Positions 1 to 59,906 of a stretch of DNA of 59,906 bases are shown piece after piece (position 1 is the first letter of the stretch; every line of letters starts with the position of its first letter). Under the pieces are notes generated by a model. The model saw only the letters and a list, made by a program, of their open reading frames with translations, had not been told where the DNA came from and made no database searches. The translations under genes and the position numbers were made by a program. Source of the stretch: Candidatus Pacearchaeota archaeon. Its GTDB lineage: Archaea; Nanobdellota; Nanobdellia; Pacearchaeales; GW2011-AR1. The stretch covers positions 1-59,906 of the forward strand of contig JAFCGC010000003.1 of the NCBI GenBank assembly GCA_017608305.1, in the 5' to 3' direction.

Positions 1-101
1 ATAAAATATTTCTTTTTCACATCTTAGCAATCATAATAGCAATAATAACTCTACTAATTCAAAACTCACTATATATTCTGATAATCCATTTTATTTTATT
101 C

Positions 102-329
102 TTGTTTGTTACAGGTGTAATTTATCTTTCTTATAAACAAGCTAAAAAGAAAAACAAAAAATCCCATTTACATGGAATATATATCCTACTTTTTATATTT
201 TGGATATTTAATATCTTAGATTTATTGGTTCCAAATGTTCTTGTGGGTTTTCAATTATTAATCTATCTAATTTCAATTAGCATTTTCCTAGCAATTTTAT
301 ATAAAGTTCTTAAAAAAATAGGTCCTTAA
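102..329 (+). CDS. small membrane protein (hypothetical)
   Basis: 75-aa ORF. Hydrophobic segments flank a KKKNKK loop. No family recognised. Confidence 0.35.
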   Translation: MFVTGVIYLSYKQAKKKNKKSHLHGIYILLFIFWIFNILDLLVPNVLVGFQLLIYLISISIFLAILYKVLKKIGP

Positions 330-330
330 A

Positions 331-604
331 ATGACAAAACGAAATAAACTAGAAATAATAAAAGATATATTAAATATAATCAAAGAAAATCATAATTCAG
401 TAAAGATAACTCCTTTAATTAGAAAATCAAATCTTTCTTCTCAAAGATTTAATAAATACTATTTTGAATTAATTGAAAAAGGCCTTATTATTAAAAAAAA
501 ATGATGATAAAAAAGGAAAAACAATTTCATTAACAGAACAAGGCTTTAGATATTTAGAAAAATACCAAAATATCATAAGCTTTATTGAAGAATTTGATTT
601 GTAA
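331..604 (+). pseudogene. small archaeal winged-helix (HTH_45/PF14947-like) DNA-binding protein, frame broken in an A9 run
   Basis: ATG 331 reads MTKRNKLEIIKDILNIIKENHNSVKITPLIRKSNLSSQRFNKYYFELIEKGLIIKKK, then TGA at 502-504 after A-run 493-501. The +1 frame continues DDKKGKTISLTEQGFRYLEKYQNIISFIEEFDL to TAA 602-604. Removing one A joins them into a typical small wHTH. Both halves are under 60 aa, so they are absent from the ORF track. Confidence 0.6.
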
Positions 605-647
605 ATAACTCAATAAACTTTATAAACTAAAAAAAACATAATTTAAC

Positions 648-1676
648 ATGGAAAAAAAATCATTAGTGGGGGTGTTTTTAATATTATTCTTAGTAGGTTT
701 TGTGATTGCAGAAGATAATGAATCAGTCACTTGCGAAACAGACGATGATTGTGTTTTTGGAATCAAAATAGTGTGTTGCCCAATGCCATTTATTACTAAT
801 AAACAAACAGCAGAAGCAGATGAGAATATCCTTATTTATGATAAAACTAAAAGTTATTCTGAATACAGTGCAGAAAATTGTTCGGGAATTAATTGTTCTG
901 CCATAGCTCTTGATACAAGTAATCTAAATTGTATAAATAATGAATGTTCTAATGATCCTTTTTATTGTAATGAAGATACAGATTGCAATGAAGGATATGA
1001 ATGTGATGTTGGAATTTGTGTACTAGAAGAAGAAACAGAAGAAGATAAAGTATGCTGTAAAAAAATATATTCTAAAGGAAAACAAGAAACAAGATACAAT
1101 TTAATTGAAGAAAGTTCTTGTGTGTCTTCAAATTCATTTGAAGCTTCAATTGTTGATTATGAATTATGTGGGGAGAAAAAGCAAGCTATACAAGAAAAAA
1201 ATAGATTAAGATTTGAAGAAAGAACAGGTCAAGAATGTGCAGATGATTGTATTTGTACAGGAGTTGTTATGAAATGCCAGTTAGAAGGAGGAGGTCGTGA
1301 GATGACTGTTTATTCTAGATCAGGAAACATTATTATTCAAGTAAAAGGAGTAAACATGTCAACAAAAGTAGAATTATATCATCACAATAACAAAACATAC
1401 GGAGATTTTAATGGAGTCCAAAAAAGCATTTTAATGCCAGATCAAATCAAAGAAAAAATTCAAAACAGAATAAAACAAAAAACTTGTGAATGTGATGAAA
1501 TGGAATTAACAGAAGATGCTCTTTATAAAGTTCAAACAAAAAAGAAAGCTAGATTATTCTGGATATTTCCTGTAAGAGAAAAATCAAGAGTTGAAATTAA
1601 TGCAGAAAACGGAGAGATAATTAAGTTTAGAAATCCTTGGTGGGGATTTTTAGCTAATGATATTGAAGAAGAATAA
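648..1676 (+). CDS. secreted cysteine-rich protein (hypothetical)
   Basis: N-terminal signal-like segment LVGVFLILFLVGFVIA, about 22 Cys, acidic linker. The C-terminal NAENGEIIKF hairpin is reminiscent of PepSY (weak). Confidence 0.55.
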   Translation: MEKKSLVGVFLILFLVGFVIAEDNESVTCETDDDCVFGIKIVCCPMPFITNKQTAEADENILIYDKTKSYSEYSAENCSGINCSAIALDTSNLNCINNECSNDPFYCNEDTDCNEGYECDVGICVLEEETEEDKVCCKKIYSKGKQETRYNLIEESSCVSSNSFEASIVDYELCGEKKQAIQEKNRLRFEERTGQECADDCICTGVVMKCQLEGGGREMTVYSRSGNIIIQVKGVNMSTKVELYHHNNKTYGDFNGVQKSILMPDQIKEKIQNRIKQKTCECDEMELTEDALYKVQTKKKARLFWIFPVREKSRVEINAENGEIIKFRNPWWGFLANDIEEE

Positions 1677-1796
1677 TTTTTCTGGGTGATGATTGATTCT
1701 AGATGGGGACGTACGGAAGTTAAATAATCTATTCAACACCCAAACTGAGAGTTCTTTTTATATAACTTTTTAAAAGACAATATCTAGTTCTTAGTA

Positions 1797-2393
1797 ATGA
1801 ATAATAAAGAAAAGATAATCAAGCTATGTAAAGAAGGGTATTCTGAAGAAGATTATAAATACCATATCTTGCAAGTTGTTGAATATGCCTTGATATTGGC
1901 TAAAAAATTAAATGCAGATTTAGAAGTTGTTGAAATTTCTGCTTACTTACATGATATTGGAAGGGCTAAGAGAAGAAGGGAAGCTGAAGGAGATAGAAAA
2001 GCTTTTTTTGAAAATAATGATCACCATGTGGTGGGAGCTGAAGAAACAAAAGTGATCTTAAAAGATTTAGGATACAATGAGGAATTTATTAAAAAAGTGG
2101 AGCATTGTGTATTAACACATAGAGGTAGAAAAGGGCCTGCTCCAGAAACAAAGGAAGCTGAAATTATTGCATGTGCGGATGCAATGTCTCATTTTGATAC
2201 TTTTCTTGATTTATTTAGTTTCTTTTTAAAGACAACTAATTCTCTTGAAGAAGCGGTTGATAAGATTGAACAAAAGATAGATAGGAATTGGGATAAAAAA
2301 TTAACTCTTCCAGAAGCAAAGGAAATTGTTAAGGATAAATATGATGCAATAAAACTTATCCTATTAAGTATGAAAAAACGAATGAAGAAATAA
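1797..2393 (+). CDS. HD-domain metal-dependent phosphohydrolase
   Basis: HD motif in AYLHDIGR, with downstream His/Asp (VLTHRG, CADAMSH) typical of the HD/HDIG superfamily. Confidence 0.8.
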   Translation: MNNKEKIIKLCKEGYSEEDYKYHILQVVEYALILAKKLNADLEVVEISAYLHDIGRAKRRREAEGDRKAFFENNDHHVVGAEETKVILKDLGYNEEFIKKVEHCVLTHRGRKGPAPETKEAEIIACADAMSHFDTFLDLFSFFLKTTNSLEEAVDKIEQKIDRNWDKKLTLPEAKEIVKDKYDAIKLILLSMKKRMKK

Positions 2394-2412
2394 TTAAACT
2401 CCCGCCAGTGTT

Positions 2413-2425
2413 TCGGCGTGGGCGT
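2413..2425 (+). repeat. GC-rich intergenic 13-mer TCGGCGTGGGCGT, copy A
   Basis: Exact copy 20 nt after the HD gene stop. It lies in the imperfect hairpin 2394-2431 (TTAAAC TCCCGCC ... GGCGTGGGC GTTTAA). Confidence 0.8.
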
Positions 2426-2464
2426 TTAACCTAAATCTTTAAATGACATTTTCTTTTTTGGAAT

Positions 2465-2710
2465 ATGGTAAAAGAGTGGTATGTTTATATTCTTGAATGT
2501 CAAGATGGTTCATTTTATACTGGTGTGACAAATGATATTGATTCTCGGATGAATGCACATGCAAATGGAACTGGAAGTAAATATGTTTGTAAAAAAGGTT
2601 TTAAAGAATTACTTCGAGTTAAGAAATGTAAAGATAAATCTGATGCGTGTAAATGTGAATATGCAATAAAACAAATGCCTAGAAAAGATAAATTAGGTTG
2701 GTTTGATTAA
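2465..2710 (+). CDS. GIY-YIG nuclease-domain protein (stand-alone, UPF0213-like)
   Basis: WYVYILECQDGSFYTGVTNDIDSRMNAH matches the GIY-(x)-YIG core. 81 aa. Confidence 0.8.
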   Translation: MVKEWYVYILECQDGSFYTGVTNDIDSRMNAHANGTGSKYVCKKGFKELLRVKKCKDKSDACKCEYAIKQMPRKDKLGWFD

Positions 2711-2714
2711 TATC

Positions 2715-2727
2715 TCGGCGTGGGCAT
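2715..2727 (+). repeat. GC-rich intergenic 13-mer, copy B (TCGGCGTGGGCAT)
   Basis: One mismatch. Lies 5 nt after the GIY-YIG stop. Confidence 0.75.
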
Positions 2728-2804
2728 CTAACTTTTTGTTAAAATTGTGGGCTTTCAAACTTTCTCTATAACCTTCAAACAGGGAGTTGTTACCTTAAAA
2801 ATAA

Positions 2805-3623
2805 TTAGTTGGGACCAATGCTTCTAAAAAAATCAACTTGGGTATTATCAGCATCCATTGGGCAATTACTGCATAAGGGGTAAAGTTTTTTGCCACCTTT
2901 TTTTTGTAAATCTTTTACCATCTTCATATGTTTTTTTGAGAACCAAATATCCTTAATAGATTTATTAGAAATATTTCCTAAATTAAATTCATTTTTCATA
3001 TCTTCACAGCAAAAAGCAACGTTTCCATCATAATGGATAATAAGACGTTTAATAGGTTCTCCACATACTTTTTTAGATATAGCCTCCATTTTCTTTTTTG
3101 GATACAACAATAACTTGGTTATGCCATGTCTTGGAAATCTTTTTTCAATACAACTAAAACCTACTTTTGCTCCCTTAAGTTCTTTTCTCCAAAATTTAAT
3201 TTCTTTATCTCTTTCTCTTGTTGTTTTATAATCATACAATCCAATTAAGATACTATCAAAATATTTTACTGCCTGTTTTCTAAGGGTTTTATTTTTCTTT
3301 AAAATATCTCCGTTAGTATTGATATAAGGAACCATTCCTCTTTTTCTTGCTTCTTTTGCAAATTTAATTAATCTTTTATCTAAAAAAGCTTCACTTAGAT
3401 GATGAAAAGTAATTCTTCCCTTAAAGCCTAATTTTTCTAATTGATTAAAAATATCTATTACCTTGCTTGTGGGTAATTTTTTTATGATCGGCTTACCATT
3501 TTTATCCTTTCTGTTTCCAGACCTATCTCTTTTTCTTGGACAAAAATCACAATCACGATTGCAATTGGAATTTAACTCCAACATCACTCTTTGGAATAAT
3601 GGAAACTCTTTTTTTAAACTCAT
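2805..3623 (-). CDS. radical SAM protein with C-terminal Cys cluster (SPASM/twitch-like)
   Basis: CNRDCDFCP is CX3CX2C near the N-terminus. C-terminal cysteines: FCCEDM ... CSNCP. Confidence 0.75.
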   Translation of the reverse strand: MSLKKEFPLFQRVMLELNSNCNRDCDFCPRKRDRSGNRKDKNGKPIIKKLPTSKVIDIFNQLEKLGFKGRITFHHLSEAFLDKRLIKFAKEARKRGMVPYINTNGDILKKNKTLRKQAVKYFDSILIGLYDYKTTRERDKEIKFWRKELKGAKVGFSCIEKRFPRHGITKLLLYPKKKMEAISKKVCGEPIKRLIIHYDGNVAFCCEDMKNEFNLGNISNKSIKDIWFSKKHMKMVKDLQKKGGKKLYPLCSNCPMDADNTQVDFFRSIGPN

Positions 3624-3786
3624 TTTATATTTATTTTAATAATTTAATATCTTTAAATCTTCCTGATCCATACACCCCCATCTCGACAAATTTTATAAAT
3701 CAAAGCCACCACACACAATAATATCGGATTATAATCATCCGTTGAGGAAGAGGTGATCCATTGAATCAACCAAAATGGTAGAGCTT

Positions 3787-3799
3787 TCGGCGTGGGCGT
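3787..3799 (+). repeat. GC-rich intergenic 13-mer, copy C
   Basis: Exact copy in the spacer between the radical SAM start and the toxin gene end. Confidence 0.8.
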
Positions 3800-3843
3800 T
3801 CGTATATCTTAGCACAATCGAGGGATGTATTTCTAGTGAAGAA

Positions 3844-4092
3844 TTATTGTTTCTTTTTATGATATAAATCCATTACATAGATTTTATTTTCATTTTTATT
3901 ATAAACATAAGATAGTCTAAATGGTTTAAGATATAATTCTCTTGTTCCCCTTCTATTGTGCATCATAGGTTTACCTGCTTCAGAATTGCTTTCTATTTTT
4001 TTAAGTTGGTTAATAATTCTTTTTTTAATAATGTCTTCTTTTAGTTTTGAAAAAGTATTTTGAAATTTTTTTCCAAATATGAATTCTACCAT
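3844..4092 (-). CDS. RelE/ParE-family toxin
   Basis: 82 aa. C-terminal ...GTRELYLKPFRLSYVY..NKIYVMDLYHKK is typical of RelE/ParE. It overlaps the upstream antitoxin gene by 7 nt. Confidence 0.7.
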   Translation of the reverse strand: MVEFIFGKKFQNTFSKLKEDIIKKRIINQLKKIESNSEAGKPMMHNRRGTRELYLKPFRLSYVYNKNENKIYVMDLYHKKKQ

Positions 4093-4355
4093 TTCATCAT
4101 TTCTTCTTCAAGGTTTTCAGAATTAACTTTAATAAATTCTCCAGCTTCAATTCTTTTGTATGCTTCTTCAGTTCTTTTAGCAAATTCTAAATCTTCTTCA
4201 ATATTTTTACTAAAATCTTCCATTTTCTTTAAGATAATTTGTCCTCCATTCTTGAAAACAACTAACTTATCTCCTTCTTGTAAATGTTTTCTCATTTCTT
4301 GAGGAATTACAACCTGTCCCTTTGAACTTATCTTAGTTATGCTTATGTCCTCCAT
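4086..4355 (-). CDS. AbrB/SpoVT/MazE-type antitoxin
   Basis: ITKISSKGQVVIPQEMRKHLQEGDKLVV matches the SpoVT-AbrB swapped-hairpin motif. Paired with the RelE-like ORF. Confidence 0.75.
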   Translation of the reverse strand: MEDISITKISSKGQVVIPQEMRKHLQEGDKLVVFKNGGQIILKKMEDFSKNIEEDLEFAKRTEEAYKRIEAGEFIKVNSENLEEEMMKW

Positions 4356-4551
4356 GGTAAGAACAGTCTTACCTTATTTATAAATGTTTTGGACAAGAAA
4401 AGTAGTTGATAGTAAAGGAATAGTGATTCTTAGATTTAGTCAAGATAGTATGTTAATTCAAGCAGGTGTATCTCTCTTTATCCAGGCGTTACACTATTTT
4501 TATGTAGTACATAACCATAACCTTTAAATAAGAGTAGTACATAACTTATTT

Positions 4552-5457
4552 ATGGTTACTGAAAAACAAATTAAAGTTAAAGGGAAAGAATATTGGATAT
4601 TGATTCATTCAGTTAGAAAAGGTAAGAAAGTTATGCAAAAGAAAAAATATATTGGTAAATCTCTTCCACCTAAAACGAGATTAGACCAGTTGAAAAAAGA
4701 ATTCTTAAAAGAATTATCTGGAAATAAATACAAATATCTTTCTAAAGAAGATTTAGAAAAAATAGAAGATAAAAAAACAAAATATAAACAAGAATTAAGA
4801 AAACTAAGTAAGATAGAGAAAGAAAAGAAGCTAAATGAATTTATGATAAGATATACTTATGATAGTAGCAAACTTTCTGGGATCAATGTTACATTAAGAC
4901 AAACTTTTTTAATTTTAAAAGAAGGAATAATTCCCCAAGGGTTTAAGAATCTAAGAATAGCTAAAGAACTAGAAAATCATGAAAAAGGTTTTATTGCCAT
5001 TACAAAGTATAAAGGAAAATTTGATATAGCTTTTATTAAAAAATTGCATACAATTCTTTTTTTTGGAATTGATGATAGTATTGCTGGAAAATTAAGAAGC
5101 GATCTAAAAAGAGATGTAAATATTGCTGGAACCACATATGTTCCTCCAAAATGGCAAGAAATTAATAAGGAATTAGATAACTTCTTTAAGTGGTATAAAG
5201 CAAATAACAGAAAATTACACCCCTTGGAATTAACTTCATTAATACATTTGAAATTGATTTCAATACAACCTTTTGTTGATGGAAATAGTAGATTATCTAG
5301 ATTATTAATGAATTGGATTTTATGGAAGAAATCATATCCTTTAATTGATATTCCTATAGAAGATTTAGAAAATTATTATGATGTTCTAGACAAGTATCAA
5401 ATTGAAAAGGATGGAATTCCTTTTGTAAATTACATTAAGAAAAAGTATTTGGGTTAA
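4552..5457 (+). CDS. Fic/DOC-family protein with a non-canonical active-site motif
   Basis: The Fic core region reads QPFVDGNSRLSR where the family motif is HxFx(D/E)GNGRxxR. The surrounding helices look typical. Confidence 0.75.
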   Translation: MVTEKQIKVKGKEYWILIHSVRKGKKVMQKKKYIGKSLPPKTRLDQLKKEFLKELSGNKYKYLSKEDLEKIEDKKTKYKQELRKLSKIEKEKKLNEFMIRYTYDSSKLSGINVTLRQTFLILKEGIIPQGFKNLRIAKELENHEKGFIAITKYKGKFDIAFIKKLHTILFFGIDDSIAGKLRSDLKRDVNIAGTTYVPPKWQEINKELDNFFKWYKANNRKLHPLELTSLIHLKLISIQPFVDGNSRLSRLLMNWILWKKSYPLIDIPIEDLENYYDVLDKYQIEKDGIPFVNYIKKKYLG

Positions 5458-5470
5458 TTGGTGTGGGCGT
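5458..5470 (+). repeat. GC-rich intergenic 13-mer, copy D (TTGGTGTGGGCGT)
   Basis: Two mismatches. Starts directly after the Fic stop codon. Confidence 0.6.
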
Positions 5471-5529
5471 CTGTTGTTAGAAAGTTCAATATAGAAATAC
5501 TTAAATATTGTTAAAATATATCTTTTTCT

Positions 5530-5724
5530 ATGGTGAAAACAATAGATAGAGAATTAGGAAAAACAACAATAGATAAAGTCCGAAAGGAATTAAGTCCTGT
5601 GTCTTTTGCTGAACAATATCTAGAAGAGCCAGTTTATGTGGGTGCTGATGGAGTTAACTATTCGGCAGGACCAACTGTAACAGTGTGTACTTGGAGAGGA
5701 ATTCCAACTATTGATGATTTCTAA
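5530..5724 (+). CDS. candidate graspetide (omega-ester RiPP) precursor peptide
   Basis: 64-aa ORF ending 14 nt before the ATP-grasp gene. Leader segment SPVSFAEQYLEE resembles the PFFARFL-type leader motif. The C-terminal GPTVTVCTWRGIPTIDDF is rich in Thr and Asp. Confidence 0.5.
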   Translation: MVKTIDRELGKTTIDKVRKELSPVSFAEQYLEEPVYVGADGVNYSAGPTVTVCTWRGIPTIDDF

Positions 5725-5738
5725 GTTATAAATCTCAA

Positions 5739-6698
5739 ATGAAAAATATATTGATTTTAACACATAGCGAAGACCCTCATGCAGATTCGGTTTGTAAATA
5801 CTTGTCTGAAAGGGGAATAAATACTTTTAGAGTTGAAACTGAAAGATTATCTGAGAATTATAAATTAACTTTTAACTCAAATTCTCTTACATATTCCATT
5901 AGTAATGGTGGTGAAGAAATACAAATAGATGATTCTTGGAATATTTGGAATAGAAGGGTTATGAATCCAGATGTTAGAAAGGGTTTGCCAAGAAATATAA
6001 CTGATATTATTTTTGACGAATCAGAAAAAGCTTGGGATGGTTTGCTTATGTCACATAAAGGAAAAGTTGTGAATAGACCCCAAAACCATTTATATGCTAA
6101 TAATAAAATAGATCAAATGAAGTTTGTTTCAAGGTTTGACAGTTCTGTTTTAATTCCAGATACTTTGGTTACAAATGATCCTAAGAAAGTTAGAGAATTT
6201 TATGATAAACACAAAGGGAATATTTGTTTTAAACTTCATAAAGGAGCTGTTGTTGAATCTTCTGAAGGACGTAAGACAGTATATACTAACAAAGTAACAA
6301 GAGAACAAATGGCAAATGCAAATCTCATATCTTCTCATCCTTGTTTTTTCCAAGAGTATGTAGAAAAAGATTTTGAAGTGAGGGTGGTTGTAACAGATAG
6401 TGGCCATGAGGCCATAGCAATACATTCACAAAACTCAGAAATTTCAAAAATTGATTACCGAAAATATGATTTTGAAAATGTTCCTTATGAACCTATTGAA
6501 TCTTCTTTAGATGTAAAAAATGTTTGCTCTGAAATGTTAAAATATTATGGGTTGCATTTTGGTGTTTTTGATTTTATTAAATCAAAAGAGGGGAAAGACA
6601 TATTTTTAGAGTTAAATCCAAATGGACAGTGGCTTTGGTTAGAGGAGCAATCAGGGCATGATTTAACTAGTATTGTTGCTAATAATTTATTAGATTAA
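5739..6698 (+). CDS. ATP-grasp peptide macrocyclase (MvdC/MvdD, graspetide-type)
   Basis: N-terminus ILILTHSEDPHADSV, DYRKYD, and C-terminal IFLELNPNGQWLWLEE closely follow my recollection of microviridin-type ATP-grasp ligases (IFLEINPVGEFFWLE). Confidence 0.75.
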   Translation: MKNILILTHSEDPHADSVCKYLSERGINTFRVETERLSENYKLTFNSNSLTYSISNGGEEIQIDDSWNIWNRRVMNPDVRKGLPRNITDIIFDESEKAWDGLLMSHKGKVVNRPQNHLYANNKIDQMKFVSRFDSSVLIPDTLVTNDPKKVREFYDKHKGNICFKLHKGAVVESSEGRKTVYTNKVTREQMANANLISSHPCFFQEYVEKDFEVRVVVTDSGHEAIAIHSQNSEISKIDYRKYDFENVPYEPIESSLDVKNVCSEMLKYYGLHFGVFDFIKSKEGKDIFLELNPNGQWLWLEEQSGHDLTSIVANNLLD

Positions 6699-6699
6699 A

Positions 6700-7329
6700 A
6701 TGTTTAAACAAATAAAAGAGAAAATAAGAGGAAAATCCTTAATTTTATTTGGGGAATTACATGGTACTAAAGAAATTCCCAAATTCATAGAGAAATTTTT
6801 CTCCGAGTTAGCAAAGGAAGAGGAATTTAATATTTGCTTTGAAATTCCAAGAGAATTTCAAGAGAATATAGAAGAATTTTTTAAGATTAGTAAGAAAGAA
6901 GAGAGTGATGGAAGGAATTCCTTAGAATATCTAAATTTAATAAAAAAACTAAATAGTTTAGATAGAAATATTGATATATTTTGTATAGACCCCGAAGGGG
7001 AAACTCAAATAGAAAGAGAAGAAGGTCTAGCAAAAAATATTTTAAAACATGTTAATGAAAAGAAAACCTTTGTAATTCTCGGTGATGTTCATGCATCAAA
7101 AAATAAATTATCTATTGGGGGAACAAAAATAAATCCTATGGGGGCAATATTATCTGAAAAATTAAAAGAAAAAATGTTTAGCATAAGAATTGTTCCTTCA
7201 AGAGGAAAATTCTTTAATTTTGGAGTTAAAGAAATCAAAGAAGGAAGTGAAAAAGATGTTTTTAATGATAATTTTGATTATATTTATAATGTGGGGAAAG
7301 TGAGTGAATGTTCCTTTTTAAACAAATAA
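6700..7329 (+). CDS. ChaN/Tiki/erythromycin-esterase-superfamily-like protein
   Basis: LILFGELHGTKE (GExH), CFEIP (Glu) and FVILGDVHA (His) have the spacing seen in that superfamily. Starts 2 nt after the ATP-grasp stop. Confidence 0.4.
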   Translation: MFKQIKEKIRGKSLILFGELHGTKEIPKFIEKFFSELAKEEEFNICFEIPREFQENIEEFFKISKKEESDGRNSLEYLNLIKKLNSLDRNIDIFCIDPEGETQIEREEGLAKNILKHVNEKKTFVILGDVHASKNKLSIGGTKINPMGAILSEKLKEKMFSIRIVPSRGKFFNFGVKEIKEGSEKDVFNDNFDYIYNVGKVSECSFLNK

Positions 7330-7359
7330 CCATGGGCTCGTATCACTTCTGATACCCCC

Positions 7360-7372
7360 TCGGCGTGGGCGT
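7360..7372 (+). repeat. GC-rich intergenic 13-mer, copy E
   Basis: Exact copy 31 nt after the 6700..7329 stop. Preceded by hairpin GTATCA-CTTC-TGATAC (7341-7356). Confidence 0.8.
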
Positions 7373-7445
7373 AGACAACATATCCAAATTCGATCCAAGA
7401 TTTATCTCAATAAACTTTATAACTAGAAGTTATTTTTAATATTTC

Positions 7446-8228
7446 ATGGTGATGTATTCACACTCAAAATTATCTACTTTTGAACAATGCAGTCTTAAAT
7501 ACAAATACAAGTATGTAGACAAAATCAAAGTTCTTGGAAAATCTGTTGAAGCTTTATTGGGTTTTGCTGTTCATGATGTCTTAGAATATTTATACACACA
7601 AGTAAAAAACAACAAAATTCCTGAGTTAGACGAGATAATCATGATTTATTCAAATACTTGGAAAGATAACTATAATGAAAATATAGTAATAGTAAAAGAT
7701 GACTTAACAGAAAAAGATTATTTTAACAAAGGGGTTCAATTTTTAATTGACTACTACATGAAACACAAACCTTTTACTGACAATACTCTTGAAACAGAAA
7801 AAAGAATCAATATTGTTCTTGATAAACTAAACAACATTAACTTAATAGGCTATATAGATCGATTAGTCCACAATAAAGAAAAAGATGAATATGAAATTCA
7901 TGATTATAAAACAAGTAATTCTATGCCATCTCAACAAGAATTAGATCAAGACAGACAATTAGCTCTTTACTCAATTGCGATAAAAGAAGCTTTTGGTCAT
8001 GACAAACCTGTTATTCTTGTGTGGCATTATTTAGCTCACGGAATAAAAGTCACATCTAGCAGAACAAATTCCCAACTCCTAGATTTAAAAAACCAAACTA
8101 TAGAGCTAATAAAAAAAATAGAATCAACAACAATTTTTCCTCATAATAAATCTATTTTATGTAATTGGTGTGAATATAAAACAATGTGTTCTGCTTGGAA
8201 CACAGAATATAAATACAAAAACCATTAA
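7446..8228 (+). CDS. PD-(D/E)XK nuclease, Cas4/RecB-like with Fe-S cysteines
   Basis: N-terminal Cys (EQCSLKYKY), IGYIDRL...HDYKT (D..D/E-x-K core) and C-terminal CNWCEYKTMC (CX2CX5C), as in Cas4/AddB nuclease domains. Confidence 0.75.
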   Translation: MVMYSHSKLSTFEQCSLKYKYKYVDKIKVLGKSVEALLGFAVHDVLEYLYTQVKNNKIPELDEIIMIYSNTWKDNYNENIVIVKDDLTEKDYFNKGVQFLIDYYMKHKPFTDNTLETEKRINIVLDKLNNINLIGYIDRLVHNKEKDEYEIHDYKTSNSMPSQQELDQDRQLALYSIAIKEAFGHDKPVILVWHYLAHGIKVTSSRTNSQLLDLKNQTIELIKKIESTTIFPHNKSILCNWCEYKTMCSAWNTEYKYKNH

Positions 8229-8331
8229 ATATTTGAAAAATAAGGTGGAAGGAAAAAACCGAAGTTAAATCCTCCCGGTATCTGACCGAAGTCAGATGAA
8301 AAATATAAGTATTAAGGGTTTATAAGCTTTT

Positions 8332-8994
8332 TTATTGTCCATTATCTTGTACTTTGATTAGGTCGCTCACATAATCTCCTTGCTGAAGCTTGACAATTCT
8401 CACTCCTTGAGCAGCCCTCCCCATTATCCTTATGTTCTTTAAAGAAGTCCTAATAACAATACCTTTTGCAGTTGTAATAATTATTCCATCATTTTCATTT
8501 ACAGCAACAGTATTCACAACATCTCCTGTTTTTTCAGTAACTTTAAGATTAATAACTCCTTTTCCTGCCCTCGCTGTTTTCCTATAATCCTTAACCGCAG
8601 TTCTTTTTCCATAACCTTTTTTTGTAATTGTTATAATAGCATGTGTAGCTAAAATCTCTAGACTCACAACCCTATCATCTTTATCTAATTTAATTCCAGT
8701 AACACCATAACTAGCTCTTCCCATTGAACGAACATTTTCTTCTTTAAACCTAATTGCTTTACCTTTTTTAGTGGCAAGAGAAACTTCTTGACCTTTTTTA
8801 ACCAATTCAACACCAATAAGACTATCAGAACCATCACTAGGAAGATTAATTGCCTTAACTCCAGAAGCTCTTGGTTTAGAAAAATTACTCAAAGAAATTT
8901 TCTTTACAATTCCCTTTCTAGTTGCCATAAATAAATCATCTGTAAATTGATTTACAGAAATAACATTTGTAACTTTTTCATTTTTAAGATTCAA
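8332..8994 (-). CDS. gyrA: DNA gyrase subunit A, C-terminal beta-pinwheel fragment
   Basis: Repeated blades (TRKGIVKK, TKKGKAIRF, TKKGYGKRT, TAKGIVIRT). Separated from the N-terminal ORF by a frame change at C6 9014-9019. Confidence 0.85.
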   Translation of the reverse strand: MNLKNEKVTNVISVNQFTDDLFMATRKGIVKKISLSNFSKPRASGVKAINLPSDGSDSLIGVELVKKGQEVSLATKKGKAIRFKEENVRSMGRASYGVTGIKLDKDDRVVSLEILATHAIITITKKGYGKRTAVKDYRKTARAGKGVINLKVTEKTGDVVNTVAVNENDGIIITTAKGIVIRTSLKNIRIMGRAAQGVRIVKLQQGDYVSDLIKVQDNGQ

Positions 8995-9002
8995 TAAATT
9001 AA

Positions 9003-10769
9003 TTATTGCCTTACCCCCCTTGTAGTAAAAAACATAAGATAATCATGTGTAGAACAAGTTATTAGTTGTTTTACAAAATCTCCTGTTGCCAAACCACTTC
9101 CAATAACTCCTTTTCCTCCTCTTTTTTGTTCCTTATAGGTTTTAATATCCATTCTTTTACAATAACCTTTATCTGTAATATTTATAACAACTTCTTTTTT
9201 CTGTACAAGATCCTTTTCAGAAATCTCACTTATCCGTTGCAAAACATTTGTCCTTCTTTTGTCTCCATATTTATTTTTAAGTTCATTAACTTCTTTTACA
9301 ATTATTTTTAAAACTTCTCTTACATCTCCAAGAATTTTTTCAAGCATAGTAATTTTTTCTTTCAGATCTCTTTGTTCTTTTTTTAATTTATCTTTTTCTA
9401 AAGAAGTAAGTTGTTGTAGTTTTGTTTCTAAGACAGCTTGAGCTTGTTTTCGAGTTAATTTAAATTTCTTTATCAACCCTTCTAAAGCTTCTGTTATGCC
9501 TTTAGATTTTTTAATTAAAGTTATAACACTATCAATATTTTCAAGAGCAATTAAAAGACCCTCGACAATTTCTAATCTATCTTTAGCTTTTTTCAGTTCA
9601 AATTTCGACCTATTAACAACTATTTTTTTCCTATATTTTACATACTGTTCAACAACATCTTTTAGAGTCAAAATTTTTGGTTGCCCATTAACTAAAGCCA
9701 AAAAATTCACATTAAAAAAATCCTGTAGTCTGGTGTATTTATACAAAGAATTAATAATAAACTTTGGGTTGGCCCCTCGCTTTAATTCTAAAACAATTCT
9801 AATCTTACCCTTAGAACTCTCATCACGAAGATCAGAAACATCCCTTATTCTCCTTTTCTGAATCAAATCAGCTATTTGAGTTATAAGAGTTGTTTTATTT
9901 AACATATAAGGAATTTCTGTAATTACAATTGCTTCTTTTTTCTTAATAATCTCTGAAGTTGTTCTTCCTCTAAGAGTCAATCTTCCTCTTCCTGTTTTAT
10001 ATAGCTCAAGCATATCTCCTTGAACCATTCCTCCTGTAGGAAAGTCAGGACCTTCAACAATTCCACATAGTTTTTCAATATTAATATCTGGTTTTTTAAT
10101 ATACGCAACAATTGCATCACATACTTCTGTTAAATTATGAGGAGGAATATTTGTAGCCATACCAACAGCAATTCCTGTTGCACCATTAAGCATCAAAGCA
10201 GGAAGTTTTCCAGGAAGCAATTCAGGTTCTTTCAAAGAATTATCAAAATTAGGGGCAAACTTAACAGTTTCTTTCTCAATATCTTGTAATAATTCTGTAG
10301 AAATTTGCATTAATTTAGCCTCAGTATATCTATAAGCAGCAGGAGGATCTCCATCAATCGATCCAAAATTTCCTTGTCCAAAAACAAGAGGATATCTTAA
10401 AGAAAAATTTTGTGCCATTCTTACTAAAGCGTCATAAACAGCGCTATCTCCATGGGGGTGAAACTTACCAATAACATCTCCAACAATTCTAGCGCTTTTT
10501 TTAGTCTGTGTTCCTGGTTTTAATCCCATTTGGTTCATAGCATATAAAATTCTCCTCTGCACAGGTTTAAGACCATCCTCAATTGAAGGAATAGCCCTAG
10601 AAACAATTACACTCATAGCATAATCTAAATATGCTTTTTTCATCTCGCTAGAAACTTCAGTATTAACTACTCCTTTTTCTTCTTGCTTTCGTTCGATGTC
10701 TTCAGCGGACAAGACATGAGGCTTTCCCTCAGAATCTTTTTCTTCATTTGTTTTTTTCTCTGGTGTCAT
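9003..10769 (-). CDS. gyrA: DNA gyrase subunit A, N-terminal part (breakage-reunion domain plus GyrA box)
   Basis: [18 protein letters not shown], active-site region [10 protein letters not shown], and GyrA box QKRGGKG. Ends ...FFTTRGVRQ*. Confidence 0.9.
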
Positions 10770-10969
10770 TTTTTCTTCCTATATCTTTTATTGTGTATTA
10801 AAATATCAAAACAGGGCTTTCCTTTTTCAGTATCTTGTCCATACTTTTCACATCTAATAGGATTAATAGTATAACAATCTGGAACACTCCTAATTTCTCG
10901 AGCATCATTACAGTCAAAACTACAATGTGTTCTTTTAATATTAATATCTAATGATTTTTTTGGAGTCAT
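10766..10969 (-). CDS. small Cys-containing protein (hypothetical)
   Basis: 67 aa. 4-nt overlaps with both neighbours inside the gyrB-gyrA operon. Confidence 0.4.
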
Positions 10970-11184
10970 AATTCTCCCTCCACTTCATCATCATAATGAA
11001 TTAATAATTCATTTTCATCATCAACTTCAAAATGAACAGTTTCTTTACTTTCTTTTAATAATTGAAGTTTTGTAATGAGTTCTTCTATTTCTAAATTATC
11101 TAATGAAAATTCTAAGATTTCAACTTCTGTTTCTTCTTCAATTTCACTTTCAGAGTTTTGGTTTTCTGGATTAAATTCTTCCAT
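10966..11184 (-). CDS. small highly acidic protein (hypothetical)
   Basis: 72 aa, of which I count 27 Asp/Glu. Translationally coupled to its neighbours. Confidence 0.45.
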   Translation of the reverse strand: MEEFNPENQNSESEIEEETEVEILEFSLDNLEIEELITKLQLLKESKETVHFEVDDENELLIHYDDEVEGEL

Positions 11185-11498
11185 TATGCAACTTCCTCCC
11201 CTTTATTATCTAAATATTTCATAAATTCTTCTTCACTTAATTCTTCTTTTTCAACATCTGTTCCAACCCATTTACATTTTTCACATTTCCATTCTTTTCC
11301 TCCGCCTTGTTCTGCATCACTATTACTTAAAACAAGCCCAACATCATCACTTCCACATTTTGGACATTTTCTTATTGTAAAGCTCTTACCAGTTTTCTTA
11401 CTAGGTGAACTCTTACCTGTTGCTTTTGCATATTCTGCAGGAGATTCATAACCTTCTCTAATCCAATCTGGTGTGCTTAGCTTATTTTTTTTAGCCAT
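11184..11498 (-). CDS. zinc-ribbon protein (hypothetical)
   Basis: CPKCGSDD ... CEKCKW forms a four-Cys ribbon. Acidic C-terminal tail. Confidence 0.55.
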   Translation of the reverse strand: MAKKNKLSTPDWIREGYESPAEYAKATGKSSPSKKTGKSFTIRKCPKCGSDDVGLVLSNSDAEQGGGKEWKCEKCKWVGTDVEKEELSEEEFMKYLDNKGEEVA

Positions 11499-11499
11499 T

Positions 11500-11781
11500 T
11501 TAATATTCTCCCCCCCTCATTTTATCAAAACATGATGTGCCAAAATCAATAGACAAATAACTTAAATCTAATTCTAAATGCAAAATATCAACTGTTTTAA
11601 AAATCTTTTTTGAAAGCCCTTTAGCTTTAGCTTCTCCCTGAATCTCTTCTAATTGTTCTGCTAATCTTTCACAATTTTGTCTAAATGAACCATAATTTTC
11701 TGGAGTCATTTCAATTTTTTCTAGATTATCTATTCCATTAGAAATTACTCTTTCATATTTTGTTGTTAATATTTTTTTCAT
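11500..11781 (-). CDS. hypothetical protein
   Basis: 93-aa ORF starting 1 nt after the gyrB stop. Confidence 0.4.
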   Translation of the reverse strand: MKKILTTKYERVISNGIDNLEKIEMTPENYGSFRQNCERLAEQLEEIQGEAKAKGLSKKIFKTVDILHLELDLSYLSIDFGTSCFDKMRGGEY

Positions 11782-11782
11782 T

Positions 11783-13669
11783 TTATATATCTAACTGGGC
11801 TTCCTTTGCATTTTCTGCTATAAATTCTTTACGCCCTTGAACATCATCACCCATTAACATGCTAAAAACCCTATCTGCCTCAACAGCATCTTGAATATAA
11901 ATCTTTTTAATTTTTCTAGTTTTAGGATTCATAGTTGTATCCCATAATTGAGTAAGACTCATTTCTCCAAGACCCTTAAATCTAGTCACATTTGAAGTGC
12001 CTAACTTCTCAACTGTTTTTTTCAATTCTTCATCTGAATAAACATAATAATCTTTTCTTTTTCTAACTCTATAAAGAGGAGGCATAGCAGCATAAATATA
12101 ACCCTTTTTAATTAATTCTGGCATAAATCTAAAAAAGAATGTCAAAAGCAAAGTTTTAATGTGTTCTCCATCAACATCTGCATCTGCCATAAGAACTATT
12201 TTACCATATCTTAATTTTTCAAGATTAAACTGTTCTCCAACCCCTGTACCAATTGCAGTAATCATATTTGTTATTTCCTCACTTGAAAGTGCTTTTGCAG
12301 GATTTGCTTTTTCAACATTTAAAATCTTACCTTTTAGAGGCAAAATAGCCTGAAACTCTTTATTACGAGCCTGGCGACTCGAGCCCCCTGCACTTTCTCC
12401 TTCTACAATATAAAGTTCTGTAGTTTCTGTTTTTTTACTAGAACAATCAGATAATTTTCCAGGCAAACCGCCTAAAGAAAAAGCATTTTTTCTCCTAACT
12501 AAATCTTTAGCTTTTTTAGCAGCTAATCTTGCTTTGGCAGAATCAAGAGCTTTAGAAGTAACTCTCTTAGCAATAGAAGGATTTTCTTCAAAAAATTCTC
12601 CTAGGGCAGAAGTAACAATAGAATCAACAAAACCCTTAATCTCAGAATTTCCTAGTTTGGTTTTGGTTTGTCCTTCAAACTGAGGCTCAGAAATCTTAAT
12701 ACTTATAATTGCAGTAATTCCTTCACGAGCATCATCCCCTAAAATACTAGATCCGTTTTTTCCATTTCCTTTTTTCCTTAAATAATCATTAATAACTCTT
12801 GTTAAAGCGGTCTTAAATCCAGATATGTGAGTTCCACCTTCAACAGTGTTAATTGTATTTACAAAACCAAAAATACTTTCCCTATATCCTGAATTATATT
12901 GAATAGATACTTCAATAATAGTCCCTTTAATTTCTCTCTTAAAATAAATAGGCTTGTGCAACACCTCTTTAGATTTATTAATCCATTTGACAAATTCTAT
13001 TAAACCTCCAGAAGCAAAAAATTCTTCTTTTTTATTCTTGTTTTCATCTCTTAATTTAATTTTCAATCCTGCATTAAGAAAAGCAATCTCTCTAAATCTT
13101 GTTTCTAAAACCTGGTAATCAAAATCAAGAACAGAAAAAATCTCTGGATCAGGCCAAAAAATTGTTTTTGTTCCAGTCTCGTCTTTTCCGCACTTACCAA
13201 CAACTTTCAGTTTTGTTTTAGTCTTTCCTCTTGAATATTCTTGTGTATAAACTTTCCCCCCTGTTCTGATTTCAACAATCATTTTCTTAGACAAAGCATT
13301 AACACAAGACATTCCTACTCCGTGCAGTCCTCCTGAAATAGCATAAGATTTTTTATCAAATTTTCCCCCTGCATGAAGCTTAGTAAAGGCTATTTCCACA
13401 GCTGGTTTTTTAAACTTAGGATGAATATCTACAGGAATTCCTCTTCCATCATCTCCCACAGTCACAGAACCATCTTTATTCAAAGAAACATTAATATTTT
13501 TACAATAACCTACAAGAGCTTCATCAACTGAATTATCTACTATCTCATAAACCAAATGATGCAATCCATCTTTTCCAGTGCTTCCTATATACATAGCAGG
13601 TCTTTTCCTAACTCCTTCTAGGCCTTCCAGTACTTTGATTGATTCTGCTGTATATTCTGATTTAGCCAT
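11783..13669 (-). CDS. gyrB: DNA gyrase subunit B
   Basis: GHKL ATPase motifs (HHLVYEIVDNSVDEA, GGLHGVG), Toprim (ELYIVEGESAGGS, DADVDGEHI) and C-terminal tail. Confidence 0.95.
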   Translation of the reverse strand: MAKSEYTAESIKVLEGLEGVRKRPAMYIGSTGKDGLHHLVYEIVDNSVDEALVGYCKNINVSLNKDGSVTVGDDGRGIPVDIHPKFKKPAVEIAFTKLHAGGKFDKKSYAISGGLHGVGMSCVNALSKKMIVEIRTGGKVYTQEYSRGKTKTKLKVVGKCGKDETGTKTIFWPDPEIFSVLDFDYQVLETRFREIAFLNAGLKIKLRDENKNKKEEFFASGGLIEFVKWINKSKEVLHKPIYFKREIKGTIIEVSIQYNSGYRESIFGFVNTINTVEGGTHISGFKTALTRVINDYLRKKGNGKNGSSILGDDAREGITAIISIKISEPQFEGQTKTKLGNSEIKGFVDSIVTSALGEFFEENPSIAKRVTSKALDSAKARLAAKKAKDLVRRKNAFSLGGLPGKLSDCSSKKTETTELYIVEGESAGGSSRQARNKEFQAILPLKGKILNVEKANPAKALSSEEITNMITAIGTGVGEQFNLEKLRYGKIVLMADADVDGEHIKTLLLTFFFRFMPELIKKGYIYAAMPPLYRVRKRKDYYVYSDEELKKTVEKLGTSNVTRFKGLGEMSLTQLWDTTMNPKTRKIKKIYIQDAVEADRVFSMLMGDDVQGRKEFIAENAKEAQLDI

Positions 13670-13866
13670 TTTTCTTAATTTACCGCATTAAAGAGCATCC
13701 ACTACTCTCTAATAAAATTTTGATCATTTTTTGGTCAAAATCCGTTATTTTATGTTAAAAATAAGTAGCTTTTCTTTATAAACTTTTCTACCCCAAAAAT
13801 AGCATTTGTCGTCGGAAACAGAGGTACAAAAGTAACATTTAAAAAGCCCTAAAAATTCCCTATTTC

Positions 13867-14163
13867 ATGAAAATATCACTGATAACAATATCCACATTAA
13901 TAGTAATCTTAGCTGGCATTATAACATTTTTAATGGTTAATTTAGTCGAAGATGGAGGAATTACAGGAGCTGCAATAGTAAGTGAATATTCTTACACCAA
14001 AGCAATATGCAGTGAAGATGAGTGCCAAGATTATAAAATAGTATGTGAAGAAAATACACTAATAAGTAAAACTCCTATAACCGGCGCATCAATAAAGATT
14101 GATCAAAATTGGCAAGATCCAAGAGATCAAGAAACAATAGACAGTTTTTGTGATCTTAAGTAA
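13867..14163 (+). CDS. small signal-anchored secreted protein (hypothetical)
   Basis: N-terminal TM segment followed by four Cys. Confidence 0.4.
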   Translation: MKISLITISTLIVILAGIITFLMVNLVEDGGITGAAIVSEYSYTKAICSEDECQDYKIVCEENTLISKTPITGASIKIDQNWQDPRDQETIDSFCDLK

Positions 14164-14198
14164 GATTTTTATACTTATTTTGCATTTAAAAATAAAAG

Positions 14199-14762
14199 AT
14201 GGTGGCAAAAAATTTAGCATATATCTTAATTGCAATTATTACTGCAATATCTATTGTACTTATTTCATTAGTAGTGATAGAAAAAAGACTGCATCGAAAA
14301 GCTACTAGAAAAAAAGATACAAAAAATAAATATTATATAGAAAAACTTTCAAGAGTAAATCTTAAGGATACAGAAAGAACTCTCAAACAATTTGATAAGC
14401 TCGCAAGAAATTTCTTTAGAGAGGCTTTTAAAACCAAAGCAGGTTTAGAGTATGCTGAATTAAAAGATTATTTTGCAAAAAGACACAACAAAAAAGCTGA
14501 GCAATTTTGTGATATTATGGACAATGTACTCTACTCTGGAAGCAAAGCAACTAAAAAAGATAATCTAAAATTGTTAAATATTTTAGCTGAAATAATAGGA
14601 AGCAATAGAATCATCACTAAAAAAGAAAAAAAAGAACTAGATAAAAAAAGTGTAGTCAAAGAAAAAAAATTAAAACTCTTAAATTTTCTAAGGAATATTA
14701 AGATACCTGGTATTATTAAGAAAAAAAGTAATAACAAAAAGAATAATAGCAAAAATAATTAA
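14199..14762 (+). CDS. N-terminally anchored Lys-rich protein (hypothetical)
   Basis: TM segment then a basic, low-complexity tail. The 3' end overlaps the convergent VWA gene by 75 nt, so its true end is uncertain. Confidence 0.35.
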   Translation: MVAKNLAYILIAIITAISIVLISLVVIEKRLHRKATRKKDTKNKYYIEKLSRVNLKDTERTLKQFDKLARNFFREAFKTKAGLEYAELKDYFAKRHNKKAEQFCDIMDNVLYSGSKATKKDNLKLLNILAEIIGSNRIITKKEKKELDKKSVVKEKKLKLLNFLRNIKIPGIIKKKSNNKKNNSKNN

Positions 14763-15608
14763 ATATCCTTCTAAACTTATTGAAACTTTTTTCTCTGTTA
14801 ATTCTAAAATATCTGAAAAAGATTGTGTTAAATCTTCTTCATTTTCTACACTAAAAAAACTTCCTCCTGTATTATAGGCAATGCTTTGTAAAGAATCTTT
14901 ATCAACCTTTGAAATAGCATATGTAGCTATTCCTCCTTCTTTTGTTCCTATTGCTACAGTATGCACAAGCACATCATTTTTATTAGCATAATCAATAGCA
15001 TCATCAACTGTTCCAACATTTATTTGACCATCACTCAATAAAACAACTGCCTTACTATCCTCATTTTTTAATAGATTACTAGAAGTTATGATTGCCTCAT
15101 AAAGGTCTGTCCCTCCAAAACCACTCAATCCAATTTTGTTGATTGCAGCTTTTATATCCTCTTTTTCTTGAGCAATATCTTTTTCTACCAACGAACTTCC
15201 TGAAAAAGAAATAATTCCAATTCTTGTACCATATTTAACAACATCTACAAATTCAACGGCTTTTTGTTTTGAAAACTCTAATCGATTAGGAGAAAGATCA
15301 TCAGCACTCATACTCTGTGAAGAATCAATAGCCAAAACAAAAGAAAAAGAACTAACTTCTTTAAAAGTGTGGAGAGTCAAACCTGAAACAGCCATTATCA
15401 TCAAAAAAGCAATCACAACACTCAAAAAAAGAATCACTACATTTTTAGAAAAAAAATCAATTCCTTGGATCTTTGCTATTGCATTAAAATTAGCAAATTT
15501 AAGAGCTACTTTTTTCCTATTACTCAAAGAAAAAAAATGGATTACAAAAATAAGAGGAAGTGCAAAAAGAAAAAACAAATATTGGGAATTTGCAAATGAA
15601 AAAATCAT
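14688..15608 (-). CDS. VWA-domain membrane protein (BatA-like)
   Basis: N- and C-terminal TM segments. MIDAS motif AIDSSQSMS. Confidence 0.8.
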   Translation of the reverse strand: MIFSFANSQYLFFLFALPLIFVIHFFSLSNRKKVALKFANFNAIAKIQGIDFFSKNVVILFLSVVIAFLMIMAVSGLTLHTFKEVSSFSFVLAIDSSQSMSADDLSPNRLEFSKQKAVEFVDVVKYGTRIGIISFSGSSLVEKDIAQEKEDIKAAINKIGLSGFGGTDLYEAIITSSNLLKNEDSKAVVLLSDGQINVGTVDDAIDYANKNDVLVHTVAIGTKEGGIATYAISKVDKDSLQSIAYNTGGSFFSVENEEDLTQSFSDILELTEKKVSISLEGYLIIFAIILFVITFFLNNTRYLNIP

Positions 15609-16505
15609 CTAGATAGTATGCCTCCTTTCTTGTAAAAATAATACTAAAGGTTCTGCAAAGGGCTTATCTGTAGTCAAACCCAAATAGTCTGCTTGAGTTT
15701 TATTAAATATTTGAGCCACAAGATCTTGTTGTTCTTCTACATATTTTTCATATTCTACTTTAGCAACCTTAGGATTAACAACTACTTGTTCATTAGTAGC
15801 AGGATCTTCTAACACTACTTCTCCTTCAACATCAGGAAGAGAAATATCCAAAGGATCTCTAACCTGCACAAGGACAGTCTCAAACATACTAGATAAAAGA
15901 GTCAATCTTTTCTCAGTTTCAGGAGTTACACTCAAAAAATCTGAAACAATAAAGATAGAAGAAATAGATTTACTAAAATATTCCATTGCAAAATCTATGG
16001 CCTGATTTAAATTTGTTTGTCCACCATAATTTACAGGATTGGATAATAAATCTACAAAATAGTGAAAATGTTTTAATCCTGTCTTACAATCAACAAAATT
16101 AGAAATAGCATCACTAAAAAAGAAAAATCCAATCTTATCATTAGAACTTACAATTAAGTGTGAAAGCGCAGCAACAAGTTCAGTCACAAATTCACATTTT
16201 AGTTTGTCTGTAGATCCAAAAACCATATTACTCCCAACATCGATGATAAACATAATTCTCAAATCTCTTTCTTCTTTATACTGTTTAACTAAAAGTTTCT
16301 CAGCTCTCGCACTAGTTTTCCAATCAATATCCGCAGCATCATCATCAGGAGTAAATTTTCTAAATCCCTCAAATTCCAATCCTTTTCCCCTAAAGAGAAT
16401 TCTATAAATCTCTTTTTTTAATCTAAAAGCTTTCATCATGGCTTCTAACTCATTAATTGCTTCAGGAATATCTACATTCAACTTTGATTTTTTAATTTTT
16501 GCCAT
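15609..16505 (-). CDS. DUF58-family protein (MoxR-associated)
   Basis: GKGLEFEGFRKFTPDDDAADIDWKTSAR signature of DUF58. Adjacent to MoxR and VWA genes. Confidence 0.8.
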   Translation of the reverse strand: MAKIKKSKLNVDIPEAINELEAMMKAFRLKKEIYRILFRGKGLEFEGFRKFTPDDDAADIDWKTSARAEKLLVKQYKEERDLRIMFIIDVGSNMVFGSTDKLKCEFVTELVAALSHLIVSSNDKIGFFFFSDAISNFVDCKTGLKHFHYFVDLLSNPVNYGGQTNLNQAIDFAMEYFSKSISSIFIVSDFLSVTPETEKRLTLLSSMFETVLVQVRDPLDISLPDVEGEVVLEDPATNEQVVVNPKVAKVEYEKYVEEQQDLVAQIFNKTQADYLGLTTDKPFAEPLVLFLQERRHTI

Positions 16506-16541
16506 GTATTAACCTCTTTTTTTTAAACCAATCTATAAGAA

Positions 16542-16889
16542 TTATAATAAAGTTTCATTAATATAGTTTTCGACCTGATTTACTATATCATTATAGGATA
16601 ATGCAGAATTCTCCCAGACATTGAATATATTGTAAGAACTAGAAACCATATTTGTAAAACTTTCTTCTCCTGTAACATAATTAAATGCCCATCTTTGATT
16701 ATCTAAAAAAGAAACTTTATCAAACACACCATTACTTTGTGTTCCATTCATGTATCTAATATCAACTTCAAGATCTGTGTAAATAGTAGCAGTTGGAGTT
16801 TCATTATTTATTCCATCTTCTATTGCCTGTCTTCCTAGTGTTTCATTAGCTTCTCCACTTAAAACAACCAAAATACTTGAAGTTTTCAA
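16542..16889 (-). CDS. hypothetical protein
   Basis: 115-aa ORF with a 4-nt overlap with the MoxR gene. Confidence 0.4.
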   Translation of the reverse strand: MKTSSILVVLSGEANETLGRQAIEDGINNETPTATIYTDLEVDIRYMNGTQSNGVFDKVSFLDNQRWAFNYVTGEESFTNMVSSSYNIFNVWENSALSYNDIVNQVENYINETLL

Positions 16890-18103
16890 ATCCCAATAAG
16901 GCCTAGAATCTCGTCGATTATCTTATCAGAATCTATTTTTTCTGCCCTTGCCTTGTAATTCAAAATAATCCTATGCCTCAAAACATAATGTGCTATATCT
17001 TTCACATCTTTAGGGATAACATAATTCCTTCCTTTCATCAAAGCCCAAGCTTTAGCAGCGATAAATAAACCAATACTCGCTCTTGGAGAACCACCCCAAT
17101 CAATATATTGTCCATTCTTAAAATCTTTTTTCCTGGTTTTTTCTACAATCTTAAAAATATAATCTTTAACTTTATCATCAAGATATATATTCTTAGCAAG
17201 ACTCTGCATATGAATAATCTTTTCAGGAGAAAGTACAGCCTTTATATCATAATCTTCAAATTTTTTAAGAGTAACATTAGTATTCATAATTTTTTTCTCT
17301 TCTTCTCCTGATTTAGGGTATCCTATTAAAAGTTTAAACAAAAATCTATCAATCTGTGCTTCAGGAAGTTCATAAACTCCACTTGTCTCAAGAGGATTGT
17401 TATTTGCCATAACAAAAAATGGAAGAGGAAGTTTATGAGTTTCTTTTGCAATTGTTACTTGTTTTTCCTGCATAGCTTCAATCAAAGCAGATTGAGTTTT
17501 CGGAGGACTCCTATTAATTTCATCTGCAACAATAAAATTAGCAAATATTGGCCCTTTAAGAGTTTCAAATCCTTTTTCAGGAGTATAAGTTGTCATTCCA
17601 AGAATATCACTAGGCAATAAATCAACTGTGAACTGAATTCTCTTTGAACTTGACCCAGAGGCCTTTGCCAAAGTCTTTACAATAAGAGTTTTTGCTATAC
17701 CTGGAACCCCCTCTAATAAAACATGTCCATTACAAATCAAAGCACATATAAAAGCTTCAATAACTATTTCTTGACCAATAACTGTCTTAGCCATTTCTAC
17801 CTTTACCTTAGAAATAATATCTGCTATCTCTTTTATCTCATTAGCATCTGGAACATTTCCAAAATCTGATTTAATTATTTTTTTCTCCACTATTTCTGAT
17901 TTTGATTTTTCTAGAAATTTCTCTTTTATTTTAGGAACTCTTTCAATTCCTTCTCGAACAGTCAAGATTTCTTCTATTTCATCAGCAGTATAACCATCTC
18001 CACTAAGAAGATCTATAATCTCTTGTTTAGAATATCCTCTTTCAATTGATTCTTTTACCCATTTCTGAACTTCACCATTTTTTTCCATTTTAATATTAAA
18101 CAC
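16886..18103 (-). CDS. MoxR-like AAA+ ATPase with about 95-aa N-terminal extension
   Basis: Walker A GVPGIAKT, Walker B VADEINR, and a MoxR-type C-terminal lid. Confidence 0.9.
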   Translation of the reverse strand: MFNIKMEKNGEVQKWVKESIERGYSKQEIIDLLSGDGYTADEIEEILTVREGIERVPKIKEKFLEKSKSEIVEKKIIKSDFGNVPDANEIKEIADIISKVKVEMAKTVIGQEIVIEAFICALICNGHVLLEGVPGIAKTLIVKTLAKASGSSSKRIQFTVDLLPSDILGMTTYTPEKGFETLKGPIFANFIVADEINRSPPKTQSALIEAMQEKQVTIAKETHKLPLPFFVMANNNPLETSGVYELPEAQIDRFLFKLLIGYPKSGEEEKKIMNTNVTLKKFEDYDIKAVLSPEKIIHMQSLAKNIYLDDKVKDYIFKIVEKTRKKDFKNGQYIDWGGSPRASIGLFIAAKAWALMKGRNYVIPKDVKDIAHYVLRHRIILNYKARAEKIDSDKIIDEILGLIGI

Positions 18104-18111
18104 TTCTTACT

Positions 18112-21100
18112 TTAAATGCTTTCCTTTATTTTTATTATTTTCTCCTTTTTATCAACAATCATTCTACTTTTCAAGGCACTTCTTTTTAATTTTATTCTTC
18201 TATAAGAATAATAAGATATTCCTGTAAAAAAAGCAAAAACTGTTGCTATAGCAAGATACCTATATAATTTATTCTCAACTACTTCTCTTGTCAAACCCCT
18301 TGTTGGTTGCTCTATAGCTTCTCTACAAGCATTAATTGCCTCTTCTGCCTTTTGATTTGCCATCTCAGTATTTCCTTCTCTTGCATATTGTTTAGCCTCC
18401 TCAATAAGCTCTTTTAATTCTAAACACTCTGGATTTTCAACAATAAATTCCTCTATAAATAATAATTTTTCTTGTATTTTATCTCCTTCTTGAATTGTCA
18501 AATAAATTTTTCCCCAATCATGGTATTTTGGACTAGTCACACTAGCATTAATTGTTATTTCAAAGGTTCCAAGATCATCTGTATCTATATCTGCTGTTAA
18601 AGTCACAGCTTCTGAATTTCCAACTCCTAAACTAGAAAAATAAGTTTTATCAAATGAAAGGATAATATCATTCCTAAGTTCACCATCTTTAGCCACACTT
18701 CCTGATAAATTAATTCCAAAAAGACTAATCTTTCCATCATTTTGCAAAGTAATTGGCAATACTATCTGATCTTTTTTAAATGCTGAAACAGGATCAGGCA
18801 TAATTATTTTTAAAGACACTGGTTGAAGAGTTGTTCCTCCACCACCACTTGGAGTAACAGTAACAGTCTCAGGTTCTGTAAACTTAACTAAAAAATCATT
18901 ACTAGTAACACTTGTTAAGATTGAATTGTCTGACGAATTTATATCAGAAGCAGTTATATTTAACATTTCAGTAACAGCAATTATGGCAGATAAAGTCAAA
19001 AGCCAATCAGAAGAAACACTCGAAGTAATATCTGTAGGTGAAGAATTACTTGATATTGTAAAATTAACTGTTTGATTATATTTAGCATCTGTATAATCTA
19101 TATCTGAAAAATATTGAGTCAGATCTATTTCTATATCACTGTTATAAGTTGCTTGTTTGTATCCAATATACCCCCTAAATGCAACAGGAGAATTGTTATG
19201 AGTTATATTTGAATTCCAATTTATAGTATAATTAAAATCAGTTGCATTTGCAAGATCACTAGTAGCAGGATAAATTAATAAACTTAAATTCTCAAACAGA
19301 CCATAAGTCTCGTCAGTAAAATTAGGAGTAAAAGCCCAGGTTAAATTAGTATTATTTCCATAAGAACTCGCATTATACTTGTAAATCTCATTTAAATAAA
19401 ATGCATAAGTTAAATTATCATTTACAGAATGATTTGCTCTAAATATTAAACTAGAAGTTACATTTTCTTGCAGACTAAAATTATAAGTAGGTAAAGGAAA
19501 AGTTATGTTAGGAGTTCCATAAACCAAAACCCAAAAATCCTGAGAATCTATACTTCCATCAGTATCATTAACAGTTATATTTATATTATATTTTCCTGCC
19601 TGCGTATCATTAAAAGTAATATCTAATTCTCCTGAAGTTGTATTAAAAATAGACTCATTATTTCCTATAAAATCAGTTCCACTAAGAAAAGCATAATCAT
19701 AGGTTAAATTTCCAGAACTATCATCTCCATCTTCTGTATCTGAAGCATTAATATTATAATAAAGAGTCCTATTTACTCCAGAAGATTGATTTGTTAAATT
19801 CATTAAAACAGGATTATGGCTTATTTCAATAATAGTAAGATTAAAAGATAAAAACACAGAAGCATTAGAGATATCTGTAACATTTATACTAACATTATAA
19901 CCTCCTATATCTGATTTTCCAGGAGTAAATGAGGCAGTATATCGAGTTCTATTAGCCCCAGGAGTAGGAAAATTACCATCTTTAGTAAAACTAAACAAAC
20001 TTGAATTAGGACCCTCAATAGTCAAATTAACTGTCAAAGTCTCATTATAATAACTCTTTTGACTTGCATTCACTTTCAAATCTTCATCTTGAACCCAAAG
20101 AGTAATAATGGTGTAATTATCTTCTGCAGTAGTTATATTTGAATTAGACTCTACAGTAGCATTAACATTCACACTAAGCGGCGTTTCCATCATGGGTTCT
20201 GTATTTATATTTGAAACATTAAATATAAACAAAGTTGTGTTTTCAAGTCCTAGAGAATCATTAGCAGTAACACTAAATTCCCAATAACCTATATCTAGTT
20301 TCCAAGGAGTAAAATCCACCATCCCACCTGAACTTAAATTAAATCCAGGAAATGCTGTTGATGAAGTAAAAGTGAGAACATCCCCAATATCAGTAACATA
20401 CAAATCCCCTGTTAAATTAATTGGGCCAAATTGATCAGTAGTTGCAAGAGTAGAATTAACAGTTAAATCAAAACTATAATTTGTTTGATTCCAAGTAGGA
20501 AATGTATTTGATGAAATAGTTAAATTAAATATAATTGAATAAAAAGCATTCTCACTGTCATTCACAGATAAGTTAACAGTATAATCTCCCACTTGAGTCT
20601 CATTTGGAGTAAATCTTATCTCAGCTGTTGTTTGGTTTGTGGGCACAGTAACATTCAAAACAGGCATACTCAAAATAGTTACTGTAAAATTATCAATAGT
20701 CAAAGCTTGACTTAAATCAGATTGATTAAACAAAGTTGCATTAAAAGTAATTGTTTCATTATATCCTCCAGAAACATCATTTTTATCTGGGATTAATAAA
20801 TCATTATCATAAACAGACAAACTAATTGTTCTTTCTAAATCCATAGAAGTTTGAACATTAGCCACATCAGTGATTTCAGGAGCATCATTAAGCGAACTAT
20901 TTCTTTCAACATAAACAGGAATTTGAACTGTAATATTTTGTCCATAAGTATCATCAAAAACAGTGAAATTAATTGTCCAATTTCCAATCTCTGTTTTTTG
21001 AGGAGTCACATTTATCAAAATCTCTTTTGTAAAATTATCAGAAGTTGTTGTTGAATTAACAAGAAACCAACTCCTATTTAAAACCCCTCCTCCATAATTC

Positions 21101-22029
21101 CTTAAAAGAGCTATACTAGAAATATTCAGAGCATCTTCTTCGCCTTGGGTAGTTAGATTAATATAACAAAAATCTGCAACATTTTCTGTAAAAACTTTAT
21201 TTTCACAATCAGTTATGTTTGCATCTAAACTTGCAAAAACATTAAATCTAACAGCTACAGAATAGATCGTTGTCTGATTTTGTTCATAAGCTGCAGCATC
21301 ACAATAATTATGAGGGCAAGAATAATTTTCACCAAAGTCCATTACAGAAATATTTGCCCAATAAGTACCAACATCATCTTTTGTAGGGGTAAAATTCATA
21401 GCAGCTGAATCATTTGTAAGATCTGTTAGAGTCATGCCTAAAACAAATAAAGAACAATTCTCTCCATCATTTCTTTGAGACCAAGAAGCATGACTACAAT
21501 TATCTATAAAAAAACTTATATTAAAAGTTAAATTAAGATGAGATTCTTGATCTGTTGCATTTAAATAATCATAAAAACTTTGATTCTGAGTCAAATTAAA
21601 GACACTAGACATATTAACAAATTCAGGAGCATCATTTGTTGCATTAACCTCAAAGAAAAAAGTCTCAATATCTCCTGAACCAGTATCATTTTGCACACTC
21701 ATAGTAATATTAAATCTTCCTGTTTCATTATCTTTAGAAGAAGTAAAATTCATAAGTCCTAACACATCATCTGTCAAATTAATCCAATAAATATCACTTG
21801 CAGTATAAGTATCATCTTCAGACCAATTTATAGACAAAACAGTAAAAAGATGTGGAGGCTCAGAAGTTGATAAGTTTGCTGTAAAATTATGTTGATAATC
21901 AGTATCTTCAACCAAAAAATAAGGTCCTCTTGATCCAGTATCAAATTGAGGCTTAGCTAAAACAAATCCAAGTAAAAAGAGAATTGCAAAGATCCCAAGA
22001 TAAATTAAAATATTTTTTCTAGACTTCAT
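18112..22029 (-). CDS. large (1305 aa) surface protein with cadherin/Ig-like repeats and a C-terminal TM anchor
   Basis: Signal peptide. Repeat boundaries of NDAPEF / NDAPEI / NTEPM / SHNPV type. Dozens of N-x-S/T sequons. C-terminal TM followed by basic residues. Confidence 0.8.
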   Translation of the reverse strand: MKSRKNILIYLGIFAILFLLGFVLAKPQFDTGSRGPYFLVEDTDYQHNFTANLSTSEPPHLFTVLSINWSEDDTYTASDIYWINLTDDVLGLMNFTSSKDNETGRFNITMSVQNDTGSGDIETFFFEVNATNDAPEFVNMSSVFNLTQNQSFYDYLNATDQESHLNLTFNISFFIDNCSHASWSQRNDGENCSLFVLGMTLTDLTNDSAAMNFTPTKDDVGTYWANISVMDFGENYSCPHNYCDAAAYEQNQTTIYSVAVRFNVFASLDANITDCENKVFTENVADFCYINLTTQGEEDALNISSIALLRNYGGGVLNRSWFLVNSTTTSDNFTKEILINVTPQKTEIGNWTINFTVFDDTYGQNITVQIPVYVERNSSLNDAPEITDVANVQTSMDLERTISLSVYDNDLLIPDKNDVSGGYNETITFNATLFNQSDLSQALTIDNFTVTILSMPVLNVTVPTNQTTAEIRFTPNETQVGDYTVNLSVNDSENAFYSIIFNLTISSNTFPTWNQTNYSFDLTVNSTLATTDQFGPINLTGDLYVTDIGDVLTFTSSTAFPGFNLSSGGMVDFTPWKLDIGYWEFSVTANDSLGLENTTLFIFNVSNINTEPMMETPLSVNVNATVESNSNITTAEDNYTIITLWVQDEDLKVNASQKSYYNETLTVNLTIEGPNSSLFSFTKDGNFPTPGANRTRYTASFTPGKSDIGGYNVSINVTDISNASVFLSFNLTIIEISHNPVLMNLTNQSSGVNRTLYYNINASDTEDGDDSSGNLTYDYAFLSGTDFIGNNESIFNTTSGELDITFNDTQAGKYNINITVNDTDGSIDSQDFWVLVYGTPNITFPLPTYNFSLQENVTSSLIFRANHSVNDNLTYAFYLNEIYKYNASSYGNNTNLTWAFTPNFTDETYGLFENLSLLIYPATSDLANATDFNYTINWNSNITHNNSPVAFRGYIGYKQATYNSDIEIDLTQYFSDIDYTDAKYNQTVNFTISSNSSPTDITSSVSSDWLLTLSAIIAVTEMLNITASDINSSDNSILTSVTSNDFLVKFTEPETVTVTPSGGGGTTLQPVSLKIIMPDPVSAFKKDQIVLPITLQNDGKISLFGINLSGSVAKDGELRNDIILSFDKTYFSSLGVGNSEAVTLTADIDTDDLGTFEITINASVTSPKYHDWGKIYLTIQEGDKIQEKLLFIEEFIVENPECLELKELIEEAKQYAREGNTEMANQKAEEAINACREAIEQPTRGLTREVVENKLYRYLAIATVFAFFTGISYYSYRRIKLKRSALKSRMIVDKKEKIIKIKESI

Positions 22030-22205
22030 TTTAAAACCCCTTTTTTTAATTTTTTTAAAAAATCATAAACTGCAAGATCAATAAATTGTTTTTTATTAAC
22101 AAATTTCAACCTATTCTCTTCTTCTTGAATAAATTGATCTATTTTAGTTAACAAACTAGAATCAATCTTTACAACAGAATCTTTATTATTATTTCCCCTT
22201 TTCAT
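22026..22205 (-). CDS. small ribbon-helix-helix-like protein (not in ORF track, 59 aa)
   Basis: MKRGNNNKDSVVKIDSSLLTKIDQFIQEEENRLKFVNKKQFIDLAVYDFLKKLKKGVLK. The beta-strand plus two-helix pattern is as in CopG/RHH. Its stop overlaps the ATG of the 1305-aa gene (ATGA). Confidence 0.45.
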   Translation of the reverse strand: MKRGNNNKDSVVKIDSSLLTKIDQFIQEEENRLKFVNKKQFIDLAVYDFLKKLKKGVLK

Positions 22206-22308
22206 TTTATTTTTTACAATGAAAGCGTAGCAAATTTTATATTTACCCTTTTCATTGATTTTAGTTACTTTTTGTTACTATTAATTACTTAAGGTAACTT
22301 TTTAAATG

Positions 22309-24417
22309 TTACTGTGTGGGGAGAGTCCTGACTGGTTTTTGCGCCCTTCTAAACTTAAGAATTTTACGTATTTTACGAATAATTAGCATTATAATCACTA
22401 AAATCAGTATGGCTATGATAATCATAAAACCTGTTCTCTTAAAAAGAGGAGGAGCAGGAGGACATTTCCAAGGACAAGGACCTCCACAATCTATCCCTTC
22501 TTCACCTTGATTTTGAATTCCATCTGAACAAGTAGCACAAGCAGAACAAGGGCCTCCACAATCTATTAATAATTCACAAGATCCATGATGACAGTTTTTA
22601 ATTCCATCATCACAACGAGGATTTTCAGTATAATGGCAAAATTGAGTCTCATTTGGTTTCCAAAGAGTATTACTACAATTTTTAAGATCTGTACAAACTC
22701 TTATTTGAAACCCACAAGTTTTTTCATTAAGGCCTGATTGTTCACACTGTTCTTGAATAAATCTATAATCTTCTCCTGAAAGAACACCTTGTTTTAAAGA
22801 TGATTCTGCATGCTGACAAACTCTCCAATCAGCACAGCCCCATTCAGGAATACAACGAGGAGTTCCTCCGCCTCCGTCTCCGCCACTAGGAGAAGAAGGA
22901 CAAATCACACTCTCTATTTCAAAAGTCCAATTAAGAGAGTCATTTAATAAGCCATCTGTAACATCCACCTTAACAAAATGTTTTCCAGAAATTCCACAAC
23001 CAAAATTAAAAAAGAAATGATCAGTATTATTTATAGAATCCATCCCATTGTCATATTCTAAAAAAGTTTCATCAACATACCAATAAGCATCTGGAACAGT
23101 TCCATCAGGGTCATATTTAGTTATATTAAAATATAAATCATTTGAACCAGTTATATTTAAACTCAAATTTAAAGGATAATAATTTAAAATAGTTGGAGGA
23201 CGATTTCTATCTGTGATAGTTAAACTAAAATAATTACATTCTGTGATTATGCCCCCTGTTTGATTACATACTGATAAAAGATTAATATCTGGATTTAATA
23301 TTCCAGTATCATTTACACATAAACTCACATTATAAACTCCAAGAAGAGTGCTTGAGTTTGCAGTAAAATTCATTATTCCTGTCGAGCTCACATTAAAAAG
23401 ATTTATCTGGGTTGAATTAGGATCAATAATTGTTAAACTAAAATTCAAATTTCCAGAACTTGCATTTCCATCTTCTACATCATCTACTTGAGTTTCATGA
23501 TAAAAAGTCATATTATCACCCAAAATCCAAACTTCAAGAGTATGTGCAGTAATATTTTCTATAACAGGACGATTATTTATTTCTATCACAACTATGCTTG
23601 TGTTTGCAGTATCTATATGGGCAAAATTATCTCTAACAAAAATAGTTCGATTATGAGTTTGAGATCCTCCATCAATTCCTCCTGCATGAGTTTTATTTAA
23701 TCTCCCAGAAATGATAGTAGAACTAATATTAACCAAACCAAAAAAAGTTTCTCTACCAGACTCAATAAAAAAAGGATCTTGAGGAGTTATTCCTATTGTT
23801 AAATCATCCTCATCAGGATCTGTTGCATTAAAATCATAATTTAAAATATCTCTTTCACAAATATGAATTGTAGAATTAATTGGGCCTAAAATAGGTGCAG
23901 AATTATTAACATAAACAAAAAATACCACACTAGCATTGATTATCTCAAGAGGAAGGTCATCTGTGTCTGCATAAACAAGCAATAAATTATCCCATCTCAT
24001 AGGATTAAAAGTAGTATTCAAGGTTCCTGGAAAAGCAACATCTTCATCAATAGTGGTGTTGTGTCTTAGATCATATAAACTATATCTCCAATTAGAAGCA
24101 GGAAAATTAGCACTAACATTTAAATTAAGCAAGATTGGATCTCCAATCTCAAAATTATAAGTGGTGTTAAGAGGATGTGCTATATTTATTCTCGGAGGAT
24201 TAATTATATTAAATAAAGCCGACCCAATAGCTGAAGGAGAAGGCATGATACGTGAAGGAAACCCAAATAGAACAAAATAAGAAGTAATTAATGAAATAAG
24301 TATTAATAAACCAACTGCAATTAATAAAAATTTATTGTTTAATTTTTTCTTCCTCTTTTTCATTTTACCTCTTATTATGAAAAGCGTAGGAAGGTTTTTA
24401 TTCTTCCTCTTTTTCAT
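22309..24417 (-). CDS. surface protein (702 aa) with Ig/cadherin-like repeats, Cys-rich C-terminal modules and a TM anchor
   Basis: N-terminal TM. NNSAPIL / NNRPVI / RNRPPTI repeat boundaries. Duplicated CxDGIxN...DCGGPC module. C-terminal TM. The start could be the second MKKRKKK. Confidence 0.75.
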   Translation of the reverse strand: MKKRKNKNLPTLFIIRGKMKKRKKKLNNKFLLIAVGLLILISLITSYFVLFGFPSRIMPSPSAIGSALFNIINPPRINIAHPLNTTYNFEIGDPILLNLNVSANFPASNWRYSLYDLRHNTTIDEDVAFPGTLNTTFNPMRWDNLLLVYADTDDLPLEIINASVVFFVYVNNSAPILGPINSTIHICERDILNYDFNATDPDEDDLTIGITPQDPFFIESGRETFFGLVNISSTIISGRLNKTHAGGIDGGSQTHNRTIFVRDNFAHIDTANTSIVVIEINNRPVIENITAHTLEVWILGDNMTFYHETQVDDVEDGNASSGNLNFSLTIIDPNSTQINLFNVSSTGIMNFTANSSTLLGVYNVSLCVNDTGILNPDINLLSVCNQTGGIITECNYFSLTITDRNRPPTILNYYPLNLSLNITGSNDLYFNITKYDPDGTVPDAYWYVDETFLEYDNGMDSINNTDHFFFNFGCGISGKHFVKVDVTDGLLNDSLNWTFEIESVICPSSPSGGDGGGGTPRCIPEWGCADWRVCQHAESSLKQGVLSGEDYRFIQEQCEQSGLNEKTCGFQIRVCTDLKNCSNTLWKPNETQFCHYTENPRCDDGIKNCHHGSCELLIDCGGPCSACATCSDGIQNQGEEGIDCGGPCPWKCPPAPPLFKRTGFMIIIAILILVIIMLIIRKIRKILKFRRAQKPVRTLPTQ

Positions 24418-24454
24418 TTAATCCAAAACAAAATAGAATATAAAAACTTAACTT

Positions 24455-24889
24455 TTAATCAATATATCTTTTAAATTCAATACTTACTATTCCATTATAA
24501 TTTCCAAAAGGTTCATTTTTAAACATAACTGTATCTATAGAGATAGATTTTATTTCTCCTGGATCTAATTTAATCTCTTTTTCATACAAAAGAAAATCAG
24601 CTATGTCCCCTTTGACATTAATAATCGCCAGAACCGGAAAACTATAATTATTTACTAGATCTAAATCTCTGGTAGAATAAGAACCATAAGGAACTCTTCC
24701 AAAACCAAGAATACCTTGAGTAAGGTTAAAACCAGCACGCTCCCCAATAATTAAGGTTGTTGGAATCTCTTTTTTATCTAAAACAACATTTCCAGTCATA
24801 TTTACTCTAAGAGTAAGTAAAAATACCATAAGAGCAACTACAAAAAGGCAAATAACCAAAACATAAATTTTTTTATTTTGCATCTTCAA
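24455..24889 (-). CDS. signal-anchored small protein (hypothetical)
   Basis: 144 aa with an N-terminal TM segment. Confidence 0.5.
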   Translation of the reverse strand: MKMQNKKIYVLVICLFVVALMVFLLTLRVNMTGNVVLDKKEIPTTLIIGERAGFNLTQGILGFGRVPYGSYSTRDLDLVNNYSFPVLAIINVKGDIADFLLYEKEIKLDPGEIKSISIDTVMFKNEPFGNYNGIVSIEFKRYID

Positions 24890-24898
24890 ATTTAAAAA

Positions 24899-26041
24899 TT
24901 ATTTTTTCTTTTTAAATATATATTTTCTCAATAATATCAATACTATGACTAAAACAATGAGTCCTACAAGAATATAAACTACTATCATCATATTAAATGG
25001 TTTTTTAATAAATTCTATTTTAACTAATTCATTTGAGGTTCTTGATTTGTCTTTTCCATAATATGTTAAAGTTATATTTGCATCATAAAATCCTTCTGTA
25101 ATATTAGTTGCATCAAAATAACCTACAATAGTCTTTTTTTGCCAAGGAGTTAATTGTGTTGTGGTTGTTTCAAACCCAACAAGCTCATTTAAACCTCTCA
25201 AAATAGACACGTCTGCATAAAGTCCTTGTATAGGATCATTCCATCCACTCTCTAATTCAAGATTAAATCTAGAAATTTTATCAATAATAATTTTTTTAGA
25301 ATAATTTAAAATATCTATAGATAAATCTCCTATTTTAAAATCAGCTTCTCTAATAGAAGGTTTTGCTCCTCCATAATTAACTGTAGCTACTGCTTTATAT
25401 TCTCCAGCATTATAATTACTTGTATCAAGAAATTTTTTTAATTTAATTTTTTCTTGGCTTGCTAAATCTCTTTCTTGAAAAACAAGAGTTTCAAGAAGTT
25501 TTTGATCTGAAAAAATATCTATTTTGGGGTTGATTATTAAATCTTCATCTCCTCTACTTATAACTTCCAAATCAAATTTAATTGGTTCTCCAATATTTGC
25601 ATTACTAGAAATCAATTTAGTTTCTAAATATTTTCCAGGATATGGAACATGAATAACAATAATTGACTTAACTACAACAGAAACAGCAATCATAGTTGAA
25701 ATTTCTTTATCTACTTCTTCCCTAATTGCAACAAATATTTTATTTGGTCCTGGATTTTCTATGTGGTCTGGAAGCTCTATAATTGCTGAAAACTCTCCTG
25801 GACCTTTCATTGAATCCCTATCTAATTTAACATATTTAGATAAATCTCCTGACACATAAAGAGATAATTCTTTATCAGAATCAATACCAAGAACCCTATA
25901 ATTAATTATTTTTTCAAAACCTGGTTGAAAATTAAATTGTTTACTCGAAGGAGAAACTCCAAGACTAAAAACTCCCTCCATTAAAAATAAAAAAATAATA
26001 AATACTAAAAAAAAATTTATCACACTCTTTTTCTTGTTCAT
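24899..26041 (-). CDS. surface protein with N-terminal signal and C-terminal TM/KKKK anchor
   Basis: Paralogue of 27089..28480. Shared pieces include SLGVSP/ISITPG after the signal, HVPYPGKYLE / HVPYPDKYIE, and the anchor. Confidence 0.6.
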   Translation of the reverse strand: MNKKKSVINFFLVFIIFLFLMEGVFSLGVSPSSKQFNFQPGFEKIINYRVLGIDSDKELSLYVSGDLSKYVKLDRDSMKGPGEFSAIIELPDHIENPGPNKIFVAIREEVDKEISTMIAVSVVVKSIIVIHVPYPGKYLETKLISSNANIGEPIKFDLEVISRGDEDLIINPKIDIFSDQKLLETLVFQERDLASQEKIKLKKFLDTSNYNAGEYKAVATVNYGGAKPSIREADFKIGDLSIDILNYSKKIIIDKISRFNLELESGWNDPIQGLYADVSILRGLNELVGFETTTTQLTPWQKKTIVGYFDATNITEGFYDANITLTYYGKDKSRTSNELVKIEFIKKPFNMMIVVYILVGLIVLVIVLILLRKYIFKKKK

Positions 26042-26095
26042 AATAAAGAGAAAATAAAATAGTTTTTATATTTTACTAAAAAATTCACAGAACAA

Positions 26096-26815
26096 TTATA
26101 AGCTTTCTATTGCTGTAGCAGTAATTATTACATCTCTTTGTCCAGCTGGAGCAGATATAGGAACTAATAACTGAAAGTTAATTTCTATTGTGTCGTCTGT
26201 ATCTAGAGCAAGGAATTCATCACAAACAAAAAGACCATCTCCACCTACATCACACGGATCTCCACTCCTACACACATCTTCCCAACCAGACCAAAAAGCT
26301 TCATCTCCGCCTACATCATCAATATCTTTGTCTGTACAAGAAGCTGTTGTACCTAAATCCTCAAATTGCCAGTTAAAATCATGAGTTGCTGTGGCAATAC
26401 AATTAGCATCATCATCACAAATAAATGTATCTGCATTCTCAGTAGTATCAACATAAAGATCTACATTAACATTTCCATAATTCTCAAGCTCTAATCCTCC
26501 ATCCATACCCACATCTAAAGGACAATCAGGAGGAGTACAATCCCAGTTAGCATCATTATAAGGAGAAGTTACTGAATCTAAAGTAGCAGGGTCAGTATTA
26601 ACAGATCCTGTTCCCCAATCAAGTGCATCTTCACCAACAACAAATCTAATATGGACGGCAGATTCAATCTCCACATCAGCAGTTCCTGTATCAAACTCTG
26701 CATAACCAGTAATTGAATTTAAATCTCCAACTTTATTTATAGTAACTAGTAAATTAAATAATGCAAATGCTACTGCAACCACAGCAACAATTGTTAAAAG
26801 ATTTGAGGATTTCAT
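26096..26815 (-). CDS. secreted, very acidic protein
   Basis: N-terminal hydrophobic segment followed by ITGYAEFDTGT, which is weakly reminiscent of SipW/TasA-class signals. Asp-rich body with several Cys. Confidence 0.5.
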   Translation of the reverse strand: MKSSNLLTIVAVVAVAFALFNLLVTINKVGDLNSITGYAEFDTGTADVEIESAVHIRFVVGEDALDWGTGSVNTDPATLDSVTSPYNDANWDCTPPDCPLDVGMDGGLELENYGNVNVDLYVDTTENADTFICDDDANCIATATHDFNWQFEDLGTTASCTDKDIDDVGGDEAFWSGWEDVCRSGDPCDVGGDGLFVCDEFLALDTDDTIEINFQLLVPISAPAGQRDVIITATAIESL

Positions 26816-27009
26816 TAACCTGTTCCTCCAGCAGTGCTTTTTTCAATAGTAAATCCAACACTTGCACTTTGTGTTGGTTGGGATGGTTGTTGTGTCAATG
26901 CTCTTGCAAAGTTATCACTAAAATCTGTTATATTACTAACAATTGCTAATGATGTTACAGATAACACAATTGTAACAAGCAACAACACCACAATAAGTTT
27001 TTCGTTCAT
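26815..27009 (-). CDS. small signal-anchored protein (hypothetical)
   Basis: 64 aa with an N-terminal TM. Its stop abuts the next ATG. Confidence 0.4.
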   Translation of the reverse strand: MNEKLIVVLLLVTIVLSVTSLAIVSNITDFSDNFARALTQQPSQPTQSASVGFTIEKSTAGGTG

Positions 27010-27088
27010 TTTTATCCCCTTTTTTATTAAAGTATAAAATACAAAACCCTTTATAAACTTTTTGTTGATTCAAAATATCTTAACAAGT

Positions 27089-28480
27089 TCATCTTTTCTT
27101 CTTTTTCAAAAGCTTTTTCACGACGACAAACCAAATAATATTTGCAACAATTAAGAAGATTAATAAAATCAACAACAAATTATTCAAATTAAATTTAGTT
27201 CCTCTTTGAACAATTACTCTTCCTGTCACACCAAGAACTTCAATTTCATAATCGCTTATTTTTAATTGTATATTTCTATCTGTTGATTTATCTCCATATT
27301 TTAAAATTAATTTACCATCATAAGTTCCTTCATGCACCCCCACAGTATCCCAATAAGCAACCATCTCAGATTTACTCAAGGCATTAATATCATATGTAGG
27401 AGACTTAAAGTCTGCCATTGTTTCTCCTTCTTCATTATAAACTAAAATATTCAAATAAACATCTTTTAAATCATTTGACCATTTATTCTCGACAAGAGCA
27501 TTAAATTTAGCAATTTGTCCAAGTTCAAAATCTCTTACATGTATTTCTTTAATTTCTAAAATCATTTCTCCAACATTAAATTCTTTTTCAATTTTAGTCA
27601 CTTCATTATCATAAATAATTGTAATATCTGCTAAATATTTCCCAGGATTAACATCAGCTACCCAGTCTGCAACTAATTCTTTTCTTTCTAAACTATTCAA
27701 GGTTTCTGTATTTGAATCTATTGTTGCAACCTTCTCATTTAAAGAAGTATAAATATCAATTACTGCCCTAACATCTACAATATCTAATTTTCCTCTACTA
27801 ACAACAGGAATTAAAAACACAGTGTTTTCGTTTTGCCCAGCCTCTATAATATTAACATCTACTTCGATATATTTATCAGGATAAGGAACATGAACATAAA
27901 GTTGAGTAATAACTCCAACTGTCGCCCCAACAAAAGTTCCTTGCTCCTTAATGTCTTTTGGCATTTGTAAAGCTACAATTTCTGCTTCATGTAATCCTGG
28001 TTTTCCAAGTGTCGACGGAAGATTAAGAGTATAACTAAATGATTTAGATTCATCTGAACTTGAAAACTCTTCATATGTTTTAGTTAATGTAATATAATCT
28101 GCTAAATCTCCTCTAACAGTAAATACAACAGACATTTCTTTGTTCTCTGAATTAATAATCGAAAAAGGAATTTCTTGACTTAACCCAGGTTCAAAATTAA
28201 TTGTTGTCCTACCAGGAGTTATACTTATGGCTGAAATTAATTGAGAAGAAAATAAAATTATTAAAATTGCAGAGATTGCTAACATAATTAATCGGCTAAT
28301 ACACTTACAAGTATTGCTATTATCTAAAAATTTCTGGTTAATTAAATTACATCCAGGGAGGGGGGTTGGGGGTGTTTTGACTTTGACTAATTTTTTAGTA
28401 TCACTAACAAAGTCAGGACACGAGTGAATTTTGTGGGACTCTCCACCAATCAAACTCCTTTTAAATTCTTCCTTCATCAT
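27089..28480 (-). CDS. surface protein, paralogue of 24899..26041, with an about 60-aa N-terminal extension
   Basis: Shared motifs with the 380-aa paralogue and a C-terminal TM plus KKLLKKKKR. The start is uncertain: MLAISAILI is an alternative. Confidence 0.6.
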   Translation of the reverse strand: MMKEEFKRSLIGGESHKIHSCPDFVSDTKKLVKVKTPPTPLPGCNLINQKFLDNSNTCKCISRLIMLAISAILIILFSSQLISAISITPGRTTINFEPGLSQEIPFSIINSENKEMSVVFTVRGDLADYITLTKTYEEFSSSDESKSFSYTLNLPSTLGKPGLHEAEIVALQMPKDIKEQGTFVGATVGVITQLYVHVPYPDKYIEVDVNIIEAGQNENTVFLIPVVSRGKLDIVDVRAVIDIYTSLNEKVATIDSNTETLNSLERKELVADWVADVNPGKYLADITIIYDNEVTKIEKEFNVGEMILEIKEIHVRDFELGQIAKFNALVENKWSNDLKDVYLNILVYNEEGETMADFKSPTYDINALSKSEMVAYWDTVGVHEGTYDGKLILKYGDKSTDRNIQLKISDYEIEVLGVTGRVIVQRGTKFNLNNLLLILLIFLIVANIIWFVVVKKLLKKKKR

Positions 28481-28968
28481 TTCCTACCTCCCTCATATTT
28501 TGAATCATCCTTTTCAACCTCAACATATTCTCCTGCTTCTAAATCAAATTCCTCTTCCTCATTTTTAGTAACTTCTAAATCTACATTTCCTGAATTTTCT
28601 AATTCATAATTTTCTTTTCTTTCTCTCAAATCTAATCCCACAGAATCTTGAATTGAAAAGATCTTCACTTCACTCTCTCTTCCAAATCTTCCTCTAACTT
28701 TCCAATAATAATCTCCAGGAGGAAGAATCATGTCAGAACCTTCTTCTAGTGTGATAAAATTTTCAAAATTCTCATTTACAGAGAGTATTACTTTTTCTCC
28801 ATTTTCAATTTCAAAAACAAAATTCGGATTTTCAATAGTCATTCCATGTAAAGGATAAATCTGACTAGGCATAGTTGAAAATAATAAATAAATTAAAATT
28901 CCAACTACAAACACAGTTTCAACTATTAAAATTCTTTTTTCTATTTTTTTCCAATTTCTTTTTTTCAT
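28477..28968 (-). CDS. signal-anchored protein (hypothetical)
   Basis: 163 aa with an N-terminal TM. Its 3' end overlaps the downstream gene's start (ATGATGA). Confidence 0.5.
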   Translation of the reverse strand: MKKRNWKKIEKRILIVETVFVVGILIYLLFSTMPSQIYPLHGMTIENPNFVFEIENGEKVILSVNENFENFITLEEGSDMILPPGDYYWKVRGRFGRESEVKIFSIQDSVGLDLRERKENYELENSGNVDLEVTKNEEEEFDLEAGEYVEVEKDDSKYEGGRK

Positions 28969-29007
28969 TTTCTTTTCCTATTCTGGTTTTGTCTATGCGA
29001 GTAACTT

Positions 29008-32000
29008 TTATTCATTTAAACTTGCTGTAAAAGTTAGTGTAGATGATCTAGATCCTGCGCCTTCTGTAGCTCCTGGAACAGTAAGCTCTAAATCAACATA
29101 TGCTTCATCTTCAGCAGCATTCCATTTAAATTCAACTAAAAATGTCTCTTCAGTAGGATCAATTGGGATATTTGCCCAACTAGTAGTACCTGAAGTAAAA
29201 CTACCTGTATCTTTTTCTTGAACCTTATATCTATAATCACTAGAAGCACTTGATCGAGTATTCCATAATTGTGTTGCTTTTATATCTACATTTGCAATAC
29301 AATTTCCATCATTTTCTAATGTGAATGGATTGGGGGGGGTAGGATCTGTGGCTTTGGTTTCATCTGGTTGCATTGTTCCAAAATCAATAGTTGGGTCTGG
29401 ATTTGAAGGAGGATCTGTAATTGAAATACTTACTTCTGATTGAATCTTTAAATTCCATTTTTCACTCCAATCCCCCCACCCAACACTATCTCTAGCTCTT
29501 ACTCTCCATGTATAATAATAAGTATTATCAAATAAATATTGCAAAAAATCAGGATCAGGAAGTGTATAACTTTCATCAACAGGAGAGCCAGTAATTATTG
29601 AAATTAGTTTATAATCGTCTGGAGAACAAACAGAATCAGAACAAGAAATCTCTAATTCATATTCTTGAATATCTGCTTCTCCATCAGCATCAACACCATC
29701 CCAAACAAAAGTTGGGGTCCTATCTATATTAGAAGAATCATTAGCAGGAGAAACCAAAGTCACTGTTGGGAGAGAATTTAGCAAAACAAAAACTTCTCCA
29801 CTAGATATTTTTTCCTCATAAGCTCCTTTATGACAAGTAATATTATATTTGTAAAGCCCACCTTTTTCAAAACTCCGATTATATTCCCATAAATTAGAAG
29901 TTAAATTCCAAGACAATCTTCCAGAAACAGAATCATTAAAATCTATTTTACATCTAGAGTCCTGAATCACATCAAGATAACCTTCATTAGGGTTATTAGA
30001 AACATAAGACACAAAGCCAATATCTGCAACACCATCATAATTAAAGTCACCAGCATCTAATTCTGGATGTTTTCCAAAACTAGGTCTAGGACCAAAAGTT
30101 CCACTTGGATAAGACTTTAAACTATCATAAATTAAAACAATTCCCCCATTACTTTCAATAATAAAGGCTTGCATGTGACTTTGAGAATTATTATTCATCG
30201 CGATAAATTCCATTTCAGTGTCATCATCAATATCAATTCCTAATAAATCAATTGAACTAAAACCCTTAGAAACATTCCAAATATAATTTAAACTAGAATC
30301 ATAAACAAATATTTTAGCAGAAAAAAAACTTGTAACAACATATTTGTCTCCATTATTATAAATATCAGAAATTATAATTTCAGTGGGATTATCTCCAGGT
30401 TCAAAATCCCAATGAAGACTATCTTTTAAACCACCTGTAAAATTGTAAACAAAAAGATATTGTGAATTTCCTGATAAAATCTCCATTTCACCATCATTAT
30501 CTAAATCACCTACAGCAAGAGGAACTTTCCCTTTATTTTTCCAAAGATATTCCCCAGAACTATTTAATGCAGTAACAGAAGTATTTCCCTCGCTTGAAAA
30601 AACCACATCATCTTTTCCATCATTATTAAGATCTTCCACCACAATCTTATCAATCCCTGTAATACCAACGCAATTATAACTCCAATCCTGAATCCAAATA
30701 TTATTTTCTCCGGTATATGCTAAAATATTTTTATCTCCAGATCCCTGTACAATAACAAAATCATCATCTAACCCATCTCCATCCAAATCTCCAATAGAAC
30801 TAATTGCTAATTCGGAAAAAGTTCCTTCTTGCCAAATATTTTGTCCTAAATTATTTATAACAGAAATACTAGCAGTGCCTTCAAGAAATTCACCTTCGTA
30901 ATTATCACTATCTAAATCTCCAACAAAAATACTTTGCCCAGAACCTGTGTTAGGAGAATTAAATACATTTACTCCAAGAGCATTAAAAAATTGATTATGG
31001 GCCTCATTTATTCCAATAATTAATCCATCTTTTCTTCCTGTTTTAGATAAATCAATTGCCCGAATAGTTCTAACTTTCCCAATATTCCCTGTATCCCACA
31101 AAAAAATCCCTAAATCACCAATATCAACATTTGAATCTGTTTCAGAATAATTTGCAGTAAATAAAACTTGGGTTTTAGAATTTTGATTATCTTCATCTGT
31201 AATAGATAAAGAAGTTGAATAATTTCTAATTTTCCTAGTTTGGCTTTGATACCAGCCAGTAGATTCTACCCCATCATTTGCATTAATCCTACAATAAAAA
31301 TCATCATCATAATGTGTGTAAGTATAACTTAAATTAGAAAAATATAATGTAGATTGTGTATAATCTGAAATTGTTTGATTTAAAAAATTACTTCCATTAC
31401 TATACCACTTAACTTCTACATTTAAAAGAGGGGAATCAAAATCAGTAACATTAAAACCACATTGTAAATGATCTTTTGTATAAGGTAAAGAAGGCAACAA
31501 ATTAATACTTTGATATTCAGGAGCAGAATTTATTATTTCAAGTGTATTACTTAAAACAGTTTCACCATCTCCCAAGGCATCATTTGGTGTTAAAGCAACA
31601 CTCCAATTATCTCCTAATTTAGTTTCAAAAGAAGAAAGATTTTCAAAATGTTTGTCTGCCATTCCAGAGTCATAAAGAATTTTTATTTGTTCTTCACTTA
31701 AACTACGATTGAAAATTCTAACTCCATCAATTGTCCCAGAAAAATAATTATTCCATCCATCTTGTGCAATTAATAAAGGAGAATTAGAACTTTGAATTTG
31801 ATTTAGAAGAGCTGTATCTTTTAAATCTCCATTTAAATAAATTAAAGCAGAAGTTCCATTATAAACCCCAACAACATGATACCATTGCCCTGTTGTTAAA
31901 TCTTGATCAAGATTAACCCAAACACCTGGAATAACATTATCCTGATTAAATTGGATGCCTAACCTATCACTAGGGCCCCCCTCACTAAGCCCCCCAAACC

Positions 32001-35000
32001 TTAATTGCCAAGTCCAATCAGGATTTAATGCTTTTGCTAAAACACCAAAATTATCTCCTGTTTCATGCGCCATGCTTGTTTTAATCCAAGATTCAAATGT
32101 AATCTCATCAGTAATATCTAAACTACTATCACTGCCACAATTGATATAATCATCTCCATCAAATTTATATGCCCCCCCAACTTTTTCACTTATCTCCCAA
32201 ACAGGATTTCCATAAATTGTGGCATTATTTTGGTAAGTGGAATAATCTCTAATAATATCAAAAGTTAAACTTGTTTCTTCTGTATCAAAAGGCATATTTA
32301 AAACAGCAATTGATTCACCTCCAAGTCTCCAGTCAGTGATGGTTATGGGTGTGCTATCTGCATCAATTATTTCATAATAAACAGATAAATTTTCCAAACT
32401 AGAATTATGTCCTAAAGAAGAATTTAAAACCACATTTGAAATTACAGGATAAGTATTTACATCAACTGTTCTTATCTCTGTCTGATTTAAATTTCCAGCT
32501 AAGTCCTGAACATAAGCAACATATTCATATTCTCCGGAATCCAAACTTGTAAAATTCCTATAAAGCCTATTAAGTCCTGCATTATACGAAGCATCAATTT
32601 CTTCTTCACTCAAGGCCCTATTCCAAACTCTTAATTCATCTATTGTTCCATTAAAAAAATGTGTTGATCCTTCTTGAGTAGCACCAATTGTAAAATTATT
32701 CTCCTTATCAGGATCAAAAAAAGGACCTGATTGAATAAAGGAATCTGTGCTTTCTAAAACCCCATTAAAATAAAGTTTATATGAAGTTCCTGCATCCATT
32801 ACCACTAAAACATGTGTCCAAACACCAATTGGTACAGAAGAGAAAACAAAAGTATCTCCATTCTCTACATAAGACCTAATCTCATCTCCAACCATATAAA
32901 GCAAAAAATCCCCATCTTCAATCCCCCCCCCATCATAAACATCAAAAATATAACACTCTGAACAAGTACCTTTAGGTTTTATCCAAGCACTTACAGTAAA
33001 ATTTTCAAAATCAGTTAAACTGTCTGATTTCTCAACAAGAACATAATCATCAATACCATCAAAATTTAATCCAGGTCCAAACTTTCCTGCAGAAGTCCAG
33101 ACAGGAGGGGAGTCTCCATCTTGATTGCTTGGATTAAAGTCATAAAGAGTTCCATTATTACTCCAACTAGAACTATCATAAGCAGTTGTTCCTGTAAATT
33201 CATTAAATCTCCACCAACCAACTAAACTTTTATTCCAATCCATAAAAGAGGTCACATCATTGGCATCAGAAACACTTACATTAACATAAACACTATTTCC
33301 CCTAACAAAACTATCATCAGTAAGAGTGGGGGGGACAAATTCAATTAAAGGAGTTATAGTATCTATGCTTATTTTTCTTGTTTCTGTTTGATTAAAGTTC
33401 TCAGATAAATCCTTAAGATAAGCAAAATATTCATAAGTTCCATCACTTAAACTAGTTTTGTTAACATACAAATTCCAAACACTAGAAGCACTTTGTACAA
33501 GACTTGCTCCTGCGTTTTCACCACTCCAATTAATATATGTTGCAGATTCATTTAAATTATCTTCTAAAATAGAAACATTAACATAAATTGAAGTGTAATT
33601 TGTATAAGTATTATTATCAAAAGTTGGAAAAACAAAATTAATTTCAGGGGGAACAACATCTAATAAAATATTAAGAAAAGTACTCTCAGTTAAATTCAAA
33701 GAAACAAAAGTAGTTGAAGGATCTTTTTTAGCTTGAATAGTATAATTAGTTGCAAAAGTTTTTGCGATTTTTGTTTGAGAATATTCCATTAAAATTTCTC
33801 TATCTATTTGACCAAGTGAATTAGTATAACTTGTGAATATTAAATCATTTGTTTTATTCCATACAGAAACTTCCACATTCTCAAGAGAATTTCCTAATTC
33901 ATCTGAAACATTTACCCTAAAATACCATTTTACATCCACTGAACCTAAATTACTCCAACCTCCATCAAAAAACAAAATTTTATTTTCATCAAAAGTTGTA
34001 TTAATTAAATTCAATACACTAGTTTGAGTTGTAGAAACTGTTCGAATATCATAAGAAGTGCTATCTTGAATTAATGAATTAAATACTAAAAGCTTAGCAG
34101 AACTCTGAACTTCAATACCAACCTCATTATCCTTAATTTTACTAGAAGAAATATTGTTATTAGAAGAAGAAACTTGGATTCCTGCAATATTATTCTCAAA
34201 AATAGAAAGATTAGTTAAATTATTATTTTCTGCTGAATCTTTCAAATCTAATCCAACACTAGAATAAGAAAAAATATTATCAAAAATTAAATTATTATCG
34301 CCTGAAATACGCAAACCTAAACCATTATTAGTAAAATTATTATTAGAAACATTGCAATTATCTCCCTCCACTGTTAATGCAATCCCCCCATTATTTGTAA
34401 AATAATTTCCAGAAATCAAAAAATTATTTCCAAAAAAAGTAGGTTGAGCATTATTTGAAAAAACATTGCCAATTATTTTTACATCATCTGCATAAATTTT
34501 AAGCCCAATTTTGAATGAAGTACGATTTCCTGAACAATAACTTAAACTAGATTTATTCATAAAAAAATCAGCTCCATTTTCAACAATAAAAATAAAAGTA
34601 GGATCAGAACCCCCACCATTAGTAATATTGCTCTTAGCTTTGATTGTCATATTTCCTGTGCTTGTAACATTAATTCCAACACCCCCATCATTAGTACCAT
34701 TCATTCTCAAAGTTGAATTTTCTAAAATAAAATCACCTTCAATTGTTAAATTTCCATTTTGCCAAATTGTATTTTTTGAATTTTTAATTGTGAAATTCCC
34801 CTTATTCTCAACTAAAGTGAAATCTTCAACATTTAAGGAAATTGAATCTATTGTCAAATCCCCATCTGAAGTAACGTTTAATGAATTCACCTTTAAATCA
34901 TCATAAGTTTCATCACAAACTAAATCAGTTGTTATTACTAAATCTACATTAGGAAAAGTTGGTTCGCAAGTATTATATTGAATTATAGATTCCCAATCTC

Positions 35001-38000
35001 CATTTAAACACTCATAATCATCATTATATCTTTCTCCTTCTGCATAACAAGCATCTGGACCTGCACAATCTGTTATAGAATCACAACAAGCTTCATACTC
35101 AATCTCCATTGTAGAACTTACAAAGTTCTCCCCAGAATCATCGCCACAACAATTTCCAGTTGTTCCTGTTTCAAAAAACAAAGATTCACCATAACAACTT
35201 CCTTGATTACAAGATACTCCATTTGCAATTCCCTCTAAACCACAATCACATGCATTAGAAGAAGTATCAGGATCTATTTCATAACTTCCAGCTTCACATG
35301 CTTTAAAAGTTCCAATTCCAGATTCACAAAAATTATCACTTGCTCCATCATCTCCACAACAAGGACCAGGAGATAAAGCTCCAGCAATCCAAGTTTGGGC
35401 AATACAAGTTCCAGCAGTCTTCTCACAATATACTTGAGCCAAATCTCTATCTCTATTCTGATAAACTCTCTTTGCACAAGAACCTCCTATTCCATCTGGG
35501 CAACCAAATAAAGTGCAAGAGGCGTCTCTAAATATGGCTTGCACGCTAGTACAAGTATCATCACTATTAGTATCATGCGATGATACATAAGTTCCATAAT
35601 AAGAATAATATCCAACATAATAATCATCAACAGAAGAACCTGAACAATAATCTCTTTTATATGTTAGTTCACAACTACCCCCTAAACAAGAATCAGAATA
35701 ATCAATTAAATATCCTGCTGTATCCCAATTATCTTTTCCATCAGAATCCCAAGATGACAAAGTTGCACAGTCTGTTGAACTCCATCCATCAATTGTATTG
35801 TAAACAGATTCTTGACTGCAACTAAAATTGTCATTATTATAACAAGTAAAATAACCTATATCTACCCCTAATCCATCTTGCTCAGCACACTCATCACTTT
35901 CATCTGTACATGCCCAAGTATCATCTGGTTTAGTATTACAGTCACTACTTAAACACTCTGTATCTCCTTCACAAGAATAAGTATTTTTAGTTAAACAAAA
36001 ACCTAAACCATCACATGCTTGACTACCCAAACAAGTTAAAACACCTTCAATATCTTCTGTACCACTAGGAGCTATAAAAACACAATCAAAAGAAGTTGCA
36101 TCAGTACAAGTTTCGCAAATACCACAATTTCTTTCTCCAGAAGTAAACCATCCACAAGCTTTATTTCCATTACAATTTCCTGTTCCACAATCTTCTTGAG
36201 CACATTCAATATCAGGATCTGTACCAGAAGAAACAGCAGAACAAGTTCCATCATTTCCCCCTGTTTTTAAAGCTAAACATGCTTCACATTCTCCACCACA
36301 AGAAGTATCGCAACAAACCCCATCTTGAGAAGGACAATTTCCAGAATCACATTCAGCTCCAGAACTACAACTACAACCATTTACTTTAGCAAGACCCCAA
36401 TAAGTAGGCCCATCAATATTACAATATCTTCCACTCTCAGGTGCGGTTCCACAATGTTCAATAGATGTAGCAAGACCACTATCATCACTAACAGTTCCAC
36501 ATTCATATAAATTTCCACTATAACACAAAATTCTTTCATCTGTTTCTCCAGAATTTAAAATATTTCCATTATAACAACAACCTTCAAAAAGACCTGAAGC
36601 TTCAAAATCTTCTCCAGGATTATTACCACAACAATAATCTCCTTGAGTTGCAGTACTAAGCCATTCACCTAAATTAGTACAAGAAGGTTCTTCACAAGCA
36701 GATTCATCAGTATTTCTATTTTCACTAGACCAAGATCCAGAACTACAAGAACTTACAGTATCTTCAGTACACGATGTTTCAGTACCAGAAGAATAACAAA
36801 CACCTGTATTAACACAATCATTAGCATTATCACAACAAGCTATATCACCTAAATCTAAATTATTTTCTACAATATACTCATTATCATCATCACCACAACA
36901 TTCATCCTTTTCAAAAACAACATCATATTCCCCAACCTCTGCTTCTCCACTTTTTATCCACCCATCTAGATAACCACAATAAACTTCGCAAACAGTACTT
37001 CCTCCTGCAGCAGAATCACAATCAAGCCAAAGACCTGAGGCGCAAGCAAGATTCTCCCCAGAGATAACAATAGGAGACCCAACAACAACACCATTACAAA
37101 AACTCTCATAAATACAATCATTTTCATTATCACAACAAGCATTATCTGAAATTGATGCAGAAAAATTAGGTAAATCATTATCTGGATAAGTATAAGTAGG
37201 ATCTAATTTTCTATATAAAGCATTTTCTCCAGCATCATCTCCACAACACTCTGTATCACAATCATAAGGGTCTGTTCCAGAAGTAGCAGAACAATGTTCA
37301 CCACCAAGGTTATAACCAAAATCATTACTACAATCAGTACAAGTTAAAGAATCATTATCACAATCAATCCAATAACCTCCTTTAGAGGTAGAAAGATTTG
37401 CACAATACATTACACCATCTCCTAAAACAGTTGCATCCCCAAAATCATAACAAGTTCCATTAGAAAGAACACAATCCCTAGGGTTATCCGAAGTATTACA
37501 ACAAGCATAAATAGTTTCTCCACTCGTTGGACAAGCTCCCTCTGTTGAAGATTCGCAAGGATTAGAAGCACCTCCCAGATTAACCCTATTAAAATAAGCC
37601 ACATATTCTCCTGCATCATCTCCACAACAACTTGGATAAGTCCCAAATTCATATGAAAAAGAAGAAGTATTATAAAAAGGGCTCACATATTCATACAACT
37701 CACAACAAATAGGTTCATAAAGAGAACTCTTTGCTTTACAAGCAAAAGATTCACAAAAATTAGGAGTAATATCAGGATCACCAATAGCAAGATAACATTC
37801 ATCATTCCCCCCCAGCAAACTATAATTACTTTCATTACCAACACTTTGATTAGCACTAACATTAATCAAATCCATTGTTATGTTATTAATAACAGCATTG
37901 TAAACATTAATTCTAGAAATATTAATATCTTCAAAACTAATTGGAAGTCCTGTTGTTTTAAATCTTATTTTTAATTCATCCACAGATAGAGTTTCATTTT

Positions 38001-40140
38001 CTAAAACAAGTGCGCTCGCACCTGCAACCATTGGCGCACTCATTGATGTTCCTGATTTAATTTCTGAAATTCCATTAATTCCTAAAACTTCTATATTTTT
38101 TCCAGGAGCAAATAAATCAGTAATTAAATTTACATTAGCAAAATCTGCAATATTATCTTGTTTGTCTGTAGCTGAAACCCTAACTGCTTGAGTTGCACAA
38201 CTAGGAGTCTTAATATTAGAAGAACCATCATTTCCTGTTGCAGCAACTACAAAAATTCCATTATCCACAGCATTATTAACAAATTCAGCAACAATATTTG
38301 TATCACAATAACCATCATAACTTCCAGCACCAATACTAAAACTAATTATATTTGCATTGTTGTTAATACACCATTGTAATCCTTCTAAAACATCACTTTC
38401 ATAACCAATTCCATTTGAATCAATTACTTTAGCAACTAAAATCTCAGCCCCAGGCGCTATTTTATTTATAACAGAAGCAACTTCTGTCCCATGACCATTA
38501 TCATCACTAGCATCATTATCTTCATTAACAAAGTCATAACCTGAAACATAAGACACAACACTAGAATCAACACCAGTATCAACTACACAAATACTCTTGC
38601 CCTGCCCTGTTAAACCAAATTCATCCCTAGTTTTAAAAGAACTAATAATATTTTCAGAATCTTCTAATAATACTAAAACTTCTTGATCAGGAATTATCTC
38701 TATTTCAAGGTCTTTTAAAAGTTCTAATTTATCTACATCAAGTTCAAGAACTTCAAGATTACTCAAACCTACAAGATCTTTACCAATAACAGTATCTCCT
38801 TTAATAATAACCCTAACTAATCTATCATCAATTAATAATTTTGAAATAACTTCTTGGTCTAATTTAACTTTATTAAATTTAATCACTTCATTTATTCTAT
38901 CTAACTTACTAATAATTGTAAAATTTGTATCATTAATCACAATAGTTTCATTAGGCAAAAGCTCAGACTCTTCAATTTCTCCAAAACTAATTATTTCACT
39001 CAAAGAAGCAATATTAAATTCTTCAAATATTAAATCTACTTTAAATTGTCCATCTTCTCCAATCAATCCTAAGCCATCTAAATCAAAACTCAACTCAATT
39101 TTTTCATCTCCTAAATATTCTTCACCAAATCCTTGCTCTGATTCAGAATAAGATGTTGAAACAATAACATTATTCTCCTCGATCACTAATTTAACCTCTT
39201 GAGAAGAACTAATAATTTCTGCTGTTTCTCCTTCTAAAAGACCATAAACAAAAGGATTTTCTCCTGTAATCACTTCTTCAATTATTAATTCAGGGGGAGA
39301 TGCCAATACAGAATCTTCAACAACAGGTTCACTTGACTCTTCAGAGTCTTCACTTGGTTCTTCTGTTATTTCTTCTTCAACAACTTCTTCAGGCTCATCA
39401 AGAACTGGTTCCTCAGAGTCTACTGGTTCTTCAATAGGAATTTCGGGTTCAGGAACAGGTTCAATTGGAATTTCTGGTTCTTGAGTTATATTTTCTGGGA
39501 TGTCTGTTTCATTTATAGGGATTTCTGGTTCATCAGAGCCTGTTATATTTTCAGGCGGAATCTCTGTTTCATTTTCAGGTTCTTGTGTTTGATTTCCTAA
39601 AATATCTGGCTCTTCAACTGTTTGTGTAATCATCAAAACAAAATCTACTTCTGGATAAATAGTTTTTTCACCAATAATTCCAAACCCTTCTCCAATACCA
39701 GATATTTCTATAGAACCAATATAAAACTCACCGTAATTTGTTGGGCCAGAAATTAAATTTTCTAAGAAAAATTCTTGTTCATCACCAACATTGTCAATTA
39801 AAACTCTTGTTGATTTAGGAATTAATTCGCCTTTTTGCAAATTTATTTTTACACTACCAGTGATGGGGTCACCTAAAACAGGAAGTTCATCAATTAAAAG
39901 CACAAATCTTTCTTCAGGAGCTAGATAAATTGTTTGTTGTAAATAATTCATGAACACAATTCCTGAAAAAAAGATTAATCCGAGTAGTGTAAAAGTTAAA
40001 ATAAAATTTAAAACAGAAGTTTTTTTCTCTTTATGTTTTCCTAAATATTTAGAAACAACTTTTCCATCTCTTTTATGACTATGATAAATATAAGGACCAT
40101 ATACTTTCCCTCCTCTTTTAATATATCTTTTATAAGCCAT
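29008..40140 (-). CDS. giant (3710 aa) multidomain surface protein: basic N-terminus, TM, acidic PE-rich linker, subtilisin-like S8 domain, Cys-rich CCGDD modules, beta-helix, 2x LamG, FG-GAP/VCBS-type repeats, Ig/Fn3-like C-terminus
   Basis: One uninterrupted ORF. S8 triad contexts VVDTGVD, HGTEVAS, GTSMSAP. PbH1-like NN(F/I)xxN repeats. LamG hallmarks WWRFNE...DELRVWNRALSEEEI and DGVRIFNRSLSEEQI. GDLDGDGLDD / DLNNDGKDD / GDLDNDGEME repeats. Confidence 0.9.
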   Translation of the reverse strand: MAYKRYIKRGGKVYGPYIYHSHKRDGKVVSKYLGKHKEKKTSVLNFILTFTLLGLIFFSGIVFMNYLQQTIYLAPEERFVLLIDELPVLGDPITGSVKINLQKGELIPKSTRVLIDNVGDEQEFFLENLISGPTNYGEFYIGSIEISGIGEGFGIIGEKTIYPEVDFVLMITQTVEEPDILGNQTQEPENETEIPPENITGSDEPEIPINETDIPENITQEPEIPIEPVPEPEIPIEEPVDSEEPVLDEPEEVVEEEITEEPSEDSEESSEPVVEDSVLASPPELIIEEVITGENPFVYGLLEGETAEIISSSQEVKLVIEENNVIVSTSYSESEQGFGEEYLGDEKIELSFDLDGLGLIGEDGQFKVDLIFEEFNIASLSEIISFGEIEESELLPNETIVINDTNFTIISKLDRINEVIKFNKVKLDQEVISKLLIDDRLVRVIIKGDTVIGKDLVGLSNLEVLELDVDKLELLKDLEIEIIPDQEVLVLLEDSENIISSFKTRDEFGLTGQGKSICVVDTGVDSSVVSYVSGYDFVNEDNDASDDNGHGTEVASVINKIAPGAEILVAKVIDSNGIGYESDVLEGLQWCINNNANIISFSIGAGSYDGYCDTNIVAEFVNNAVDNGIFVVAATGNDGSSNIKTPSCATQAVRVSATDKQDNIADFANVNLITDLFAPGKNIEVLGINGISEIKSGTSMSAPMVAGASALVLENETLSVDELKIRFKTTGLPISFEDINISRINVYNAVINNITMDLINVSANQSVGNESNYSLLGGNDECYLAIGDPDITPNFCESFACKAKSSLYEPICCELYEYVSPFYNTSSFSYEFGTYPSCCGDDAGEYVAYFNRVNLGGASNPCESSTEGACPTSGETIYACCNTSDNPRDCVLSNGTCYDFGDATVLGDGVMYCANLSTSKGGYWIDCDNDSLTCTDCSNDFGYNLGGEHCSATSGTDPYDCDTECCGDDAGENALYRKLDPTYTYPDNDLPNFSASISDNACCDNENDCIYESFCNGVVVGSPIVISGENLACASGLWLDCDSAAGGSTVCEVYCGYLDGWIKSGEAEVGEYDVVFEKDECCGDDDNEYIVENNLDLGDIACCDNANDCVNTGVCYSSGTETSCTEDTVSSCSSGSWSSENRNTDESACEEPSCTNLGEWLSTATQGDYCCGNNPGEDFEASGLFEGCCYNGNILNSGETDERILCYSGNLYECGTVSDDSGLATSIEHCGTAPESGRYCNIDGPTYWGLAKVNGCSCSSGAECDSGNCPSQDGVCCDTSCGGECEACLALKTGGNDGTCSAVSSGTDPDIECAQEDCGTGNCNGNKACGWFTSGERNCGICETCTDATSFDCVFIAPSGTEDIEGVLTCLGSQACDGLGFCLTKNTYSCEGDTECLSSDCNTKPDDTWACTDESDECAEQDGLGVDIGYFTCYNNDNFSCSQESVYNTIDGWSSTDCATLSSWDSDGKDNWDTAGYLIDYSDSCLGGSCELTYKRDYCSGSSVDDYYVGYYSYYGTYVSSHDTNSDDTCTSVQAIFRDASCTLFGCPDGIGGSCAKRVYQNRDRDLAQVYCEKTAGTCIAQTWIAGALSPGPCCGDDGASDNFCESGIGTFKACEAGSYEIDPDTSSNACDCGLEGIANGVSCNQGSCYGESLFFETGTTGNCCGDDSGENFVSSTMEIEYEACCDSITDCAGPDACYAEGERYNDDYECLNGDWESIIQYNTCEPTFPNVDLVITTDLVCDETYDDLKVNSLNVTSDGDLTIDSISLNVEDFTLVENKGNFTIKNSKNTIWQNGNLTIEGDFILENSTLRMNGTNDGGVGINVTSTGNMTIKAKSNITNGGGSDPTFIFIVENGADFFMNKSSLSYCSGNRTSFKIGLKIYADDVKIIGNVFSNNAQPTFFGNNFLISGNYFTNNGGIALTVEGDNCNVSNNNFTNNGLGLRISGDNNLIFDNIFSYSSVGLDLKDSAENNNLTNLSIFENNIAGIQVSSSNNNISSSKIKDNEVGIEVQSSAKLLVFNSLIQDSTSYDIRTVSTTQTSVLNLINTTFDENKILFFDGGWSNLGSVDVKWYFRVNVSDELGNSLENVEVSVWNKTNDLIFTSYTNSLGQIDREILMEYSQTKIAKTFATNYTIQAKKDPSTTFVSLNLTESTFLNILLDVVPPEINFVFPTFDNNTYTNYTSIYVNVSILEDNLNESATYINWSGENAGASLVQSASSVWNLYVNKTSLSDGTYEYFAYLKDLSENFNQTETRKISIDTITPLIEFVPPTLTDDSFVRGNSVYVNVSVSDANDVTSFMDWNKSLVGWWRFNEFTGTTAYDSSSWSNNGTLYDFNPSNQDGDSPPVWTSAGKFGPGLNFDGIDDYVLVEKSDSLTDFENFTVSAWIKPKGTCSECYIFDVYDGGGIEDGDFLLYMVGDEIRSYVENGDTFVFSSVPIGVWTHVLVVMDAGTSYKLYFNGVLESTDSFIQSGPFFDPDKENNFTIGATQEGSTHFFNGTIDELRVWNRALSEEEIDASYNAGLNRLYRNFTSLDSGEYEYVAYVQDLAGNLNQTEIRTVDVNTYPVISNVVLNSSLGHNSSLENLSVYYEIIDADSTPITITDWRLGGESIAVLNMPFDTEETSLTFDIIRDYSTYQNNATIYGNPVWEISEKVGGAYKFDGDDYINCGSDSSLDITDEITFESWIKTSMAHETGDNFGVLAKALNPDWTWQLRFGGLSEGGPSDRLGIQFNQDNVIPGVWVNLDQDLTTGQWYHVVGVYNGTSALIYLNGDLKDTALLNQIQSSNSPLLIAQDGWNNYFSGTIDGVRIFNRSLSEEQIKILYDSGMADKHFENLSSFETKLGDNWSVALTPNDALGDGETVLSNTLEIINSAPEYQSINLLPSLPYTKDHLQCGFNVTDFDSPLLNVEVKWYSNGSNFLNQTISDYTQSTLYFSNLSYTYTHYDDDFYCRINANDGVESTGWYQSQTRKIRNYSTSLSITDEDNQNSKTQVLFTANYSETDSNVDIGDLGIFLWDTGNIGKVRTIRAIDLSKTGRKDGLIIGINEAHNQFFNALGVNVFNSPNTGSGQSIFVGDLDSDNYEGEFLEGTASISVINNLGQNIWQEGTFSELAISSIGDLDGDGLDDDFVIVQGSGDKNILAYTGENNIWIQDWSYNCVGITGIDKIVVEDLNNDGKDDVVFSSEGNTSVTALNSSGEYLWKNKGKVPLAVGDLDNDGEMEILSGNSQYLFVYNFTGGLKDSLHWDFEPGDNPTEIIISDIYNNGDKYVVTSFFSAKIFVYDSSLNYIWNVSKGFSSIDLLGIDIDDDTEMEFIAMNNNSQSHMQAFIIESNGGIVLIYDSLKSYPSGTFGPRPSFGKHPELDAGDFNYDGVADIGFVSYVSNNPNEGYLDVIQDSRCKIDFNDSVSGRLSWNLTSNLWEYNRSFEKGGLYKYNITCHKGAYEEKISSGEVFVLLNSLPTVTLVSPANDSSNIDRTPTFVWDGVDADGEADIQEYELEISCSDSVCSPDDYKLISIITGSPVDESYTLPDPDFLQYLFDNTYYYTWRVRARDSVGWGDWSEKWNLKIQSEVSISITDPPSNPDPTIDFGTMQPDETKATDPTPPNPFTLENDGNCIANVDIKATQLWNTRSSASSDYRYKVQEKDTGSFTSGTTSWANIPIDPTEETFLVEFKWNAAEDEAYVDLELTVPGATEGAGSRSSTLTFTASLNE
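30000..30960 (-). other. FG-GAP/VCBS-like Asp-rich Ca-binding repeats (approximate bounds)
   Basis: Repeated GDxDxDGxxD loops. Confidence 0.6.
31660..33230 (-). other. two LamG/concanavalin-like lectin domains (approximate bounds)
   Basis: See the motifs listed for the giant ORF. Confidence 0.7.
34960..37810 (-). other. about 950-aa cysteine-rich region with repeated CCGDD...ACCDxxxDC modules (approximate bounds)
   Basis: Six CCG(D/N)(D/N) motifs and four ACC(D/N)xxxDC motifs at recurring spacing. Confidence 0.7.
37900..38620 (-). other. subtilisin-like (S8) peptidase domain inside the giant ORF (approximate bounds)
   Basis: Asp in DTGVD near 38585, His codon 38491-38493, Ser codon 38044-38046. 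Confidence 0.75.
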
Positions 40141-40336
40141 TCAAAACAACCTACGGTTTTTTTGGATTTTCCCTTTTTATATTATAAAAAGATTTTTTAA
40201 TTGTCTCCGATAAAATCTCACAAACAATATTATTATCCCTCTTTTAATACGGAAAATAAGTGGTAGTGTAACTATTTAAAGATTATTATTTAAAGAAAGA
40301 AATTAAAATTTACTTTATTATTCTTTTTTAACTTCT

Positions 40337-40525
40337 TTAGGTTTTACAGAACTCTTTTCTTTTTTCTTTTTTCTTTTTACTAATCCATCTGACCTTTCTT
40401 CTTTTCATCAACTTATTCTTTCTACATTTAGAAGAACAAAAATAATTTACACTACCATCTTTAGTAACAAGTGTTAGTCCTTTATGAGAATCATAATCTT
40501 TTCCGCAATAAACACACTTAGGCAT
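40337..40525 (-). CDS. rpl24e: ribosomal protein L24e
   Basis: MPKCVYCGKDYDSHKGLTLVTKDGSVNYFCSSKCRKN zinc-ribbon signature. Start taken at the internal Met, not the ORF-track start. Confidence 0.85.
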   Translation of the reverse strand: MPKCVYCGKDYDSHKGLTLVTKDGSVNYFCSSKCRKNKLMKRRKVRWISKKKKEKRKEFCKT

Positions 40526-40745
40526 TTTTTTTATACTCCCTTCCAATTCTAAAAACATATAATCCAGGAATTCTTTTTTCTTTAATAATAGAATAACCCC
40601 TATCAACTAGCCCTTGTTTATAACCTTTAAAAGAAGAATCACTATCAATAGAAGAATGAACTAGAAATTCAACTAAAGCTTCACTTTCTCCAGAATCAAT
40701 TAAACAATTTAAATCTTGATTGATTTTTATTTTGTCTAAACACAT
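40518..40745 (-). CDS. hypothetical protein
   Basis: 75-aa ORF between rps28e and rpl24e. No family recognised. Confidence 0.3.
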   Translation of the reverse strand: MCLDKIKINQDLNCLIDSGESEALVEFLVHSSIDSDSSFKGYKQGLVDRGYSIIKEKRIPGLYVFRIGREYKKNA

Positions 40746-40746
40746 T

Positions 40747-41037
40747 TTAAGTATACGCTCCTTTTGTCACTTTTGATTTAATTCTACGAGCTTCAATCTC
40801 TGTTTCTCTAAGCATTAAAGTGTCACCAATTCTTATAGCCCCTTTAACATTTCTTCTCATTACTCTTCCTTTATCTCTTCCTTCTTGAACCAAACATCTA
40901 ACTTGCGTAACTTCCCCTCTAAATCCTGTTCTACCTATGAGTTCTTCTACAACTGCGGGCACAACTTCTCCTAAAATCTTATCACTTCCTTTAGAAGCTT
41001 GTGGTTTTCCTTGTTTAGTTTTTTGTTGTTTAACCAT
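40747..41037 (-). CDS. rps28e: ribosomal protein S28e
   Basis: [16 protein letters not shown]...[30 protein letters not shown]. Confidence 0.85.
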
Positions 41038-41293
41038 GATTGTTTAACTTATTCTTTAGATTAGGACATTCACAATAAACTTTTTCACAAACAGCCCTGT
41101 GATAAAGTTCAGGAAATACTTTTTCTTCTGAGTTCTCAACTAAATAATTAAAATAATCACAATTAGAAGAACTTATCTCACACCCACCTTTATCTGTTTT
41201 AGGGCACCCTATAAACCTAACCCGGGCTTTCTCTATAATTTCTTTCATCAATTCATCAACACTAACTGTTTTTTCAATTGTTTTGTCTGCCAT
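41030..41293 (-). CDS. Cys-rich small protein (hypothetical)
   Basis: 87-aa ORF between rpl7ae and rps28e. Confidence 0.4.
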
Positions 41294-41309
41294 TTTATAT
41301 TAATTAAAA

Positions 41310-41609
41310 TTATTTAGTCTGAGGCATAAGCTTTTCAGCTTCCCCAAGCTCAATTATTGCGACAGAAGACGCAGCAACAGGAATACCTACTGCAATTCCT
41401 AATTTTTGTTTACTATCAACTTCTTGACATGAAATACCCTTTTCTTTACATAAAATAGGTATATGTTGAACAATCTCTTTAGGCTCAACATCAGTAGCAT
41501 AAGCCACAAATTTAGCTGTTCCTCTTTCTATTGCTTTTGTGACTTCATTTGTACCTTTCTCAATTTTTCCAGTTTTTCTAGCGGCTTCAATTATTTTATA
41601 TGTATCCAT
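41310..41609 (-). CDS. rpl7ae: ribosomal protein L7Ae
   Basis: GKIEKGTNEVTKAIERGTAKFVAYATDVEPKEIVQHIPILCKEKGI. Start taken at the internal Met. Confidence 0.85.
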   Translation of the reverse strand: MDTYKIIEAARKTGKIEKGTNEVTKAIERGTAKFVAYATDVEPKEIVQHIPILCKEKGISCQEVDSKQKLGIAVGIPVAASSVAIIELGEAEKLMPQTK

Positions 41610-41743
41610 TTTAATAGACCATAGAACGAAATTATCCATCCCGAATTGAATTTCGTTCATCGGATGATGTATCAAAAAAGTAGGTGTTTTTAAATCTTTT
41701 GCACAACACAAATTCTTTTATATCTTCTTCAAACAATAAAATT

Positions 41744-42001
41744 ATGGATGAAAACCAAAATTTAGAAAAAAAATTAGCAGAAGAGATATTAAAAAAAATA
41801 AAAAACTACATTAACACAAAATCAATAATTGAGATTATAGAGGAATACAAAATATATTTAAATGATTATACAAAAAAGCATAGGCTAAATCAAGAACAAA
41901 AAACAAAAATAACAAAATATATATGTGATTTAATTTATATTGATCATAGATCAGGAGAATATTTATCAGAGAGAATAAAAAAGCATATGAAAATAGATTA
42001 A
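41744..42001 (+). CDS. hypothetical protein
   Basis: ORF from internal ATG 41744. The longer ORF-track start overlaps the rpl7ae upstream region. Confidence 0.35.
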   Translation: MDENQNLEKKLAEEILKKIKNYINTKSIIEIIEEYKIYLNDYTKKHRLNQEQKTKITKYICDLIYIDHRSGEYLSERIKKHMKID

Positions 42002-42002
42002 A

Positions 42003-43082
42003 TTATTTCCAATTAACATCAACATCATCTGTACGTTGGCGAGGCAATATATCAACATCACTAATTTTCATCCTAATCCCCTTTTTGAACATAATTTCTC
42101 CAAGATAACCAATAAACCCCCCATTATCAACAAGCAAAGAATTATCAAGAACAAATAATTTAGCTCCTCTCTCCTTACACATTATTCTGCACATTTCTTG
42201 TAATCTTTTATTACAAGCAACTCCTCCTCCTAAAAGTAATTCTTTTTTTCCTGTATGGGCAAGTGCACGCTCAGCTGTTTCAACAAGCATAGCAAAAACA
42301 GTTTCTTGTAAACTATAAGCAAGATCATTAAGATTATAATTAACTCGCTTATCAGCTCGAGATTTTTTAGATTTTGATAAGGATAAACCTCTATGTTTTT
42401 TAGTTAATAGTTTGGGGTTGGTGGCTGGGAATTGTGGTGGACTAACATTATTTATCTTTTGCTTAATATTTGTTTGAATTCCAGAAAGAGTAATATCCAT
42501 CCCTTTAACACTATAAGGCAACTCAACATACTTTCCATTTTTTGCAAGCTCTTCTATTTTTGGACCTCCAGGAAAACCCAAACCCATAAATCTAGCAATT
42601 GTATCAATAAAATTTCCAACACCAATATCTAGAGTCTCACCAAAAATTCTGTATTTTCCAGATTCATAAGCAATTATTTGTGTGTTTGCTCCAGAAACAT
42701 AAAGCATAACAGGATTTTTGGCCTTAGTAGTCTTACCTATTTCTAAATGAGCAATACAATGATTTACTGGAACAAGTGGCTTACCTAGTCTTTTACTTAA
42801 TTCTTTAGCAAATTTCATTCCTTCAAGTAAACAAGGAGCTAATCCAGGGCCTTGAGAAAAAGCAATTGCATCAATCTCTTTTTCTTCAACACCAGAACCA
42901 TCTAAAGCCTCAAAATAAATTTCATTTTTGTTCTGCCTATGAAACTCAGCAGCATCAGAAGGAATTATACCTCCTTGCTCTGTTGTGTAAGTACGCTTGA
43001 TATTACTCAGAACTTTCAAATTTTTCACGACACCAATTCCAAATGTATGTGCGGTTGATTCAATTCCTAAAATAGTTGGCAT
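42003..43082 (-). CDS. kae1: Kae1 (tRNA t6A37 threonylcarbamoyltransferase) carrying a 33-codon insertion
   Basis: GIESTAHTFGIG, HCIAHLE, LLLGGGVACNKRLQEM. There is no Bud32 fusion. Confidence 0.9.
   Translation of the reverse strand: MPTILGIESTAHTFGIGVVKNLKVLSNIKRTYTTEQGGIIPSDAAEFHRQNKNEIYFEALDGSGVEEKEIDAIAFSQGPGLAPCLLEGMKFAKELSKRLGKPLVPVNHCIAHLEIGKTTKAKNPVMLYVSGANTQIIAYESGKYRIFGETLDIGVGNFIDTIARFMGLGFPGGPKIEELAKNGKYVELPYSVKGMDITLSGIQTNIKQKINNVSPPQFPATNPKLLTKKHRGLSLSKSKKSRADKRVNYNLNDLAYSLQETVFAMLVETAERALAHTGKKELLLGGGVACNKRLQEMCRIMCKERGAKLFVLDNSLLVDNGGFIGYLGEIMFKKGIRMKISDVDILPRQRTDDVDVNWK
42345..42443 (-). repeat. C-rich in-frame insertion element, Kae1 copy (99 nt)
   Basis: Coding strand AGTCCACCACAATTCCCAGCCACCAACCCCAAACTATTAACTAAAA...AAGCGA. 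Homologous to 58285..58428. Confidence 0.75.
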
Positions 43083-43144
43083 AAATGAAAGAAAGAAAAA
43101 AGAATATAAAAAGTTAATTAAAAATGAAAATTAAAAGAAGGAAA

Positions 43145-43639
43145 TCAATCTCTTAACTTAAAATACCCTTCAGGCAAAAATTCTTTCTTCAATTTTCTCT
43201 TAGATTCTCTTAATTCGCTTTCAAGCTTACCAGCTCTTTTTCTAGCCCTCTTGATAGATTTCTTGATTTTAGAATCAGAATCTTTCATTTCCACTAATTT
43301 TTTTACCAAAGGATGATTTGAATCATATCCTGTTAATTCAATAGCATTAAACCCATTAGAAGCCCCTTTCTGAAGATAATGTTTTACATAATCCTCTCTT
43401 CCAAATGTAGGTTCATCTTCATAAGAACCAAACGTATCATCAGTTAAAGCATAACAAATACCATTTGGGTCATGATAAAGAAACATATTATTCTTGGTAG
43501 TCACAGATACCCAAGCTCGTTCTGCTTCCCCAAGATAAACTGCATACAAATTATCTCCAAGTTCTTCACGAGGCTCTGCTTTTGGCCAAGATTTTGGATC
43601 ATACACAATCTCTGGAAGTTTTATTTCTTTAGTTGTCAT
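43145..43639 (-). CDS. hypothetical protein
   Basis: 164-aa ORF with a basic C-terminal helix. Confidence 0.45.
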   Translation of the reverse strand: MTTKEIKLPEIVYDPKSWPKAEPREELGDNLYAVYLGEAERAWVSVTTKNNMFLYHDPNGICYALTDDTFGSYEDEPTFGREDYVKHYLQKGASNGFNAIELTGYDSNHPLVKKLVEMKDSDSKIKKSIKRARKRAGKLESELRESKRKLKKEFLPEGYFKLRD

Positions 43640-43640
43640 C

Positions 43641-44095
43641 TTACTTATTACCTCCTTTCAGCTCTTTTTGTTTAGAATAAATCTTTTCGTTATCAGAAAA
43701 ATAAAACTTTTTTAAACTTCCCTTAGGCTTTGTTTCAATTATTGCCCAACCTTTCTTCTTTCCTCTAACGTCCTTTTCAAGTTTTGATGTCTGATATTTT
43801 TTTTTGTACCATAATCCCTCTTTACCCACATATTCTCTCAAAAGAACGTGATCCCCCCATAAAATATCCCGGTAACATCTACGGGCAAGAAAATTCTCTC
43901 ATCAGATTTCAAATCCTTTTTTGAGAGATAAAAGATAAATTCAGTCTCTTTAAAATTACCAGATTCATTAAGATATTTTTTCAAATGTAAAACTTCCCCT
44001 TCATATTCATAAATTTCCATTGGACCAAGAAGCCCAAGCTTCTCTAAGAGTCCTTTCTTCTTTCTAGGTTTTTGTTTTGTTGTTTTATTTTTCAT
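43641..44095 (-). pseudogene. paralogue of 44085..44549, frame broken in a G6 run
   Basis: ORFs 43838..44095 and 43641..43841 together align to the upstream paralogue (FKETxF...LPVDVxGI..GG / GLWYKK.Y). Adding one G at 43853-43858 (C6 on the + strand) gives GGDHVLLREYVGKEGLWYKK, against GGDYVFLNEYAEKQGLWYKK in the paralogue. Confidence 0.6.
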
Positions 44096-44549
44096 TTTTT
44101 ATTTCCTCCTTTTTTTCTTCTACTTTTGGTTTATATTTTTCATTTGCAGAATTGTAATATTTCTTGAATTCTCTTCCAGAAGAAAAAAGAGTGGTTCCCT
44201 TTGTAATTTTTCCTTCTAAATTTCCTTTAGACTCATCATAATTTTCTGATTTTGTAACGCTATAGCTCTTCTTATACCAAAGTCCTTGTTTTTCAGCATA
44301 TTCATTTAAAAAAACATAATCTCCTCCAGAAATAATCCCTCTTACATCTACAGGAAGAACCATATAAGACCCAAAAGAATAAAAAACAGTCTCTTTAAAA
44401 GATCCATCTTTATTTAAAGAGACCCCTATCTGAGGAATAATTCCCTCATACCTTGAAATTCTTTTCTTATCAGAATCTTCTATAAGCCCCATATTTTCTT
44501 GGAGATTCTTCCCTGCTCTTTCGCTTTTGTTTGTTTTATTATTTGTCAT
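44085..44549 (-). CDS. hypothetical protein (paralogue family)
   Basis: 154-aa ORF, the intact copy of the family. Confidence 0.5.
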   Translation of the reverse strand: MTNNKTNKSERAGKNLQENMGLIEDSDKKRISRYEGIIPQIGVSLNKDGSFKETVFYSFGSYMVLPVDVRGIISGGDYVFLNEYAEKQGLWYKKSYSVTKSENYDESKGNLEGKITKGTTLFSSGREFKKYYNSANEKYKPKVEEKKEEIKNEK

Positions 44550-44640
44550 GGTATAGTAATAACATAGGATTATATTAAAGTTTCTGTTAAAAAACTAACC
44601 AAAACAAAATATTTATATAGTAATAGTTTGTTTTAAGCAT

Positions 44641-45582
44641 ATGCTAACTAAAAAAGATATTCAAATACTAAGAGAGCTAGATATTAACTCAAGACAATCA
44701 ATCTCACAAATTGCTAAAAAAACACACATAAACAAAGAAACAGTAAACTACCATATTCAAAAACTTGAAAAAGAAAACATAATCCAAGGATATTTCTCTC
44801 TTATTAATTATTTTAAACTTAAATCAAATGTTTTCAAACTTCTTCTAAGATACAAAAATATTGGAGAAAAAGGAGAATCTAAAATAGTCTCTTGGTTAAC
44901 AAAAAAATCTGAAGTAATTTGGGTTGGAAAAACAGAGGGCCAGTGGGATCTAATAATAACAATCAGAAATCAAAACATTGAAAACATCTACAAAATATTA
45001 GAAGAATTCAATTCAATCTTCTCAAAAAATATACAAAAAAAACAAATACTAATTTCATATGAATTCAACTGGCTAAGTGAAAAAAATCTTTACAACAACA
45101 AACAACAATACTACAACACACTCTTCACCCAGTTTGACAAAAAAGAAACAATAGATAAAATTGATGAGATAATAGTTAAAGAACTTGAAAAAAATTCAAG
45201 AATACCTTTAGTAAACATAGCAGAAAAAACAAAATTAACTGCTGAAGCAACTGCAAAAAGAATAAAAAATCTAGTAAAGAAAAAAATAATTCCAAGAAAC
45301 AAAGTTCGATTAAATTTTGAAAAACTAGATTTTGGTTATCATCATCTTTTTATCTCTCTCAAAGATTTTTCAAAAATAAAAGAAATAACAGATTATTATG
45401 AACAATCAGAAAAATGCACTTTTTTCATGAAATACCACGGCCACTATGATCTCCATCTAGAATTAATTAGTAACTCACAAAAAGATTTCAGAGAAATAAT
45501 AACAGAATTTAGGGCAAAATTTGGTGATTTAATCTCAGATTATTCACAACTAACAATTATTAAAGAATTTAAATTATTGTGA
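44641..45582 (+). CDS. tandem Lrp/AsnC-like transcription regulator
   Basis: Two HTH_AsnC-like units: DIQILRELDINSRQSISQIAKKTHINKETVNYHIQKLEKENII and IIVKELEKNSRIPLVNIAEKTKLTAEATAKRIKNLVKKKII. Confidence 0.65.
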   Translation: MLTKKDIQILRELDINSRQSISQIAKKTHINKETVNYHIQKLEKENIIQGYFSLINYFKLKSNVFKLLLRYKNIGEKGESKIVSWLTKKSEVIWVGKTEGQWDLIITIRNQNIENIYKILEEFNSIFSKNIQKKQILISYEFNWLSEKNLYNNKQQYYNTLFTQFDKKETIDKIDEIIVKELEKNSRIPLVNIAEKTKLTAEATAKRIKNLVKKKIIPRNKVRLNFEKLDFGYHHLFISLKDFSKIKEITDYYEQSEKCTFFMKYHGHYDLHLELISNSQKDFREIITEFRAKFGDLISDYSQLTIIKEFKLL

Positions 45583-45619
45583 AAAATGAAAAAAGATATT
45601 TAAAACTATTTTATTTTTC

Positions 45620-45946
45620 TTAAATATCCTCAAGACCAATAACAGATTTCCATTTTCGATTAATTTCAAGAATATTATTGGGATAATCATGTTTAAAATA
45701 ATTCAATAAATCTGCATTAACAAGATCTACAAAATAACTACTAGGAATTTTTGAACATGCTTTACACGAGCCATAATTTCCCAACTTATAAACATCATCA
45801 ACACTTGGTTTAAATACTCCACTTTGTTGCCAAACAAAACCCTCCCCTACATTCTCTATCTTATTTAATAAATTTGCATGAGTTTGAGTAATTTCAATAT
45901 CATTTACTCTTCTAATTTCTTTAATCAAAACTCCATTAACTACCAT
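45620..45946 (-). CDS. hypothetical protein
   Basis: 108-aa ORF. Confidence 0.4.
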   Translation of the reverse strand: MVVNGVLIKEIRRVNDIEITQTHANLLNKIENVGEGFVWQQSGVFKPSVDDVYKLGNYGSCKACSKIPSSYFVDLVNADLLNYFKHDYPNNILEINRKWKSVIGLEDI

Positions 45947-46005
45947 AAAAATAATCCCTTTTACTCATTTAAATAAATTATTGTATAAAAAAACCTATGA
46001 TTAAT

Positions 46006-46426
46006 TCACCATTTTCCAATTTTCTTTGCATAAGCTTTTATCTGTTTTGAAGAAAGATATCCCCTATCTTTTCTCCTATAGAATATTGCATATTTATCAG
46101 CCTCAGTTTCAAACCAAGCTTTTCCCTTTTTAGTAAATAACCATTTAAATGCAAATTTAAGTTTCTCAATAAAATTCATATTCAAAATTAATTCATAATG
46201 AGCTAATTCATGTGCCAACAAACCTCTCAAATGATCTTCTGAATAATTTTTTGCCTTGGGAAAAGCCAAAATAAGTAATTGAAGCACTTGGCCAACTAAT
46301 TTGGATAGGGGATTTTGTAACCCAAATAAATTTTGGGTTTAACTTCGGGTAGCTCTTCTTAACCAATTCATCTACAATTTTCTTATAATTCTTAAGATAC
46401 TTACCCATTAAACTAAAAACACTCAA
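46006..46426 (-). pseudogene. HExxH metallopeptidase-like gene split into two overlapping frames
   Basis: ORFs 46208..46426 and 46006..46287 overlap by 80 nt in adjacent frames. The second carries AHELAHYE. Short T/A runs lie in the overlap. Confidence 0.5.
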
Positions 46427-46476
46427 ATAACTATATAAAATTAATTAAATAAAAATAAAAAAAATAAATTTTAAAT

Positions 46477-46680
46477 CTATCTCTTCTTCTTTTTCTTCTT
46501 AACTACTTTTTTCTTTTTAGCTGGTTTTTTCTTTACTACTTTCTTTTTCTTTGCAACCTTTTTCTTCTTCTTTTTTCCCCCACGAGACATTTTTGCCTCA
46601 CAAACATTTCCTTTTCCATCTACATAATAAAGATATCCAGGTTTTCTTTTAATAACATTCTTTTTAATAACTTTTCCCAT
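46477..46680 (-). CDS. small Lys-rich basic protein
   Basis: MGKVIKKNVIKRKPGYLYYVDGKGNVCEAKM followed by a poly-Lys tail. Start at the internal Met. Confidence 0.5.
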   Translation of the reverse strand: MGKVIKKNVIKRKPGYLYYVDGKGNVCEAKMSRGGKKKKKKVAKKKKVVKKKPAKKKKVVKKKKKKR

Positions 46681-46762
46681 TTTATCTACCTCCTTTTTGT
46701 ATTGTGTCGAGCACAACATTAATCTTATACACATTGCAATACAAAACTCTTTTTAAACTTTT

Positions 46763-47101
46763 CTAATCACCGTCGAGAAGTTCAATCACCTTTCTATATT
46801 TTCCATTGATAGGAATCTCCACAAGTTTTACAAATCTCTGTTTAGGCCTAATTAAAGACTTAAACCTCTCAACCCTTTTAATTTCAATAATTTTATTTTT
46901 ATCGTCGAGCCAAAGAGCATAAAAAGGAAAAAACACAAAAAAAGAGTGAATAGGTTCTCTAACTAATTTCCCAAAATCAAACAAAAGAGCACTAGCCTTA
47001 CTTCTTTTCTTAAACATTAAACCAATTCCTCTTCTTAAAAAGTCGAGTTTCTCTACATCAATTTTAAATCTCTTATTTTTATATCTTAAACCAATTTGCA
47101 T
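46763..47101 (-). CDS. DUF192-like protein
   Basis: Pattern GLMF...PIHSFFVFFPFYALWLDDKNKIIEI resembles DUF192 (COG1430). Confidence 0.5.
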   Translation of the reverse strand: MQIGLRYKNKRFKIDVEKLDFLRRGIGLMFKKRSKASALLFDFGKLVREPIHSFFVFFPFYALWLDDKNKIIEIKRVERFKSLIRPKQRFVKLVEIPINGKYRKVIELLDGD

Positions 47102-47477
47102 TTTTCAAGGCCTCTTTTTTTGCTTTGTAAGTCTGATAATGAAGATTAACATTTTTATCTGTGACATGATCATGATGTTTAAATCCCCCTCCAAAGGTTT
47201 TAGGAATATGCATAAGTTCGTGGATTATAACTTTAAGTTGTTCTTCTCTACTAAGTTTATCAAATCTTTCTGATAAAAATTCAAGAGCATAAAAAGCCTT
47301 AACCCCCATTGCTTTTTGCATGACTTTACCAAGAGCATGACATCTTGCAATTGTTCTTTTAGTAGAAGTCCCATAACTCCTGATACACTTAACAAAACCA
47401 ATTTTAATATGGGGAAATAATAACCGAGATATTTCTTCTGCAATTTCCTGTAATTCAAAATCATATTCATATTTCAT
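47079..47477 (-). CDS. predicted metallopeptidase (COG4900-like)
   Basis: IIHELMHIPKTFGGGFKHH motif. Confidence 0.6.
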   Translation of the reverse strand: MKYEYDFELQEIAEEISRLLFPHIKIGFVKCIRSYGTSTKRTIARCHALGKVMQKAMGVKAFYALEFLSERFDKLSREEQLKVIIHELMHIPKTFGGGFKHHDHVTDKNVNLHYQTYKAKKEALKNANWFKI

Positions 47478-47839
47478 TTTAAATTAAACTCCCAAAAACC
47501 TAATTGCCCTTTAGCAGAAATTGATTTAATTCTTTTAACATCCCTTAATGCAAATCCATAAGTCCCAAAAATACTATTAGCTAAATGTAACACTCTATCT
47601 TTTTTATGTTCCTCATCATCTTTATATCTTTTAACATCAACTAACCTAGCTTTCCCTACAATAAACCCGCAAGGAAGATCAGTAAATCCAAACTTTTCCA
47701 TAGCCATAGAGTCAGGTATTTTCGAAGCATGAATCAAAAACTCCCCTCTAAATTTAGTATTCCACTTTCTTAACTCTATCTTTTTCTTACCCTGCAATAT
47801 CAACTCTGCAAAAGGTTGCTTAATAGATAAGGTTTTCAT
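47474..47839 (-). CDS. ASCH-domain protein
   Basis: LSIKQPFAELILQGKKKIELRKW is typical of the ASCH/PUA-like fold. Confidence 0.7.
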   Translation of the reverse strand: MKTLSIKQPFAELILQGKKKIELRKWNTKFRGEFLIHASKIPDSMAMEKFGFTDLPCGFIVGKARLVDVKRYKDDEEHKKDRVLHLANSIFGTYGFALRDVKRIKSISAKGQLGFWEFNLK

Positions 47840-47896
47840 AACAACAAAAAACAAAATAAGATTTATATAGATTCTCTTCTACTCTTAAGTTAATAA

Positions 47897-49318
47897 TTAA
47901 GATGAATCTCTTGGATCATCCCCAAACTTAGAAGAAACATCTAAATCTCCCTCAATTAAATCAAAACTAAACTCATGTCCAAGATTTACATTAAAATTAT
48001 CTAAATAAGGAGAATAAGTTTGAACAAAAACTTTATTTAAAAAAGGATTAAATCTCATTATTCTTAAATAACCAGTAGGTCCATTAATACAAGCTCCATT
48101 AACAAGACATTGATAATTAGAAAGAATTTGAACAATTTTATTCCCCTTATCTCCATTACTTTCTAAATAACCTGTGCCATCATTAAGAATATGACCATTT
48201 AAAACTAAAAAAATATTTTTATGCTTCCTAACAAGTTTATCCCATATTTCATCCCCATTATTTCCTTCAATTCCATATTCAGTACAATCCCATCTATCAG
48301 AAGCATCAACCCAAGTATCATCAGAATATAAATAAGAATGAGTGGAAATAATAACTCTCTTATCTAAATTTTCCAAAATAATTTGATTTGCCCAATTTAA
48401 AATTTCGTTTCGTGGACAAAATTCTAAGTGAAAGATAAGAAATTCAAAATCCCCTGATGCAAAATATTGATAAGTATTTTGAGTTGTGTTGTCAAAATTT
48501 CCCCCCCACCAAGAATAATTGTTATAATCTGCTAAAGGAAAATAATTATCCCAAAAAATAGCAGATCTTGTTTTAGCTTTATCATCATAATCATGATTTC
48601 CAATTATCAAACCATAAGGAATAATTCCATTTAATAATGATAAACTTTCTTTAGAAGATATCCATTGAGATTCATCACTATCCCCCCCATCAACAACATC
48701 CCCTAAATGAGTTACAAAAACAACATTAAGCTTATCTTTTACGTCCTTAATCCAATTTGTTTGCTTTAAAAAAATTTCAGGATAGTTTTTAGCATAATCT
48801 TGGGTATCTGGAAGAACAATTAATGTAAAATCAGACGAATCAAGTAATTCTAAATTAAATTCCTTAGAATTGTAGTTATCTAAATCATCATAACAATATC
48901 CAATAACAAGATGATCTCCAAGAACATAATTCCTGCTATCAAAAGTAAAAGAATCAACATCTGATACAGAAACCCCATCAACAACCCAATTATATGAAAT
49001 AGGTTCTACTCCTGAACAAGAAAGAGAAAATTCAAAAGATTGCCCTTTTTGCAACCAATTATTAAAGTAAAGTGGATTAAAATCCACAATCATCAATATT
49101 TCTTTATTGCACTCAAGATCTAAAGGATGTGTAGCTTTTGGTTTAGATATTTTAATATCTTTAGATAATCCATAAATTAAATTAGCATTTTTTTCAATTT
49201 CAATCCCATAAAAAATAGATGCACAAACAACCCCAATTAGAGAAATAATTAAGAAAATAAAAAAAAGTTTTCTTACCATAAAATAAATAAGTTTTTTCAT
49301 ATTATAAATATTTCCCAA
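47897..49318 (-). CDS. secreted/anchored calcineurin-like metallophosphoesterase
   Basis: N-terminal TM. HLGDVVDGG and GNHDYD motifs. Confidence 0.7.
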   Translation of the reverse strand: MGNIYNMKKLIYFMVRKLFFIFLIISLIGVVCASIFYGIEIEKNANLIYGLSKDIKISKPKATHPLDLECNKEILMIVDFNPLYFNNWLQKGQSFEFSLSCSGVEPISYNWVVDGVSVSDVDSFTFDSRNYVLGDHLVIGYCYDDLDNYNSKEFNLELLDSSDFTLIVLPDTQDYAKNYPEIFLKQTNWIKDVKDKLNVVFVTHLGDVVDGGDSDESQWISSKESLSLLNGIIPYGLIIGNHDYDDKAKTRSAIFWDNYFPLADYNNYSWWGGNFDNTTQNTYQYFASGDFEFLIFHLEFCPRNEILNWANQIILENLDKRVIISTHSYLYSDDTWVDASDRWDCTEYGIEGNNGDEIWDKLVRKHKNIFLVLNGHILNDGTGYLESNGDKGNKIVQILSNYQCLVNGACINGPTGYLRIMRFNPFLNKVFVQTYSPYLDNFNVNLGHEFSFDLIEGDLDVSSKFGDDPRDSS

Positions 49319-49371
49319 TAAAAATTATAAAAAACATAAGTTTATAATTTCTTACATAATCTAGACAATAT

Positions 49372-49872
49372 ATGATCAAACAAATAACAGAAAATATTTG
49401 GCAACTTTATTTTAAAGAATTTAGTTCTTGCGTATATGTAATAAAAAACCCAGAACCAATTTTAATTGATACTGGATCAAAAGAAGCAAAAAATGAACTT
49501 CTTGCAGATTTAAAAACCCTCCACATAGAACCAGAAGATGTTAAATCAATAATCCTTACCCACAACCATTATGATCACAATGAAAATATAAATTTATTTG
49601 CAAACGCCAAGATTTATTCTTTTGCAAACTTAAATGAATTAAAAAAAGATTTTCCAGATTTCAAAGTAATTGAAACACCAGGCCATTCAAGAGACAGTAT
49701 TGCAATTTTGTATGATGATGTTTTATTTTCAGGGGATACGATTTTTGACAAACAACATCATTATATTGGAAGAACAGACCTTCCGGAGTCAAATCCAAAA
49801 GACATGAAAACAAGTTTAGAAAAATTAAAAACACTCAACTACAAGCATCTTTGTGCAGGGCATCTTGTATAA
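49372..49872 (+). CDS. MBL-fold metallo-hydrolase
   Basis: THNHYDH (HxHxDH), GHSRDS. Confidence 0.8.
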   Translation: MIKQITENIWQLYFKEFSSCVYVIKNPEPILIDTGSKEAKNELLADLKTLHIEPEDVKSIILTHNHYDHNENINLFANAKIYSFANLNELKKDFPDFKVIETPGHSRDSIAILYDDVLFSGDTIFDKQHHYIGRTDLPESNPKDMKTSLEKLKTLNYKHLCAGHLV

Positions 49873-49927
49873 TTTTTATTTTCATCTTTTAGCAATCCCA
49901 AAAATTTTGTAAACAAAATAAGAAATA

Positions 49928-51160
49928 CTAACGAGTTACAATCTCAAGCGCATCTCTATGCTTCAACCCATAATTTTTACCTAAAGCTTTTTTTGTTCGA
50001 GCATCAATTGCCTTAATAAAGTTTTTTCCAAAATCAGTATGTAAATAATATGCAAAATCTAAAGCAGTAGATCCACTAGGCAATAAAAAACAATCAGGTA
50101 AAATATTTCCCTTGCTATCTCCTAATTTATTTGCTCCTGCAGGAAATATTGCAATATATTTTAATAAATCAAATACAGCTAAATTCAAAACTTCTTGAAC
50201 ACCTGTGCCTTCATAAACATCTAAAACATTTTTCTTGATTTTTTCAAGAGCCTGCTTTTGTTTCTCCTCCAAATCTTTTAAAATCTTAAAATCTTTATTC
50301 CCAGGAATATATTCTATTAATTCAGACTTGGCTGCTTGTCTCAAAGCTAATTCAGAATCAGCACTGCAAGCATAAATCAAATAATTAGGATATTTATTTT
50401 CTATTTTTTTAATATTTTTTTCAGCATCTGGACGATCACATTTATTAGCTGCAATTATCATTGGTTTACTAAGTTTTCTTAATTCAGAAGCAAATAACAT
50501 AATTTCATCTTCACTCCATGTACTTGGTTTTTCAGGTAAATCTGAATTTCTAATAACCTCTTTAACATGTTCTTCATTAACTTTTAATCCTGAAAACTGC
50601 TTAGCAACAGCTTGTGAAAATTTGGTTTTTTCCATTTCAGCCTTTCTAGCAAACCCCTTCCAAACCTTAATTAAAATTCCATAATACCATTTATTTAATT
50701 CATCTTCTAAAAAATCTATATCTTTACAAACATCATAACCAGATGTTTGCTTTCGTTCGATTCCAGATTCATTAGCGGACGAATGAAAATCTATGATTTG
50801 CTTACCTTCAACATCTGTTTCGCCAGAAGCATCCACAATATGAATAAAAACATCTGCATTTCTTAAATCATCTAAAAACTGATTACCTAATCCTTTTCCT
50901 TCACTTGCACCAGGAACCAAACCAGCAACATCCATTAATTCAACAGGCACAAATCTATGAGAATCAATACAAAAACCATGATTTGGATTACACTTTACAT
51001 TAAATTCTTTATCAACACATTCAACTTTAACATAACCCACTCCATGATTAGGTTTTATAGTAACAAAAGGCCTATCCCCTATCTCAATTTCTGCTAGAGT
51101 CGCTGCTTTAAAAAAAGTAGATTTTCCTACATTTGGTTTTCCTATAAGGCCGATTAACAT
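49928..51160 (-). CDS. Obg-family (YchF/Drg-like) GTPase with C-terminal TGS domain
   Basis: G1 GKPNVGKS, G3 DVAGLV, G4 NKCD. Start set at MLIGLIGK, because the longer ORF-track start runs into tRNA sequence. Confidence 0.8.
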   Translation of the reverse strand: MLIGLIGKPNVGKSTFFKAATLAEIEIGDRPFVTIKPNHGVGYVKVECVDKEFNVKCNPNHGFCIDSHRFVPVELMDVAGLVPGASEGKGLGNQFLDDLRNADVFIHIVDASGETDVEGKQIIDFHSSANESGIERKQTSGYDVCKDIDFLEDELNKWYYGILIKVWKGFARKAEMEKTKFSQAVAKQFSGLKVNEEHVKEVIRNSDLPEKPSTWSEDEIMLFASELRKLSKPMIIAANKCDRPDAEKNIKKIENKYPNYLIYACSADSELALRQAAKSELIEYIPGNKDFKILKDLEEKQKQALEKIKKNVLDVYEGTGVQEVLNLAVFDLLKYIAIFPAGANKLGDSKGNILPDCFLLPSGSTALDFAYYLHTDFGKNFIKAIDARTKKALGKNYGLKHRDALEIVTR

Positions 51161-51213
51161 GAAACAATCTATAGAAAAACCTTTAAATATGTTGTTAAGT
51201 ATTTTTGTGTAGT

Positions 51214-51236
51214 GAGCCTGTAGCTCAGTCTGGTCA
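51214..51236 (+). repeat. 23-nt exact duplicate of the 5' end of tRNA-Ile
   Basis: GAGCCTGTAGCTCAGTCTGGTCA occurs at 51214-51236 and again at 51269-51291. Confidence 0.9.
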
Positions 51237-51268
51237 AAAGCTAAAGCTAGACCACCCTGAAGGTTCAT

Positions 51269-51389
51269 GAGCCTGTAGCTCAGTCTGGTCAGAGCACTGC
51301 TCTTATATGAGTGTGGTTTGTTAAAATCACTTTCTCTTGGAGATCTCTAAGAGAGGCAGGGGTCCACGGTTCAACTCCGTGCAGGCTCA
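51269..51389 (+). tRNA. tRNA-Ile(UAU) with a 46-nt intron at 37/38
   Basis: Hand-folded. Acceptor GAGCCTG/CAGGCTC, D arm GCTC/GAGC, anticodon stem CTGCT/GGCAG, loop C-T-TAT-A, T arm CACGG-TTCAACT-CCGTG, discriminator A. Mature length 75 nt. Confidence 0.8.
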
Positions 51390-51425
51390 TAAAACATTTA
51401 AAAATACCATTAACCTAAATATAAC

Positions 51426-51785
51426 ATGCCAAAGAAAAAAAAGGTGAGTAAAAAAAGAACTACAAAAAAATCAAAAAAAGATGATGACAGAAAGCTCTTT
51501 GCATTTTTAGCAACATTCCTAAGCATTTTAGGATTTATTATTGCTCTTCTTGCAAAAAAAGACGACAAATATGTAATGTTCTATGCAAAGCAATCTCTAG
51601 TAGTTTTTATTGCATATGTTGTGGCATTAATAATAGCAATGATTCCAGGAATAGGACTTATTCTAGGCCCAATAGCCTATTTATTAAGTTTTATACTTTG
51701 GTTAATTAGCTGGATATATGCATTGAGTGGAAACATGAAAACAGTTCCAGTTATAGGTGATTATGCAAAAAACATAAACTTGTAA
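51426..51785 (+). CDS. small multi-pass membrane protein (DUF4870-like)
   Basis: Basic N-terminus and three hydrophobic segments. The YAKQSL motif is as in DUF4870/Tic20-like proteins. Confidence 0.5.
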   Translation: MPKKKKVSKKRTTKKSKKDDDRKLFAFLATFLSILGFIIALLAKKDDKYVMFYAKQSLVVFIAYVVALIIAMIPGIGLILGPIAYLLSFILWLISWIYALSGNMKTVPVIGDYAKNINL

Positions 51786-51931
51786 CTCTTTAGTTAGCTT
51801 TTTAAACTAATTTTTTCTTTTTTAATTAGTAGATGCCCTAAGCCGACCACACATGGACGGTTTAGTGGAAAGGTTTTGATTTATCAAAATCTTTGTTCAA
51901 TCTTTGATTGAACCTTTTGTCACAGACAAAA

Positions 51932-52056
51932 GCCCCGATAGTTCAGAGGCCAAGAATTCTGCCCTTTCAAGGTAAGATTCTCTGAATCTTCCATTTCTCC
52001 TCTCCTCTGAGGATTGAAGAAAGGCAGTGACCCGGGTTCGAATCCCGGTCGGGGCG
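51932..52056 (+). tRNA. tRNA-Glu(UUC) with an about 52-nt intron at 37/38
   Basis: Hand-folded. Acceptor GCCCCGA/TCGGGGC, D arm GTTC/GAAT, anticodon stem CTGCC/GGCAG, loop C-T-TTC-A, T arm CCGGG-TTCGAAT-CCCGG. Confidence 0.85.
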
Positions 52057-52287
52057 TTTTCTAAATTTAAATATTAGTTTAGTGCTTAAATTTATTTAAC
52101 AGAATTATTTTTCTAAAACATATGATTTGTCCCCAAATTATATAAATACAGAGAAAAATATATAAAGAGGAGACGTTTTGTAATGTTGATTTTTGTTATT
52201 TTGTAATAAAGACACAACTTTTATAAGGGGTTGATAAATCTCAAAGGGAACTTTATAATAAAAAATCAAAATTTAACACATTTAAAA

Positions 52288-53043
52288 ATGAAAAAAATAG
52301 GAATTGTTGGAGGAGTAGGACCAGAAGCATCAAATAAATTTTGTGAACTCTTAATAAAAAGAAAAAGAAAACTAAAAGACCAAGACAATATTCCATTTAT
52401 ACACTATTGTAATCCTCAAATACCAGATAGAACAGAATTTATCTTAGGGGAAGGAGAAGATCCTATTCCAGAATTAATAAGAAGTTGTTTAGAATTAGAA
52501 AAAATCAATGCAGACTTTATAGTCATACCTTGTAATACTGCTCATTGTTTTTTAGACAAAATCCAAGAAAATGTATCTATCCCAATAGTTGATATGACTA
52601 AAGTCTTAATAAAAAAAATAATAACAGAAAGACCCCTCATAAAAAGAGTTGGAGTCTTAGCAACAACAGGAAGTATAAAAAGCAGATTATTTGAAGATTA
52701 CCTTAACAGTTTAGGAATAGAAACAGTTGCTCCAGATGAAATAGAACAAGAAGCATTAGTCATGGAAGCGATTTATGGGAAAAAAGGAATAAAAACAGGG
52801 AAAAAAGCGCATCCAAAAAGATTATTATTACAAGCAGCAGAAAATCTAATTCAACAAGGCGCAGAAGCAATAATTTTAGGGTGTACAGAAATTCCTTTGG
52901 TTCTCAAACAAAAAGATTTTGCAATAAAATTATATGATCCAATGGACATTCTTGCAAAAGAAATTGTCCAATATGTAGAATCTGAAGAAAAAACAGAGGT
53001 TATAACTGTAAAATATGTCATTACAAATCCTTCAAAACAATGA
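52288..53043 (+). CDS. aspartate racemase (Asp/Glu racemase family)
   Basis: GIVGGVGPEAS plus two catalytic Cys contexts, IPCNTAH and LGCTEIP. Start at MKKIGIVGG. Confidence 0.8.
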   Translation: MKKIGIVGGVGPEASNKFCELLIKRKRKLKDQDNIPFIHYCNPQIPDRTEFILGEGEDPIPELIRSCLELEKINADFIVIPCNTAHCFLDKIQENVSIPIVDMTKVLIKKIITERPLIKRVGVLATTGSIKSRLFEDYLNSLGIETVAPDEIEQEALVMEAIYGKKGIKTGKKAHPKRLLLQAAENLIQQGAEAIILGCTEIPLVLKQKDFAIKLYDPMDILAKEIVQYVESEEKTEVITVKYVITNPSKQ

Positions 53044-53921
53044 AAATTGCGATCATCTATTTCAAAGAACTACAATGGACAGAAGAGCAACTAATTTTAT
53101 TCTTTAAAAAACAAAATATTGAAACAGACCCAATTGAAGTAAAAGAACTGGATCCTTCACGACTCAAAGAATACTCTTTAATCTTAAACAGAATATATGC
53201 GAGTACAGCCAATGAAAACCAATTTGATTTTAAGGAATTCATAGAAAAATTAGAGGAAATAGAAAAAGCAGGGATCAAAGTGATAAATTCTAGTTTTTGT
53301 TCAATGTGTGATTATAGCAAACACTTTGCTGCACAAGCAATGGAAAAACAAAATATTCTCACTCCAAAAACAATAAAGGTATCATCTCTAGAAGAAATTA
53401 AAAAATTTCTCTCAGAAGAAAACCCAATAATTTTTAAACCAGATACAGGAGGAAGGGGTGCAAGTATCTATAAAATAGATTCAATTGAAAAAATACCTGA
53501 AGATATTTTTTCTCAAAAAGACACAAAATCCCAAGATTTTATTATCCAACCTTTAGCAAAATCAATAATTCCTATTGATTATAGGATATTTGTATGCGGA
53601 GAGTATGTCTTATGTGTTAATGCAAGAACTCTTGTAAATGGTTGGCTCGGAAGCAGAAGTCAAGGCTCAGAAATATCATTATTAGATGAATTTCCAAAAG
53701 AACTTAAAGAAATAGCAATTAAAGCTACAAAAACAATAGATGCAGAAATAAATAGTTTAGACATTGTCCAAACTAATAAAGGGTTTTCAATAATAGAAAA
53801 CAACCCAACTCCAAATTTTAATCAAAATTATGTTGATTCTTTTGGATTTAACCCCATAGAAATTTTAGTAAACCATCTAATTAAAAATTATCTTCAAATC
53901 CCGCTTCCAAAAGAAAAATGA
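53040..53921 (+). CDS. ATP-grasp ligase (RimK/LysX-like)
   Basis: IIFKPDTGGRGASIYKI, FIIQPLA, DYRIFV, SLDIV...IIENNPTPNF. Confidence 0.75.
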   Translation: MKIAIIYFKELQWTEEQLILFFKKQNIETDPIEVKELDPSRLKEYSLILNRIYASTANENQFDFKEFIEKLEEIEKAGIKVINSSFCSMCDYSKHFAAQAMEKQNILTPKTIKVSSLEEIKKFLSEENPIIFKPDTGGRGASIYKIDSIEKIPEDIFSQKDTKSQDFIIQPLAKSIIPIDYRIFVCGEYVLCVNARTLVNGWLGSRSQGSEISLLDEFPKELKEIAIKATKTIDAEINSLDIVQTNKGFSIIENNPTPNFNQNYVDSFGFNPIEILVNHLIKNYLQIPLPKEK

Positions 53922-54877
53922 ATCTAGGAATTATTGCCAGAATTGATTATATTAATGAAATTCCAAAAGGAGACAAAATAAATTATATTAAATTCATCAC
54001 AGATTATCTCAGGAAAAAAAGAGAATTAGTTTTAATTGATTGGAGAGATATTGATAAAAATCTTGAAACATCTAGATATTTATTTTGCAATAAAGAAGGA
54101 ATTCATTTAAAAGAGAGAAAAACTCTTCTAACTAAAATTTGTGATAGTTTGTTTATTAAACAACTTGGAAAAATTCATAAAGAAAAAGAAAATTTCTTAA
54201 ATTTTCTTGATTCTCTAGAAAAATTTAGAGGAAAAATTATAAACCCTCCGCAGACAATAAAAAACAATTTATCAAAACAATATCTACTAGACTTCCAGGA
54301 AAAAGGATTTCCAATAATTCCTACAATTGAAATAAAAAACCAAATTTCACTTAAAGAATTAAAAAAATTAGATTTTTCTTTTAACCAACACTATGAAGAT
54401 AAAGCAAAAGACCTAGTAGTTAAACCAAAATTATTTGGAGAACAGGGATTTGCAGTAAGAAAATTAAGTTCATTTAAAGATCAAAAAGAATTTAAAAGAT
54501 ATTTAAAGCAAAATTCACCAATAATAGTCCAACCTTTAATAAAAGAAATTTCTGAAAAAGGGGAAAACTCTCTTATATTTCTTAAAGAAAAATTCATACA
54601 TGGAGTAAACAAATTTACAGGAAAATTCAAAATAAATTGTTGTGAAGGAATACAATGCTCTATTTATAACCCCTCTCAAAAAGAATTTGAAATAAGTAAA
54701 AAAATATTAGACTTATGGCCAGATCAAACAGATTATATGAGAATAGATTTAATCCCTTACCAAAATAAAGCTCTTATCAGTGAGATAGAAGTTGTTAATC
54801 CTGCATTTTACATAGAAAATGTGCTAGAACTAAAAGATAATTTTGCAAAAAAATTAGAAGATTTTTTTTATAAATAA
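53918..54877 (+). CDS. ATP-grasp-like ligase 2
   Basis: VVKPKLFGEQGFAVRKL, IIVQPLI, MRIDLI...ISEIEVVNPAFY. Confidence 0.55.
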   Translation: MNLGIIARIDYINEIPKGDKINYIKFITDYLRKKRELVLIDWRDIDKNLETSRYLFCNKEGIHLKERKTLLTKICDSLFIKQLGKIHKEKENFLNFLDSLEKFRGKIINPPQTIKNNLSKQYLLDFQEKGFPIIPTIEIKNQISLKELKKLDFSFNQHYEDKAKDLVVKPKLFGEQGFAVRKLSSFKDQKEFKRYLKQNSPIIVQPLIKEISEKGENSLIFLKEKFIHGVNKFTGKFKINCCEGIQCSIYNPSQKEFEISKKILDLWPDQTDYMRIDLIPYQNKALISEIEVVNPAFYIENVLELKDNFAKKLEDFFYK

Positions 54878-54878
54878 A

Positions 54879-55832
54879 ATGACAGAAGTAAAATTAATTG
54901 TTGGGGCAAATTCAATAGAAAGAATCACAACAAAACACAAATGGTATAACCCAGAACGTTATGAAGCGTTTGTTGAAGTTTTTGGAGAAGGAAATTTTGG
55001 ATTAGTTGCATCACCAGGACTAGAAAGAGAAATAATCACAGGAGAACTCTGTGAAACCGTTGTTTTAAATAAAGATCTAGAAATATTAAAAACAGAAAGA
55101 AGTGGAATTAAATCAAAATTAATCTTAGCAAGTACTTTTGAAAATCCAGATGAGACAAAAGTCTCAAGAAAAAACATGGAGAGATTTATGAATTACCTAG
55201 AAAAACAAAGAATTAAAGGTAATATAAAACACTTAGTAAACTCAAGAAAATCAAGCTTATACGAAGACAAATTAACATGCTTAGATCTAAAAGAAAAAGG
55301 AGTCAAAACACCTCCAACATATCACTTTAATACATTTAAGGAACTTAAAGCACACGTAGAAACAAATTCAAAAAATTATATTGTCAAACATAGGTTTGGA
55401 GAAGCAGGATCACAAGTATCAAAAATTAATTCCTCAAACATAGATTCTGTTCAAAATTATAATATAGAAGATTACATTGTTCAAGAAGAAATAGATCTGG
55501 TTTCTGAATCAAGAATGATTTTTGTCAACAAAGATTTTCTAGGAGCAAGAATAATTCACGATAGAAATCGTCCGTGGGACAAAAATAAGGATATCAAAAG
55601 AAAACACCAAGTTCTACCATATAAACCTTCAATCCAGGAAACAAAAGATTCAAAAAGAATCATGGAAATTACAGACACAGATTTAGGTTGTGTTGATTGG
55701 GCTTTTACAAAAAACAAAGAAAGATATTTTTTAGAATTAAATGGGGTTGGAACAGGATTAGGATATACTGGAGGACCCTATAATTTTAATAAAGAGGCAG
55801 CAAAAAGACTAAAAGAAAAATATCTAAAATGA
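54879..55832 (+). CDS. ATP-grasp-like ligase 3
   Basis: YIVKHRFGEAGSQVSKI, YIVQEEI, ESRMIFV, CVDWAF...YFLELNGVGTG. Confidence 0.55.
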   Translation: MTEVKLIVGANSIERITTKHKWYNPERYEAFVEVFGEGNFGLVASPGLEREIITGELCETVVLNKDLEILKTERSGIKSKLILASTFENPDETKVSRKNMERFMNYLEKQRIKGNIKHLVNSRKSSLYEDKLTCLDLKEKGVKTPPTYHFNTFKELKAHVETNSKNYIVKHRFGEAGSQVSKINSSNIDSVQNYNIEDYIVQEEIDLVSESRMIFVNKDFLGARIIHDRNRPWDKNKDIKRKHQVLPYKPSIQETKDSKRIMEITDTDLGCVDWAFTKNKERYFLELNGVGTGLGYTGGPYNFNKEAAKRLKEKYLK

Positions 55833-56677
55833 GTTTAGTAGCAATTATAACTCCTTCAAATCACTGTCCAAAAAAAGAAATAAATCAAGCAAAAAAGAAT
55901 CTAAAAAAATTAGAGTTCACAGAAATATTGGATTTTACTTCTAGTAAAAAATTTCTCGATAGATGGGCTGGATCTCCAAAAGAAAGATTAAAGTTATTTC
56001 AAAAAGCATTAAAATCCAAATCAAAAACAGTGTTTGCTTGTAGAGGAGGATCAGGAGTATTTCATTTTATTTTTAAACTAGATTTCAATGAAATAAAAAA
56101 GACAAATAAAACCTTTGCAGGATATAGCGATCTAACTCCCTTACTCAATAGTGTTTATCAAAAATCAGGATTAATTGCACTACACAGTCCAATGCCTACA
56201 AAAAATCTAGATAAAAAAAGCCTTCAAGCACTAAAAGATGCTCTTAAAAGAAAAAATTATGGTATAAATTTTTCAAAAAAACACATTATAAATCTTCCTA
56301 ATAAAAAAATAATTCAAGAAAAGATTATGGGGGGAAATCTAGAGAGGATTAGAGATCTTGTTGTTAGCCCATTAAAAATCAATTTCAACAATAAAATCAT
56401 ATTTATAGAAGAAGTGGATAAAACAGAACAAGGCATATTCAACTTATTAATAACTCTAAAACAATCAGGATTGTTCAAACCAAAAGCCCTCCTAATAGGA
56501 CACCTAAATATAAATAACAAAAGACTAATAATCAAAATGTTAAAACATCTTTTTCCAAAAATCCCCATTATTCTAGATCTCCCCTTTGGACACACTCTTC
56601 CAAACATAACAATTCCAATAGGAGCCAAAACAACAATTAATTTTAAAAAAGGGAAGATTTTATTTTCTTTTCCTTGA
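55829..56677 (+). CDS. S66-family LD-carboxypeptidase (LdcA/MccF-like)
   Basis: CRGGSG, nucleophile motif FAGYSDLT, IFIEEVD (Glu), LPFGHT (His). Confidence 0.8.
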   Translation: MSLVAIITPSNHCPKKEINQAKKNLKKLEFTEILDFTSSKKFLDRWAGSPKERLKLFQKALKSKSKTVFACRGGSGVFHFIFKLDFNEIKKTNKTFAGYSDLTPLLNSVYQKSGLIALHSPMPTKNLDKKSLQALKDALKRKNYGINFSKKHIINLPNKKIIQEKIMGGNLERIRDLVVSPLKINFNNKIIFIEEVDKTEQGIFNLLITLKQSGLFKPKALLIGHLNINNKRLIIKMLKHLFPKIPIILDLPFGHTLPNITIPIGAKTTINFKKGKILFSFP

Positions 56678-56715
56678 TCCAAAAATCCTTTAAACCCTCT
56701 CTTCTTCTTTTCCCT

Positions 56716-57537
56716 ATGAGAAAAAGATATAGTTTTTCATCAAGAAGAACAGGCCAAGCCAAAGATGCAAAAAACATCAAAAAACAAAAACCCAAATTTC
56801 CAGAAGTAGTTGAAAAACTCATAAAAGAATCAGAAATAATACTCCAAATACTTGATGCTAGATTCATAGATGATACAAGAAATTTAGAAATTGAAAAATA
56901 CCTAAAAGATAAAAGAAAAAAATTAATCAATGTAATAAATAAATCTGATTTAGCTCAAATTAAATACATTAAACCAAGATTAATCCCTTATGTGGTTACT
57001 TCTTGCAAAAAAAGAACAGGAATAAAACAATTAAGAGAAAAAATAAAAACAATTTCTAAACAAATTAAAAAAGAAAAAGTAATTGTGGGAATTATTGGTT
57101 ATCCTAACACAGGAAAATCTTCACTAATTAATTTACTTATAGGGAAAAAATCTGCTGGCACAGGAGCAGAAGCAGGTTATACAAAAGGGTTACAAAAATT
57201 AAAACTAGATAAAAAAATATTATTGTTTGATAGTCCAGGAGTGATTCCAAAAGAAGAATACACATCAGTAAAAAACAAAAAACTTACCAAACATGTAAAG
57301 GTGGGAGCAAGAACATGGAGCCATGTTAGAAACGCAGAACAAATAGTGGCAGAATTAATAAAAGAATTTCCAAATATATTACAAAATAAGTATAAAATTC
57401 AAACCAAAAGTCCAGAGCACCTTCTTGAAAAACTAGGTAGAAAAAAGAATTTCCTAAAAAAAGGAAATGAAGTTGATATTGACAGAACAGCTAAATCTAT
57501 CTTAAAAGATTGGCAAGACGGAAAGATTAAAATTTAA
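56716..57537 (+). CDS. circularly permuted GTPase (YlqF/RbgA-Nog2-like)
   Basis: Motif order G4 NKSDL, then G1 GYPNTGKSS, then G3 DSPG. Start at the internal MRKRY is assumed. Confidence 0.75.
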   Translation: MRKRYSFSSRRTGQAKDAKNIKKQKPKFPEVVEKLIKESEIILQILDARFIDDTRNLEIEKYLKDKRKKLINVINKSDLAQIKYIKPRLIPYVVTSCKKRTGIKQLREKIKTISKQIKKEKVIVGIIGYPNTGKSSLINLLIGKKSAGTGAEAGYTKGLQKLKLDKKILLFDSPGVIPKEEYTSVKNKKLTKHVKVGARTWSHVRNAEQIVAELIKEFPNILQNKYKIQTKSPEHLLEKLGRKKNFLKKGNEVDIDRTAKSILKDWQDGKIKI

Positions 57538-57707
57538 TTTTTCTCATCAACTTCTAAAATCATTATTTTCAAAGGGAAATAATAAGAACATTTAGGATTA
57601 TTAATTATATCATAATCACATCCATAACAAGAATCTACAGGTCTTCCTTCAATAAAGTGTGTTTTAGTTTCAAAAATTTTTTGCCAACACCTCTCTTGTA
57701 AATCCAT
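57534..57707 (-). CDS. small Cys-containing ORF (57 aa, not in ORF track)
   Basis: MDLQERCWQKIFETKTHFIEGRPVDSCYGCDYDIINNPKCSYYFPLKIMILEVDEKN. Starts 2 nt after the upstream gene's stop. Confidence 0.3.
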   Translation of the reverse strand: MDLQERCWQKIFETKTHFIEGRPVDSCYGCDYDIINNPKCSYYFPLKIMILEVDEKN

Positions 57708-57708
57708 T

Positions 57709-58017
57709 TTAATCTAAAAAATCTAATCCTCCAACCCCTTTAAATTCACCACAATACATCACTCTAACTCTTCTATTCTTATTTCTATTTATTTCAAATA
57801 AATTATCTAATAATTTATCATAATCAGAGTAACCTTCAGAACCATCACCAAAACTATAAACTAATTTCTTAACAAGATTCTTTGATTCAATGTTCCCTTT
57901 TGAGTTAACAACCATAACCTTTTCATCTATCTCTATATAAACTTCAACATCTAAAGAAATATTTTGATCATAAACACAACTATGGAATTTCCCTTCTAAA
58001 ACTTTTTCTCCAGGCAT
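57709..58017 (-). CDS. hypothetical protein
   Basis: 102-aa ORF. Confidence 0.4.
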   Translation of the reverse strand: MPGEKVLEGKFHSCVYDQNISLDVEVYIEIDEKVMVVNSKGNIESKNLVKKLVYSFGDGSEGYSDYDKLLDNLFEINRNKNRRVRVMYCGEFKGVGGLDFLD

Positions 58018-58041
58018 ACTAATAAAGGTATAGATTTATTT

Positions 58042-59559
58042 TTAAGCTTTAATATCTTTAACCATATAGGTCTTTTCTAACTTATACCCAAGTCTTTTAT
58101 AATATTCTCTAACTCCAACTCCACTTATCACACTTAATGTTTTTATTTTATTTTTCTTACAGATTTTTTCAGCTTCTTGCATTAATTCCTTTCCAATTCC
58201 AGTGTGTTGCCCTAACTTCCCTATTTCGCCTAGTTTCAACGCTTGCCCATAAACATGAAGCTCCCTTATTATAGCAAACTTACCTCGCTTTAGGTCAACC
58301 TCGCTAGGGAGATCTTTTTCATTTTTTTTATTTGTTCGGAAATTTTTATTACTATTAACATTAACCTTACTTTGAGTTTTAGTATTAACAGTTTGGGGTG
58401 GGTGGCTGGGGAGTTGGCTGGTGGGACTATTTTCATCAAACACTCTCAACCTTAACAATCCAAATAAAATATCATCTTTATTTATTATTTCTAAAAAATA
58501 TTCATCACCATCACTGGCTTTGTATTTTGTGATTTTTAATTTTAAATCCTTACTAACTTTTCCTCTATTCAATGCAAAACCAATTTCCCTATAACGAATT
58601 TCTTTCAACTTACTCTTATTTTTCCTCAATTCAGCCTCAATATCCTTACGAAGATCAATTCTAATTGTCCCTGCAACAAGATAATCAGGAGGAATTTCCC
58701 TCATTACTCTCATGACTCTACAATATCTAGGAACTAATTTCAGCATCTTCATTAATAATTTTTCTGTTTGTTCTTTGGTATAAGGTTTATATTTTTTCTT
58801 CCAATAAAGTTCTTCAAGTTCTGCTCCAGGAATAACCTGACAAGGATAAAGTTTTAATTGATCTGGCTTAAATCTATTATCTGAAAAAAGCTTCTTAAAT
58901 AATCTTAAATCTTTTTGCAAATCACTTCCAGGTAAGCCAGGCATAATATGATAACCTATTTTAAATCCAGCATTTCTAAGAGCTTTTGTTGCCTCAACTA
59001 CCTCCTTAACTGTATGTCCTCTTTTAACTTTTTTATAAATTTCATCATCAATAATTTGAACACCCAACTCAACTCTTGTACAACCAAACTCCCTCATCCT
59101 ATCAATATACTCAATACAAACATCGGGTCTTGTTTCAACACAAAGAGCAACACACCTGTGTTTTGATTTTTCATTTAATTTTTGAGCAGAAATCAAATCT
59201 TTAGATCTTTTACTATTAAGAGCCTCATAAAGTTCTTTAATAAATTTATATTGAAACTTTTTACCATATTCTAAAAAAGTTCCTCCCATGATAATTAATT
59301 CAACCTTATCTGTTGGATGAATCATTGCTTGAAATGCTTTTATTCTAGCTTGCACTTGTTTAAATGCATTATACTTAACTCTTCTAGCCCTCATAACAAC
59401 AGGAGATTTAGGGGTATAACTCTGAGGCACATTTAAACTAGGACAATAAACACAACTACCATGATTACATTTCCGGGGAGGAAGCATAACTGCTATAGGA
59501 GTTATACCTGATATTGTTCTTGTTGGCTTTCTAATCTCTCCATGTTTTGGAATTAACAT
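58042..59559 (-). CDS. elp3: Elp3 (radical SAM plus GNAT tRNA U34 modification enzyme) carrying a 48-codon insertion
   Basis: CNHGSCVYCP cluster, IIMGGTF, C-terminal IRELHVYG and QHTGIGKELM (GNAT). Confidence 0.9.
   Translation of the reverse strand: MLIPKHGEIRKPTRTISGITPIAVMLPPRKCNHGSCVYCPSLNVPQSYTPKSPVVMRARRVKYNAFKQVQARIKAFQAMIHPTDKVELIIMGGTFLEYGKKFQYKFIKELYEALNSKRSKDLISAQKLNEKSKHRCVALCVETRPDVCIEYIDRMREFGCTRVELGVQIIDDEIYKKVKRGHTVKEVVEATKALRNAGFKIGYHIMPGLPGSDLQKDLRLFKKLFSDNRFKPDQLKLYPCQVIPGAELEELYWKKKYKPYTKEQTEKLLMKMLKLVPRYCRVMRVMREIPPDYLVAGTIRIDLRKDIEAELRKNKSKLKEIRYREIGFALNRGKVSKDLKLKITKYKASDGDEYFLEIINKDDILFGLLRLRVFDENSPTSQLPSHPPQTVNTKTQSKVNVNSNKNFRTNKKNEKDLPSEVDLKRGKFAIIRELHVYGQALKLGEIGKLGQHTGIGKELMQEAEKICKKNKIKTLSVISGVGVREYYKRLGYKLEKTYMVKDIKA
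58285..58428 (-). repeat. C-rich in-frame insertion element, Elp3 copy (144 nt)
   Basis: Coding strand AGTCCCACCAGCCAACTCCCCAGCCACCCACCCCAAACTGTTAATACTAAAA...AAGCGA. Homologous to 42345..42443. Confidence 0.75.
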
Positions 59560-59906
59560 AAAAATACAGAATAAAGTTTGTTTAAAAAGATAGTGATTGG
59601 CCTATTTTCTAGAGTAAATAATCTGCCCAATCCAAAATAAGAGCTTATAAAGAAAGGATAAGAAATAAATAATTACCTGATTTTTTACACTATAATAATA
59701 TTTAAAAATAGGAAAAACAACAAAAAGTTATATGGAAAATAGGAGAAGGATACTATCTCGCGATAAAAAAACATTGACTTTAGATGATTTGGATGTGACA
59801 TCCTCTGTCACCTAAAGGTTTGATGCTTCGCATCAAATCCTCGCTTTGCTCGGATGACAGCGTCCTTAATATGCATGGTGCAACTCTTGATTCTGAACAT
59901 AACTTA

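Follow-up and report, generated by a model that had tools for sequence, protein, structure and literature searches.

Short repeats lying in frame inside protein-coding genes are best known from Rickettsia. According to the summary in PMC10969869, the Rickettsia palindromic elements (RPEs; Ogata et al. 2000) are ~100–150 bp long, occur between genes and, in frame, within conserved genes that are unrelated to each other, are hairpin-capable and are translated with the host protein in fold-tolerant places. They are also variably present among orthologues, and no transposase has been identified for them. Prokaryotic MITEs, in-frame intragenic ones included, are represented by the Coxiella QMITE, ERIC and BOX (PMC10969869), and a woesearchaeal genome is among the MITE-richest archaea (PMC11602168). 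No published report of such in-frame repeats in archaea was found. BHB (bulge-helix-bulge) introns occur in archaeal protein-coding genes, namely in cbf5 of Crenarchaeota. Other cases are the GC-rich mobile clusters and double-hairpin elements of fungal mitochondria and the low-complexity insertions of Plasmodium proteins.

The window analyzed here, that is, the whole stretch of 59,906 nucleotides from a tiny DPANN archaeon, contains two genes with an extra in-frame segment. The segment in the Elp3 gene is probably (we estimate a probability of about 0.7) a translated, tolerated copy of a repeated and probably mobile DNA element family that is RPE-like in its behavior. The features concerned are listed below.

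58042–59559, minus strand: Elp3, radical-SAM/GNAT tRNA U34 modification enzyme, host gene (505 aa ORF)
58280–58428, minus strand: insertion element, Elp3 copy (~149 nt), in frame, stop-free, predicted disordered loop
58377–58428, minus strand: 5′ C-rich block of the Elp3 copy, AGTCCCACCAGCCAACTCCCCAGCCACCCACCCCAAACTGTTAATACTAAAA, read as SPTSQLPSHPPQTVNTK, common to the Kae1 copy
58321–58376, minus strand: AT-rich variable core of the Elp3 copy, N/K/T/S-rich peptide, lacking a Kae1 counterpart in the alignments
58280–58320, minus strand: degenerate 3′ module of the Elp3 copy, GAAAAAGATCTCCCTAGCGAGGTTGACCTAAAGCGAGGTAA, weak match to the Kae1 3′ module
42003–43082, minus strand: Kae1, t6A synthase, second host gene (359 aa ORF)
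42341–42443, minus strand: insertion element, Kae1 copy, with the 5′ block at 42398–42443 and the 3′ module at 42341–42370 (AAAAAATCTCGAGCTGATAAGCGAGTTAAT)

The minus-strand sequence of positions 58285–58428 (144 bases) is AGTCCCACC...AAAGCGA and codes for SPTSQLPSHPPQTVNTKTQSKVNVNSNKNFRTNKKNEKDLPSEVDLKR; the coordinates and the peptide were thus given correctly in the initial annotation. It adds ~48 codons between two GNAT strands, with ...GATGAAAAT on one side and TTTGCTATA... on the other. According to the phmmer analysis, the Elp3 ORF matches Elp3 chains of the PDB (E = 3.5e-125) in two stretches that skip aa 375–425, and residues ~375–425 have no equivalent in the solved Elp3 structures. 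In the AlphaFold model (pLDDT 82, pTM 0.85), residues 379–424 have pLDDT < 50 and form a coil between strands 365–375 and 427–436. The Kae1 ORF also matches the PDB in two stretches (E = 1.9e-101), with an extra segment at aa ~210–246 relative to the solved structures; in its AlphaFold model (pLDDT 87), residues ~214–250 are a low-confidence coil between helices 200–213 and 251–277. Both inserts are therefore predicted to be disordered surface loops. An intein was considered for the Elp3 insert and rejected. Inteins have a Hint fold of ~130 aa or more, begin with Cys/Ser and end in His-Asn, with Cys/Ser/Thr as the next residue, whereas this insert has 48 aa, is predicted to be disordered, begins with Ser-Pro and ends with Lys-Arg-Gly-Lys; the Pfam matches of Elp3 are the radical-SAM and GNAT domains only.

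The host frame contains no stop codon in either insert, as noted earlier for both copies. The other two frames contain 1 and 12 stops in Elp3 and 1 and 5 in Kae1, and the probability of an open frame in shuffled sequences is 0.025 and 0.14, respectively. The codon usage of the Elp3 insert is atypical. Its 5′ block uses CCC, AGC, CTC and ACC, which are rare in this genome, and both of its Arg codons are CGA (4.9% of the Arg codons in the window), while the genome prefers CCT, TCT, TTA and AGA to CCC, AGC, CTC and CGA. The idea that the ANN-codon-rich core is a feedback sensor of t6A/U34 modification was dropped, the pattern being indistinguishable from AT bias.

The 5′ blocks of the two copies are identical at 43 of 52 positions with four small indels. 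Their local alignment score is 53, against 19.7 ± 4.1 and a maximum of 40 in 5000 shuffles that preserve the C-rich and A-rich blocks plus their dinucleotides. The Elp3/Kae1 homology thus exceeds compositional bias, and a composition-only model is contradicted. Comparison of the whole inserts gave z = 15, and a blastn-short search of the 60-kb window found the Kae1 site as the sole match with E < 0.09 (E = 1e-4). No further copy, whether genic or intergenic, was detectable in the window. Since the small indels shift the reading frame between the two genes, the match is one at the DNA level: Elp3 and Kae1 read the common 5′ block in different frames, both of which are open. The 3′ similarity is genuine though weaker (AAAA..ATCTC, then AAGCGAGnTAA; score 19) and extends ~5 nt past the earlier limit at 58285, to ~58280. 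The proposal of conserved ends around a variable AT-rich core holds, with the qualification that the 3′ ends of the two window copies are only weakly alike. As had also been stated, the Elp3 copy is 45 nt longer (the Kae1 copy, taken as 42345–42443, has 99 nt), and the difference falls in the AT-rich core. This core, taken alone, is compatible with a composition-driven low-complexity expansion. Elsewhere in the window, a 17-aa insert of an Obg-like GTPase resembled a mini-copy by eye and showed no significant similarity to any copy; the tRNA introns have nothing visible in common with the element.

The Kae1 copy has a mosaic structure, with a 3′ half orthologous to the same-site Kae1 copy of genome L170 (37 of 42 positions identical) and a 5′ block whose nearest relative is the Elp3 copy of the window itself. 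The 3′ half also matches the 3′ module of an Elp3 insert of genome L037 (z = 12.3). The identity of the 3′ module with the L170 copy amounts to 83–88%, which places it in the top 10–20% of the 42-nt windows of the gene.

Inserts at exactly these two sites are present in ~37–39 of the ~120 closest Elp3 homologues (about one third) and in ~52 of 120 closest Kae1 homologues (about 45%), the homologues belonging to Pacearchaeota/Woesearchaeota. They vary from 9 to 95 aa and are made of common modules. The family 3′ consensus is AAAAATCTCGAGC..AGCGAGGTAAA, and in many relatives the 5′ part reads TTRCACTCGCC..GCTCGYGA and is followed by a hairpin. Collinear homology links the Elp3 and Kae1 inserts of different genomes (P0093 and P0167, for example, with a score of 98); cross-gene pairs scoring above 49, which is the 99.9th percentile of the null distribution, are enriched 18-fold. 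The nucleotide homology in the window and the same modules at both sites in many relatives bear out the initial pairing of the Elp3 segment with a Kae1 copy as one in-frame element. All copies examined have a length that is a multiple of three and a stop-free host frame, several loci being drawn from a protein database that holds intact ORFs only. Across 36 species genomes all inserts are likewise in frame, and this count is unselected for intact ORFs because the loci were found by tblastn.

Two further host genes on contig L041/L042, encoding a 207-aa CxxC protein and a 206-aa protein, carry the element. The 5′ end of the insert in the former matches a profile built without it (E = 2.4e-6), and the latter gave a tblastn match of 8e-4, its 3′ module having E = 0.011. 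None of the 7 aligned orthologues of the 207-aa protein has the insert, nor does any of the orthologues identified for the 206-aa protein (at least 11). Neither host has a significant Pfam match or a recognized tRNA-modification link. In addition, the Elp3 gene of L166 contains two copies at different sites, identical at 46 of 54 nt (score 65; null 18 ± 3). Copies that lie between genes and contain stop codons were identified in L167 (8815–8960) and in L041 (1512–1553 and ~20580–20650). Few genes hold inserts: they were found in 0 of 22 ThrRS genes, 0 of 19 class-I aaRS genes (Pfam tRNA-synt_1b) and, at one site, 13 of 44 Elp3 genes.

Searches of larger collections added no members. A search of 1.8 billion representative proteins with the window insert peptide (phmmer) returned no match, and neither did another large search, run at E ≤ 10 with 14 aligned insert peptides, whose profile was too weak for so extensive a protein database. 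Rfam contains no family covering the elements. A metagenome DNA scan with the pattern AAAAATCTCGAGCN{3,12}RGCGAG, which is too loose, gave only chance matches among those listed (contigs of 35–69% G+C), none of which encoded Elp3 or Kae1. Viral contigs were scanned five times for motifs of the element, and the single match, in the phage-like contig L040 (55% G+C), is due to chance.

The same modules could also have arisen without transposition, if the loops were ancient, hypervariable and vertically inherited. Each gene would then have gained an expandable loop once, AT-biased slippage would have built the core, and the cross-gene similarity would come from occasional ectopic gene conversion. 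The inserts always lie at the same few loop sites, their N/K/S-rich low-complexity cores resemble those of other AT-rich genomes, and the mosaic in the window is the outcome expected from gene conversion. However, four unrelated genes carry the modules, which are also found at two sites of one gene and in stop-containing intergenic DNA. In the Elp3 tree the carriers are scattered, and their presence and absence are close to random: at least 27 changes are needed for 37 carriers, compared with 31.5 with random labels, a rough count because the tree is poorly resolved. The conserved rare codons, together with the covarying hairpin described below, suggest a nucleic-acid constraint. This vertical origin is accordingly considered unlikely.

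The traces of mobility expected of a transposon are few, which also agrees with vertical inheritance. Terminal inverted repeats are significant in one of seven full copies (L039, TTACACTCGCC vs. GGCGAATGTAA; reached in 3 of 1000 shuffles), marginal in two and lacking in four of the others; they are absent from the window copies. The inverted ends thus looked promising by eye and proved not to be robust. Neither a target-site duplication nor a shared target motif was found apart from A-rich loop codons, the element boundaries being ambiguous in AT-rich DNA. The 30 window ORFs scanned, out of 41 of at least 120 aa, include neither a transposase nor any other mobility gene, and the gene tables of the fetched loci likewise list none.

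The hairpin of the relatives is preserved through compensatory base changes and includes G-U pairs. In its core, 86% of cells are paired compared with 63% in shuffles, and there are 22 double-sided changes compared with 6.7 (0 of 500 shuffles reach the observed value in either case); slid controls are paired at 27–46%. The hairpin covariance model has no match in the window, whose two copies have RNA fold z-scores of −1.3 and −0.04. As the covarying hairpin is missing from the window copies and their 3′ modules have degenerated, these copies are possibly old relics that no longer move.

The conserved hairpin of the relatives, RNA-like in its G-U pairs, could also belong to an intervening sequence excised from the mRNA, either a BHB intron cut by the tRNA-splicing endonuclease or one removed by other RNA-level excision; the protein would then lack the extra codons. 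The window contains intron-containing tRNAs (51269–51389 and 51932–52056), and since the genome uses them, the endonuclease is presumably present; moreover, Elp3 and Kae1 are RNA-modification enzymes like cbf5. A motif search, however, revealed not a single strict BHB motif in the two copies, and relaxed matches were at background level (7 against 2.9 and 2 against 3.1 expected). The folds of the window copies are not significant, all copies are multiples of three and open in the host frame only, and the indels of the 5′ block compensate each other and restore the frame, although a spliced intron needs neither frame nor openness. Excision from the mRNA is thus very improbable, in agreement with the initial annotation, where a BHB intron had been ranked as the less likely option.

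Another alternative is that selection maintains the segment as a functional module. The insert might be a peptide, for example a basic disordered arm that is common to anticodon-loop modification enzymes and binds tRNA or a partner, or an mRNA signal co-regulating these genes. Both Elp3 and Kae1 have the anticodon loop as their target, the 3′ module of the Kae1 copy is closely similar to that of L170, and the peptide motifs LHSPKARDI.. and NSKKSRANVNER recur in one frame across genes and genomes. These fixed-frame motifs leave room for some peptide-level selection. Nevertheless, half or more of the close homologues lack the insert, Elp3 and Kae1 differ in the frame in which they read the 5′ block, the inserts are predicted to be disordered and are highly variable in length, the other two hosts have no recognized connection with tRNA modification, and intergenic copies exist. 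A selected functional module is considered improbable.

The distribution of the copies suggests mobility, and a family of short (~50–300 nt) repeats that sit inside coding genes of Pacearchaeota/Woesearchaeota-type DPANN archaea and leave the frame unbroken would account for it. The window has one copy in Elp3 and one in Kae1, each predicted to lie in a surface loop and probably translated with its host as a tolerated disordered loop. A copy consists of a conserved 5′ part (the C-rich block in the window, TTRCACTCGCC..GCTCGYGA plus the hairpin in many relatives), a fast-changing AT-rich core that grows and shrinks, and the 3′ module AAAAATCTCGAGC..AGCGAGGTAAA. The constraint would act on the DNA or RNA sequence and on staying open and in frame, the peptide itself being unconstrained. 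Copies would be gained, lost and swapped between sites, and in the lineage of the window the Elp3 and Kae1 5′ blocks would have been homogenized or derived from one recent source. The family may spread by transposition in trans or by ectopic or homologous recombination.

A bolder version, which we regard as quite unlikely, is that the elements form a new site-seeking archaeal class or are subject to conditional removal or sensing at the mRNA level. In the former case, the hairpin and the 3′ module would be recognized as RNA or single-stranded DNA, and across hundreds of DPANN species the element would home again and again to the same loops in a small set of universal genes (Elp3, Kae1 and others). 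In the latter case, the elements would provide a common control point for anticodon-loop modification enzymes in reduced genomes.

If the repeat-family reading is true, in-frame "selfish" repeats extend beyond Rickettsia and a few other bacteria and also alter enzymes that are universal and essential, in a large archaeal radiation whose genomes are very small. The differing lengths of Elp3, Kae1 and other DPANN marker proteins are possibly repeat-derived, a point to consider when sequences are aligned, phylogenies built and structures predicted. These elements would be natural markers for recent DNA exchange among lineages, and the conserved hairpin (covariance model R2) would be a handle for cataloguing the family and seeking its mover. 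The inserts would also be a natural test of the tolerance of disordered sequence in the GNAT beta-hairpin and in the helical linker of Kae1.

Compared with the described systems, the archaeal element is closest to RPEs in that it is short, in frame in unrelated genes, variably present among orthologues, predicted to lie in fold-tolerant loops and probably translated with the host protein, with no transposase found in the window or in the fetched loci. Intergenic copies and the hairpin, also RPE features, occur in the archaeal relatives, the window copies having neither. The differences are that the element has no sequence relationship to RPEs, that its host is an archaeon and not a bacterium, that its copy number looks low and is concentrated in Elp3, Kae1 and two small proteins, and that its core is much more variable in length. 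With MITEs it shares a small size, a non-autonomous appearance, conserved ends and both genic and intergenic positions; unlike MITEs, it has significant inverted ends in only one of seven copies, and neither target duplication nor a partner transposase was found. Like the cbf5 BHB intron, it is a short segment in an archaeal RNA-modification gene of a genome with intron-containing tRNAs, but the Elp3 and Kae1 inserts lack the BHB motif, keep the frame open and are far more variable. As with the clusters of fungal mitochondria, G+C-rich islands interrupt the genes of an A+T-rich genome without breaking the frame, and the N/K-rich expandable cores in loops of conserved proteins recall the Plasmodium insertions; both cases concern other organisms and sequences, and the archaeal inserts need no translational bypassing. 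Finally, in contrast to pure low-complexity growth, the ends of the archaeal element are homologous between loci and genomes.

The Elp3 segment, which the initial annotation had read as an in-frame insertion element with a partner in Kae1, translates exactly to the peptide assigned to it and is flanked by ...LLRLRVFDEN and GKFAIIRELHVYG; the Kae1 copy is 45 nt shorter, as had been stated. The host genes and the two copies are located as follows:

58042-59559, minus strand: Elp3 gene, 505 aa
58285-58428, minus strand: insert in Elp3
42003-43082, minus strand: Kae1 gene, 359 aa
42345-42443: insert in Kae1, 99 nt

At about 30% G+C, the window is most closely related to Pacearchaeota, Woesearchaeota and 'Nanoarchaeota' genomes assembled from metagenomes, which all belong to DPANN archaea. 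Solved Elp3 structures match the query in two stretches, leaving out residues ~375-425, and solved Kae1 structures leave out residues ~210-246. According to the AlphaFold models (overall pLDDT 82 for Elp3 and 87 for Kae1), both inserts are low-confidence coils, the Elp3 insert (residues 379-424) separating strands 365-375 and 427-436 and the Kae1 insert (~214-250) separating helices 200-213 and 251-277. As modeled, each insert fits a tolerated surface loop, and we infer that both are translated.

When the Elp3 insert was compared with the 60-kb window using blastn-short, the Kae1 insert was the sole match with E below 0.09 (26 nt, 92%, E = 1e-4). The proposed common 5' block was recovered from the first base (AGTCC) as a gapped alignment with 43 identities in 52 columns; its score was 53 versus 19.7 ± 4.1 (maximum 40) in 5000 shuffles that preserved the C-rich and A-rich sub-blocks and their dinucleotides. 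Four indels (1, 2, 1 and 2 nt, in total a multiple of three) place the two blocks in different reading frames (PSHPPQTV versus FPATNPKLL). The likeness between the inserts is therefore real and is nucleotide homology, not peptide similarity. The likeness also proposed for the 3' ends is present but weak. Several codons uncommon for this genome appear in the two copies, namely CCC (8% of Pro), AGC (5% of Ser) and CTC (3% of Leu), and all four of their Arg codons are CGA (5% of Arg codons); such usage is a sign of constraint on the nucleic acid.

An intron of the bulge-helix-bulge (BHB) type had been judged less likely, and motif search, folding and open frames bear this out. No strict helix-bulge-helix-bulge-helix motif was found within 30 nt of either junction of either window copy, relaxed matches were at background (7 versus 2.9 expected and 2 versus 3.1 expected), and RNA folding of either copy with its flanks did not improve on shuffled sequences (z = -1.3 and -0.04). 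The copies are open in the host frame only (0/1/12 and 0/1/5 stops per frame), the chance of an open dinucleotide shuffle being 0.025 and 0.14. A tblastn retrieval, for which an intact ORF was no precondition, covered 36 species genomes, and all their Elp3 genes with extra sequence at this site keep the frame. An efficiently spliced intron would need no frame preservation.

Two tRNA genes were detected in the window with the Rfam tRNA model; ARAGORN found no tRNA anywhere in it:

51269-51389, plus strand: tRNA gene, 121 nt, 54 bits
51932-52056, plus strand: tRNA gene, 125 nt, 51 bits

Their lengths imply an intron of ~45-50 nt in each, and no resemblance between these introns and the insertion element is visible.

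Among the 120 closest homologues of each protein, ~37-39 Elp3 sequences have 12-95 extra residues and ~52 Kae1 sequences have 9-95 extra residues at exactly the sites used in the window. The inserts are highly variable, yet they are assembled from recurring modules, which are common to the Elp3 and Kae1 genes:

start of insert: Pro/Thr/His-rich module
within insert: LHSxxAR(D/E/G)I
within insert: VPEQVQGT or INGSEQTS
basic end of insert: NSKKSRANVNER(GK)

Cross-gene pairs exceed the 99.9th percentile of the shuffled null at 18 times the expected frequency, some being collinear along the whole insert (Elp3 P0093 versus Kae1 P0167, score 98). At the DNA level, the 3' module of the window Kae1 copy is shared with the Elp3 insert of another genome (z = 12.3), and the comparison of the Elp3 insert of L037 with the Kae1 insert of L039 gave z = 12.7.

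Further copies were sought in ~690 kb of related contigs using insert peptides and nucleotide profiles. Contig L041/L042 has inserts in Elp3 and Kae1 too, as well as in a 207-aa CxxC protein, where the 5' end of the insert, TTACACTCGCCAAAAGCTCGCGA, is nearly identical to that of a Kae1 insert elsewhere; when this insert was left out of the profile, the profile still recovered it at E = 2.4e-6. Another copy lies in a 206-aa protein of the same contig (tblastn 8e-4; 3' module E = 0.011). None of the seven aligned orthologues of the 207-aa protein has the insert, and for the 206-aa protein it is missing from at least 11 orthologues. Two hairpin-type copies, 2791-2832 and 3046-3087, occupy separate loop sites in the Elp3 gene of contig L166 (1771-3444) and agree at 46 of 54 nt (score 65 versus 18 ± 3). 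In contig L010 (1474-2235), the 207-aa protein has an orthologue with three segments that other orthologues lack; TLRAHKNLQAG, one of the three, matches TQRGHENLQAG (P0154, P0159, P0190; z = 7.5), a distinct type of Kae1 insert, which suggests that different genes have a second element family in common. In a survey of 18 orthologue groups, inserts were concentrated in these host genes, with none in 22 ThrRS sequences or in 19 class-I aminoacyl-tRNA synthetases (Pfam tRNA-synt_1b). Other in-frame insertion sites were seen in the Elp3 GNAT domain, before KDDILFG in contigs L005 and L014 and after VYGxAL in L027 and L028; the L028 insert is a (CCAACCA)n-like C-rich repeat encoding TTNHQPPTTNHQ.

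The 51-nt in-frame insert IIDFHSSANESGIERKQ (50753-50803, minus strand) of the Obg/YGR210-like GTPase gene (49928-51268; the ORF as listed begins 36 codons before the start of the orthologues) is flanked by the 6-nt direct repeat AAGCAA and is missing from two orthologues. It was rejected as an element copy, having no significant similarity to any family copy.

Nine copies, drawn from three genes, fold in a common register into one two-tier hairpin, their stems having at least seven distinct sequences. In 11 copies aligned to the covariance model, 86% of cells were paired versus 63 ± 3% in shuffles (0/500) and 27-46% in slid controls, and 22 cells had both-sided changes versus 6.7 in shuffles (0/500); because the alignment was made on the model, these figures are biased towards structure, but both controls agree. 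The model has no match anywhere in the window, whose two copies are variants that lack the hairpin and have a C-rich 5' block; this block is also nested within a hairpin-type copy of L166. Three intergenic matches, outside the building set of the model, were found:

L167 8839-8880, plus strand: copy with stop codons, inside a full-length element at ~8815-8960
L041 1512-1553, minus strand: copy with stop codons
L041 ~20580-20650, plus strand: weaker copy with stop codons

Each lies directly downstream of a gene (206-aa protein, 207-aa protein and PhageMetallopep-family genes). Given the stop codons, coding capacity is no intrinsic property of the element; the copies within genes are those that chance or selection has left open.

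In its 3' half, the window Kae1 copy matches the same-site copy of another genome, L170, at 37 of 42 positions, which equals the conservation of the better-conserved parts of the gene (73% overall, 58% third-position identity). Its 5' block scores 53 with the window's own Elp3 copy and 26 with the L170 copy. As judged from these alignments, the mosaic indicates exchange between the two sites within the window's lineage. On a neighbour-joining tree of 120 Elp3 proteins with insert columns removed, at least 27 changes were counted for 37 carriers, close to the 31.5 given by random labelling; the tree is star-like, so this is a rough indication that inserts may be frequently gained or lost. A purely recombinational history would comprise old inherited loops and ectopic gene conversion between them, without transposition. 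Of seven full copies, one had significant inverted ends; neither a target duplication nor a target motif common to the copies was seen, and no transposase was found in the scanned ORFs of the window or the fetched neighbourhoods of related loci. The intergenic and multi-gene copies make such a history less likely.

Other features of the window include adjacent GyrA ORFs, which could be a genuine split gene or reflect a frameshift or stop codon, and two very large ORFs, which are probably surface proteins:

9003-10769, minus strand: DNA gyrase subunit A, N-terminal part, 588 aa, one C-terminal blade
8332-8994, minus strand: remaining beta-propeller blades of DNA gyrase subunit A, 220 aa, TTG start
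29008-40140, minus strand: ORF of 3710 aa with internal repeats
18112-22029, minus strand: ORF of 1305 aa with internal repeats

The repeats of the large ORFs include recurring ...CATCTCCACAACA motifs, and nearby C-rich or G-rich islands, one at 28345-28385 within the adjoining ORF 27089-28480 and one at 29323-29361, would be translated as Pro/Thr linkers. In related contig L169, precomputed Pfam hits place intein-splicing domains in the GyrB and GyrA genes (12993-16205 and 17271-17972); classical homing elements thus also target conserved genes in this group.

In a limited search of the full-text literature, which is no proof of novelty, no account of the element family was found, nor any of insertions in the Elp3 or Kae1 of DPANN archaea. 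A survey of prokaryotic MITEs places one Woesearchaeal genome among the MITE-richest archaea and reports ~11% of archaeal MITEs as intragenic; it does not describe in-frame elements (PMC11602168), and membership of the present family among MITEs is not established. Most similar among known systems are the Rickettsia palindromic elements, repeats that form hairpins and lie in frame within unrelated genes (PMC10969869). The reading as an in-frame insertion element paired with a Kae1 copy is supported and the finding is real; we class the element as a new member, from the archaea, of the 'in-frame selfish repeat' kind.
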